Shown piece after piece: positions 1-64,000 of a DNA stretch of 64,000 nucleotides (positions within the stretch are counted from its first letter, which is position 1; each line of letters begins with the position of its first letter). The notes beneath the pieces are model-generated. The model searched no databases. It was not told the DNA's origin and was given only the letters and a program-made list of their open reading frames with translations. The DNA is taken from NCBI GenBank assembly GCA_053919585.1, contig CM132795.1; one strand, written 5' to 3'. A program made the translations under genes and the position numbers. This DNA is from Euprymna scolopes (taxonomy: Eukaryota).

Positions 1-639
1 ACGTTTCTTTTTACATGTACTCAAATGATTCTGAAAACGTATTTTAACAAATATAAAGCCTACAATGAATTATATGTATTCTACATGATTTATAGTTGTG
101 TAAAAGTGTATAGTAAAACCTTTCCATATTTCTGTATGCGTACATATTTTTTAATCTTGCCTACCAAACTCTGTCAATTTTTAGGTCTAAACATGAACTT
201 TAATAGTGTATTTGGGTTTCAACGCGGGAAAATCGATACAAAAGTGAAAATTCAAAATTTATCAGGTGAAAGTCGAACGACGGCATTAAATATGTATACG
301 TAACGTAGTTATTGGTTCATGTTTTCAGTTTTAGCCCTGTGGCAAACAGGTCTTCATAGGTTAGGCGTTAACGCCAGGAAAAAATCCTAAGCTAAACGTT
401 TTGCTTTAGATTCGCTATGGCGCACGATTCATTTTTTACTTTTTAAATTATATATAGGGTCAATGGATTAAATACGAAACTTGCATTAATCAAACAATAT
501 TTAAGCATATTGTGCGACCTGGTAATATATTGTCTTCAAAACTTAACTGAACTTAAGATATACTTTGTTTTGTGACTGTATCTATTAAGTTGCAACTTGT
601 ACGCATGTCCGAAAGGTAAAATCTAGTTGTGACTGTTGC

Positions 640-1350
640 ACTAGAACAAGTAATCTTGTAAAAGTTTCCTTTGTGCAAATGCTTTCAGATTACAATATTC
701 CTAAGCAAAATAAACTAGCAATGTTTGGCATTGCTAAACCAGAAGCTGAATCGATAACGCAACAAGCATCTACAAGAATTGATTAATCAAATCTCTTTAC
801 TTGGTCGACACTTATCAAGGGCCGGGTACAGCTCTAGGATAAGGATTAATGAGTGTTAGGTAGATGGCTAGACAACACCGTGATCAGTAATGGTGGAACT
901 TGAATATGATTTAAGAGAACGGCTCGACAAGCATTTATTTACATTAGACTTGTAAACGGCAGTTATAGTTTGCTGGGAAAGAATACTAGTCATATTACCC
1001 ACCCACCCCGGTTTATTCCTTCGTTGACCTGGATAAGTGCAGGCAGATTTAGTAGCAGTTTCAAATTTCAAAACTAATATCGACTAATCTCTAGAAAATC
1101 GTGGGATTACTGAACCAATGTTTGAGAAATGCCACAAAGGATAAACAAGATACATTGCTAATTTACTATAAGTAACCACGTTAACACTATTAATTTGACT
1201 TTGGGATACGAATAAAAGTCGCAACATTAAAATTGGTTCTACCCGATCCGGCTTTGATTTAAAATGCACCAAACATTGTTTTCCATCGTCTTTATAAAAC
1301 TCGTGTTCAGTGAAGTCCAACAATTTTCCTCTACAAACCAAACACATTAT
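640..1350 (-). pseudogene. Possible decayed hAT (Buster/SPIN-like) transposase N-terminal fragment; second copy ~11870-12580
   Basis: Minus ORF MCLVCRGKLL...HFKSK resembles the CxxC...HF.TKH zinc-finger start of SPIN/GTF2IRD2-type transposases. The remainder is heavily degenerate. Confidence 0.3.
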
Positions 1351-1499
1351 ATGGAGATATAAATATCAGAAGCATAAACTATTTATAAATTTGTAATTCG
1401 GCCATAAATACAAAAAGTTAAATACCTTAAAATAAGGCTATGTGAAAAAAAAAAAAATAATAGCCTTTCTAGTAGGTTTTCAGGATGCGACAGGGCGAA

Positions 1500-1790
1500 A
1501 CAAAAGGGGGAGACGTTTTGTCTTTTTATAGGGTTTAGTGAAGTCAATTTGTACTTGCATCAAGTATTTAATGAGAATTTTTTTTATTCTTCTGCCAATG
1601 GTAAATACTGACTTATCTAGTCCATTAATCTGGTTAGTTCTTTGACTAGTTGAATGACTTTGAGGGGAAGATGGATCGATTTTACCAAGTTGACTGTTAT
1701 AATGCAAAATCTGATCCACCTTGGAAGTTGAAACTCCTCGGTTGAATCCAGCTAAATTTCCAATACTTAAATTTTTATATTTTTCCTGAA
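1500..1790 (-). mobile_element. Non-LTR retrotransposon RT fragment; second copy ~12730-13020
   Basis: ORF 1480-1860 contains LAGFNRGVST..DQI and VQIDFTKPY, degenerate forms of the RT motifs QxGFRxGRSTxDQI and FIDFxKAFD. Confidence 0.45.
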
Positions 1791-3589
1791 ACAATTTGAC
1801 TCCCTGGAATGTCTGACATTTTTTTTTTTTTTTGTACCAATGTTTCATTTTGCAAATCAAAGTTGACTTAAAATCATATCCTGTCCTGAATTTGAATATT
1901 CTAAATTTTAATAACTTTGTAAACTTCGAAAAGAACAGGATTCAATATTTTTAAACTAATATAGTGAATCCTGTTCTTTTGATTATTTTTGGATCTTTGA
2001 CAAGTATTGCAATTTCCTCATCTTACAATTTAAGATATGGCATATATCTAGACTATTGCTAAAGATATATTTAAACACGAATAATAAAATGCTATTTTAA
2101 TCCAGTGAGACTTATAAAAAAATCTTTGATCTAATAAAACCAAACAAAATTATCAATTAGACTTTATCAAAAATTGTATGCGAAAAGAATTAAATTTATA
2201 TAAACAATTGAAAATATGAATCTATGAAAAAGTAAATGGAAAGAGTAATACGAATTTTATTCGTTATTTGATTCGTATTCAATCTTAAATGAAGTTTAAT
2301 CTTTTGTGCATCTGTATTTTCATGGTTTTAGTGATAGTGATTCACTATCTATCCGTGGTAGTACCAGGGCTATAATAGTGGTTTTGCTTCATTGAATTTT
2401 GGGTAAGAATGAAAGTATATTTGCATCGTTAAACCGGATGTTGAATCTAACACAACGTGGATGCACAATTGGTGCATGCTGATCCTGAGTATAAAAATGT
2501 GTAATGTAGAATGAACGTAAGGATTTTCCAATTTACAGATGGGAGTCGTAATTTAGCTATCCAAAATCTCGGCAAATTTTTTGGATAGGGAGAAATTCGA
2601 GGGCTAGTAAATTCTTTTGATTGTGATGATGCTGCTAACGCATACTGATGGTTATTAGTATGGTTCCAGTACTTTCTTTATATAAAATGAATGACATTAA
2701 AAATACCACTTTAAGATATACAATTAGTCGCTTCTCCAAAGTTCAAAACTTTTTCCTATGTTGTACTGTTATAAACAGGCGTAATATTGAAAAATAAATC
2801 ACTCGTACTGTAGCTACGATAAAATCCTCAATTCGAATTCTTGCACTAGGTTTCATTTTTCATGTCCTTGACCTGTGGTGGCAGGTCAGGATGTCATTTA
2901 TGTATCGCATGAAGCTAGTAGACTAATAGACGACCAGATAGGTTCCAGATGTATAAGGGGCAAACTGAGAGGGAGTTGGGCGGGTTTACCAACATTTGAA
3001 TTTTTGTACGTTGGTGCCGTCAGAAAAGTAATTTGCAGAAAGAACCTATAAAATATTTCTATGAAATGTTACTATTAAAAGCATACTAGACACCTGCCCT
3101 GCGGAAAGTTTGAGACCATGTGCGAGTTCTCTGTTCATTAGCAAAATTGTGATTTTATGCCATTTTAAACAGATCTGGAAAACTACTCTAGTGTTGCACA
3201 GCTAACAGTATTAATACATCAACACTCAGAACAAATCCTTTTGAATATTTCATCTGATAGTTCCCAAAAGATACCTCTGTTTTTTTTTGGGGGGGGGGTA
3301 TTTCAAATTCATTTAATTTTATCTTAAAATGTTCTACCTTATTGCTGTTGGTACTTTGCTTGATTAGCAAGCAACTATGTATGAAATTCTCAATTTGTTC
3401 TTAATCATGATCGTAGGTTCTAAGGGCTTCAAAGTCAAATTAAAATGTATTTGTGCATCTGACAATTTGATGGGTAAGAAAGTTGATGCGGTATTGGCCA
3501 GATTAGACTAAACAATATTCGCCCAAAATGTATGAAAAATGGCTAAAAACTTTTAGCAGAATAAAGAAATTAATGTAGGGATTTAAGTT

Positions 3590-3625
<36 letters not shown>

Positions 3626-4571
3626 GTCAGTTTGATAGTTCTACCCTCAATCTTTAAAGGATTTGAAATGGCTGTCACCTGTACCTGAACGGTGACTGTC
3701 AAAAGTATAATACATTGGATTTCTAACTGGCTTGTAAACTTCGGAATATAGTGCCCAACTAGTGGGATGCTGTGCATAAATGAATTAGATCTTAATTTTT
3801 AAACTAAGATAATTGTCAAAGACTTTCGGTAAGTTCTGTAGAACCAGAAAACTAGATTGTATATATATCTACCTGCTAGTGGTGCTCCTATATATGATCA
3901 GTATAATTTTACAGGTGGACTACGCTGTTGCCAGAGTCCCATAAACTAGCTTTATGGGTTCAATCATACAGCCAGTATTTTGCCTGAAGGTGTGCAATAG
4001 TTCAGTCCAATAACGGTGTAGCTGTTTTCTATACTGTTAGTATCTGGGTCCAGACTGATCGCTTAATATATCTAGCATCTTTCGAGTGACCGCTTATGTA
4101 TGGTAGCAGGAAGATGTATCATCAGGTCTATTCAGAAAACTGTGGGTGTCAGTTCACCCGGTTACTCAATACATGCCAGATGCTGTCACTCCATTTGTGA
4201 ATTCGTATTTGTGCAGAGCTACAATATGCTGTTATCACTTACAAATATCTGTTGTATCAAATGACGTCTTTTAGTTCTAGATTTTACTCTACAATTTTAC
4301 AGGTCCAGGATAGTAAGAAATACCATTTGAAAGTTTTCGATTTCCTCGACTGATTTTTATTCTGTTTAAATTAATCCTGTAGCGTGTATCTTAGTCTTTT
4401 AATTTTGTCACTGTTCACTACATCCCTTCCAATCAAATTTAAATGGTTTAGTTTTTGAAATGCTCCATTTATTTCCCCTAAATTTAACATTTCCAATAAA
4501 ATTAAATTTTTTGGGTATTTGTGCTGGTCGTTTACATGCTTGCTACTCATGAAAGTAAATTGGACCCCCTA

Positions 4572-5280
4572 TTGTCACCATTCGGGGCAACAGAACCAGA
4601 GCCGTTCCTCCTAGCCCGTTCTTTTTGGGACGATCTTTCTGACTGCCTGTGATGTAGCAGCTGGCCCGATCTTAGTACATCATCCGTCTTTCCTCCTTTG
4701 GACAGAGGTAGTGCTGGAGAAAGGCTTCGATCTGCTTGGTGTCCACCTCATCACGACCCTGGCAGGTAAAACTGACGCAGCTCTATGGGAGCCTGATCCA
4801 AGAGGGAATCAAGCTCCCCGGCAAGCATATCTACTTGATCTTCCACCTTTTCCCATTAAGTATCTTACAACCGAACCTTGTGAGACTCGCACTTCAACCG
4901 CCTCCTCTGCATGAGAGCTCTCTAACACTCGCCAGAGACTCCTGCTTGGAGAGATGAATTAGGTGCCCCTTCTATACCTCGCCAGAGCAGCCAAGAATCA
5001 GATCGCAGTGCACATCTCTGCGTTTGTTAGGTACCGACACTTCATTTCAGATGCATTAGATTGCAATAGCACATTGTCCTTGGAGATCCATGTCAGACTG
5101 GGACGGCCCCAGCAACCCTGTCCTGGTTGGCTTTTCTGGATGTCTGCCTCTGGTGTTGGCATAACCAACGACTGGATGTAAACTCGTGAACAAAAGAGAC
5201 CTGAAAAAGGAACGCCCCCCCCCTCACCAATATCTGACCCAGTTGATCGGTCACCGAGGATATCAGACGGACCAGATTGT
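4572..5280 (-). mobile_element. GC-richer fragment, probable APE endonuclease region of an L1/Tx1-like LINE; second copy ~16030-16735
   Basis: Sharp GC shift relative to flanks. The minus frame gives VVGYANTRG..., D...AIAI and RGGG.SASL, resembling degenerate APE motifs, with multiple stops. Confidence 0.4.
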
Positions 5281-7347
5281 TATTCTATAATTCTTCCAAA
5301 ATAGTTTTATTTGTAGAGCAATTAAGACTGATTGCTTCAGTGCTGACATAAGATAAAAATTTTCTACAAATTCGCTTTGTCAGCCGGACCCCATATTTGT
5401 AGACTGCAATCCAATAGGCCGTTGGTGATCCATGTTCTGTAGGAATGGATCGTTGTGGCTAAGCCATTCTACTTCATTTGACTAGGTTGGAGAGGCTCGA
5501 TTCAGTAAATTGACTGGTCATGTCATGCCTTAGTATCAATAACTTCACTCACAATTGTATCATTTAATCTTTTTACTTTAAGAAAAACAGATACTAAGTA
5601 GTGGCTAAAGGTTAACTACGTAAGGAAATATTACGAATGCCAAAATGTAATTTTTTTTTCTAGTGTTTTCTCTAGAAGGTATTTTCCAATATAAACGCTT
5701 CCTCTCGGAATTTTAATCTAGGGACGACAATATTTCCTTTTCCATTAGTTTCCTTTTGAGAGTAATTCATCTTAAACATTAGATTTTGGCCTCTACTGAT
5801 CCTAAAAGGTTAGTAAAAGATAAATTGCTGATAATTTAATTTCGCGTACGTATTTTCACTTGGGACTTTTCTGATAAGGATTTATTTAAATTGGAGTATT
5901 GCTTGAAAATAAACATGCAATGTTAAATTCTGTTTCCAGATGATATTTGCTCATAATTCCTTTGACACTTTCGAATTCGTATTTAAGTAGGCCGTCAATG
6001 GGTAAGATTTTTCCAGATCCGTCTCTTGAACCCCATACTGCAATATTTAAGCCAATGAGAATGTATTCCATGTTATCTTTAAAAGGATTCTGGCAAACCT
6101 CAAACTTGCTATTCTCTATCCAAATAAGTTGCATGATAACGTTGTCATTGGATTCTCCAGTTCTATGGACAGTAAATCAGATACACAACACATCACTTCT
6201 GCTTTGTTTTGCTTTTAGATTTGTAAAACTTATTTTTAATTTACGATTAATAAAGACTTAATTTTTGTCACTTTGTGGTCAAAAAGTATTTTGATTTAAT
6301 CGGACATAATCTCAATTTCTAGACTATGAATTAGATTAAATGCAGAAAGTGAGCAAAATACGATTTGCTATTAATTGAAAACTGCTTAGGCACTAAAGGA
6401 TAAAGCGGTGTATTCATCCAGGTGTTGATTAGTAGTATACCCCTTTTTATTGCGTTCGGAGAGTATTTTCCCAGCGATAAACAGGATTAGATTCTAATTT
6501 GGTTAAATTGACGAGTGATGATCCAAAGATTACAAAACTAACAGATTTTTTTAGCATTACTATTACTAGCATTTAGTATCTGAACATAAAATCTGATATA
6601 TAATAGATCAAAAATACATTTGTCATGTTATTTTCACGTGATAATAGCTCACCGAGTCATTCGAACTCTTTACAAGATGTGTATACCGTTTTCATTTTTC
6701 AAGCTATCTTCCAAAAGTAGGGTGTCTCCATCAGTATTTTTTTTTTTTTTTTTTTTTTTTTTGTGAAGTATTAAAATATTTTATTTTTTAATACTTGCTA
6801 TGTACGTACACTAATATATTTACTGTTTATTAAATCGTACAATAACTCATTTGCCGAAGTAAATGATTTGGTTTTAGATAACTACCAGACATTTCATTAC
6901 TGAATTTTTTAAAACAATTTTAACATGTGATCAGGTTAATATTTTAAATTCAGCTTTAATCACTTTTCTACAGTGACAGGATTCAATTAATCGAATTAGG
7001 ACAGAAAAATTCATTTTTTAATATCAAGTCATTTGTTGCAAGCTCTACATTCAAAATCAATTTAAGTCTGTTTCATATCTTTAGTTATACTCCTCATGAC
7101 TAATGCTTCGATTTTTCATTTCTTTTGACCAATTTTACTTGTCTTTTTTTTATTATAAATCTGACTCTCTGCCGTATAGTAACATATTTTATTAGTTTGA
7201 AAACCTCAATACAAGTTAATTTTAAACTAGCAGGACCTGTGGAAATTTCAGAGGAACTCATAATTGATGTTGGCATTCTTTAGATGTTCAGTGTAAATGG
7301 AGACTCTCTGATATTGTAGCTTTTTTAAAACTGCAAAAGTATTTAAG

Positions 7348-7661
7348 CTAGGACAAACGTCCGGCGTAGCCCGGTCGTAAAGTATGCTTAAATATTTTAA
7401 TTCTTGCAGATTTCGTATATATTAATGTTATATCGATTTTGATAAAGTTGCGATTTAAAAAATAAGTCATACATATTAGCTTGAATCGAATCCGAAATAA
7501 AAACTTAGGAAATGCACCCATATATGCACAAACTTGAGTTCCTTCGGCCATAACCAAAACTTATGAAGAATTCTTAGTAAAATTATGACTAGGGAAGTAC
7601 ACAATTGAACAACCCGGATGTAAGCGTAACACTATAACACGTTATCGTATTAAGCTATAGA
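7348..7661 (-). mobile_element. Non-autonomous Helitron-like element (~314 bp), copy 1
   Basis: The minus strand begins A|TCTATAGCTTAATA (7661). It ends with hairpin CCGG-GCTACG-CCGG (7361-7374), 9 nt, then CTAG (7348-7351). The following base is C rather than the canonical T. Confidence 0.55.
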
Positions 7662-8999
7662 TTAGCCTTTTCAGATTCAAAGGTTTTTTTGAGTCCTATA
7701 TATTTTTCTAAAATCTAAACGGTCGTAGTAAATATTTGGAAACCCCTAGATAAAGTATTCATTTTCCTTTTGTTTGGATAGTAAACTTTTGGTCAATAAA
7801 AATACTGTATTGATTCGTAGATATTATACTTGGTAATCTTTTTTTACATTTAAGTAATAGTGAATCTTGTGCATAATATCACTAAGTATTTGAAATGAGT
7901 TTACAATTCCTTTAGAATAACTACTTTTATTAATCGAAATGTCGGTTTATGAAGTCTTAGAAAAAATAAACATTCAAGATTTAGATTTTTCTTTTCGTGT
8001 TCTAATACTTTATGGGTATTACCATTTGCAAAGTATCGTACTGAAAAATATATTCAGTTCGGCTGTACTGTGAATGATCTCTAGCTACATATGGTGACGT
8101 CTCAATTTGTGAGGGGAAACTGGTGTACGTTATCCTTTCGTTGTCATTATTCAGATTCACTCCAAACTTTGGTCACATGGGCTAAATAGAATTGCTATTT
8201 GTAAAAAGAGCAGGATTCGGGAAAGGCTATAATGTTAGGATAAAGTACTCCAGAACCTGTTCAATTTTGCGTTTTTCCTATGTTGCCACATTTATTCTCT
8301 TGGAAGTTTATTCCAAGATAGAGATCCAGATTGGGAAACAGCTCTTCAGTTCTGTAAATTTTAAAGTTTCATGCACTGCTGACTGCTGACCTGTTTCGCT
8401 TGCATGAATGAATCAGTTAAATGGGCTGGTATTTTGAGAGAAAAAAAAGTTCATGGATAGAATTCGTCACTGTATATTTCCTAACAATTCAACTTCCAGC
8501 ACACGTCTGTCGTCCTCAACTCTACCAACAGGTGTTTTATTAAAAACTGCCTTTCATTTGCACATGTGGGCGGTGTGATCTCGTAATTCCAAGAGACCAC
8601 ACTTTATAAAGCCACGACCGCTCTTTTCTCGGAGCTTGCTTTGGTTATATACAACTCTACAAATAGGTCGCGAAGTATGATTGAGTCCGTAGACAAAGAT
8701 GAGATGATTGTCATCACTCGAAGTAAAATAAAGTGTGACCTATTTTATTAAAGTTTTAGGTTGTCATAAAACTGGGAAATATTAAACAAATACCAATTAG
8801 TCAACTGGAGAAATTCTATTTATGATCGATTCGATTTTGGGATAATTCATTTTAGCTGGGTAAAGTTCAACATCCGATAACCACGACGACCACATAGGCA
8901 TAAGATGTGCAAGCATAGATATGCAACATACTCTTCTAGTTTGAATAGAAGTTTATCTGGTCCAATCATCTGTTACTACAAGGGATACGTGTTAATATA

Positions 9000-10318
9000 C
9001 AGTCAAGCCCGAAATGGGTTGTATCCTTAAAATTATTTGCTGAAGTGAACTGTAATTTCAGGTGTACCTGTCTAGAAAACGAATTCTATACTAGAAATTA
9101 TTTCAAACAAAATATTGTACTGCTTATGAGACACAAATGTTCAAATTTATTCATATCCAATATTTAATAGTCAATAACATTGCCTTAATTTTCTCCTGCA
9201 AACTATATTTGTCAAGGTTCTTACACACTTCAAAACTTTGACTTTTTAGCATAGTGCTCTAATTCTTGCTAATTTTTAAATTTTCTCTTCTATTTATAGT
9301 TTGTGCCATATTTTTGGGGATGAGACTATAACTAGGACATTTATCTGGTTGTCATTTAATCATTTTTCTCACTATATTGGCAGTATATTTGGGATTGTTG
9401 TCCTGCCGAAGCATCCATTTTGAGCCCAACGCAAGCTTTTCAGTAGCCTTCATGATCTTTACATTTTAAAATACTGCTTTTATTCCAGAAGCTGTTTGAG
9501 CCACTTTAAAGAAATTCGAAGCATAATTCAAGCATAACCATGTCTTTACCGTGGGTAAGGGCTTCGTGGGGTTGGACTTTCACCATACTTCCAAATCTAA
9601 GAACCCATATGCCCAAATTCAATTTGTCACCTGTTCATAAAATCTTGTTAGTCCATAGCTTTTAGATGTTTTTTATGGAGCTTTTCTGGATCGTTATTCT
9701 GCCAATTACATGCGAAGTCTTCTGCAATGTTGAAATATTTCGGACTCGGATGCCTTCAACATCCCAAAATGTTATTAGAGGTGATTCTTGGGTTTTTGAT
9801 TCAATAATCGTGAGATTTCTAGCTCATCTAGGAGAAGTTTCGTTTTCATGTCTAATCGGGTTTTTGTAATGTTTTGTATTGTTGAAACCGGAACATACAT
9901 TGAAATAGCTTTATACTCCAGACCTCTTTTAATAAAATGTGGCAATTCAGTTTGAGATAATCAGTTAATGTACCTTAATTTTCAAAGTTTAGATCCTTCC
10001 TTTAAAGACTTTTCGGCAAAATTGAATAAGATTATTTTTCTGAAAAATAATGGGATACTTATATTAGAGCAAATAAATGAACAGCACTTAGAATAATCGC
10101 TATGCTCACAGGAGATAAAAACAAGTAATCGAGCTTTAAGTAAATTGTGAACATCCCTGATTTCACAAATTGACATAATACTGCTACTGATTATTCCCCT
10201 GATTTAACAAGTTCTGTATATTCAAAACCATAAACATTTGCGTGAAGCTCTCCTGAAGCGTTTTAAGAACAGAAGGAAGTAAATTTTTTTCCTGTGGATA
10301 TAATTTCGGACTTGACTA
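9000..10318 (-). mobile_element. Decayed Tc1-family DNA transposon, copy 1
   Basis: TIRs TA|CAGTCAAGCCCGAAAT and ATTTCGGACTTGACTA|TA. Minus-strand remnants WMLRQDNNPKYTA (~FQQDNDPKH) and PTVK. Confidence 0.85.
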
Positions 10319-13300
10319 TAATATAAAGTTAAAAGATTCTTCACTATTTCAGTAGTGCTGGAATACTTGAGCAGTCAATATCATTAAATAGCTAATCCAT
10401 AGAAATCGTAGGTATTGGAAGCGTTGGACTTGTTGCCTGCTGCCATCTTTTCTCTTGTATGATACTTGAAACGATATGGCAATCTAAATTAAGTTCATAC
10501 AGGAGTATTGTAGGATTTCTTTTACTCGATAAATGGCCTGCCCAGCATATCTTATGTGACATTCAGAATGTTTGCGACCTTATCAGAGAAACACCATAGT
10601 TAAGACAAGTCATGTGAAAGAAACTAAGTTTGTCATCGATATGGTGTCCATGTTTTTTTTGCTCCATATAAAATATTTAATACTGACGCTTTGCACACGT
10701 TGGTTTTAGTTTCAAGTCAAACCTCACGGCCATCCGCATTAAATGCCTTCTAAATGCTGCATTACCTTTGCAATTTTATCCAGTATAAGATGTATTGACT
10801 TTGCTTCCCATATAAAGGACTTAACATGCTTAAAGATTTAAATCCTCTTAATGTAAATTTTTGGCTTTTCTCTAACCAATCGAAAGGAAAATCTTGTAGA
10901 AATATCAAGCAGCTGTAATGACCATTTTAATGTTGCTTATGGTAAAGATTAGGTCCAGTAATTTTTTATTCATGGTCTGCGTCGCAGACAAGACTGACAA
11001 TGAAGAAATTTTCCCCCAGTAAAATACACAAAATCCAAATTTTAAGTTAAAATTTCCCGCCTTTTTAATTGTGAGGTGAAACTAAATTAGTTTTAAAGAC
11101 TTCATAATGGATTTCTAAATACCATTTCAGCAAGGTCTGTATAGATATCATAGGTGAAAGTGCAAAATAGTTAAAACACCCCCTCTTATGGTGAGGATGC
11201 TTTTAAATATTTCGACACTGCCCGTAAACTGCACGTTTCTTTTTACATGTACTCGAATGATTCTGAAAACATATTTAAACAAATAAAGCCTACAATGAAT
11301 TATATGTATTCTACATGATTTATATTTGTGTAAAAGTTTATAGTAAAACCTTTCCATATTTCTGTATGCGTACATATTTTTAAATCTTGCCTACCAAACT
11401 GTCAATTTTTATATCTAAACATGAACTTTAATAGTGTATTTGGGTTTCAACGCGGGAAAATCGGTACAAAAGTGAAAATTCAAAAATTTATCAGGTGAAG
11501 GTCGAACGACGGCATTACAAATATGTATACGTAACGTAGTTATTGGTTCATGTTTTCAGTTTTAGCCCTGTGGCAAACAGGTCTTCATAGGTTAGGCGTT
11601 AACGCCAGGAAAACATCCTAAGCTAAACGTTTTGCTTTAGATTCGCTATGGCGCACGATTCATTTTTTACTTTTTAAATTATATATAGGGTCAATGGATT
11701 AAATACGAAACTTGCATTAATCAAACAATATTTAAGCATATTGTGCGACCTGGTAATATATTGTCTTCAAAACTTAACTGAACTTAAGATATACTTTGTT
11801 TTGTGACTGTATCTATTAAGTTGCAACTTGTACGCATGTCCGAAAGGTAAAATCTAGTTGTGACTGTTGCACTAGAACAAGTAATCTTGTAAAAGTTTCC
11901 TTTGTGCAAATGCTTTCAGATTACAATATTCCTAAGCAAAATAAACTAGCAATGTTTGGCATTGCTAAACCAGAAGCTGAATCGATAACGCAACAAGCAT
12001 CTACAAGAATTGATTAATCAAATCTCTTTACTTGGTCGACACTTATCAAGGGCCGGGTACAGCTCTAGGATAAGGATTAATGAGTGTTAGGTAGATGGCT
12101 AGACAACACCGTGATCAGTAATGGTGGAACTTGAATATGATTTAAGAGAACGGCTCGACAAGCATTTATTTACATTAGACTTGTAAACGGCAGTTATAGT
12201 TTGCTGGGAAAGAATACTAGTCATATTACCCACCCACCCCGGTTTATTCCTTCGTTGACCTGGATAAGTGCAGGCAGATTTAGTAGCAGTTTCAAATTTC
12301 AAAACTAATATCGACTAATCTCTAGAAAATCGTGGGATTACTGAACCAATGTTTGAGAAATGCCACAAAGGATAAACAAGATACATTGCTAATTTACTAT
12401 AAGTAACCACGTTAACACTATTAATTTGACTTTGGGATACGAATAAAAGTCGCAACATTAAAATTGGTTCTACCCGATCCGGCTTTGATTTAAAATGCAC
12501 CAAACATTGTTTTCCATCGTCTTTACAAAACTCGTGTTCAGTGAAGTCCAACAATTTTCCTCTACAAACCAAACACATTATATGAAGATATAAAAATCAG
12601 AAGCATAAACTATTTATAAATTTGTAATTCGGCCATAAATACAAAAAGCCTTATTTTAAGGTATTTAACTATGTGAAAAAAAAAAATAATAGCTTTTCTA
12701 GTAAGTTTTCAGGATGCGACATGGCGAAACAAAAGGTGGGGACGTTTTGCCTTTTTATAGGGTTTAGTGAAGTCAATTTGTACTTGCATCAAGTATTTAA
12801 TGAGAATTTTTTTTATTCTTCTGCCAATGGTAAATACTGACTTATCTAGTCCATTAATCTGGTGAGTTCTTTGACTAGTTGAATGACTTTGAGGGGAAGA
12901 TGGATCGATTTTACCAAGTTGACTGTTATAAGGCAAAATCTGATCCACCTTGGAAGTTGAAACTCCTCGGTTGAATCCAGCTAAATTTCCAATACTTAAA
13001 TTTTTATATTTTTCCTGAAACAATTTGACTCCCTGGAATGTCTTACATTTTTTTTTTTTTTTGTACCAATGTTTCATTTTGCAAATCAAAGTTGACTTAA
13101 AATCATATCCTGTCCTGAATTTGAATATTCTAAATTTTAATAACTTTGTAAACTTCGAAAAGAACAGGATTCAATATTTTTAAACTAATATAGTGAATCC
13201 TGTTCTTTTGATTATTTTTGGATCTTTGACAAGTATTGCAATTTCCTCATCTTACAATTTAAGATATGGCATATATCTAGACTATTGCTAAAGATATATT

Positions 13301-14817
13301 TAAACACGAATAATAAAATGCTATTTTAATCCAGTGAGACTTATAAAAAAATCTTTGATCTAATAAAAACAAACTAAATTATCAATTAGACTTTATCAAA
13401 AATTGCATGCGAAAGGAATTAAATTTATATATCCAATCGAAAATATGAATCTATGAAAAAGTAAATGGAAAGAGTAATACGAATTTTATTCGTTATTTGA
13501 TTCGTATTCAATCTTAAATGAAGTTTAATCTTTTGTGCATCTGTATTTTCATGGTTTCAGTGATAGTGATTCACTATCTATCCGTGGTAGTAGCAGGTCT
13601 ATAATAGTGGTTTTGCTTCATTGAATTTTGGGTAAGAATGAAAGTATATTTGCAGTGTTAAACCGGATGTGGAATCTGTAACACAACGTGGATGCACAAT
13701 TGGTGCATGCTGATCTTGAGTATAAAAATGTAATGTAGAATGAACGTAAGGATTTTCCAATTTACAGATGGGAGTCGTAATTTAGCTATCCAAAATCTCG
13801 GCAAATTTTTTGGATAGGGAGAAATTCGAGGGCTAGTAAATTCTTTTGATTGTGATGATGCTGCTAACGCATACTGATGGTTATTAGTATGGTTCCAGTA
13901 CTTTCTTTATATAAAATGAATGACATTAAAAATACCACTTTAAGATATACAATTAGTCGCTTCTCCAAAGTTCAAAACTTTTTCCTATGTTGTACTGTTA
14001 TAAACAGGCGTAATATTTAAAAATAAATCACTCGTACTGTAGCTAAGATAAAATCTTCAATTTGAGTTCTTGCACTAGGTTTCATTTTTCATGTCCTTGA
14101 CCTGTGGTGGCAGGTCAGGATGTCATTTATGTATCGCATGAAGCTAGTAGACTAATAGACGACCAGATAGGTTCCAGATGTATAAGGGGAAAACTGAGAG
14201 GGAGTTGGGCGGGTTTACCAACATTTGAATTTTTGTACTTGGTGCCGTCAGGAAAGTAATTTGCAGAAAGAACCTATAAAATATTTCTATGAAATGTTAC
14301 TATTAAAAGCATACTAGAAACCTGCGCTGCGAAAAGTTTGAGACCATGTGCGAGTTCTGTTCATTAGCAAAATTGTGACTTTATGCCATTTTAAACAGAT
14401 CTGTAAAACTACTCTAGTGTTGCACAGCTAACAGTATTAATACATCAACACTCAGAACAAATTCTTTTAAATATTTCATCTGATAGTTCCCAAAAGATAC
14501 CTCTGTTTTTTTTTTGGGGGGGGGGGTATTTCAAATTCATTTAATTTTATCTTAAAATGTTCTACCTTATTGCTGTTGGTACTTTGCTTGATTAGCAAGC
14601 AACTATGTATGAAATTCTCAATTTGTTCTTAATCATGATCGTAGGTTCTAAGGGCTTCAAAGTCAAATTAAAATGTATTTGTGCATCTGACAATTTGATG
14701 GGTAAGAAAGTTGATGCCGTATTGGCCAGATTAGACTAAGCAATATTCGCCCAAAATGTATGAAAAATGGCTAAAAACTTTTAGCAGAATAAAGAAATTA
14801 ATGTAGGGATTTAAGTT

Positions 14818-14854
<37 letters not shown>

Positions 14855-14889
14855 GTCAGTTTGATAGTTCTACCCTCAATCTTTAAAGG

Positions 14890-15790
14890 ATTTGAAATGG
14901 CTGTCACCTGTACCTGAACGGTGACTGTCAAAAGTATAATACATTGGATTTCTAACTGGCTTGTAAACTTCAGAATATAGTGCCCAACTAGTGGGATGCT
15001 GTGCATAAATGAATTAGATCTTAATTTTTAAACTTAGATAATTGTCAAAGACTTTTGGTAAGTTCTGTAGAACCAGAAAACTAGATTGTATATATATCTA
15101 CCTGCTGATGGTGCTCCTATATATGATCAGTATAATTTTACAGGTGGACTACGCTGTTGCAAGAGTCCCATAAACTAGCTTTATGGGTTCAATCATACAG
15201 CCAGTATTTTGCCTGAAGGTGTGCAATAGTTCAGTCCAGTAGGGATGACAATACTGAATGTCCTCTTTCCAGGACATTGGGTATCCGTGTGCCATAGCTA
15301 ATATTAGAGGACACAGCTTCCTGGGTGGATATATCCTCTAACTGTAATGGTTTACTAAGTTGACTGACATTAATTTTCCTCAGCCTGCATTGTGTTTTTC
15401 ATTACCTCTTGGGCGTCTTAATTTTATATTCTCTGCAATATTAGTCTGGGGCTAATGTTTGTGCCTAACGGTGTAGCTGTTTTCTAGACTGTTAGTACCT
15501 GGGTCCAGACTGATCGCTTAATATATCTAGCATCTTTCGAGTGACCGCTTATGTATGGTAGCAGGAAGATGTATCATCAGGTCTATTCAGAAAACGGTGG
15601 GTGTCAGTTCACCCGGTTACTCAATACATGCCAGATGCTGTCACTCCATTTGTGAATTCGTATTTGTGCAGAGCTACAATATGCTCCTGTTATCACTTAC
15701 AAATATCTGTTGTATCAAATGACGTCTTTTAGTTCTAGATTTTACTCTACAATTGTACAGGTCCAGGATAGTAAGAAATACCATTTGAAA
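14890..15790 (-). mobile_element. Decayed RTE-like LINE RT fragment; copy 1 at ~3650-4330 lacks ~227 bp
   Basis: Minus-strand degenerate motifs HPGSCV (~YLGSxI) and LVYG (~LLYGxExW) occur in the expected order. Confidence 0.4.
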
Positions 15791-18786
15791 GTTTTCGATT
15801 TCCTCGACTGATTTTTATTCTGTTTAAATTAATCCTGTAGTGTGTATCTTAGTCTTTTAATTTTGTCACTGTTCACTACATCCCTTCCAATCAAATTTAA
15901 ATGGTTTAGTTTTTGAAATGCTCCATTTATTTCCCCTAAATTTAACATTTCCAATAAAATTAAATTTTTTGGGTATTTGTGCTGGTCGTTTACATGCTTG
16001 CTACTCATGAAAGTAAATTGGACCCCCTATTGTCACCATTCGGGGCAACAGAACCAGAGCCGTTCCTCCTAGCCCGTTCTTTTTGGGACGATCTTTCTGA
16101 CTGCCTGTGATGTAGCAGCTGGCCCGATCTTAGTACATCATCCGTCTTTCCTCCTTTGGACAGAGGTAGTGCTGGAGAAAGGCTTCGATCTGCTTGGTTA
16201 CCACCTCATCACGACCCTGGCGGGTAAAACTGCCGCAGCTCTATGGGAGCCTGATCCAAGAGGGAATCGAGCTCTCCGGCAATCATATCTACTTGATCTT
16301 CCACCTTTTCCCATTAAGTATCTTACAACCGAACCTTGTGAGACTCGCACTTCAACCGCCTCCTCTGCATGAGTTCTCTAACACTCGCCAGAGACTCCTG
16401 CTTGGAGAGATGAATTAGGTGCCCCTTCTATACCTCGCCAGAGCAGCCAAGAATCAGATCGCAGTGTACATCTCTGCGTTTGTTAGGTACCGACATTTCA
16501 TTTCAGATGCATTAGATTGCAATAGCACATTGTCCTTGGAGATCCATGTCAGACTGGGACGGCCCCAGCAACCCTGTCCTGGTTGGCTCTTCCGGATGTC
16601 TGCCTCTGGTGTTGGGATAACCAACGACCGGATGCAAACTCGTGAACAAAAGGAGACCTGAAAAAGGAACGCCCCCCCTCACCAATATCTGACCCAGTTG
16701 ATCGGTCACCGAGGATAGCAGACGGACCAGATTGTTATTCTTCTATAATTCTTCCAAAATAGTTTTATTTGTAGAGCAATTAAGACTGATTGCTTCAGTG
16801 CTGACATAAGATAAAAATTTTCTACAAATTCGCTTTGTCAGCCGGACCCCATATTTGTAGACTGCAATCCAATAGGCCGTTGGTGATCCATGTTCTGTAG
16901 GAATGGATCGTTGTGGCTAAGCCATTCTACTTCATTTGACTAGGTTGGAGAGGCTCGATTCAGTAAATTGACTGGTCATGTCATGCCTTAGTATCAATAA
17001 CTTCACTCACAATTGTATCATTTAATCTTTTTACTTTAAGAAAAACAGATACTAAGTAGTGGCTAAAGGTTAACTACGTAAGGAAATATTACGAATGCCA
17101 AAATGTAATTTTTTTTTCTAGTGTTTTCTCTAGAAGGTATTTTCCAATATAAACGCTTCCTCTCGGAATTTTAATCTAGGGACGACAATATTTCCTTTTC
17201 CATTAGTTTCCTTTTGAGAGTAATTCATCTTAAACATTAGATTTTGGCCTCTACTGATCCTAAAAGGTTAGTAAAAGATAAATTGCTGATAATTTAATTT
17301 CGCGTACGTATTTTCACTTGGGACTTTTCTGATAAGGATTTATTTAAATTGGAGTATTGCTTGAAAATAAACATGCAATGTTAAATTCTGTTTCCAGATG
17401 ATATTTGCTCATAATTCCTTTGACACTTTCGAATTCGTATTTAAGTAGGCCGTCAATGGGTAAGATTTTTCCAGATCCGTCTCTTGAACCCCATACTGCA
17501 ATATTTAAGCCAATGAGAATGTATTCCATGTTATCTTTAAAAGGATTCTGGCAAACCTCAAACTTGCTATTCTCTATCCAAATAAGTTGCATGATAACGT
17601 TGTCATCGGATTCTCCAGTTCTATGGACAGTAAATCAGATACACAACACATCACTTCTGCTTTGTTTTGCTTTTAGATTTGTAAAACTTATTTTTAATTT
17701 ACGATTAATAAAGACTTAATTTTTGTCACTTTGTGGTCAAAAAGTATTTTGATTTAATCGGACATAATCTCAATTTCTAGACTATGAATTAGATTAAATG
17801 CAGAAAGTGAGCAAAATACGATTTGCTATTAATTGAAAACTGCTTAGGCACTAAAGGATAAAGCGGTGTATTCATCCAGGTGTTGATTAGTAGTATACCC
17901 CTTTTTATTGCGTTCGGAGAGTATTTTCCCAGCGATAAACAGGATTAGATTCTAATTTGGTTAAATTGACGAGTGATGATCCAAAGATTACAAAACTAAC
18001 AGATTTTTTTAGCATTACTATTACTAGCATTTAGTATCTGAACATAAAATCTGATATATAATAGATCAAAAATACATTTGTCATGTTATTTTCACGTGAT
18101 AATAGCTCACCGAGTCATTCGAACTCTTTACAAGATGTTTATACCGTTTTCATTTTTCAAGCAATCTTCCAAAAGTACGGTGTCTCCATCAGTATTTTTT
18201 TTTTGTGAAGTATTAATATTTTATTTTTTAATACTTGCTATGTACGTACACTAATATATTAACTGTTTATTAAATCGTACAATAACTCATTTGCCGAAGC
18301 AAATGATTTGGTTTTAGATAACTACCAGACATTTCATTACTGAATTTTTTAAACAATTTTAACATGTGATCAGGTTAATATTTTAAATTCAGCTTTAATC
18401 ACTTTTCTACAGTGACAGGATTCAATTAATCGAATTAGGACAGAAAAATTCATTTTTTAATATCAAGTCATTTGTTGCAAGCTCTACATTCAAAATCAAT
18501 TTAAGTCTGTTTCATATCTTTAGTTATACTCCTCCTGACTAATGCTGCGATTTTTCATTTCTTTTGACCAATTTTACTTGTCTTTTGTTTATTATAAATC
18601 TGACTCTCTGCCGTATAGTAACATATATTTTATTTGTTTGAAAACCTCAATACAAGCGAATTTTAAACTAGCAGGACCTGTGGAAATTTCAGGAACTCAT
18701 AATTGATGTTGGCATTCTTTAGATGTTCAGTGTAAATGGAGACTCTCTGATATTGTATCTTTTTTAAAACTGCAAAAGTATTTAAG

Positions 18787-19100
18787 CTAGGACAAACGTC
18801 CGGCGTAGCCCGGTCGTAAAGTATGCTTAAATATTTTAATTCTTGCAGATTTCGTATATATTAATGTTATATCGATTTTGATAAAGTTGCGATTTAAAAA
18901 ATAAGTCATACATATTAGCTTGAATCGAATCCGAAATAAAAACTTAGGAAATGCACCCATATATGCACAAACTTGAGTTCCTTCGGCCATAACCAAAACT
19001 TATGAAGAATTCTTAGTAAAATTATGACTAGGGAAGTACACAATTGAACAACCCGGATGTAAGCGTAACACTATAACACGTTATCGTATTAAGCTATAGA
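18787..19100 (-). mobile_element. Non-autonomous Helitron-like element, copy 2
   Basis: Duplicate of 7348-7661 with the same termini. Confidence 0.55.
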
Positions 19101-20438
19101 TTAGCCTTTTCAGATTCAAAGGTTTTTTTGAGTCCTTAATATTTTTCTAAAATCTAAACGGTCGTAGTAAATATTTGGAAACCCCTAGATAAAGTATTCA
19201 TTTTCATTTTGTTTGGATAGTAAACTTTTGGTCAATAAAAATACTGTATTGATTCGTAGATATTATATTACTTGGTAATCTTTTTTTACATTTAAGTAAT
19301 AGTGAATCTTGTGCATAATATCACTAAGTATTTGAAATGAGTTTACAATTCCTTTAGAATGACTACTTTTATTAATCGAAATGTCGGTTTATGAAGTCTT
19401 AGAAAAAATAAACATTCAAGATTTAGATTTTTTTTTTCGTGTTCTAATACTTTATGGGTATTACCATTTGCAAAGTATCGTACTGAAAAATATATTCAGT
19501 TCGGCTGTACTGTGAATGATCTCTAGCTACATATGGTGACGTCTCAATTTGTGAGGGGAAACTGGTGTACGTTATCCTTTCGTTGTCATTACTCAGATTC
19601 ACTCCAAACTTTGGTCACATGGGCTAAATAGAATTGCTATTTGTAAAAAGAGCAGGATTCGGGAAAGGCTATAATGTTAGGATAAAGTACTCCAGAACCT
19701 GTTCAATTTTGCGTTTTTCCTATGTTGCCACATTTATTCTCTTGGAAGTCTATTCCAAGATAGAGATCCAGATTGGGAAACAGCTCTTCAGTTCTGTAAA
19801 TTTTAAAGTTTCATGCACTGCTGAGTGCTGACCTGTTTCGCTTGCATGAATGAATCAGTTAAATGGGCTGGTATTTTGAGAGAAAAAAAAGTTCATGGAT
19901 AGAATTCGTCACTGTATATTTCCTAACAATTCAACTTCCAGCACACGTCTGTCGTCCTCACCTCTACCAACAGGTGTTTTAAAAACTGCATTTCATTTGC
20001 ACATGTGGGCGGTGTGATCTCGTAATTCCAAGAGACCACACTTTATAAAGCCACGACCGCTCTCTTCTCAGAGCTTACTTTGGTTATATTCAACTCTACA
20101 AATAGGTCGCGAAGTATGATTGAGTCCGTAGACAAAGATGAGATGATTGTCATCACTCGAAGTAAAATAAAGTGTGACCTATTTTGTTAAAGTTTTAGGT
20201 TGTCATAAAACTGGTAAATATTTAACAAATACCAATTAGTCAACTGGAGAAATTCTGTTTATGATCGATTCGATTTTGGGATAGTTCATTTTAGCTGGGT
20301 AAAGTTCAACATCCGATAACCACGACGACCACATAGGCATAAGATGTGCAAGCATAGATATGCAACATACTCTTCTAGTTTGAATAGAAGTTTATCTGGT
20401 CCAATCATCCGTTACTACAAGGTATACGTGTTAATATG

Positions 20439-21772
20439 CAGTCAAGCCCGAAATGGGTTGTATCCTTAAAATTATTTGCTGAAGTGAACTGTAATTTCAG
20501 GTGTACCTCTGTCTAGAAAACGAATTCTATACTAGAAATTATTTCAAACAAAATATTGTACTGCTTATGAGACACAAATGTTCAAATTTATTCATATCCA
20601 GTATTTAATAGTCAATAACATTGCCTTAATTTTCGTCTGCAAACTATTGAAATATTTGTCAAGGTTCTTACACACTTCAACACTTTGACTTTTTAACATA
20701 GTTCTCTAATCTTGCTAATTTTTAAATTTGCTCTTCTATTTTGTTTTTAACCATATTTTTGGGGATGAGACTAGAACTTTGACTTGACCAATCGAGGACA
20801 TTTATCTGGTTGTCATTTAACCATTTTTCTCACTATATTGGCAGTATATTTGGGATTGTTATACTGCCGAAGCATCCATTTTGAGCCCAACGCAAGCTTT
20901 TCAGTATCCTTCATGATCTTTACATTTTAAGATGCTGCTTTTATTCCATAAGCTGTTTGAGACACTTTAAAGAAATTCGAAGCATAATTCAAGCATAACC
21001 ATAACCATAACCATAAGGGCTTCGTGGAGTTGGACTTTCACCATACTTCCAAATCTAAGAACCCATATGCCCAAATTCAATTTTTCACCTGTTCATAAAA
21101 TCTTGTTAGTCCATAGCTTTTAGATGTTTTTAGGGAGCTTTTCTGGATCGTCATTGTGCCAATTACATGCGAAGTCTTCTGCAATGTTGAAATATTTCGG
21201 ACTCGGATGCCTTCAACATCCCAAAATGTTATTAGAGGTGATCCTTGGGTTTTTGATTCAATAATCGTGAGATTTCTAGCTCATCTAGGAGACGTTTCGT
21301 TTTCATGTCTAATCGGGTTTTTGTAATGTTTTGTATTGTTGAAACCGGAACATTGAAATAGCTTTATACTCCAGACCTCTTTTAATAAAATGTGGCAATT
21401 CAGTTTGAGATAATCAGTTAATGTACCTTAATTTTCAAAGTGTAGATCCTTCCTTTAAAGACTTTTCGGCAAAATTGAATAAGATTATTTTTCTGAAAAA
21501 TAATGGGATACTTATATTAGAGCAAATAAATGAACAGCAATTAGAATAATGGCTATGCTCACAGGAGATAAAAACTCAAGTAATCCAGCTTTAAGTAATT
21601 TATGAACATCCCTGATTTCACAAATTGACATAATACTGCTACTGAGTGTTCCCCTAATTTAACAAGTTCTGTATATTCAAAACCATAAACATTTGCGTGA
21701 AGCTCTCCTGAAGCGTTTTAAGAACGGAATGAATTAGATTTTTTCCTGAGGATATAATTTCGGACTTGACTA
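20439..21772 (-). mobile_element. Decayed Tc1-family DNA transposon, copy 2
   Basis: Same TIRs. It retains INVLDWSSQSSSLIPQNM (~VLEWPSQSPDLNPIENL), which is partly deleted in copy 1. Confidence 0.85.
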
Positions 21773-21869
21773 TAATATAAAGTTAAAAGATTCTTCACTA
21801 TTTCAGTAGTGCTGGAATACTTGAGCAGTCAATATCATTAAATTGCTAATCCATAGAAATCGTAGGTAT

Positions 21870-22445
21870 TGGAAGTGTTGGACTTGTTGCCTGCTGCCAT
21901 CTTTTCTCTTGCATGATACTTGAAACGATATGGCAATCTAAATTAAGTTCATACAGGAGTATTGTAGGATTTCTTTTACTCGATAAATGGCCTGCCCAGC
22001 ATATCTTATGTGACATTCAGAATGTTTGCGACCTTATCAGAGAAACACCATAGTTAAGACAAGTCATGTGAAAGAAACTAAGTTTGTCATCGATATGGTG
22101 TCCATGTTTTTTTGCTCCATATAAAATATTTAATACTGACGCTTTGCACACGTTGGTTTTAGTTTCAAGTCTAACCTCACGGCCATCCGCATTAAATGCC
22201 TTCTAAATGCTGCATTACCTTTGCAATTTTATCCAGTATAAGATGTATTGACTTTGCTTCCCATATAAAGGACTTCACATGCTTTAAGTTTTCTTTTCCA
22301 TTTACATGGAAAGTCATATCAGGAAAGCAATGTGCAAGTGGATACTGTTGCACTCTACATATTTGGGTTTTGGCCGATCTAAATTTTAATGCTGTCTGCC
22401 TAAACTCCTTTGTTATTGAAATCTATTAACGAGCGTCCAGACATC
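21870..22445 (-). mobile_element. RTE/BovB-like LINE 3' fragment; truncated copy at ~10420-10835
   Basis: Minus remnants: YMGS (YLGS), AAF.R.L, L.TK.NVCKASVLNILYG, then CWAGHL and LLYEL, in the RTE C-terminal order. Confidence 0.7.
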
Positions 22446-23416
22446 ATGAAATCTAGAAATTAGTAGCAGCAGGTGATGGCAGTTTGGATAAGGACTTGCG
22501 TTGAATTGAAATTAATGCTTGACGAGAATACACCAAACGCATGATTGAGAATCCTTGCAAATCAGGTAAAACGGAGCTATCACTCATCTTTAACTCTGGT
22601 GACATCAAAATGATCAGATATCATTACCAGCCAACTGAAGTTTTCATACCTTCATGAAAGGATATAACATCACAATTTTTTTAAGAATCTTCAAGTTTAC
22701 TGTTAAAAATCTGTTTCTACAAAAGCTATACAGTTCCTGATTCTTTTAATTTCTTTACAACCTACTGCAGTACAAATGCCAACTGTTCCAATGTGAGCAA
22801 AAACCACAAGGAATTCCACAATTTGGTAGAGTATGACCGGAGTCAGTACTTTACTAGTTATAACGATGAAATTCCATGATTATCTCATATCTGTTACCCA
22901 TTTCCTGTGACTTCACCAGACAATGTCCTTTTATACCCCTTACTCTTGAAAAAATGCTAAAGTGAAAACTGAAAACTTTCTGCAATTGCGGTATGGACCA
23001 AATAAGTGCATCAAACAGATGTATTTAACACTGGAAGTGTCTTGACCCACTTAAAATATTTCATTTGCTTACATGAGTCAGGGTAAAAAAAAGGACTACT
23101 GCCACACTGTAGTCTTAAGGCCTATATGAAAGCGTTTGGAGTGTTAATTCATTTCACACATTTCAGTAGCGTTTGTAGCTTAAGATGTAGTCTTAAAGAT
23201 TTCTGAAATCTCTTTATACATGATTCTTTGAAAAGGTTCAAGCATCTGGTTTATCAGATTTCACTTCGTTATCAAACTAAACTTGGGTATTTCTGAACAG
23301 GAAAGCCAGGAACAAAAAAATTCATGGACGGTTTCATGTTAAACCTGCCATATTTTTGCAATATTACCAGTAATGCAGTTCAATGGCAAGATTAGGGTTC
23401 CTATTTGTACCAATGT

Positions 23417-23592
23417 TTTTGTCCTGGCTGTCATTTTGTCCTGGCTGTCATTTTGTCCTGGCTGTCATTTTGTCCTGGCTGTCATTTTGTCCTGGCTGTC
23501 ATTTTGTCCTGGCTGTCATTTTGTCCTGGCTGTCATTTTGTCCTGGCTGTCATTTTGTCCTGGCTGTCATTTTGTCCTGGCTGTCATTTTGT
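23417..23592. repeat. Minisatellite, 10 perfect copies of 17-bp GTCCTGGCTGTCATTTT
   Basis: Units start at 23421, 23438 ... 23574 with no mismatches and no spacers. Confidence 0.99.
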
Positions 23593-25385
23593 ATGGACAC
23601 CTTTGCAAAAGGTGTTTTCCTTTGCCTACTCCTTGATGACCAAAAACCCCATAGTATGAATTATGATCAACCTTAGCACAAGCATTGAGGTCATTCATGT
23701 GAATGTTGTACAATCTGTCGCACACAGGTACAATCTTTCTCAGGTCGGCATAAAATTATTTTTACTTGGCGTTGGAGTATAATGGCTCACTAATGATACC
23801 TTTCACGATCAAGAGGCTCCATCTAATACTATCAGATCTCTTCAGGAAGTTTTGTTTTAATTTTAAGTAATATAGAACCGAAAAGATCCTCCTCTTGATT
23901 GACGTGATTCTTCACTTTTCTTAGAACAGTAACCTCTTTACTTGATTAACGCTTTGCTGGTTATTCAATGCTGAAATGTCAGTTGTGATTTATTGTTCTA
24001 AAGTAAATAATGCAGTTTTCCTTTTTGATCTCTCAGCACCGTTCAGGAGAATACTAACATTGACAAATAAAGCACTCAATTCAGGTTCATGCAGTGTTTG
24101 AACTACAAATAGAGTAGTGGTCTACAAAGTCAAATATGAACAAGCATTTTAGAACTTTTACCGACTCTTGAAGTGAAAGCCGATCTATCTAAAGACCTAC
24201 ATTGTGATCCACACATACACTTAACATTTTTGCACATAAAATATCACCAAGCGATTCCCCTACAGGGATCCAACTAAATGCGGCAAGTAGTACTTTTCAC
24301 CTGCCTCTGTCGCTCTATCGTTGGACATTTTGGAGTTTATATGGTATTGCATAAGTAAATATTCAGTTTCTCGGAACTAAAACAATTTAAGTGGTAAAAG
24401 GCTTGTCTGAGACTAAACCTGTTGGAGTCTATCCTGAAAGAATCGTCCAAAAATACCGAGAATGAATTACAGCAGTCCCCAGTTTTTTTTTTTTTTTTTT
24501 TTTTTTTTTTAGTGACCTACCACAATTGTACGATTTGTGTACGTCTCCTCTACCCTCGGGAGACGTATTATCCGAGTCAGTTTCTCGATATGGAATTTCT
24601 GAAGTGTCATCTTTGCAGAATCCTACATGTAGAGGTAATTGTTTGACCCTTAGAACCATTAATTTCTGAAAGCTCTAACAAGAAAAACTAAGGATTCCAT
24701 GAAACGAGGTGAAAAATCCTATCTATATCAAGCAGGCGGATTACTAGTCAACCGTCATTAGTGTTTTCTAAATATATCTAAAATATCTATAAATAGAATA
24801 TTGAGCAACTGATACATTTAATCCATTATAATTCCATGGAAATAAATTGAATGTCTCAAAATGAAAGGGAATTTCAGGTTCACGTTGCTCCTATCTATAA
24901 ATAGGAAATACAATTAAACGTCTTTTTAAAACTGCATAATTTAAAACAAGTTTAATTTTACTCAATATTTTGACACTTTGACTTAAATGAGTTACTTAGT
25001 TCCAAATTATTCTATAAAGTTAAAAGGTTTTTGGTTAAAGATAGTGAAACACTCTGACCTTATATATTTTTACAACCGATGTGAGGTCGGTGAGCCGAGA
25101 AATTTTCAAATCTTTAAACTTGTGTATCACTTTCAATTTAACGGTATGAGAATTTAACTTTTTATAGAACGTTTTAAAAAATAGTCAATTTAAACTGACA
25201 TTGTATTCTACATTTTGTAAAGATGACGATTGTAAAAATATTTCGGTATAGAATTTGATTTTTTTTAGTCTTGTTTATCCATTCGATAATCACTTGAAAA
25301 ATGTATAAAAGTTCTTAACAGGTTTTGTCCTGGTATATAGAAAAAATTTCGGCCGTTTTAAATGTTCAAATATCGTGTTTATATT

Positions 25386-25408
25386 ATATATATATATATA
25401 TATATATA
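25386..25408. repeat. (TA)n microsatellite
   Basis: Direct observation. Confidence 0.95.
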
Positions 25409-26989
25409 ATCACTCCACAATTTTAGCATCACTTGCATATAGGGCTATGGTATGTTTCTGTCGCATAGGTGTAATAGCAAGTTTCCTCTTGCGTTGCTCA
25501 ATGCTAATAGATCTGACTACCTGAATCTTTCGTAATTCATCAGTTCAGTATTAATTTTTACTGAGCATTTACGTTAATACTCATGCACTGCTTTTAAAAG
25601 TATTAATGACTCAACATTTGAAAAGTAATTTTGTCTATTGTTGCATTCAACTTCCAAGGGCTTTTAAAAGGTTTTTAGAACGAGCCTGTGTGGGTTCTCT
25701 TTGGAAATGTTACTCAATCCAATGTAGTTTTAAATAAACGGGACACTTGGACTAACCCAGAGAATTGTATATTTTATTAATAGTATAATTAAATTCTCTG
25801 GATAATCATTACAAAGTAAAATGCCTTTGACAGTATTCAATTTGTTAGTTTGTTTGAACAAATTCTAAGGGCTCTATACGCCGTCTTAATACCCCCCTTT
25901 TTTATATATAGAGGTAGGCACTAATGAGCGCCACTCTATAGACAGTAAAAGTCGGTTTGCGATAAACTGTAGTAGTAAAATTATGTTCAATCAAGACATC
26001 TAGGAAACGCAAGCAACCTTATTTCCATTCTCAATAGTAAATAAAATTTCTGGAAAGAATTGATTCTTGATTTTTGCTTTTCTCTCAGAAGCGAAGGCTG
26101 CAAAAGTGTCCTCAGGGTATCTAAAATATATTGAGGGCTTCAATATATTAAAGTGACTCGGAGAATCCTACAAAAATATCTGCTTATGCATGCCCACTCG
26201 ACCTGACTGTACATGATGCTATCAAAGCTGAATTCCACTGACTTGATAAAGATCAACAGGAGTTCAAACATATAAGGGAAATTTGGGCTGGAAATTAGAC
26301 TGCTATTATGAAGTGAGTCGGCACAAATATCAAGTCTCCTATAGCAAGATATTGGTAAATAGATTCGAAACGTTAAATTAACAATAAGTTGTTCGCAAAA
26401 CAAGGTTGCAGCATGTGTAAATATTCAAGTAACCTGAATGAATCGGTAATGCAATGTTGAGTGTAAAGGGCATGAAATTCTATAATGGTCAATAGCCACT
26501 GGACTAGGGAGTGTTGGGCAGACCCTGCTACAGACAATAGGTCTAAGCGAGATACCTTTATGTATTTTAGAACCCATAAAGTCTAGGCATTAGTCAACCA
26601 GAAGACCTTATTCTTGTCATAGATCTCTTTGGAAAAGTATCATTTCTTAAAGTATAAAAGGCGCTTTGTATCTTGATGTCATTAAGTGCTGTCACATGTT
26701 TCAGCAGAGCCAATGCGAACAAACTTATCTATATCATTCAAAATAACATCTTCTGGATATAATCTATACTATTCAGGATAACGACACTAGCACGTTTGTC
26801 CGGTTTACATGTATCTTGATTCAAATCTTAATGATTTTGAAATGCGTGCTGGACCTAATAAAATCTCGTTGTTTCGAAATGGAATAACAAAAAGCCAAGT
26901 CTTATAGACTAGCCTTAACAGATGTCCTCATGATCAGGCGAGGTAGGATTATGATGCTTTAATTTACTCATTTTGAATCTTTTTCCTAA

Positions 26990-28320
26990 GATTCAACGGC
27001 GTTCATTTTTGTTGCAATGATTTCCTGCATGTGCACGAGTCTTGATTACACGAAATCAACGATGCCCATATTGAATACCAGAATATCTTGAAAGTGATCA
27101 ATTAGCCCCGAAGCATTACATTACTATCGGAAAGGATAAACCAGCGCTAGTTTATGGTCATAGGTAACTCTGAGTCAAGAGTAGTTCAAAGTATCATCGT
27201 TTAATCTCTAGTTAAAACAATCAAATGCAGTGTAAGACCTGACAAACTTGTTGAAGCAAGCTATTTCGTCGGATTTTCTGTGGATCACATTCAGGGTAGC
27301 ACTTTCGCCTCTGGAGAAGGTACCACCATTCCTACAGACTTGAAGTGCTTGCAATCTATCAATTTAGATCTTTTGTTTACCATTTCATGTCATCAAATGA
27401 AACAATATTGTATTAGAAAAAATATTAAAGGACTTAATAGTTTTGATTTTATGCATCTTCCACAATTTTAATTTGTACTGGAAAAGTCTTGATTTTTCAC
27501 TTTTTTCTTATATTTATGTTCCGTAGTTCGTCTGTAGTTATGTTCAACAGCCAAGCCTCAGCTTCATCTCCAAAGGTGGGGGTTAATCGTGTTTCCCTTA
27601 GGAAACAATTCCTACTTCACACTCTCAGGAGATAATGAGTTTCAATTAAGAGATGTCTTAAGGTGCCATTTCCTACAGAATCTGTTTTATGCAAAGTGAT
27701 GGGATGACGTTATCAAATAGTTGCAAAATTATCCCAGATTCCAAAAAGTCAATGACTTGAGTATACATACTATCTGGTTCTCGGTGGTATTAAAGTGGTC
27801 AAAAGACGCTTCCTTGATACTCAGGAGATTCATGGTATCTGACATGCTGGGACTCGTTCAGCCAATCGTTTCTCAGTTTTATGGATTCTTATGGATTCTA
27901 TCCGTCTTCTCCAAAACAGAAAACCAAGAATCGGTATTGAAGTAATGTCTTTCAATTGTTTTGTCTGCTAATTTAATGTATGCATTGATATACAAAATTT
28001 TAGTCTTGTATATTTAGGCAGAATTTCATTATCACGCATATTTTGAAGAGGATCTTCGTTCCTCTTCAATAAAATATGCGCAAAAATTTTAGTTGGAGTC
28101 GAAAATAAACCTTTTGAGTCTTTATGGTTTGAATGTAGCTCAAGCTTTTCGTAAACTAAAAAAAGGAATTGTCTTGAGATTTATAACAGGTTTGACTTTT
28201 GATATACAAAAACACAGAATAACCTGTCACTGCTCGGAAGATATCCATTATCTTGCAGTAATGGAATGATAATTTGATATAGTGAATGGACCTGAAAGGA
28301 TATAAGGCATGTTGAGCTCG
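26990..28320. repeat. Ancient diverged relic, copy A (homologous to 33760-36180)
   Basis: Colinear shared blocks, e.g. TTCAAAGTATCAT, ATCAAATGCAGTGTAAG, TTTTCTGTGGATCACA, TCAGCTTCATCTCCA.AGGTGG, GATTCATGGTA, CTGAAAGGATATAA.GCATG. Confidence 0.8.
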
Positions 28321-28519
28321 ATGTGTTCTGACATTCGGCAGTTGAAGATCAGTAAATGCAGTCAATTTAATCTTTATTCTTAAAGGTTACTAGTCTCCAT
28401 TCATGGCTTAACTAGTTAATATTTGATGAGGAATCCTGATATACTTGTATTTATTATATCACCTCCCCTGAGCTAAATTTTTTAGATTAAGCTTCAATTT
28501 TCTTTTAGGGTCTGGACAT

Positions 28520-29460
28520 AATCGATTAACTTTCTTAGTCTATCTTCTATCCTTCTGGCAGTGGTGATGTCTTCACCCTGGTATTTCTGGCCTTGAATGT
28601 TGACTTGCAGAAACGCGAATCTAAAATGTCTCATACAGGCGATTCATTGGAATCGCCTAGGTATTTTCTGTGATATTTAGTATCCTGCTGACAATTGATT
28701 CCAATATATTTCTACGAATCTTTTCTTTCATGCCAGGACATGTTTAATTTACTTGGTTATTCCTTTAAATACGTTTTCCAGCCTTAAAATAGCCTTGTTA
28801 CCTGACTTGTACTCTAGTCATGTTCTTTTTTTTCCTTTTTCTTCAAAGGACTGGTCAACCGTCTCGTTAAGACAAAGCGTATTTTTCATGCACATTAAAT
28901 TTACAATGATAAACCTGGTGGTATATTCTGATTTGAGGTAATTCTATATATTGCTCCCGAAATTAAGCAAAATTCAAACCCCATTTAAATGTTTTTCCAT
29001 GTGTCCATGTGATCGCTTAATATTATACTGATGTGGTCATTTGATCAAGATATTTATTTGAAGAATTCCTTGAATTCTATTCCTGTAAAGTTTCATTGTT
29101 GCTGACTAAAGTGATTAAAATGTCATTAAGTGGTTTGTTGCAGTCGGATGTTTGCATTTAATTTCTGGCGACAATGATAAAGTAATAAGATCAATTTATT
29201 GACCTTAGTTGATTTGCAATGGAGTCTTTGACTAGTTAAATATTTAATGCTGGATCTCTTGCTTAGTTGGTATCCTCTACACAGGTTTAATCAAATTTTC
29301 ATCCTTGGCTGATAAGTATTTCATCTCACGAAAGATTTGCCCTAAAATCCCCTTATGTATGGCCGGGTGTAATTTTCTGAATTAGGCATTCAAAGGACTC
29401 GTAAATACTGCATTTAAAAATGATATATTATGAATCTTAATCCATGTTCGTGGTAATACT
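28520..29460 (-). mobile_element. Heavily decayed RTE-like LINE RT fragment
   Basis: Degenerate GDFRANLS (~QxGFRxxRS), LSPE and ERKI.R.I.G-like motifs on the minus strand. Confidence 0.35.
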
Positions 29461-32400
29461 GAGGAATGAAATCTAATTTTCATTTAAATTATACATGTAC
29501 AGAATTCACTCTTATACTAATAAACCAATCATTATTTTTAGAACCCAGCTGTAATGGCATACAGGTAATATTTAGTTATGCAAAAAGTCTCTTGATAATT
29601 CAGGTAGTCCTGAAGAATTATAAGCAAGGTTTTGTGAGAAAAAATTAAGATTTATAAGATTGAAGGGCGATACTCGGAAGTGGACAGTTAGGTTTATAAA
29701 AACAAGTGCTCTTCAAGCAGCCAACTCCCAAAAGGTTCAGATGAGTTCCCTTGGAAAATAAAACAAACGTTTAATTTCATCTTTTTACCTCTATTCTTGA
29801 CCACAATACAATTTTCTCCATTTTTCACAAGACGGTTCACAATCTGTAAATACTACCTTTCCTATTTTATGCGGTAAATGAATATAAAAACATTAACTGT
29901 AAGTAAACATCTAAAGGGGCATACCATTTAGTCTTAGGCAATCTCTGCTTGCAAAAGCGTTTCCTCTACGGGAGCATGTTACTTGATTATTAGAATCCAA
30001 GTCAATGGCTTGAAAGATAACGTTAATTCTTGATGCAACATACTGTTTAATTCTAACACTCAATATAACTGTCCTATGCGATGGACATCTGGGCCTTGCT
30101 AGTTATGGTTGCTATTGCTTTTCTCAGCTGTGACATAATTTTCGCTCGCTATTTTGTGGGAACAGTTTGAATCGAGAAGCACTTAATAAGCCGTTTGGTC
30201 GATATGCATCTTGTCCGGGGAGCAGTGATGCATTTCGTCTTCTGGCTAGTTTTCCTTGGCAACACTGGGGCTACTAAATCAAGCTGTGTGAAGATACTGT
30301 CGGAGATGAAATGCACTTAATATTAATGTTTGGTTTTTCTACTTCCTTTTGCAAAACTTATGTTCTACAAAAACAACCCACCTTTGCCCCTTTATTTTCC
30401 CTTTCTTTCCATCGCCACTTCCTAACTGCTTTCCAAACTTAAATGTACCAAACATTAATACTGTAACCTTTCCCTCTCCCATTTCAATGTTCATTTGTCA
30501 TGCGAGGCAATGAACAAAATCACTATAAAACCAAACGCTGCAAACTAGCGATTGAAGATACAAAGAGCTTGAAGAATAAAAACCTTCTACAAGACAACTT
30601 GATGCATCATGAATACTATTTTCAAAATAACTGGATTCGGCATTAAATCTTGCCACACTGAATGCAGCATATATACCTCCCTCTTCTGTCTACACAATCG
30701 TCCAATATGTAACACTTCCATCCACTATGGAGGAATCCTATGATAACCCTTGATTTAACTGATATGCTTAGTCAAGTAATTATTCAATGTGGCTTCAATG
30801 CTTGGATGTTCTTATAGGTTGCTTCTCTAATCAAGTGTGTAATGTAATGAAGATGCAAGCAGAAAGACCTTTTCTAAGGATTTGTTCAACTGAATTTTAT
30901 GACAAACGCGGCAAGTTGTCAGGAATGCAGGTTAATAAAATAAGTATTCAAATAAAGAAAAAGCAAACGGCAAGATCATGTGAAAGATGTGCAAATAAAT
31001 TCCCTTTAATACAAAGTTATAAGAACATTTTAACGATATTTAATCGCAAATGCATATACAAGTCTGTTCAGGCAACCCTATAAAATGATCAGCTTCAGTG
31101 CTGCAAAGACAGATTCTTGCCTGCCAATTTCCGGATGGTAAAGCATTTGTCTGCTAAACCCAGGTCTAATGCAAAATATCTGAAGTGCAATCTTCATTAG
31201 CTCAATATTCGTCTTGTCACTCATTTAGCTGTATGTAGTGTATCTACTTAGTTACAGGCAATAATTAGCTCTGCTTGATTCTACATGCAGCATAGTTAAG
31301 CTATCAAATGTGAGCTGTAAAACTTTAGTTTCAGATCTAACTTTAAATGCATGTTTTAAGGATTAAGTCGCATGTACATTAAATGTCCGTCTATGATAGT
31401 TTGAATTTGGAGGCAAGGTGTTCGGCAAATTTGTAGGATTCTAGTATTGGTTTCTGATTCTTACAGTTGGGTTGGTGTCATTGCATCCTCAAATTGTCAG
31501 CATTAAAGCCTCTTGCTCTGATAGTGGAAAGTTGTGATGAGTTTTTAATTTTAGTTTTTACTTTCATTCTAGGTTTTTTTTCTATTGAATGAGTTTTGTA
31601 GAAGACCATCTAAAATATTGGAATAGGTCAAAAATGAGTTGGAGCACGAATGCCTAGAAATGTAAAATTACAGAACTTTGTGCTCTCTTATATTAAGATC
31701 GGAAAATGCATTTATTCGAGCGAGAATGATAGAATAATTTGAGATTAAGTAATATTATTTTTCACATGCAAAAAAATTGCTTATGAATAAACATGCATCT
31801 GAATTTTGTGAAAAAAAATGAAATATTTTAAGAGCAGAATGTTAACATTGATGTTTTCTTACACTTTCATCCAACCAAACGATCCTAATTTTTCCATTTG
31901 TCTCCTTGTGGAGCAATAACATGGGACCTTAAAATGTTTGGTAAGGTACTTGTAATTCCTTCTGTTTAGTTTCAGAGAATAACAATGGTCCCGTTTTTTT
32001 TTGTTTTTTTTCCTTTGTACCAACACTAAATTCGAACACCCGTCCGGATTCTTGAGCAAAAATCATTTTTCTATTTTAGATTCGACTCGCCTATTCTGCA
32101 TAACTACCCGCTCGAATTTTACCTGTTATGGGTTAGCGCCCATGTGCTACACGCTTTCTTTGCAATGGGTATATGAAAGTCTTGTATGCTCATTCCTCAC
32201 TCGTAAGCGTCGCAAGAAATTCAAATTTAGCCTCTTTATTTGAACTGATGACTAAACTTTCTAATGGTTTATATTTCGGTTTTAATGAACAAATCCAGTT
32301 TGCATCCATCTAAATTATATATCAGCTGAAACAAATGCTTTATGCATTCCTTAAAGTGATGCTTCTAATTTTATAATTAGAGACTTATACAAAATGGCAG

Positions 32401-34050
32401 AATATTTTGTCAATGACATTAGGATTTCTGGAAAATTGCATGTTTACTGTTGAAAAATGTTTCTTTGCAGTGTTTCCCATTAAGTTTCTCCTTGCATTTT
32501 GAAATAATGCAATCTGTAAGGTATTCATAAATTCTCCAAAATATTCTCTAATAAGAACGTTTCCAACACAACGGGCTTTCTTTAATTTTAAATCAAGTGT
32601 TCTTTCAGTCCTTTCATTCGTAATTCTCTACATATGCTCATTTGTTCGATAGCGATCAATCCAATGAAGAAATGCCCTTTAGCAGATGGGTATTTCTGAT
32701 ATGCGAAGCTTTCTTTTCAGCTTTTAAAAATATATATACAGGGTGTTGCAAAAAAAAAATGCACTCGTTTGTAATCAAACAGGAACGGTGGAATAGTTTT
32801 GAATACAGAAGAGTTGTAATTGAAGAATCGTGTTTACAAATGTTTACCATTGACTACTATTGTAAAGAGAAACATTTTGGACGCCTATTTAAGTATATTT
32901 AAAATGATTAACAGATTCGGATAAAATAGCACAAGTTATTCGAATTTGGGTCCTTCAAACTACTGTTCTCTTAACATTATTTTCATAACGTCTCGGTTGA
33001 TGTAACCTCCGACCTTCAGCTTTATCTTATCCATCTCAAATCTGGACATAATTTCTAATGGAACGCTTCAACTGTAACTGACCTACTAAAATTTGCAGGT
33101 TCGATTCTCAGTATAGGCGACAGAAAAATACAACTGCAAATTCCCTATTACCTTTATCCTGTCATGGCTGATGAAAGAAAAGGCATAAATAAGTTTCATT
33201 GGAAACTGTCCAAATTTGAGTTCGGCAGAAACCTCCCCTGAGTAAGATGAGAACAGTAGTCTGAAGAATCCATATATGAATATCAAATCCTGATTTCCAA
33301 TTCAGAAATGTAAGAATGGTTTAATTCAGAATTAAATTTGCTAATATTTAAATGCCCATGTTGTGCTGTGAACTTGGAAATTTCTAGAATATATGCACCT
33401 TGTATAGAGTACTATAAACACCATGGTTTGCAGTTTAGAACCAATGTGGTTGGTATAGTATTTATATTGCTATTTTGTCCGCCACAATGCGAAACAATCG
33501 ATGATATAAATATTCACGATATGTGCAGAACTGAGCTACAGCAACCATGACGAGAACTCTAATTTCTGTATTACAGATAAGGACAAATTTAAGATCACGA
33601 ATATTTATCTATGGCTTTATCATAGATTGGATTGACTTAAATGCATTTTCCAGAAGATCTGTCAACAGGGTAAACTCTTATATAGTAGTTTTTAGAACAT
33701 TTTATTAATTTCAATTAATGCAGATCAGATGACGCTCGATCGTTCAGGATCGAACAAGTCTCTTTGTTGCAATTAAGGATTTCTGAATATAAATGAGACC
33801 TGATTACTTGAAATGTTCATATTGAATCTTTAAGAGTATATCTTGAAAAATAAATCACTTAGACCAGAAGACTTAGATGATCCATTGAAGTGATAAACCA
33901 GTGTTAGTTGACCATAAATCACTTGAAGTTAAGCGTAATTCAAAGTATCATTGTTCTATCCCTCAGTTTTAACAAGTATCAAATGCAGTGTAAGGCCTTC
34001 CAAATTTGTGGAAGCAAGCTGACTATTTCGTTTTTCTGTGGATCACAAAG

Positions 34051-34299
34051 ATATGACTTTAAACTATATCCAGTGGTGAGGCCCCAGCTTGCAGGCTTTG
34101 GGGAGTGTGGAGCAACCCTTTTAATTACCATTGCTCCCAGATGTACTCTGACCCAGAGTGGTAGTACCTGTTAGGGTCCCAACTATGGATTAAATAGAAA
34201 CCGATTTGAAAACAACAAATATATTCTATTAAAAACATTTTCTTCCGAATCTTTAGATTCGACATTAAATAAGCCGAAAGGGGTTGCTATGCCGTAAAA
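34051..34299 (+). mobile_element. Structured SINE-like retroposon, copy 1
   Basis: Aligns with 41843-42101 (AAACTATATCC..GGTGAGGCCCCA..GGGAGTGTGGAGC..CCATTGCTCCCAG..ACTCTGACCC.GAGTG..CATTAAATAA..TATGCCGTAAAA). It interrupts relic copy B. Confidence 0.75.
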
Positions 34300-34708
34300 A
34301 AGGGGGCAGTAAAATCATTTCTGGGGGAGTCTCAATTCCTACACACTTGAAGTGGTACCACTAATTGCAGTGGTTACAATTGATCTGTTTTACAATTTGA
34401 TATCAAATGAAACTAAATCTTCCACAATTAGTTTGTACTGCAAATTTCCTTTGATTTTCACATAGGTTTTTCTGTTAATATATTTGTCCTGTAGTTTATA
34501 TCAGTCGGCTTACATGTTCAACAGTCCAACATCAGCTTCATCTCCACAGGTGGAGGTAAATTATAATAGTGGGTTTCCTAAGTGAAACAATTCCTGCTTC
34601 ACCCTGATGTTAACTACTTATCTGATCCTCTGAAACTAGTTAAGTAGTTGTCTCGTCTCATGCAAGGTGATTTGATGACCACGTTATTCTCCTCCAAACA
34701 GTTTAAAA

Positions 34709-35617
34709 TTTTTATTGCATTTTCACCCCCCCCCAAACAAGGCACGGTGCCGCTTTGATGTAGGAGGCTACTATCTGGAACGCAATTGCAGGGATACTAT
34801 ATAGGGAGTCGAGAAACAAGATATTAGTTTACATTACACTTTAACTTCTGCATATCAATACAGTCAGGGAACCGGTAAGGGAATTCCAAAGTTTACAAGT
34901 TCTGGGAAAGAAACTTGGGGTACGTTTCTTGCCATCTGAGGATCTCTAGGGGTGGGATTTTGCTGCTTGTCAGGTATTTACGTCGAGGGGGTACAAGGGC
35001 TTGTAGTTCATTGTAGCATATGCCATTAAAATATTTGTAAACAGGTAGACGGATGCAACATTTCGTTGATGGGCTAGGCTGAAGCCTAGCTGACAGTTTG
35101 GGACCTATTAGGTTGGCGACTTTTGAATCCTGTACAGGAATGAGACTAGTAGCAGATGCACTAGCCCAAATTTTACAATACACTATACATGGGCGAATGG
35201 TGGCCTTAGAGAGGTACAAGATATTTTTAGGCATAAGTAACCTTCTAGCATGGTAGAGCCAACTTTTTTTTGCGGTCGTGGCGCTGCCTTCTGTATATCT
35301 GTTCCCACTAAGCTGTCCTGTGAACGTTAAGCCGAGGAGTTTGAACGTACTTTCGGGTAATTTTTTTAACCATAGCTAGTGGTAGTTAAGATTTCTTGTA
35401 ATTAAAGGAAGGGAGCTTAGTCTTGGCAGTATTTAATGTGACCATTTTTGTTCCAATCTACCAGATTGGAGGTCTTCCTGTAGGCTTTCCACTATTACTT
35501 TAGGTATGTTCCCCCCTCATGCCTACCATAGAGCATGGTATCAGCAAATATACTCATCTCGGATACGAATTTATCCATGGTCAGTTATGAATATCGAGAA
35601 TAAAGGTCCAAGGACCC
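34709..35617 (-). mobile_element. 5'-truncated CR1/L2-group LINE (RT C-terminus plus 3' UTR)
   Basis: Motifs GVLGPLF, SIFAD (YADD box), LYLSKATIRPCIVYCKIW, YKYFNGICYNELQALVPP and SFFPRTCKLWNSL. AATAAA and A-tail at the 34709 end. Confidence 0.82.
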
Positions 35618-36179
35618 CTGAGTTTACACTGTATTTTAAACTTGGTTTGAACCATTTCTTTGTAAAATACAAAGAGCTAGTAATGATTATACAAAATAAA
35701 TTTCGAAATTTAATCGGAGGATTTATTTTTACACATTGCAAAATGTTGTATGCATACTTATATCACTTAATTTATTTGTCCAGAAGACTTCTGATACTCA
35801 GATTCATGGTACTTTCGGCTTCATGGATTCTATCAGTCTTCTCTTCTGGAGAAGACTAAGAGTTTTGAATAATTAACAGTATTTGGAGGTAATGGTTTTC
35901 AGTTTGTAGTTTGCTTTAATATACGAAATTTTACTCAAAGCAAGAATGTTAACATTGGCCTGGCTAGCAACCTTCCAGAAGCGTTTTTATGGTTTGAATA
36001 CAGCTTTGAAGCTTTTTCTAAACCAGAGACCAGAGGAATGATCTGAAGCTTATACCATGTGCCATATTTCTTGATATCCAAAACGATAGAACCTGCCACT
36101 GCTTGGAAGGAATTCCTCTTCTCAGTCTGGTAGAATTTGGTAAGGCAAATAGAACTGAAAGGATATAATGCATGCATAG

Positions 36180-36570
36180 TTGGAAAAGTCCGAGTCGCAC
36201 GACTATGTTCACAACACGGGTCTGATTGCTTCTCGTAGAACTGCCCACCTATGGAACGGTGTTCTGCTGGCTTGCTTCTTGACTGGGTACAATATCGTTG
36301 CCTTCAAGTACAATGTAAATAAGTTCGGAAAAGTCTGACGATGTTCACTCTACATGGGTCTGAATACTGCCCCCCCCAGCAACCTGTTTTATGGTGCCCG
36401 GGCGCACCTCAAAATTATGTAAGAGACGCTATTTTTCAAGAACTGTTAGACTGTTGGCATTAAAAGACCACCGTCGCCATCTTCAGTCTTTTTGTGTTTC
36501 CTTCTCGGTCCGCACAACAGATGTTTTTATGGTAAGCCTCCTATTTTCCCTGCGGAACTATGGCAATGGA
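36180..36570 (+). mobile_element. Two short 3' fragments of CR1/L2-group LINEs
   Basis: SRRTAHLWN...GYN...FKYNVNK, then YFSRTVRL (~FFPRTxxLWN). Confidence 0.6.
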
Positions 36571-38823
36571 CTCTGACGTTAAATAGGTAAATTTTGTAGG
36601 TTTTAGGTATCCAGTCAAGCGAATCTCGGTGGTCTTAAAAGGTACTTTTTACTTTATATTTGAAATGGGGTAGGCTAGTAATACTGGAAGTATATGGCAA
36701 TTAACTTTGTGCATAAAATGCAATGAAAATCTTGCCTTTTAAATCGGTAAAGGTAGATCCAGTTACTGAAATGTGGTTTTTGCCTGAGGACCTATTAATT
36801 CAACTACTTAAACGTATCAAATCTTTAAACAAGGATTATTTTGTCAAATAAAACGATAAGGAATTTTCAAGTGTTTCTGGCACTAAAGAATTCTAAATTT
36901 CAAAGTTTATATATTTATTTCATCTAAGAATTAGACAACTTAACTTGGATTTAAAGTATTTTTAAGTTTCAACTCAAACGTTTACTTAGCACACTTTATG
37001 TCGAGGAAGTTGAAATTCCAGGAATTTTTTGATCGCAACAAACTTTTTTCCAGCATTTCAAACTCTTTGACTTATAACTAATAATGATTAGGTGTTTAAG
37101 ATTTTCTTACATTAGACTTCATGAGCTTTTGTCTTATGTTTTTGTATGAATTCGCTCAGATGGTTTTCATATCCAGTAAATAGAAAAGTTAATTTCAAAA
37201 TGAATGCTACACTACATTTTTAATTAAACCTTAAAATTAAGCAATATTTTTAATTTTATGGTCTTGCAACATTTCATGAACTCTTGCTTAATTAATCGAT
37301 TACAGTAACAGATATAGTTTACATGCATTTTAATTTATTTTTGTAGAAACGTTGCAAAACAAATGTTGCTAAATAAATTGGCTTTAGCTATTGTTAGGGT
37401 GAAATGCTATGTTTAATCAAATTTCAAACTGTATATAGTGCATTCAAGGCAGCCTTGTTGTTGACAGGCGACCTATTACAGGTACCATCTGCTTCTACTT
37501 GGTATACAAGATAAGTCTGGAACTTCTAAGTTTATGCCTTAATCTTCACCCTATATTGCTCACATCTGACTCCCAAGCCAGAGATAACGTAAATGCTTTC
37601 TGTATTCTCCCAACAGAATACTTCCAGAAGTTAACGTTACATATTGTTAGAATAGTTCAAATATATCTTAATGTAAATCAGTTTTTGAATCTGTTACTGA
37701 ACATGCAAAATTATTCTTACAATATCGTTTACTAATCTTCCAAACTAATCATGTTAGTTTGGTTATTTTGGCACATTTTGTAAATGATCTTTACAGGGTG
37801 TTGCATCATTACCAATTATCCTGATCATTCATATTATGGTCCTTAATATTAAATGTATGTACTCATTTTTGCTGTTAATTCGCTTCAGTTTATGCTTTTA
37901 TGATCTAAGAATAGATTTGTTTCTGTAGTTCTTAGATTGGTTTATTGGAAAACACTTGTGTGTGCGTATGTGATTATGTAAAATGTTATTCTAGCCACAT
38001 TAGTTTTCAATATTTATATGGTATGTCATGTATATTTTTCTAGTGTTGAAGCATAGGTAATATATTTCCATCATAGAAACCATAACTCAAGGTTTTAGCA
38101 AGAATACCTAACGAACCCGTTCACACAGGGTTAGTTTACCTTAGAGTAACGACAGCAAATACGGAACTTCCCACACAGCATAATCGGGATCTTGCCACTG
38201 GATTCATTTTCATCACAAATGTTTCCTTTATGGATTTATTCTCTTTATTTTGGTTCTTTACCTTGCCTGAGCTATTTTTTATTGAGTCCTTATATAGAAA
38301 GGACTATGTAGGTAACGGAACAAATATAAATCTTAACTTTTCTGGAATTTTTAATCTTTCACCAACATTTGGAAATAGTTTAGTTTAAGGGTGTCTACTA
38401 ACATCAGTTTTCATATAACTTCCTAATATATTTCCTTAACTTCGATATATTAGTCTCCTGCAATTTGCTCTTCAGACTGAGATCCATCTATATCGCATCT
38501 AAATTTCGCTTTGTTTAAAAGTAATTAAATTAAAAAAACAATTCTTCCAAATTGGAGCGGCGTTTGTATTCATATCTTATTGAAAAACCTTTTTTCTCAT
38601 CTCACGATGGTCGGTTCTTAAAGTTGCTTTCTCTAAGGGTGTAAGCAGATTGTATTTGCATAATGCAGTATCTTAGTTATGACTGTCAACTTTTAAAATC
38701 TTTGTCAGGTTTTGGTCTCTTTATGAATTAAGATTTGTAAAACCTTATAGAAATCTTCGATAATGAACGAGTTGCATATTGACATGTCTTTGTATGATCT
38801 GAATTATTTAGAACACTACCGCC

Positions 38824-39441
38824 TGTTGTGGTCTAGTATGACGGTACTTTAGACTTCAATCTGAAACTCAACTAAAATTTTACAATCTGAATTTTTCTGT
38901 TTTCGAGGTTTAGCATCTGTTCGAACATTTTTTTCTTCACATACACACACCCACATGTGTACACATCCACGTACACACACATGCATGCTCGCGCGCGCAA
39001 ACATGCGCATATTGGTGACGTCACTTCCTTTTAAGTGAAATCCAGACGTGCAGTCAGAACACTGACCAGATATAAACGTCAACAACGTTCAACTTCCTCT
39101 TCCCTTTTTGCCTGTGTTCATCAACCAAACAAGTTCGCATCCACAGCTTGTGGCCAGAAGACACTTCCACGTGGCCGATTGCTATCATTCACTTGCGGCT
39201 TTACTGAGGTCAACCCTCTTTGTCTACATGCTGGACTGCCATTTCTCTTTCTCCTACTTTATTCCTATTTTTCCACGCGCGTAATCGTCAACGACTGAAC
39301 TGAACACATGTTCCACCTAAACCATTTATTTTCAACAGAAAATAAACATGTTCATTTTATTCAGCAATTGAGTTCTTTCCTTCCTTCCATTCATTTCATT
39401 TTCTTTTGTAGCGAGTTAGGATTATATCCTGGTCCACAACA
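38824..39441 (+). mobile_element. Solo LTR (~618 bp)
   Basis: Termini TGTTGTGGTCTAG ... CTGGTCCACAACA (TG..CA imperfect inverted ends). TATAAA at 39071 and AATAAA at 39341. The possible TSD is degenerate (CGCC/CGTT). Confidence 0.75.
39002..39076 (+). promoter_or_regulatory. LTR U3-type Pol II promoter cluster
   Basis: ATGCGCAT, ATTGG (39011-39015, CCAAT reversed), palindromic CRE GTGACGTCAC (39015-39024) overlapping ETS core CACTTCC, and TATAAA at 39071. Confidence 0.55.
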
Positions 39442-40074
39442 CGTTTCCCATCTTAGATTCATTTTGTTTGCGTTATGCAGTATCTTCAGTTTTTCATAAA
39501 ATATCATTTTCGATAACTAATGAAATATTACATTGAAGTCGCCATTTTTTTTATCTGTATCTTAAATACAAGCATCTGATGGTCATCAAATATAGAGATC
39601 CTTAAATTCTATTTACCGGTGCAACCAGAGCATGCTACATTAAATAGCGCTTTTATTTCAAATGAACAGCCCATTAATTCACAAAATGCCAAACTCAAAA
39701 TACGGTCTGGAAATAACGATGCAAAACTTTAAATAAAAAAATAACTCATTTTACAGTAATCAGCTATTTAAATTTTGAATCTGACTAAAGACATTTATAT
39801 ATTTAGTTTTTCAATATTAGAAACTTTACACAGCTTTGTTAAAAAATTAGCATGGCCAACAATTTGGATCAAGTGAAGAGAAAATCTAAAATGATGAAAG
39901 GAAATTCAGTAGTACCTGTAAAATTTCTCCCACTTAACTACGTGGAAACTCTAAAAAGTGACATGTTTAAAATGACTGCGACTGAACAAACTTCTGCTTT
40001 GCTATTTAAGCTTGTGGATGAAAAACCATCTGGCTAAAGTAACTGAAACGTAACAATTTGGAACCCGTGCGTCG

Positions 40075-40190
40075 TAAGTAACAAATTCTAATTTGTTTTC
40101 AGGATGTTTGGTTTTTAGTAATGTTTTTATACAAATTTAGGAGGTACACTTTAGTAACTGATTGTTTAATACCATACATCCTAGTATTTA
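40075..40190 (+). repeat. Dispersed repeat C (second copy ~55605-55735)
   Basis: Shared ACAAATTC.AATTT..GTTTTCAG..TGTTTGG.TTTTAGTAAT..TTATACAAAT. Confidence 0.7.
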
Positions 40191-40899
40191 TTGAAAAAGT
40201 CCCTCTTAAAAAAAACTATGAATTGAATTCAGAAATTAAATTTTTAAAGTTTAATCAGCGAACATGCCATAATCATGAGCTTTACTTGTTGAAGGCGTCT
40301 TTTGTTCAGTGAAAGTAGCTTTTATTTGCTTAAAGCCCAGGGCTCCACATTTTGTATTTTCACAATTATGTAGTGACACTTTAGATCGCTGAATATTTGT
40401 AAGTCGGAGGGGGCATTTTTGAAATTGGGTTTGAAATATTTTAATCCCGAAGCAGAGTTAATTGCTGGAATTTGTCAGATCTATCACATGCAGAAACTGG
40501 CTTCACTGCTCCGTTCCTCTGACAAGCCTATTCTTGTTCCTAGTTTTCAATTTTAGGATTGAAATAAAAGGCAGTGGGTATGTATAAAAGGAATGCTATT
40601 TAGCTTGGTTGAGTAAGCAATAATATTGATGAGCAATATAAATTGTTTTTCATGGGAAGTCGACTTTGGCTCCGCCTTCATTTTTGTTTGTAATCTCGCT
40701 GAACTGGTCATAAATGTTACCACTTGATTCTAATGCCATTCAAATTCTGATAAGGCTTGATACTTTTTACTGCAGTTTTTGTCGAGAGTTGGGTTGTAGT
40801 TTGGTTTGAATAACCAAATGAAACTAATTGAACTGCAGTATTTTTACCAAAGGAGGGCCATTTTTTTTTCCAGGACAAGTGTATTGAGATAACAGGTTG

Positions 40900-42480
40900 G
40901 AGATTGATGTTTGGTGCTAGCTTCTAGACAACCGTACTCTAATCCTCTTGTTGTTGCACCTGACTCTAAGTTAGTGCTGCTGTGGCATTTTTTCTCCCTT
41001 CCAGTGCCAACAATGGGACCTATTTTCTTCCATAAAATAGGTACTTTAGCAAAACAAGAATATAAAAGCCAGCACAATCCGACCACATTTTAATTTGAGA
41101 ACTGCCTTCTATGATGCTGCATAGATTGCACACTGGATCGACAGCTTTGAGATCTCCATATTGACTAGTTACAGCATCAACTGTTTGATTTCGATATAAT
41201 AGAATATGCTGAGAATTTATAATGTCGGTCTTGGCTCATATATTTTAAGTGTTTCACCTGGAATTCGTTGTGGCTGTTTCTGCGCCTTACTATTTGGAAG
41301 AAATGTCCCACATCGTTAAACTCTTCTGGATTACATATCGCATAGGGACAATAAAAATTTTAGGACTCCTATGTTCTATTACGTTCTGGAGTCTCATCAC
41401 CAGAGACACTTTGCGATTGGAATGACAAAGGTTAAAGCTATCCTAGACCTAAAAGGATACATGTCTAGCACCACCTTGATGTGAACTGTTTGAGCATTTT
41501 GGCAGGTGAAGAGACATAAATGCATTCTTTATTCAATAGTACCAGATGTGTACAGAAAAATTAATTTCAAATTTTACACCTGAAATGGGGAAGCTGGTCT
41601 AATAGTCCAATGTTTGAGTTACAGAAAAGAATGCCTAATACTTAATATGAAAATCTTTCTTAACAAAGAATTAAGTCAAGTATCTGAACAAGTAATTTGC
41701 AAGGGTCCCTAAGAATCTTATATACTCCTCAGCAAAGACCATAGAAAATTCTAAAGTGGCAAATTATCCTCCATGCATGGGCCCCAAACTCCAGATTAGA
41801 TTTGAATTTCTTCAATCATAATCTAAACTTCCACAGTTGAGCGGTCCTGTATATGACCTAAAACTATATCCGATGGTGAGGCCCCACCTTGCGGGCCTTA
41901 GGGAGTGTGGAGCCAACCTTAATTGCCATTGCTCCCAGGTCCACTCTGACCCGGAGTGTTAGTACTTGTTAGATTCTATTTAACTCATAGTTGGGACCCT
42001 GACTTAAAAACTATACTCCATTAAAAATCGCTCCTCAATAACTAGATTCGGCATTAAATAACCTGAAAAAGGTTGATATGCCGTAAAACAACCAACCAAT
42101 CCAGTTGAGCAGTAAATATTTGAAGCAAGGTGTCACAGTGGATCTGTAATTCCCACTCGATTAAAGAACATACTGCAGTTCATTAATACTGTTGATTATA
42201 AAACTAGACATCAGAACAATATCAACTACGTGTTGTCATAATTTGGAAGACAGTAAACCCTTGTAGCTGCTCATAAGACGGATACTTCCGGGTAAGATGT
42301 ACTATCAGCAGCTTTATGGTAAAATGAATTAAGGCGACCTTAGCCATAGCAAAGATTGACTTAAATTGTATATACTGCACAACGTATGCAACAAAATCTC
42401 ATACACTGAATCAGTAAAAGTCCCAGCTTGACTTGGCTATCAAAGTCGGCAAGAGTTTCCCATAGCTTTAGATACCAATG
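40900..42480 (+). mobile_element. Very decayed LINE (RT plus possible RNase H), host of SINE copy 2
   Basis: Weak STxDHI-, AFE- and VPA-like remnants in order. No intact frame. Confidence 0.25.
41843..42101 (+). mobile_element. Structured SINE-like retroposon, copy 2, with (AACC)n tail and 9-bp TSD
   Basis: Flanked by direct repeat CAGTTGAGC (41834-41842 and 42102-42110). Tail AACAACCAACCAATC. No ORF. Confidence 0.8.
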
Positions 42481-44222
42481 CAAAAAAAGTGTAACTATTT
42501 AATCGGAATAACACAATACAAGGTGGAAGGAAAGACTACCATCTTCATGAGGTAACAATTGACTAACAGACTAGAAATATTGTGACAAATATGGCAACAT
42601 TTGTCTGAATTGAAACTGGATAAAAATTGCAAAGTGTCAAAGTATCTGATTAGATATAATCCAATTCTATCTTTGATAGAAACTTTATTTGAATTCTAGT
42701 TGAGGTTTCTACCAAGAAAACAGTTAGCATCCTGAAAATAAAGTGAATTGGCAGATATGTTTCATCCACAAGAACCGGCGAGGAGTCGAATCTGCATGCA
42801 GAATTAGCGCCTTGAATTATCTTTCGGTCCTTCCAATGGCATAACTTTGTCACAGTTAAGACTGAAAAAAATAGAAGCATCTATTGCTCTAAGTGTAGCA
42901 TCTCTTCGTATAGAACAGATATCAGAAATGGATTCAGTTTCTACCAAAAATCGCCTAATACAATTTATGCTAGGTAAAATTAAAACTAAATAAAAAGTAA
43001 CCTATTAGACCATGCTAAATCACTGGGCAGGGGAGGTATCTTAGAACTCTAACTGGAGACCAAGGCACTTTAATGTACTTCATTAATTACTCGTTTAATC
43101 ATGTCACCAATAAGTCTAGGAATGAAAAAATTGATATACTTCTAGACAGCTGGGTCACCTTTCAGCTCTTGGAAACTGAAAATATTTAGACATAAATCAG
43201 TAATAAAGGATTTTCCCAACTTTGATCTTGTTCTTCACAAAAACTTTCAAGTTCAGTCAGACTTGACTTTTGGAAAAAGTCAATGGTGTTTTGAATGTTC
43301 GATAATTTCATCAATTTTGAGATGTTGAGGGCAAGCAGTTCAGTTAGATTGCATTAAAGTTGTCGGTCAATATTAAGGGATTCTTGAAACATTTAAGATT
43401 TAGTTTCCTGCCATCATAAGTCATCTCGCATGTTGTGAATAGTATTTGCTCAACTGAATCTTCATTTAGATAATTTTAAATTGTTTTAAACCATAGATGC
43501 TTCGCTTACATTAAAAAAGGTATCACTTCAAAGCCTTTTAGTTTAATGTAATTTTTTCAGTTAACTATTTGAATGATTGTCTAATTGATGTAGCCTTGGG
43601 CCGAGCTATACTAAGGCAATAACAGCTAACACCGATTCAAATTCGACAAATATGCCGAAGGTCTTTTAATAAGATTTTCTAAGAAAATCTAGTTATTGAT
43701 CTATCTTGATGGTTTTTTTTCATTTTTGTTAGCATCATGCTTTCATTTAAATACTATTACCAATAGCTTTCATTACTGCAATTCTGTAAGGTCCAATACT
43801 TTACTAGTATATAAGGAAAACTTTCAGTTTGATTGCTTTCATCCATATTTCCAGGATGAGAAAGTGCTTATTTAATTTTCACTAGGTCATTTATATTATG
43901 ACCTACGTAGACCCATTGATCATACTAATCTAGGTTTTTTAGTCCTTGTCAGGACTTTGTCCTTTCTGCTGAGTAATTATCATCACAGCTGTTTTGATAT
44001 TAAACTTCTATTAGATCTGTTTACTATTTTTCTCCCCGTAATTCGTTGAAAATTCAATTTCTATTGAATACTCGATTTTATTGTATTAAACTTTAGCCCA
44101 ATATCACATCTGAGGAATATACTTTTCCTTGCTTTAGGATGAATGATGCGTCTTTAATCTTTCACGGTCTGGACAAAATGATCAAATCCAAGAATGTGCA
44201 ATGGTTTCATGTTTGGTTTGTA

Positions 44223-44365
44223 NNNNNNNNNNNNNNNNNNNNNNNNNNNNNNNNNNNNNNNNNNNNNNNNNNNNNNNNNNNNNNNNNNNNNNNNNNNNNN
44301 NNNNNNNNNNNNNNNNNNNNNNNNNNNNNNNNNNNNNNNNNNNNNNNNNNNNNNNNNNNNNNNNN
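44223..44365. other. Assembly gap (143 N)
   Basis: Run of N. Confidence 1.
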
Positions 44366-44657
44366 ATATTATATTATATACAGTATCGGCCATAATATAA
44401 GGAACGAAAAAAAACAATTCATGTATATTTAAAAAAATAGTGCTGGGTCCATAACCTGTTAAGTGTTAAGACTGTTGAACGAAGATGGTGGTGAAGGAGC
44501 AGTGCACTACGATCCTGTGTAATTGCCAGTAACAAAAATGGCAGCGACCTGATCGGTTTTAAAACTCGACAATTTTTATAGTAACTTTGGAAGCTTTTCA
44601 TTGATTGCTCACCATGACTTGTGGTTATAAAAACGATCGTCGAAATCATTGGTGTCA

Positions 44658-45505
44658 TACCCCCATTTTGCAGGAGTGCCCCTCCTTTAGGGGAGCCTGC
44701 GGGTATCCCACTTTCCAGGCCTTGTGCCAAATAATGCTGATGTGGGCAGCATTTAAATAAATACCCCCATTAGTTCTTCTGATGTGGATGTCTCCTAGCG
44801 GCTTCGGCTGCAGGGAGACAGGGTAGTACACGTCAAGGATTCGTCACTTGACACTCAGCCCAACAGGTGAGGTGCCGGCCCCCGGCCCAGCACCTGTTGG
44901 ACTGAGGTACGCCGCCTGGGTAATACCTAGGAGGTCCACCCTCCCAGGCCCTGCCACCGGGCTTTCTAGTGGGGCAAGTTAATTGCTTGTCGCCTGAGCC
45001 GCCCCTACCGGGGAATGCCGACGGGGGCCCAGGCAACTTTTGATGAGGCAAGAGTGCCTCTCCTTTATGGGAGCTTGCCTATTTCCACCTTCCGGCCTTG
45101 TGCCATATTTTGGTGTGGTGAACACCAAATAAATAGCTACCCCCATCAGTTCGTCTAATGGGATGTCTCCTAGCGGCTTCGGCTGCAGAGAGAGGGTAGT
45201 AGTACTTGTCAAGGATTCGTCACTTGACACTCAACCCAACAGGTGAGGTGCCAGGAACCGGAGCAGCACCTGTTGGACTGAGGTACACCGCCTGGGTAAT
45301 ACCTGGGAGGGTGGACCTCCTAGGCCTTGCCACTGGGCTTTCCGGTGGAGTAAATTCATAGTTTACTGCCTGAGGCGCCCCTACCGGGGAAATCCGACGG
45401 GGTTACTCAGGCAATTTTTCAATGGTAGGATTGCCCCTCTTTTAGGGGAGCCTGCTGGATCCCCACTTTCCGGCCTTGTGGCAAATAAATAACTACCCCC
45501 ATCAG
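44658..45505 (+). repeat. GC-rich head-to-tail array (~2.25 copies, period 376-378 nt) of a highly structured non-coding unit
   Basis: GGCCTTGTG at 44718, 45094 and 45472. TACCCCCAT at 44658, 44762, 45138 and 45494. Multiple hairpins show compensatory changes between copies. Confidence 0.95.
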
Positions 45506-48059
45506 GAGTCAAAAACATTTAACCTTCTAGAGCTAGCTAAGCATTGGATTGAAGCGTAATATTTAAGTAGCATAGAAATGAATTTCATTTATCACTGACA
45601 CCCAAGGTCAGATGGAACCTGACAGTAAATAGGACGTGCATGTACGTAATAACCTCGGTATTGCCACCGGATGTATTTTAAAGTCATAAACAAGATAATT
45701 TTCCTGGATTTTTTTTTTTTTTAGCTTAATTTGAAAGCTGATTACAGAAAAGCATATTGCTTTTCTGTATAAGGACTGTTATGGTTTATATCATAAATCC
45801 TTATAAATTCATAAAGATCAATTTTTCTGCGGCTATTTAATGTTTGGGGAAATGGGTTCTAATTTAAGGATGGTCATTAGAATCAGTTTTCGTGCAAAAA
45901 CTCTTAAAAATCTTTTCCCCATAACTTAAATGTGAGCGGCTTCTGTAACTTCAGGCGCTTTAGAGCTCTTCTATATCGCATTTAAATTTCCGATGAATCC
46001 GAAATGCGTGTAACTCGAAGTAAATTAAATTAGTGGAGGAAAAATTTTTTTACTTTTAACACTTCATGAAACATTTTACATTTTTAGTTTTTGTTTTAAC
46101 ACTTACGAAAAACTATAAATGGTGTCATTTTAAAATGTCTTCTACAAGTTTTATTGCAGAATTGTCATGATGCATGAGTTTTAAAACGTTATCAGACTTA
46201 TTTTAAACATCTGTAAACTTCAGCTGGATAAATGAAATTGTCAAATGTATGTTTTAACACTCGTGGTTATCAAAAGAATTTAATTTCATTTTATGCCTAG
46301 TGACTTCCGTTCCATATTTAGTTAACCGAATCTTAACTTGAAGAACTGAAGTTTTTGGACTTGACCATATTTTAGATGCTCCTTCCTTCAATATCTTGGA
46401 TTTTTCTAATGATAGAACGATTCTGAAATTTTGGTAATTGTCTTAAGAATTCCTTGCATGAAATAGCAGATGCTGTTTACATGTTCTATACGTAATACTG
46501 TAGTACGGCTAAGCTGGATATAATCGTCCTATATTTCCGGAATCGTAACTGTAGGATATTTTAACCTTAATTGAATTATATGGGTAAACTATTTGGATTC
46601 AAAATGAAAGGCTTATGAAATAAGTTTGAAAGCTGAATTACAACGCAATATTGTGAAAATAAACAAGTGCTTGCTTGTTTAAAATGAATATTTTGGAGTT
46701 CGACTCCTTCGTCATAATTTTATTTTCCTTTTTCCTCGCCATGATAAATTAACTTAGTAAGTACACGGCTATATTCTGCTGTTATTGAATTTAGTTTAAA
46801 CCTTTCTTATACCGAGGCATTTTAAGCATATTACGGACAGCACCAAAACTAAACAGATTCTTTTGTATAGAAAATTTGGTACAAGTTTCTTTCAAAATGT
46901 TTAATAGCATGAATACAATCCTTATTACTAGTTGTATGAATTCGTGTTTAGAGGCAGGATAGTTTCCTGCTACTATTGCAGATTACATTTTTACAGAACC
47001 AGCAAATTACATGACGAATCCTCCTTTTGAATGATTAAGAGCAGGATAAAATTTGCCACCTTGCTTTATATTATGTTACTAGAATATCACATTTTTTACA
47101 TAAAACTCCATATGGAGCAGTATTAATTTTCGGCCGAACAAGTTCTATTTGCCATGTCAAAGAATTTCCTAGTTTTGTTACTAATGAAAACTGTCTAAAC
47201 TTGTCGGTCTGTCCGACCTCTTTGGGTAATAAACCCTAGGAACTCGCTAATTCTGGGGATGCTTAATTTCTTGGGACAAATTTCTATTATCTTACAGAAA
47301 ATAGTCCTGTGGAGATTGAGACAAGTAATACATGAGTGGGGGGGGTAATGGAGTTAATAAAAATGGAATATTAGTAAAAACTTTGCATATAAAGATGCCA
47401 TTCAAGATACCTTTCAATCCACTGATTTTCAAAAGGGGAACCGTCAGCAAATAGCATTTAAATAGAAAAAACAAATATATCGTGGGAAAGAAACACTATC
47501 ACCAATATAACCAAAAAAGACGTCATATCTGCATGTAATAGAACAAAAACTAATTGACAAAAGTAGGCATTGTTTTTGTTTTTTTTTTAGTTTTTTTTTT
47601 TTGTCTATAGCTCTTTAAATAATTCTAACTTCTGGGAGATCTTTTTTCTTTCAGAATATAAAATGGGTGTTTGGATAGGGTATTGTGTATAATGCAAAAG
47701 CAACTATCTGAATATTTATTGTCTAGCAAATGCTGCCCAATAGCTCACTTGTGAATCGGCGAGTGCCCGTATGTGTCTTGTAAATAGATGTACTCGTTAA
47801 TCTTTAAAACCTGTGACTTACAGAAACATGAATAATTTGTCCCTCCGCTTCCTAAGTGATAAAAAATTCTAACCATATAGTCAGCTTCACACTTGAATTA
47901 AAATTCGTGGATTACTAAACTATTTAATGTGAGAAACCTCTTCTGCAAGGCTTGAGAAGCAGATCCATTACTAACTACAGGGAGGTCGACCACGTAACGA
48001 AACAAAACCTCATTCTATCAAATGTTTTACTGATAACCAAAAGAAGTTTCAAGGGATAC

Positions 48060-48640
48060 TTGGGTGGGCTTAAAAATCGGAATTTTACCAGTTTATTTAT
48101 GAATATACTTTAAAATAATGGCCGTGCAAATCATGGGGGTATAGTGGTTTCAGTGATCTTCCTATTTATTGAACAAAGGAATCCCAGCTAATATACTGGC
48201 CTGTGAAAGTAGTTTTCCTATAAATTGTGATAGTGAAATCATTCCGTTCTTTCTGCGAGGACATCAAGAATAGGGCCATTATGCTCTTCATCCATAGCAA
48301 ACAGTAGCGCTAGTTAGAGATTGTTTAATTTAACGAAATATTCACTTTGTAACAGGACTTAAAAATGACAAGTGTCGTCCACATAACTCAATAGCAAAAG
48401 GCGTCTAGGAACTCTAGTGAACAAGATACCTGAAACCCATGAAAATGCTCGCTAGGATTACACCTAAAGAACTGCGCATCGCCACTTGATGAACCTGCTG
48501 ACAATTTGATTATTGAAACTGATAAACTTGGTGGCCAGTTCAAGAAAAATTCTCTGGAAAAATAGGGGTTGAAGTTCTGTGATGAAACATATCAGCACAT
48601 AGCTAAAGTTACAAGGAAACGTTTGTTAATAAGCTGGTAA
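48060..48640 (+). mobile_element. Decayed RTE-like LINE RT fragment
   Basis: Remnants resembling YADDL.I (PADNLII) and LE..GLK. Confidence 0.3.
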
Positions 48641-48951
48641 CATCAAACTAAAAAGTTTGAATTACAATTCAGTGCCCACATAAATATTGTGAAATGAAAA
48701 GAATCTGCAATAACATTTTTAACGAGATCAAGGATCTGGCCCAACCACTTTCCCAGCTCATGTTGCGGTGACCGTCATGAATAAAAGGGCCTTACAAGGA
48801 CTGTCCTTGTGACTCTAGTAGCCCGTACATTCTTAGTCATTGTGAACCAACCGTCCGGATCATATCATATAGGTATCATTACTAAAAAATCTTGTATGTA
48901 GCAGAGAGATTTGGAGGTTTGGTTTCAATGCTCGAGGTGTCGTCAGTTTTT

Positions 48952-49065
48952 CACCAAGCTTTTTTGAATTGTTTGACGGTTCGAAATATTTAGGATTTTC
49001 CTAATGTAATCGTTAATGTTGAGAATTACCACACCAACACCTTTTATCTAGTTTAGTGATGTAAA
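48952..49065 (+). repeat. Dispersed repeat A (second copy 53484-53600)
   Basis: Shared TCACCAAGCTTTTT..TTGTTTGA..GTTC.AAATAT..ATTTTCCTA.TGTAATC..ACCACACC..CACCTTTTATC. Confidence 0.85.
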
Positions 49066-49527
49066 CTGATAATAGAGCAGCCAGTCTAAGTGCTACCAAA
49101 GAGTTGGGGCTCCTGTGCTGTCAGTGAGAAACAGCAGCCAAGATCGGCTCAGATCAGTCGAGTGAGCACAAGTGGCAAACCCTACTTGCTCAATTTGTGG
49201 AAGAAATTGGACAAATTGGATTCAATATCCTAGTAAGAGAACAAGGCAGAGCTCAAGGGTGGCTCTGGTAAGTCCCTGATATTGCACATCTGCACGTGGC
49301 TAATAGACAAAAGAACTTGAAAGCTGACAATAAGCGAGCCTATATATATTTAAGCGAGTTAGGTTTGCAAACCTGAGAATTCAAATGATCAGCTCTAGGA
49401 AGGTTATTAACTATGACTGAGGAGGTCTTCTTCCAATTTTAATTTCAGTTTTCTTTATCCTTGAGGGATGACTTAACAAGATCTATGGGTCCATCACTGA
49501 GAAGTGTGCCTGGTTTCTACACCATGT

Positions 49528-49965
49528 ATTTCTGCACCCTCTGCATGGATGAAAATTAAGTATTTTAGCTTTAACTATTTTAAATAAGTATAGAATTAGA
49601 TAAATTTCCCTTAACATTAAGATATAGAGTATGCATTTAGTACAAAAAATTAATATTTTAGTAATCCCCCCCCCTAAGAGTTGTCCTAGTTTTGTTTTAG
49701 CAACACTGGTTGGTTACTATTGAATAACGAGCTGAAATATAGCACAGATCTGGTTATGGATAAATAATCACCGGTTTTGCTAATAGAATTGGTAGAATCA
49801 AGTCTGTCAAGAAGTGAAGAGTTGAAAGAGTAATCCTTTGATTGTTAATGATTATCATGTAGGTTTTCAAAATTTATGTATCAATAATTCTCGTCATAAA
49901 TTTTGTTCAACTAGTTTGAAATAATACTTGAATTAGCGAACAGCAGTTGGTTCGTGGCGATGAAA
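49528..49965 (+). repeat. Dispersed repeat B (~440 bp; second copy 56821-57270)
   Basis: Shared ATAGAATTAGATA.ATTTCC, CAAGAAGTGAAGAGTTGAAAGA, GTTTTCAAAATT.ATGTA and AATAATACTTGAATTAG. Confidence 0.88.
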
Positions 49966-50039
49966 AGATCTGATTAGCCCTAAAAACTCGTTCAGACCTA
50001 ACTTAAGGTGTATACATAGTTTTGTAGTCTCTTTAAGAC

Positions 50040-53000
50040 AACAGCCCTCATCTTGGGCCTCATTTTTTTTTTTTTTTTTTTTTTTTTTGTCTCAGCCTAC
50101 TGCCCAGAGATTCTCGCCCGTTTCTGAAGTAGGTCCTCTCTATCCCCCTCCCTCCTGATCACAGAAATGGCAATGGGGTGGTGATCGCCATTGCTGGGGC
50201 CCTTCTCCGAAGGGGAATAATGCATGCCTCTTCTTTGCTTAAGCTCTCGTCTGCGAACTGGGGATTGAAGAATACCGCTTCTGCTGGGATGTCTCATTGG
50301 TCTCTGACTTGGAATCACTTGCTTCCGTTGTTTACAGGTAGCCCCGATTGTGTTGTCTGCCGTAAGTCCTTAATGTGACGGGGCACACCGACACACTGCT
50401 GGCTTGCTGATCACTTCAGTGATGCGTCCAAGTCCATACAGAGTTGTACATTTGCCACATGGGTTCTTGATCCAGACATCCCCTTTTTCCAGCTTCCCTC
50501 CAGTTACCTCGGGTACTGGGTTCGTTTCTATGCGTTTCACCCTAACGTGATACCTGTACAATGTGTCAGCCGGCACTGTAGAGGATGATACAGTATCCTT
50601 TGTGGTCATGTTGTATAAATAAGCTGCTTCAGACACAGCACAGCCTATTCTGGCGGCGATAGTTTTGACAGGCCTGTGGTTCTGCTCAATAATTCCATTC
50701 CTGCTCAGTACGCAGGCATATCAGAACCGCAGATGTACTCCCCAGCCATCGGCGAACTTACTGAATTGTTCATTGTGAAAGCGGTGCTGTTGTGAGTATC
50801 TCCATTAGGGTGCGGGGCTACGTTCATGGAAGATGCTGTTTAGCTGATGGATGACTGTTGCCGTATCTTTGCGGCGGAGCGGCCGCCATTTAGCAAACCT
50901 AGATGGGCCGCAGTCAATGAGCAATAGGTAATCCTCACTTGTGATGAGTAACATCTATCGCCAGCCGGCTTCAGTGGCTCTTTACATCTAGTTTTCCTTT
51001 TTCCCAGTCAACGGATGCCGGCTCGATGGATTGGCAAGCCACGAAGCTCTCAACGCCTCTTCTAACGTCTGCTTTTTGTACTTCAGGGTCATCTCATCCA
51101 GTGGTGACCTTAGACGCTATGAACGCCACCGCAACACTAAGCCAACCACCCACAAGGTGTCCAATTTTCTGCACCAAGAAAATACGTTTCTTCACAGGGC
51201 ATGTCTGGGACTTCATTTCCCCGTTTCTAATGCAGGACGTCTTCTCCCTGGACCTGTAAACTGAGCACCTGTGCGCCATCCTGTAGTCTCTCTGGCTCTT
51301 TACTGAGAAGTCCGAAATTGCAGAGAGGCTCTTCTACATGCGTCGCAGATACAACCCTTCATTCACATACACGTCATCAATATATGCAGATGTTGCCTGC
51401 CTTATGCGCTCATCCTGAGTCAGAATGGTGTCAATAATTGTTTGCATAATTGATGGCGCCACGTTGAGTCCGAACCCCATACGAGTTGAGCAGTATCTCT
51501 TCCCCTTAACCAGAACTGTCTGATAAGGCCATAGTGACTGGTGTACATGCACTTGAAGGTGCGCCTTCTGAAGATCAAGCATGCACACATTAGACCCTGC
51601 TTGTCACCATTCCCATAATTTATCAGCACACGTCTGCGCAGGCCGTAAAGGGGTCCGCGTGTTTGTATAAATCTCTATAATCAAGCACCGGCCTCACTTT
51701 TTGTTTGGTTGGCTGGACGACCAGTGGGTTTAAACACTTCAGAGACCCCAATTCCTTCTCAGGATAAGGAACCAGCCATCCATTGTCGATCCAGATCTGT
51801 AGTTCCCTATAATACTCTACGCAAGCTCCGGGGGAAATCTTGTACTCTGGCACTCTATTAAACAAATTCTCTGGTGGTTTCGCTGACCACTTGCAAGGCA
51901 CAGTCCAGGACTTCGTGCACTGGTCAAACTCCGCACAAAAATCAGGTTTATCTAGAGTGAGTGCTGCGCAAACGGTCTTCACATTGGGAGAATGTCACAT
52001 TCCTGGCTCCATCTAAGACTCCACCTAGCTGCACAATTACGTCCATTCCTAAGAGTAAATCATACTCGAGTTCTCCTTGTCCATAATCAGAGCTTGCACG
52101 TCTACTTCAGACCCACTACCGATGCTTATGTAGATGACACCTTAAGAGGACAACGAGCTCCCACCTACAGTTAGCACCGGAGTTCTAGTCATTTTCCAAG
52201 TGTCATAATGTTCTTTGCACACAAGTATCTGGGTGCAACCCGTATCCACAAGCGCGTGGCACTTGTGCCCATTAACGTGTATGCTCACTGAAGGTAGCGC
52301 CTTGTTTGATGACTATCTGGGGAAAAGACTGGTGCTGTAAGTTCCTCCCTGTAGCCCATTTCCGGACAGGCGCGAGCCAGGTGTCTTTGGTTTTTACATC
52401 TGTGACACCGTGGTCCATTAGGCTTCTGGGTCGTTGACCGCGACAAAAGGCAATCACGGACCCAGTGGTTTGGGCCCCTGCATCAGAAGCAGTTAACACT
52501 TCTGGTGTTCTTGCTAGCTGCAGTGGTGTAGGTGCACTTGCGGCCTCTCAAAGTTGGACCCCGGCAACGACCTCATCTCTGGTATCCATCAGGATGGCAT
52601 GAGCCCTCTCAAGCAGCTCTTTCAATGACGGCTTGTCCATTCGGGTTGATACTCGCAAAATTCCTTTTGCATGGCATGGCAATCTATTCATGAAGGCTTT
52701 TTATCCAACACTCTTGTGGCATTTTACCTACCAGGCATGCTAGCCACTGCAAATCCGTCAAACTCCTCCAGTCTCCCCTGGCCAAAGGCAGTGGGTGGTT
52801 AACTGTTCCAATGCTGTAAACGTATCCCATAATCCTTTACAAGAGCACGCTTGATTTCCTCGAGGTCACTCTATTGGTCCTCAAAGAGTTGCCGATGCGT
52901 CTCATGAGCCGCACTCTGCAGCGGCAGTACTCGCTCCAACTTGGTTTCCTCGCACAGCTCGCCTGTTAACTCTACATCCTCTAGCCATTCTACTATTGGA

Positions 53001-53412
53001 ATGTCCGTTGCTGCGACACTGAACTCGGGGATGAATCGGAGGTCAAACTGTATTAGAGCCATAATTAGAATACAGCCGAAATAGCTTGTATCAGAAGTCT
53101 AATGCAAGGCAACAAAACTTTTTGGTTAAACGTCGAGCAGAGGTTCGCTAGTCACAAGATGAGTAGAGGTCGTTGTTCACAACAAAAAAAATACGTTCTC
53201 TATTCGCATGTCTTAAACACTTCTCTCGCTCCTCCCAGCGACTCGTCTTTTTTGTTTCAGGCACACCTAATTTGCATATCCCACACGAAATTGCTAGAGA
53301 TCTATGCATGACCGGAGGCTTTCAAAAACAGCCATCTTGGGCCTTTTTTTTTTCTTTCTTCCAAGCCTACTGCCGAAAGATTCTCGCCCGTTTCTGAGGT
53401 AGGTCCTCTGTT
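50040..53412 (-). mobile_element. Decayed Gypsy/Ty3-type LTR retrotransposon (gag-PR-RT-[RH deleted]-IN)
   Basis: gag FDLRFIPEF..IVEWLEDVEL; protease HALVDTGCTQ; RT KVRPVLDYR, LDLQKAHLQV, RMGFGLNVAP, AYIDDVYVNE; integrase CQSIEP, LIDCGPSRFAKW. LTR segment repeated at 50040-50139 and 53327-53409. Polypurine tract AGGAGGGAGGGGGA (50143-50156) lies next to the 3' LTR. Confidence 0.93.
50370..53062 (-). pseudogene. gag-pol pseudogene of the Gypsy element
   Basis: Fragment ORFs 52871-53062, 51623-51982, 51334-51588, 51094-51279 and 50370-50636 are separated by stops and frameshifts. Confidence 0.9.
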
Positions 53413-53972
53413 AATCACTTTACTATTAAATTTCTCTCTATATAGCCGAAAATTTTTTTTCTTCAGTGCTGTGTTTTACGTTGTCACCAAGCTTTTTAAA
53501 TTTTTGTTTGATCGTTCAAAATATCTAACATTTTCCTATTGTAATCAGGAGTGTTGAATGACCACACCGGCACCTTTTATCCGGTCTAGTAATTCAAATA
53601 TCTTTACTAGTCTTAAGAGTTGATGACGTTATCAGAATATTCTAATTGAATAGGCTCTCCTGTAAAAATTATTTTAAGAGCTCCACGTTCGTCAATATAT
53701 CACCTTTGCATGCAGATATGACTTCCCTTTGCAATATTGGTGGTAGTGCTCTTTTTCCACTATGTATTTCAACCATTTAACTGTTTAAACACTCTGCTGA
53801 TTTACCTCTTGGAAATAAGCCGGTCGAAAGGTACCTCGAATATCGTCTTTTTATGCAAATAGTTTTTACTATTAAATGTTAACTCGCTCCTTTCTCCCAA
53901 CGTTTGTATAAGTTGTCCCCGACTCCATATGACGCCATTTTTAAGACTGTATTATATATATATATATATATA

Positions 53973-55463
53973 TAGTAGCGTCCAAAAGTTAAGGAACGAT
54001 CGATCTTTTTTTTTTTTTTTTTTTTTTTTATGGCTTCTAACTTAATCTATGAAAAAAAATTTTTGAATTTTCTAATGTTCAATAATGGTAAAAGAAAAAA
54101 TATTTTGATTTTAATACATATTAGTTTTTTACATATAAATTTAAATTACAGGCGTCCAAAAGTTAAGGAACGAGGCAAATTCATTAAATAAGGAATACTT
54201 TCAGTATTTAGTGAAAAGCCTCTTGTTTTCAATCACACTATGGCATGTTTTGCTGCAAAACAGAACCAATCGTTCACATGTTATAGGTGAAATAATATTC
54301 CAGGATGTTTTTATACATTCCCATAAATCAAGATTTTGGGGTTTTCTGTGATCTTATCACCAATAATTTTTCAAACATTTTCAATTGGATTCGGGTCTGG
54401 GCTCTGAGTTGGCCAATCCATAACGCAAATATTGGATCTATTTAGCTCTTCTAAAACTATTTTTGCTTTATGGCACGGTGCGTTGTCTTGCATAAAGATA
54501 TCAGAATTAGAAAGATTAGGTACCACATGTTCTCTAATCAATTCTCTGTACATTCGGGCATTAACTTTTCCATGAATTCTCACAAGGGGGCCAGTTCCTT
54601 TTGAAGATATCATGCCCATACCATTATACTGCCGGCTCCAAATTTTACTGTACTTTTAACGCACTTAGGGGACAGTCTTTCTCTTTTTTTTCTTTTTTTT
54701 TTCTTCTGACATGTGGTCTTTTGTCTGATCCGAAAAGATTAAATTTAGATTCATCAGTAAAATTAACCTTTTCCCATTTTTTTTTCTTCCCAAAACAAAT
54801 GTTTTTCGGCGAATAACAATCTGGCCTTTTTATTCTTAATAGAAATTGAAGGCTTTGAGCATGGACTTCTTGAAAATAATCCAACTTCGTTTAATCTTCG
54901 TGAGATCGTTTGTCGGGAAATCTTGTGTCCAGTTTCGGATGTAAAATCCCGGGGTATTGAAGCCGCAGTTTTAAAGCGATCAGAACGAGATGATCGAGTG
55001 ATTTTTCTATTCTCCCTTTTAGCTGTTATTCGTGGTCGGCTCGATTTTTTTCTTTTCAGTCAATGGTAAACCTTTTTCTATTTTCAATAATCCGAAAAAC
55101 AACGCTTTTAGACCTTTTCAATATTTTAGCAATCTCCCCTATGGACTTTTTTTCATTATAATGGTCACAAATAGGCTGGTTTTCTTGTACAGATAGCCTT
55201 TTTCGAATATTCGGAGTCGACATTTTGTTAATAAAATTGTTAACGTTTGTATTTTCTGCGTTCCTAAACTTTTGGACGCCTGTAGTTAATTAAATTTATA
55301 TGTAAAAAAACCCAATATGTATTAAAATCAAAAATTTAAAAAAAATTTCTTTAACTATTATTAAACGTTGGAAAATTCACCAATTTTTTTTTTTCTTTTT
55401 CATAAAGTTAGAAGCCATTAAAAAAAAAATGATCGCTCGTTCCTTAACTTTTGGACGCTACTG
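53973..55463 (-). mobile_element. Tc1-family transposon with IR/DR termini, inserted in a (TA)n tract
   Basis: Outer ends TAGTAGCGTCCAAAAGTTAAGGAACG and CGTTCCTTAACTTTTGGACGCTACTG. Inner direct repeats at 54149-54172 and 55259-55282. TIRs are ~200 bp. Confidence 0.95.
54201..55223 (-). pseudogene. DD34E Tc1 transposase, frameshifted and with stops
   Basis: MSTPNIRKRLS...EIAKILKRSKSVVFRIIEK* (HTH), SRPR, WEKVNFTDESKFNLFGSD, FMQDNAPCH-(34 aa)-E in WPTQSPDPNPIE, and C-terminal TKY*. Confidence 0.93.
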
Positions 55464-56449
55464 TGTATGAGTAACGTGTAGTACATGTAATTGTAATCGA
55501 GTTTCTGCTCTTCACAATTTTCTACCTAAAAAATCAGATTTTTAAGTTTGTAGATGGTTAAAATATAAATTTAATTGTAGACAGTAATCTGCAACATAAT
55601 CGCTTCAGAAGCTACAAATTCAAATTTTAGTTTTCAGTGTTTGGATTTTAGTAATAAATGTTTCTTATACAAATCCAAAGTAATACATACAGTTCACACA
55701 ATTCGGTAACACCGGTTAGTTTGTTAGTATTTAGCTTTTAGTTTGCAGAAATAGAATGTAAATTTTTTACCTGGAATCTAATTTGGCCAATTAACTACCT
55801 AGTTACTACTTTGACACAATGTCAATGGCAACACTCATGACTGGTGTACTGTATATGGACCTGCAAAGCTCTGGTTTTTTACTGGTATATTTAAAACGGC
55901 CCTTTTCATTGTTAGGACGAGATGTAGGCATCTAGATTGCCATTCTGCATCCATTCTATATTGCTGGATGGTGTGATAGGTAGCTAATCAGTTGGAGACT
56001 GATGAGTCTTTGCCAGTTGGACTATAGTCTTTTGACGGTACTCGCAGTTCCTAATTATAGGTGTACATATCTTTACAATATTTTGGAGTTATTTGAAAAA
56101 CTGTAGTACTACCGTCGATAACATGGCTACAGCGAGCCATCATTGCAATTTTGAATCTGTGCTTAGTTTACAAGCTTGGTGCTGATTGGTGCAAGCATTC
56201 AATTTTTCTGCTTACCCAATCAGAGGCCATTTCTCAGTTGAGCACATGATGGAACTTGATAGTTATTGCTAACTTGAATCTTTTCTTTGTCAGGAGACTG
56301 TTATACAGATTTTCTCATCTTCGGTACTTATGAATTTATTCCAGTACCACCACTTTCATTTTTTTTTATTTTTTTTATATTAACAAAGATGCTTACACCG
56401 TTTTATGACTGCATCAGTTATAGTTATTGAATTCAAGCCTGAAGCGAAG

Positions 56450-56489
<40 letters not shown>

Positions 56490-57893
56490 AACGATGGGGG
56501 GGATAAAAATTCTAAAGAGAAAATATGGCGTGCCAAAAGGTCTAGACAAGGAGACGGTCTTCCAAAATAGTGTTGAACTAAGCATACGGGGATTTAGTAG
56601 ACATCGAACAATGAAAACAATGAGCGCTAAGGAAAAGTAGTTTGATCCTCGCTTTAGTGCCAAAATAATGCATTTTAGTGTCATGTACATCTCATAGCAA
56701 CATCGGATTAATTTTTGGAAATGTTTGCATCTTTGATTTTTAAATGATCCATCCTTTAAAAAGGACTTTATCTACACGTCAATCACACAGGGGGTAATCT
56801 TTTTTTTTTTTTTTTACCAGATTTCTGCGTCCTTGCATGGCTAAAAATATTAAGTATCTTATTTTCTTATTTTGGTCTATTCTAAATAAGCATAGAATTA
56901 GATAGATTTCCTTTTAATATTAAATGGTGTATGTATTTAGTATAGTTAGAAAACTAATTTTTTTTTTGGGGGGGGGGGGTTGTCCTTTGTCTTTTAGCAA
57001 AAAGACTGCATGGTTACTGTTAAATAACCAGCTGAAAACATGGTAAGGGATCTAGTTGTTCGTAATCACCGATTGTGGAGATAGTATTGGAATAATTGGT
57101 AGCAAGTTGATGCCAAGAAGTGAAGAGTTGAAAGAACTACTAATTGATTGCTAATTATCTTGTATGTTTTCAAAATTCATGTAACAATAGATCTCTTCGT
57201 CATTAACAATTGAGATGAACTCGTTTGGAATAATACTTGAATTAGTGTACAAGTGGATCGTTGATAATGACATTAGAGACGGCTGAAAACCTTCAGTTTA
57301 ACATTGCTATAACACCTCCAATGTTGGGACAAAACCAATCAAATTTGTACATTTGAATTTCTACTGACGTATACAAATTTATGCTCGAGGGTTCTTTTCC
57401 TTACTACATACGTTGTATTATAAAATCTACATTTAGAAGTGATCACGTGTAGTAAATGAAAAATTTGGAGAAAATAAAGATCTGAAATTCTTGCCATGTA
57501 AATATCAAAGCAAATTGACTACTTCACTGGTAAATAGTCTTTAACGTTTTACAAACTATTAATGCAAAAATATTTGCCTACAAAATACGATACATTAGTC
57601 ATAATGTATGCAGATATGATTGAGAATTCCTCCTGGCTTCTATGGCTAAAATAAAAAAAACAGTTAGCAAAAAACGTTCTCATCACCTGTCTAATTTCTT
57701 CCAACTGAGAAATCTCTCTGCTCTCAAGACTCTCCTTCTGTCACCAAATCCTAAATCGACGAGTGTCTAAAAGTAAGGCTTTTATACTACAATCAGTAGC
57801 ATCTCTTTTGCATAAAGCGATCAGTTGGATTAGTATGAAACTGAAAATGCAGCCATTTTTTTTATCTGCATTGGACCACAAAAACAGGTGTAC

Positions 57894-57930
<37 letters not shown>

Positions 57931-57984
57931 GCGTTTTAATTGCACGCCCTCTTGATATTAAAAATCAATCTTTCGTAGCTTGTC

Positions 57985-59830
57985 TACCATTCATGCCAGA
58001 CATCTTCATTCGTGGTGGACTGTCACACGGTTTTTCTTGCAGGATTTCGTCTTGCCAGCAAAGAAACTCTTTGTCGTGTCACATCTTGGAATACATTCCG
58101 TCTACTGCCACAGTGTTCTTGGAGAGTACATCAGTTACAGTACCTCTTCCCCATCGTGCTGTAAAACAAGGATTGCCTGTTCCACTTTACTGTTGCAACT
58201 AATGGCTCTTGATTCGTACATAAAAACGACTGTGGCACTGACATTTCATCCTGACCAGACTTTTGTGCTATATACCAAAATACCGCCTCTTGGGGCGAAA
58301 TTTGACTTGTTGCCACAGCTTTTATAGTACGACTAACCTGAGTGGCTGCTGTTGCCCGGGTGTTTGGAGGTGTTGAGTGCAAAAATGGTAGTAGGCAAAG
58401 GAGGAAAAGAACGTAGTCCATTGCAGAGCCGGAAGTGGCGAAGGTTTCGATTAAGGCTAGTCAATCGAAAAGAGGGGATGACTTTCGAAAATATTTGAAA
58501 AAAAAGCGACCCCTTCTTGTAGAAAAGTGCCCAGTTGAGGATGAAGGAATGTTTTTAGCCAATTCTTCGATATTTGTCTGAAGGGTCGAGCTTCAAAATG
58601 ATACTGATCTCGTGAAAATCCGTCGGCTGTCGAAAGTTTTAGGCAGACATACATAGTACTTAAATCCGATTTGATTGTGCCTCTCTGTAATCCCATTACC
58701 ACTCAGTCAGTACGCAGCTCGAAAATATTGCCTAATGATCAACTTTGCACATAAAAACTTCTGAGCAAAAGGACAGGCCATTATCAACTAATACTCCTAC
58801 CGGTCGCCTTTCCAGACACATCTCAACAATTTTCTTAACTTCTGCCATTCCCATTCTCATTATTTGGCATGTTGCTAACCGCATAGGGCCACAATTATAG
58901 TCAGATAATGTCAATGGCCAGTCGCCTCCAATTTTCTGCCACATGTAATTCCCGTTTTCATGTTCAGCTAGCGCAGGGTCAATGGATTGACATTCCCTAC
59001 ATTGCTCCACCACTTCCCGGGCAACTTCCATCGTGATGTGTGGATTAATCTTTTTTGCTAAGTATAAAGTTGGTTCTTTCCTGAAGTGATGCATCTTATG
59101 CAGGTCACCAGCTGTTCCACTGTACAGCACAATGGAGCCACAGCCTTTTCCCTTAGCCAAGCATTCTTCACTCTGGTCAATCCATCTGCTTTATTCTGTG
59201 TTGTAACCAAGGTAATAGTTACCTTCAATCCAAATTCTTGGATTAGGTCTCAAAATGCTCCAAGTTGACGCTTTATAATCATTTCTGCTGCCCCTTTTGT
59301 CTTGATCCGCTTATCCAGACACCTCCGATCTAATACATGTTACTGTTAACGAGACTGTAACGTCTATCTGTAGCTCCCATTTTAAAGCCAGATTGATGCC
59401 CTTCCTCATAGCATCAAGATCTGCAAAATTGATATGGGCAATATCGTTTTTATTCTTTTTTTTTTCGTAACCAAGCAGCATCTTCAGCAGTTGAATTTCC
59501 TATTTTTAATAATACCCTAATGTTAGGTTGCTAGCATCACTCCATATTCTTACTCCCGGCTCCTTTCTATGCCATTCCCCCTTCACCGATTTCACGTTTT
59601 TCACTTCTACAATGACTTGTATCATGAATAGCACTCCTCGGTCAATCCCCTCCTATTGATCTGTACCCGTCTGCCTCTTAAAGCTGCATGCTGTTTGCAA
59701 CCATCCGGTGATGGAGTAATGGCTGACCAACTTTCCACATATTGAGAAAAGCTCTCTTGATCAGCCCCCCCACCGCTTCAGGAATTTCGTCTTATTCAAA
59801 TATCAACTTTCTTGCCTTATTCTGCTGTAA
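57985..59830 (-). mobile_element. Second Gypsy-type pol fragment (RT end, RNase H, integrase) from a different subfamily
   Basis: RNase H WSDASN, EDAAWLRK, HINFADLDAMRKGINLALKW; integrase HKMHHF...CRECQSIDPA, VLVDNG, FRAAY*LSGNGITERH | RTIKAVA..ISPQEAVFWY, WGRGTVTDV. Confidence 0.88.
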
Positions 59831-60129
59831 TCTCGATCCAAATGTATAGATTACTAGTAATATTGTACGTTATTTTGTGGGTTGTCAAAACTTGTACACA
59901 TTCTGTTTCACATTACCATTGTAGACCGTTATAGTTGAGGCCCCCACAAAAGTGCTTTTGTTATGGCCAAAAAAGACTTTAGTTGTTAGGCTCTGAAAAA
60001 AAATTCTGAGAGTGGTGAAGGGAATAGTTCATTGAAATGGGAAGTGCATAGGGCGTTTGCCAGTAAGCGGGATTGGGGACTTTTATATGTTTCCAACATG
60101 GTAATTGTTTTTTTTTTTTTTTTTTTGAA

Positions 60130-61820
60130 GGATTTGTGACATGGGAGTTTCAGTTGGAGCAAGAATTGCTCACTAGTGAAGGCTGCTGCTGGAGCTCGCT
60201 AGTGTTCAAATGCATGTGACTGAAGTAGAATGGAGTCCCTGGAGATGTTGTCCAAAGCAGCCAATAGGCTGCCGATGGATGGAGGGCCGGTGTGTTACTG
60301 CAGGTCCTAATGTTTAAGGCAATAGCTGTTATGGCTGGGCTGTCAAAGACTCTGGCTGTTGCATCTTGTAAGGTGCAGGAGGCGGCTGCATAGACACGTA
60401 TGCTATCTCATAGCTGCATCACTGTGGGCTTTGGTGGATGCTGGAACTGGTGTTTCTTTTTCCTGTTACATTCTTTACCTAGTGTAGCAGGAAGACCACT
60501 TGTGCTTTGAAGTCTTTGTAATCATCCTTAAGCTCCATGGTTTCTGTAGATCTACTGGCACCAGTTCTTCACATGCAGCCTCTTCCACCTTTTGTTCTGT
60601 TCTACTGCTTGGGAGGTCAGTACCAACTAGTTGCTGAATCCAGCCATGCAGATTTCCTCTTTTCCTTCCCCTTGGAAGTCCTGGTCGTGAGGGTCTCTAT
60701 GAAGATCATCTCTGGTTCTTCCACCTCAAGACCTGACTAGCGCCGTTTGCTGAAACTCGAATCTGGTTTCTGCCGTACAATTTGACTAGCCTGTCTGCAA
60801 CCCTTTTGATGTGGTCGGTGAGGAACCCAAAGTTCTGAATCGCCCTGAATTCCTGCATTGGGTTCTTCAGTTCCAGAAGAGCCTTGCTTCAGAAGCTTGC
60901 CAGCCGATGTCCGCATAGAATACAACCAGGTCTTCAAGGCATGGGCAGAAGAGTAAACAGACAGTGGCAGTTCTCCAGCTTTAGGATTTCAGTGAAGTGT
61001 CCTTTTCATGCCGTTTCTTCTCGTAGAACATAGCATTGTCCATGAACCAGTCAGCCACATTGTTCATCTTCGGGAGGCAGATGCAACTTGTCATATCTTC
61101 TCCTGGCTGGGTCTTCAGAGTTGCGTTGACAAAGATGATCCAGTTCTGGAGGCCTGGTGCAAAACTAGCGAAGGTGGTCCAGGAATCAAACAGGCTGGAT
61201 CAACATCCTCAGTAGGCATTGACTGAAGTGGATGTTCTTCAGGCTCTTCTCTGGTGTCAGCCTCTGCAGCAGCCTTGGATTTCTTTGAAGCTCTGACCTT
61301 ACGCATTATTGTAGACTTCTCATACACATTGATGTGATCTCATCGAAAGCAGATAAAATGACTTTGGACTAGCATACTCCTATTTGCACTACCTCCAAAC
61401 CGTAGTGCACTGATCAGATCATACGTGATATTCAATCAGTCGACACTTTGTTGCATATGTACCTCATACTTAGTACAACCATCACAGCTGTGAATCAATC
61501 TGTGATGCGTCCCTGCACATATGGCATGGTGGACATTCACGTATGCACCAGATTAGTTGAATGTCCGTCAGCTATGCTATGGGTGTCTTACCTGGAGAAG
61601 ACTCCCAGATATTTCAAATATACTTAAAAAATTTTGCAGCGACTAGAAATTTCCAGTGTGTACTGGGTAGCATCAGGGATGTTTCCCCAATGGGCAGACG
61701 GGTATCTGCTATCGATCCACCATACTCTACCTGTATTTGGGAAGGGATAGTGACAATGGATTGACCCTGTTGAAGTCTGCTCACACTCTTTGGGTGACTA
61801 GCTCTCAGAACGCACTAGAT
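60130..61820 (-). mobile_element. GC-richer decayed retroelement, possibly L1/Tx1-like ORF1 plus start of ORF2
   Basis: Abrupt GC rise. Degenerate Cys/His knuckle-like words near 60940-61080 and AIALNIR (APE start-like) near 60310-60330. Confidence 0.35.
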
Positions 61821-62670
61821 GTAACATATTTAAAATTCTACAAAGTGTTAAAACAAATATATAACAAGTGTTTCCAAAGTCAAGATAATGTACGTTGAAA
61901 CTTAACTGCATAATATTGTAACTGATATCAAACTAATGGGTTAATGTGCACTGGTTGCACAGCTTTGAACCTGCAAAGGTTTTTTAATCCAAAAGTTGCT
62001 CTTAACATGGGTAGGTTAAAAAATGCCTTTCGGAATAAACTCCCTTTTGTAGTTGGACAACCAGTGCACATTGACCAACCAAAGCTGTTTACCTGTTGAG
62101 CCTTCCGAGCAAGGAAGGAACAGTTTGTTTTTGACTTCATTGTATGTCAGTTACATGTGCAGTAGGAAAGTTAGCATTGCATGTCAAAATACTAATAATT
62201 CTGAAAGTATTTGTTAGAGCCCACCATAGCAAAATTTTAAGGGTGAGGGATCAATATTTCCAAGATTCTGCATAATTTTTAGAATTGCATATGTAGAAGT
62301 TGAATTTTTATTGTGCGATTATAAAATGTTAGATTGTATATCTTTATACTTAGTGTAGTATGTACTGATGCTACACTTCTCCTTTTCTGTACTTCATGAA
62401 GATTTCCAATCTCCTGACCATCTTTCTTTTTGTTCCTATCCAGTGTGAAACCTTTATTTTCAGGTGGATTTTCCACAAATTAAAAACCCACCTTATGTGT
62501 AACATTGCTCTCGGTCGTAGGCAAGTAAATAGGAACAATAGGATAATGTTACGGTTAACATTTCTGTTTGAGCAATTATGGTTTTGGTTGGTTGTTGGCT
62601 GTTTTTTACAAGATGTTATTTGTTAGTGAAAGTATGCAATAGTAGCCCAACAGTATGCCCGCCTCAAGGT

Positions 62671-63238
62671 TGTAATGGATTGCTAAATCACATGATTTGT
62701 TTGATTCTGTGCCTCCCGAGTGTGTGTGTGTGTGGGGGGGTCACCTCAAACACACAAAAGGGAATAAATCTGAGAAAGTAGAATCTCCACTCCCGTTGCA
62801 CCTCCTCTCCTGCCAGATTTGGAGTCTCTCTAGCACCGAAAAATGAAGCTCGTTTTGTTGTTTCCAGCTTCACGCGCACATGAGATTTTTGCGAGAACGC
62901 ACAGAATAAAATGCTGGCTGCCAGCTTTGTTTTCCTTTTCTCGGCCTGAACTCACTCGCTGCACTCCCACGGTAAGACTTCTGTTTTTCTTAGGTTCTGG
63001 CCACAGATTCATTAAGTGTAAAAAAAAGAATGAATGTCCCATGCTGGAAAGTATGAATATATAAAATAAGCAGCATATGTATTGTACAAACCTCGGCCCT
63101 TGCTTTTAGGGGATCAGAATGAGAAAGTGTCTGAATAAATTAATGGGTATTTCTGCAGGTTAAACCCCGTGTAAACGTATTGGGCAAAGAAAAGTGGCTT
63201 ACCAAATTGTTTTGGGGTGTCAACGACACTGGGTTACA
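62671..63238 (+). mobile_element. Possible LTR followed by a decayed gag-like sequence (to ~63750)
   Basis: TGTAA...TTACA termini with internal AATAAA. Downstream EWPELIQS and DYKG-like words resemble Gypsy gag. No TSD. Confidence 0.35.
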
Positions 63239-64000
63239 GCAGAAAAGAAATACCCAACTAATTCTCGGCCAGAAAAAAAAAATTTTTATACAATTACTCC
63301 GAACTTTTATAAAAAACGGAAAGTAACAATGAAAAGTAAAAACACTACTACGGTGGGCTTTGTTTTCATAGAAACTGTTTAGTAAATGAAAGGGAACTTT
63401 TCTAAGAAATTCCTCGGAGCAAAAGTAAATTTCATTGCGATTGTATTTGAATGCTACATTAGCGTTTGTTTAGCATGTGGAAACCGTTAACCCGGAATAT
63501 AGGAATGGCCAGAGCTCATTCAATCAGAATAGAATTAGTCTGGGAAAATTTTATTTTTGTAGCAGAAAAAGTAAAGATTACAAGGGGTTAAACCCGATCT
63601 GTCGAAAGTGCAGAATTCCTCCCAGTGATTACTGGGGGCAGTAAAACTTATTTAGAGGAAAAAACACTCTTTTCTAAAGATGATTGATGTTGCTCCTAGG
63701 ATAGAAATGTAGGATTTTATAAAACGACTGTCTAAAATGGCGTGCTAAAGACGGTGGTAGATATTATAGATATAATTTTTTTTCATCACACGAAAACAAT
63801 GAAATTGCGATACGAAAATCGCGTTTACCTAATTGATGCTTTAAATAACGTTTCCATCTGGTAAGCATTCAGAACGTGAACACCTACCGGTGTTTAAATC
63901 TAGCAAAAAACTAATGGTCAGATTTTCATGAAATTTTCGATACTTATCCATTTTAAAATGAAATTACATAAAATGCACTTGCTGTAAAATGAGGGAAATA

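What the first reader, a model, noticed from the sequence alone, without database searches (positions are those of the whole stretch)
44658..45505. Tandem ~377-nt structured-RNA monomer with structure-preserving divergence: retrozyme/viroid-like element without a recognisable ribozyme
Seen: a GC-rich non-coding array of ~2.25 head-to-tail units in AT-rich DNA. Each unit folds into many stems on the + strand. (1) TGTCTCC/GGAGACA capped by GCGGC-TTCG-GCTGC (44789-44820). (2) GTCAAG-GA-TTCG-TC-A-CTTGAC (44832-44852). (3) CTCAG..CCAACAGGTG/CACCTGTTGG..CTGAG (44854-44906). (4) TACCC/GGGTA closing a multiloop. (5) GCCTGAG/CTCAGGC. Differences between copies keep the pairing: GGCAAGT-TAATT-GCTTGTC (44973-44991) vs AGTAAAT-TCATA-GTTTACT (45349-45367), both 7-bp stems with 5-nt loops; AATGCTG/CAGCATT (44733-44753) vs TTTGGTGT/ACACCAAA (45109-45129); GCAGG/CCTGC vs AGGCAAG/CTTGCCT vs GGTAGG/CCTGCT. 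The UUCG loops and most G.U pairs point to the + strand as the RNA. Established: animal retrozymes are tandem arrays of structured monomers of a few hundred nt that make circular RNAs via self-cleaving ribozymes, usually hammerheads. Inference: this is a similar RNA-propagated element, selected on fold. Since no CUGANGA/GAAA hammerhead, HDV or twister core is evident, it may use an uncharacterised ribozyme or processing signal.
Basis: partly seen in the sequence, partly recalled or inferred. Interest (0 to 1): 0.9.

Follow-up and report, generated by a model that had tools for sequence, protein, structure and literature searches.

The report
Structured tandem repeat inside a retroposon
The 376-base, hairpin-rich tandem repeat is real and its copies differ in ways that keep the hairpins paired, but it belongs to a very abundant mobile-DNA family of this mollusc and shows no ribozyme or circular-RNA signal, so it is most likely an ordinary non-coding retroposon.

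Summary
There are 2.25 head-to-tail units of 376 nt (44658-45505), 55% G+C in 31% G+C DNA. Units 1 and 2 are 82% identical and fold far better than shuffles. Their 70 substitutions break half as many pairs as random placement (16 vs 30, P about 2e-4). Nine double compensatory changes sit in three hairpins.

The claim that G.U pairs mark the + strand fails (7 vs 10).

No ribozyme is detectable: Rfam gives nothing at E<=10, there is no hammerhead core on either strand, and no tRNA or 5S relation.

Reads show a very high-copy dispersed family: over 10,000 distinct contigs in one DNA run, shared by at least three species. The array lies inside a larger repeat (about 44458-45523). That repeat has a ragged 5' side and a sharp 3' end, and also exists without the array. 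A 9-13-nt motif (TACCCCCAT..) occurs once per unit and at the array's left edge, and is the branch point between forms.

PolyA RNA reads are sparse (about 55 per million), come from both strands, and show no defined ends.

Best reading: a non-autonomous retroposon whose structured body multiplies in tandem by reverse-transcriptase template switching. A ribozyme-less retrozyme is not excluded but has no support. The scan noted a probable sister array (383 nt) elsewhere in this genome.

The parts
44458..44657 (+). Left arm ('H-left') of the larger dispersed repeat that carries the array. G+C is 39%.
   Evidence: Family depth rises stepwise from 687 (44400-44446) to about 50,000 (44588-44634) in DNA contigs. 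About 70 contigs in X1 and about 110 in X18 join this arm through the X motif directly to the 3' tail with no array.
44658..44667 (+). Left-edge copy of motif X (TACCCCCAT+T), directly followed by the start of unit 1.
   Evidence: TACCCCCAT occurs only 4 times in the 64-kb window, all in this element. Joints 44660-44667 to 45496-45504 show the array-less form.
44668..45044 (+). Unit 1 (377 nt).
   Evidence: MFE -177 kcal/mol, z -5.7.
45045..45420 (+). Unit 2 (376 nt), 81.6% identical to unit 1.
   Evidence: MFE -158 kcal/mol, z -4.3.
45421..45505 (+). Partial unit 3. It covers the first ~105 nt of the unit minus a 22-nt hairpin, and ends in motif X.
   Evidence: Alignment A1.
44762..44773 (+). 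Internal motif X (TACCCCCAT T/C AG). Further copies lie at 45138-45149 and 45494-45505. It is invariant between units while the 15 nt after it are hypervariable.
   Evidence: Family depth collapses to about 1,500-2,200 at 44768-44783, between about 108,000 (44760-44767) and about 199,000 (44792-44799). In other copies X is followed by the rest of the unit, by the 3' tail, or (here) by a unit start.
44786..44965 (+). Conserved core of three hairpins, including GCGGC-TTCG-GCTGC and the 53-nt hairpin 44854-44906. The unit-2 equivalent is 45161-45341.
   Evidence: Nearly invariant between units. Its 31-mers are held at share 0.73 by DNA and RNA runs of organism A, 0.67 by organism B and 0.40 by organism C.
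44668..44702 (+). Covarying hairpin 1. The stem is TTGCAGG/CCTGCGG in unit 1, AGGCAAG/CTTGCCT at 45046-45080, and TGGTAGG/CCTGCTG at 45423-45457.
   Evidence: 3 double compensatory pairs between units 1 and 2.
44733..44753 (+). Covarying hairpin 2. It corresponds to 45109-45129 in unit 2 and is deleted in unit 3.
   Evidence: 3 double compensatory pairs. The family majority form, TTTGCTG..CAGCAAA, is a third paired variant (loose ends).
44967..44996 (+). Covarying hairpin 3, corresponding to 45343-45372 in unit 2.
   Evidence: 3 double and 3 single-sided pair-keeping changes. In reads, 45354 A>G and 45362 T>C change together in about 97-99% of depth, which is an A-T to G-C swap.
44926..44948 (+). 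23-nt hairpin that is the exact reverse complement of its unit-2 counterpart at 45302-45324.
   Evidence: 100% identity on the minus strand over 23 nt. Inverted repeat I2. The family majority has the unit-1 orientation (loose end at 45316).
45415..45419 (+). T5 run at the end of unit 2 (T4 at 45038-45041 at the end of unit 1). It is followed by a short variable A-rich linker in other copies.
   Evidence: Letters between units in other copies are AAAA, ATAA, AAAG, ACAA, GAAAA or TACA (table 5c).
45506..45523 (+). 3' tail of the carrier repeat (GAGTCAAAAACATTT..). The family ends sharply here.
   Evidence: Depth falls to 0 from 45528. Loose-end consensus sequences agree through ..GTCAAAAACATTTT(AAC) and then diverge.

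Best explanation
The array is the internally repeated, highly structured body of a very high-copy, non-coding, non-autonomous retroposon family of this mollusc. Shown: the family is dispersed and heterogeneous. The carrier repeat has a ragged 5' side and a sharp 3' end without poly(A). It exists with and without the array. A 9-13-nt motif X, shared by the carrier and every unit, is where the forms branch. Unit-to-unit junctions carry a few variable A-rich letters. Adjacent units are 18% diverged yet keep their pairing. Inferred: the element RNA (probably the + strand) is copied by a reverse transcriptase supplied in trans, Penelope-like or another tail-less non-LTR type. That enzyme switches template at the shared X motif and jumps from the 5' end of one unit RNA to the 3' end of another. 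This builds head-to-tail arrays from RNAs of different subfamilies. The hairpins are kept because the RNA fold is needed for recognition, stability or priming. Selection therefore acts among replicating lineages, not on this dead copy. No self-cleaving ribozyme is involved.
For: Copy number and heterogeneity: 10,118 contigs were laid in one DNA run, with identity classes 1203/2809/3980/2126. The family is shared by organisms A, B and C, with a trace in D. 5'-ragged and 3'-sharp profile: depth rises from 687 to 50,000 across 44400-44634 and falls to 0 after 45527. Array-less form: joints 44660-44667 to 45496-45504, and loose ends at 44667 reading ..AGTAGTCAAAAACATTTT in about 70 (X1) and about 110 (X18) contigs. 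Other entry phase: the left arm plus X is joined to the downstream part of the unit in joints 44663-44667 to 44789-44790. Junction letters are variable (table 5c). Phased at X, the array reads as one 5'-truncated copy followed by two full copies that end exactly at the tail. That is the arrangement described for Penelope-like elements, and their non-autonomous derivatives often give multicopy head-to-tail insertions, including in clades without hammerheads (PMC8557442). Pairing is preserved. No ribozyme, tRNA or 5S relation was found.
Against: No reverse-transcriptase partner was identified and no repeat catalogue (Repbase/Dfam) could be searched. There is no clear target-site duplication: TAACCT at 44452 and 45520 is weak, because the family consensus tail already ends in ..TTTTAAC. 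The strand of the RNA is not settled. Only one locus could be read as sequence; the family picture comes from summary tables of short contigs that break at branch points. Contig depth sums are poor measures of copy number. The hairpin inversion shows that at least part of the pair-keeping change can arise by template switching at the DNA level (PMC8794818).
Confidence: 0.5

Rival explanations
1. A DNA-level tandem repeat carried inside a DNA transposon or MITE-like element, as in the repeat-bearing elements known from bivalves, or a short dispersed satellite. Its palindromes would be created and kept paired by replication template switching, not by selection on an RNA.
For: An exact 23-nt hairpin inversion between units. 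No G.U strand asymmetry. Both strands fold significantly better than shuffles. RNA reads come from both strands at low level. Template switching can create compensatory changes and loop inversions in one step (PMC8794818).
Against: No terminal inverted repeats around the carrier. The 3' end is ..CATTTT(AAC), not a Helitron CTRR end. The ragged 5' side and sharp 3' end resemble retroposition. The pair flips in both arms of hairpins 1-3 need changes on both sides, not only copying of one arm. Substitutions are depleted in stems overall.
Confidence: 0.22
2. A retrozyme-like element without a hammerhead. Tandem units would be transcribed, cut to monomers by an undescribed ribozyme or a host RNase (for example at or near motif X), circularised, and reverse-transcribed in rolling-circle fashion.
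For: Tandem units are of retrozyme size and hold heterogeneous monomers. The fold is strong and pairing is preserved. Motif X is invariant and flanked by hypervariable sequence, and it acts as the branch point. The form 'left arm-X-rest of unit...X-tail' is what priming and finishing at X on a circular template would give. Earlier unverified notes report a genome rich in hammerhead retrozymes and Penelope-like elements.
Against: No known self-cleaving motif at E<=10 and no CUGANGA on either strand. G+C is 55%, against <45-50% for animal retrozymes (PMC7229834). No places where RNA molecules begin or end (table 6). All back-joints are also in DNA. The window's own left junction (X followed by a unit start) does not fit the circular-template form.
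Confidence: 0.1
3. A lineage-specific functional structured RNA gene family, with many pseudogene copies, arranged in small clusters.
For: The 180-nt core is conserved across species. There is a cUUCGg tetraloop, and T4-5 runs sit at unit ends as a Pol III terminator would.
Against: Thousands of diverged copies exist. No Rfam family matches. No A or B box on the + strand. Expression is not strand-specific in polyA RNA. The array is embedded in another repeat.
Confidence: 0.05

Closest known systems
Non-autonomous derivatives of Penelope-like elements (PMC8557442; bioRxiv 10.64898/2026.07.22.740005)
   Same: No coding capacity. The arrangement is a partial copy followed by full head-to-tail copies. 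There is no poly(A) tail. The profile is 5'-ragged and 3'-sharp. [quoted passage not shown]
   Different: No similarity to an autonomous element's 3' end could be shown. The reported 30-40-bp 'tail' extension is not seen; there is only a 9-10-nt duplicate of motif X at the left edge. The dense G+C-rich hairpin body is not a described feature.
Animal non-LTR retrozymes (PMC7229834)
   Same: Tandem monomers of 150-450 bp, heterogeneous monomers, strongly self-paired RNA, and a genome reported to be rich in such elements.
   Different: No type I hammerhead, which is their defining part. G+C is 55% rather than <45-50%. No evidence of circular RNA.
SINEs, including the cephalopod Ceph-SINEs (PMC5786205)
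   Same: Short, non-coding, very high copy, 5'-truncated copies with a sharp 3' end, and T-runs that could terminate Pol III.
   Different: No tRNA, 5S or 7SL head was detected. The 23-nt Ceph-domain motif quoted in PMC5786205 is absent from the window. An internal tandem multiplication of a 376-nt unit is not usual for SINEs.
Hairpins maintained by replication template switching (PMC8794818)
   Same: An exact inversion of a stem-loop between copies, and clustered pair-keeping changes.
   Different: That process explains single events. It does not explain the overall depletion of substitutions in stems, or the family's amplification.

Membership tests
Animal non-LTR retrozyme | Head-to-tail monomers of about 150-450 bp | tested here: met
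   Period 376, 2.25 copies.
Animal non-LTR retrozyme | A type I hammerhead ribozyme in each monomer | tested here: not met
   No Rfam hammerhead at E<=10 over 44367-45900 or 44700-44990. None at gathering score in the whole window. No CUGANGA on either strand.
Animal non-LTR retrozyme | Low G+C (<45-50%) | tested here: not met
   55.5%, against the range stated in PMC7229834.
Animal non-LTR retrozyme | Expressed as monomer-length linear and circular RNA | tested here: inconclusive
   Only polyA libraries were available as raw reads. They gave about 55 reads per million, on both strands, with no defined ends, and the back-joints are also present in DNA.
Penelope-like non-autonomous element | Partial tandem: a 5'-truncated copy ahead of full copies, with a defined 3' end and no poly(A) | tested here: met
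   Phased at motif X, the array is a 105-nt 5'-truncated copy plus two full copies that end at the tail. The family's 3' end is sharp.
Penelope-like non-autonomous element | Sequence similarity to an autonomous element at the 3' end; a 30-40-bp tail extension at one end | not testable with these tools
   No eukaryotic genome or repeat library can be searched, and there is no reverse-transcriptase ORF in the window near the element. Only a 9-10-nt X duplicate lies at the left edge.
SINE (tRNA, 5S or 7SL head) | A Pol III head derived from a small RNA | tested here: not met
   ARAGORN found 0 genes and there are no A or B boxes on the + strand. 5S was tested against real 5S genes (L002 and others). 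The collinear chain test gave P 0.03-0.4, the best blastn E-value was 0.32, and my own 5S covariance model scored 7.1 bits, rank 14 in the window. There is no SRP match.
Ceph-SINE superfamily | Conserved Ceph-domain | tested here: not met
   The 23-nt motif quoted in PMC5786205 has 0 matches with up to 3 mismatches. This is a limited test, because only that fragment of the domain was available.
Satellite DNA | Long arrays of homogenised monomers | tested here: not met
   Adjacent units are 18% diverged. The family is spread over more than 10,000 distinct short contigs with a broad identity spectrum and many different flanks. Array lengths elsewhere could not be measured.
Helitron/Helentron-borne repeat | 5'-TC...CTRR-3' ends, or short terminal inverted repeats with a subterminal palindrome | tested here: not met
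   The family's 3' end reads ..GTCAAAAACATTTT(AAC). No terminal inverted repeats were found.

The most novel reading that the evidence does not exclude
A hammerhead-less relative of retrozymes. In this reading a 376-nt highly structured RNA is cut at or near the invariant motif TACCCCCAU(U/C)AG by an undescribed ribozyme or a host nuclease. It would circularise and be copied back into DNA by rolling-circle reverse transcription primed by homology at that motif.
Probability: 0.08. Interest if true: 0.8.

Novelty: new member of a known kind. Interest (0 to 1): 0.3.

Why it matters
If the best reading is right, this is one more lineage-specific non-coding retroposon. It has two points of modest interest. 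First, its body is a chain of G+C-rich hairpins that keep pairing while their sequence drifts, so it could serve as a natural covariation data set for what a reverse transcriptase recognises. Second, a short shared motif acts as a recurrent template-switch point that builds arrays from different subfamilies. The case also shows that pair-keeping differences between neighbouring repeat units point to selection among replicating RNA lineages, or to template-switch mutation, and not necessarily to a ribozyme. Only the minority reading, processing without a known ribozyme, would be of wide interest.

Tried and rejected
1. Known ribozymes and other RNA families. Rfam at gathering score on the whole window, and at E<=10 on 1.5 kb and on 291 nt, gave only chance-level microRNA-like hits on the long hairpin.

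2. Hammerhead core and A/B-box regular expressions on both strands found nothing useful.

3. ARAGORN found no tRNA.

4. 5S rRNA origin. By eye several collinear matches looked persuasive (CCGCCTGGG-AATACC, TAGTACTTG, TCGTCT-AT). I fetched real eukaryotic 5S genes present as contaminants in bacterial assemblies and tested the idea four ways. Local alignment, a collinear chain against dinucleotide shuffles, blastn against the window, and my own covariance model with filters off were none of them better than chance. Rejected.

5. Collecting family copies. Two conserved 20-22-mers had no match in metagenome or viral contigs. A pseudo-ORF protein search aimed at fetching other copies found nothing. 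No covariance model of the family could therefore be built.

6. The Ceph-SINE motif is absent.

7. No inverted copy or terminal inverted repeats of the carrier were found.

8. No reverse-transcriptase-like ORF lies upstream.

9. G.U asymmetry as a strand indicator gave no signal.

10. By inspection I tried to fit an HDV-like fold at the unit start and a tRNA-like fold ending in motif X. Neither was conserved between the units, and both were dropped without a formal search.

Full report
**The observation**

The sequence at 44658-45505 is a head-to-tail repeat with a period of 376 nt. Unit 1 is 44668-45044 and unit 2 is 45045-45420. A partial unit 3 at 45421-45505 lacks one 22-nt hairpin. Units 1 and 2 are 81.6% identical. 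Tandem Repeats Finder did not report the array.

The array has 55.5% G+C and both flanks have about 31%. No ORF in it exceeds 83 aa. Each unit folds much better than dinucleotide shuffles. The z-scores are -5.7 and -4.3 on the + strand and -3.9 and -3.1 on the - strand.

**Structure-preserving divergence**

I took the fold of one unit alone and asked how the other unit's 70 substitutions treat it.

- 14% of paired positions and 28% of unpaired positions are substituted.
- 15-16 pairs are broken, against 28-30 when the same substitutions are placed at random (P about 2e-4 or less).
- 5-8 pairs changed on both sides, against about 2 expected.

The double changes lie in three hairpins, three in each: 44668-44702, 44733-44753 and 44967-44996. 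The core at 44786-44965 hardly varies.

Read tables show the same behaviour in the family. Positions 45354 (A>G) and 45362 (T>C), which pair, change together in about 97-99% of depth. The majority form of hairpin 2 is a third, again fully paired, variant.

- The 23-nt hairpin 44926-44948 is the exact reverse complement of 45302-45324. This is one inversion event, not several compensatory changes.
- G.U pairs do not favour the + strand. Internal G.T against A.C is 7 against 10, and G.U pairs used are 12 vs 11 and 10 vs 8. Only the cUUCGg loop and the folding energy of unit 2 lean towards +.

**No known RNA family**

- Rfam gives no match at gathering score in the whole window.
- At E<=10 there are only chance-level microRNA-like hits on the long hairpin.
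- Neither strand has a CUGANGA core.
- ARAGORN finds no tRNA.
- A resemblance to 5S rRNA that I saw by eye did not survive testing against real 5S genes. I used local alignment, a collinear chain against shuffles, blastn against the window, and a 5S covariance model with filters off. The best unit hit in that last search scored 7.1 bits and ranked 14th in the window.

**What public runs show**

The unit belongs to a very abundant, heterogeneous, dispersed family.

- In one DNA run 10,118 contigs lie on the stretch, with identities spread from >99% to <90%.
- The family is present in DNA of three coded species, and the core 31-mers are held at share 0.40-0.73.
- The repeat extends beyond the array. 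On the left, depth climbs stepwise from about 44450 to 44657. On the right, it stops sharply at about 45527.
- Many contigs join the left arm, through the motif TACCCCCAT.., directly to the short tail ..AGTAGTCAAAAACATTTT. This is the same carrier without any array (about 70 contigs in X1 and about 110 in X18).
- Other contigs join the left arm plus the motif to the downstream part of the unit.
- Unit-to-unit junctions in other copies carry a few variable A-rich letters after a T5 run.

The motif, which I call X, occurs exactly four times in the 64-kb window: once in each unit and once at the left edge of the array. It is invariant, while the 15 nt after it are so variable that read alignments break there. 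X is therefore the point at which the different forms branch.

**RNA evidence**

Two polyA libraries available as raw reads give about 55 reads per million on the stretch. First mates fall about equally on both strands. Three quarters or more of what was laid (0.74 and 0.81) continues into unrelated sequence, and there are no places where molecules begin or end. The 'goes back 752' joint seen in RNA is equally present in DNA, because it is the ordinary junction between units. This looks like passive transcription of many copies. It says nothing about non-polyadenylated or circular RNA, which I could not examine.

**Interpretation**

A ragged 5' side, a sharp 3' end without poly(A), high copy number and a non-coding body are the marks of a non-autonomous retroposon.

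Phased at X, the array is a 5'-truncated copy followed by two full copies that end exactly at the tail. Partial tandems of this kind are described for Penelope-like elements. Multicopy head-to-tail insertions are described for non-autonomous derivatives of one hammerhead-poor clade (Chlamys) (PMC8557442). A 2026 preprint argues that animal retrozymes themselves derive from such elements (10.64898/2026.07.22.740005).

I therefore propose the following. A reverse transcriptase starts on the tail and switches template at the shared motif X. It then jumps from the 5' end of one unit RNA to the 3' end of the next, adding a few letters at each jump.

This would also explain why neighbouring units differ by 18% and still keep their pairing. 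They would come from different replicating lineages, each selected for the fold, and would not have diverged in place. These steps are inferred from one locus plus summary tables.

**Rivals**

- **DNA-level repeat.** Its palindromes would be kept by replication template switching (PMC8794818). The exact hairpin inversion, the lack of strand asymmetry and the two-strand RNA signal support this. The absence of terminal inverted repeats, the end profile and the stem-wide depletion of substitutions argue against it.
It remains possible. It is helped by the invariant motif X and by forms that look primed and finished at X. It has no positive RNA evidence and fails two defining features of retrozymes: the hammerhead and low G+C (PMC7229834).
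- **Functional RNA gene family.** This is unlikely given thousands of diverged copies embedded in another repeat.

**Limits**

I could not search the rest of this genome or a repeat catalogue, so I cannot say whether the family is already catalogued. No family alignment could be built: two collection scans and a pseudo-protein search found nothing. Contig depth sums are not copy numbers.

An earlier first-reader note (s1-279847) describes a tandem 383-nt structured element 20.7 Mb away on the same piece. It is probably the same family, so the scan has met this before. Other unverified notes call this a 5.9-Gb mollusc genome with tens of thousands of hammerhead retrozymes and Penelope-like elements. 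I used them only as context.

**Verdict**

This is a real and rather elegant structured repeat with genuine pair-keeping variation. It is most likely a new member of a known kind, a non-autonomous retroposon that forms arrays, and not a new class of ribozyme-bearing or viroid-like element.

Noticed in passing
window 1-11200 and 11230-22500: An 11.2-11.5-kb segment is present twice in tandem at 94-100% identity. This is either a recent segmental duplication or an assembly duplication of haplotypes.
   Followed up: no
window 23383-23637: A 17-nt minisatellite (TTTTGTCCTGGCTGTCA) of about 13 copies, mostly identical.
   Followed up: no
window 58735-59160 (-): A 142-aa ORF matches the Pfam integrase zinc-binding domain (E 5.9e-05). 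It is probably a decayed LTR-retrotransposon or retrovirus-like remnant in the G+C-richer stretch at 58-62 kb.
   Followed up: partly
window 44926-44948 vs 45302-45324: One hairpin of the repeat unit is exactly inverted between neighbouring units. This is a clean natural example of a stem-loop inversion by template switching.
   Followed up: partly
window 3590-3630, 14820-14860, 24485-24510, 54005-54030, 57897-57927: Several long T-runs of 20-35 nt. They may be poly(A) tails of retroposons on the minus strand.
   Followed up: no
L001:144-262, L002:62-180, L003:209-321, L004:285-365, L005:1-112: Eukaryote-type 5S rRNA genes sit on short contigs filed under bacterial genomes (Nocardioides, Marinifilum, Photobacterium and two MAGs). 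These are most likely host or sample contamination in those assemblies.
   Followed up: partly
window 50000-53000: A stretch of 48-50% G+C in otherwise 30-37% G+C DNA. Its ORFs (88 and 119 aa) have no Pfam match, and its nature was not examined.
   Followed up: partly
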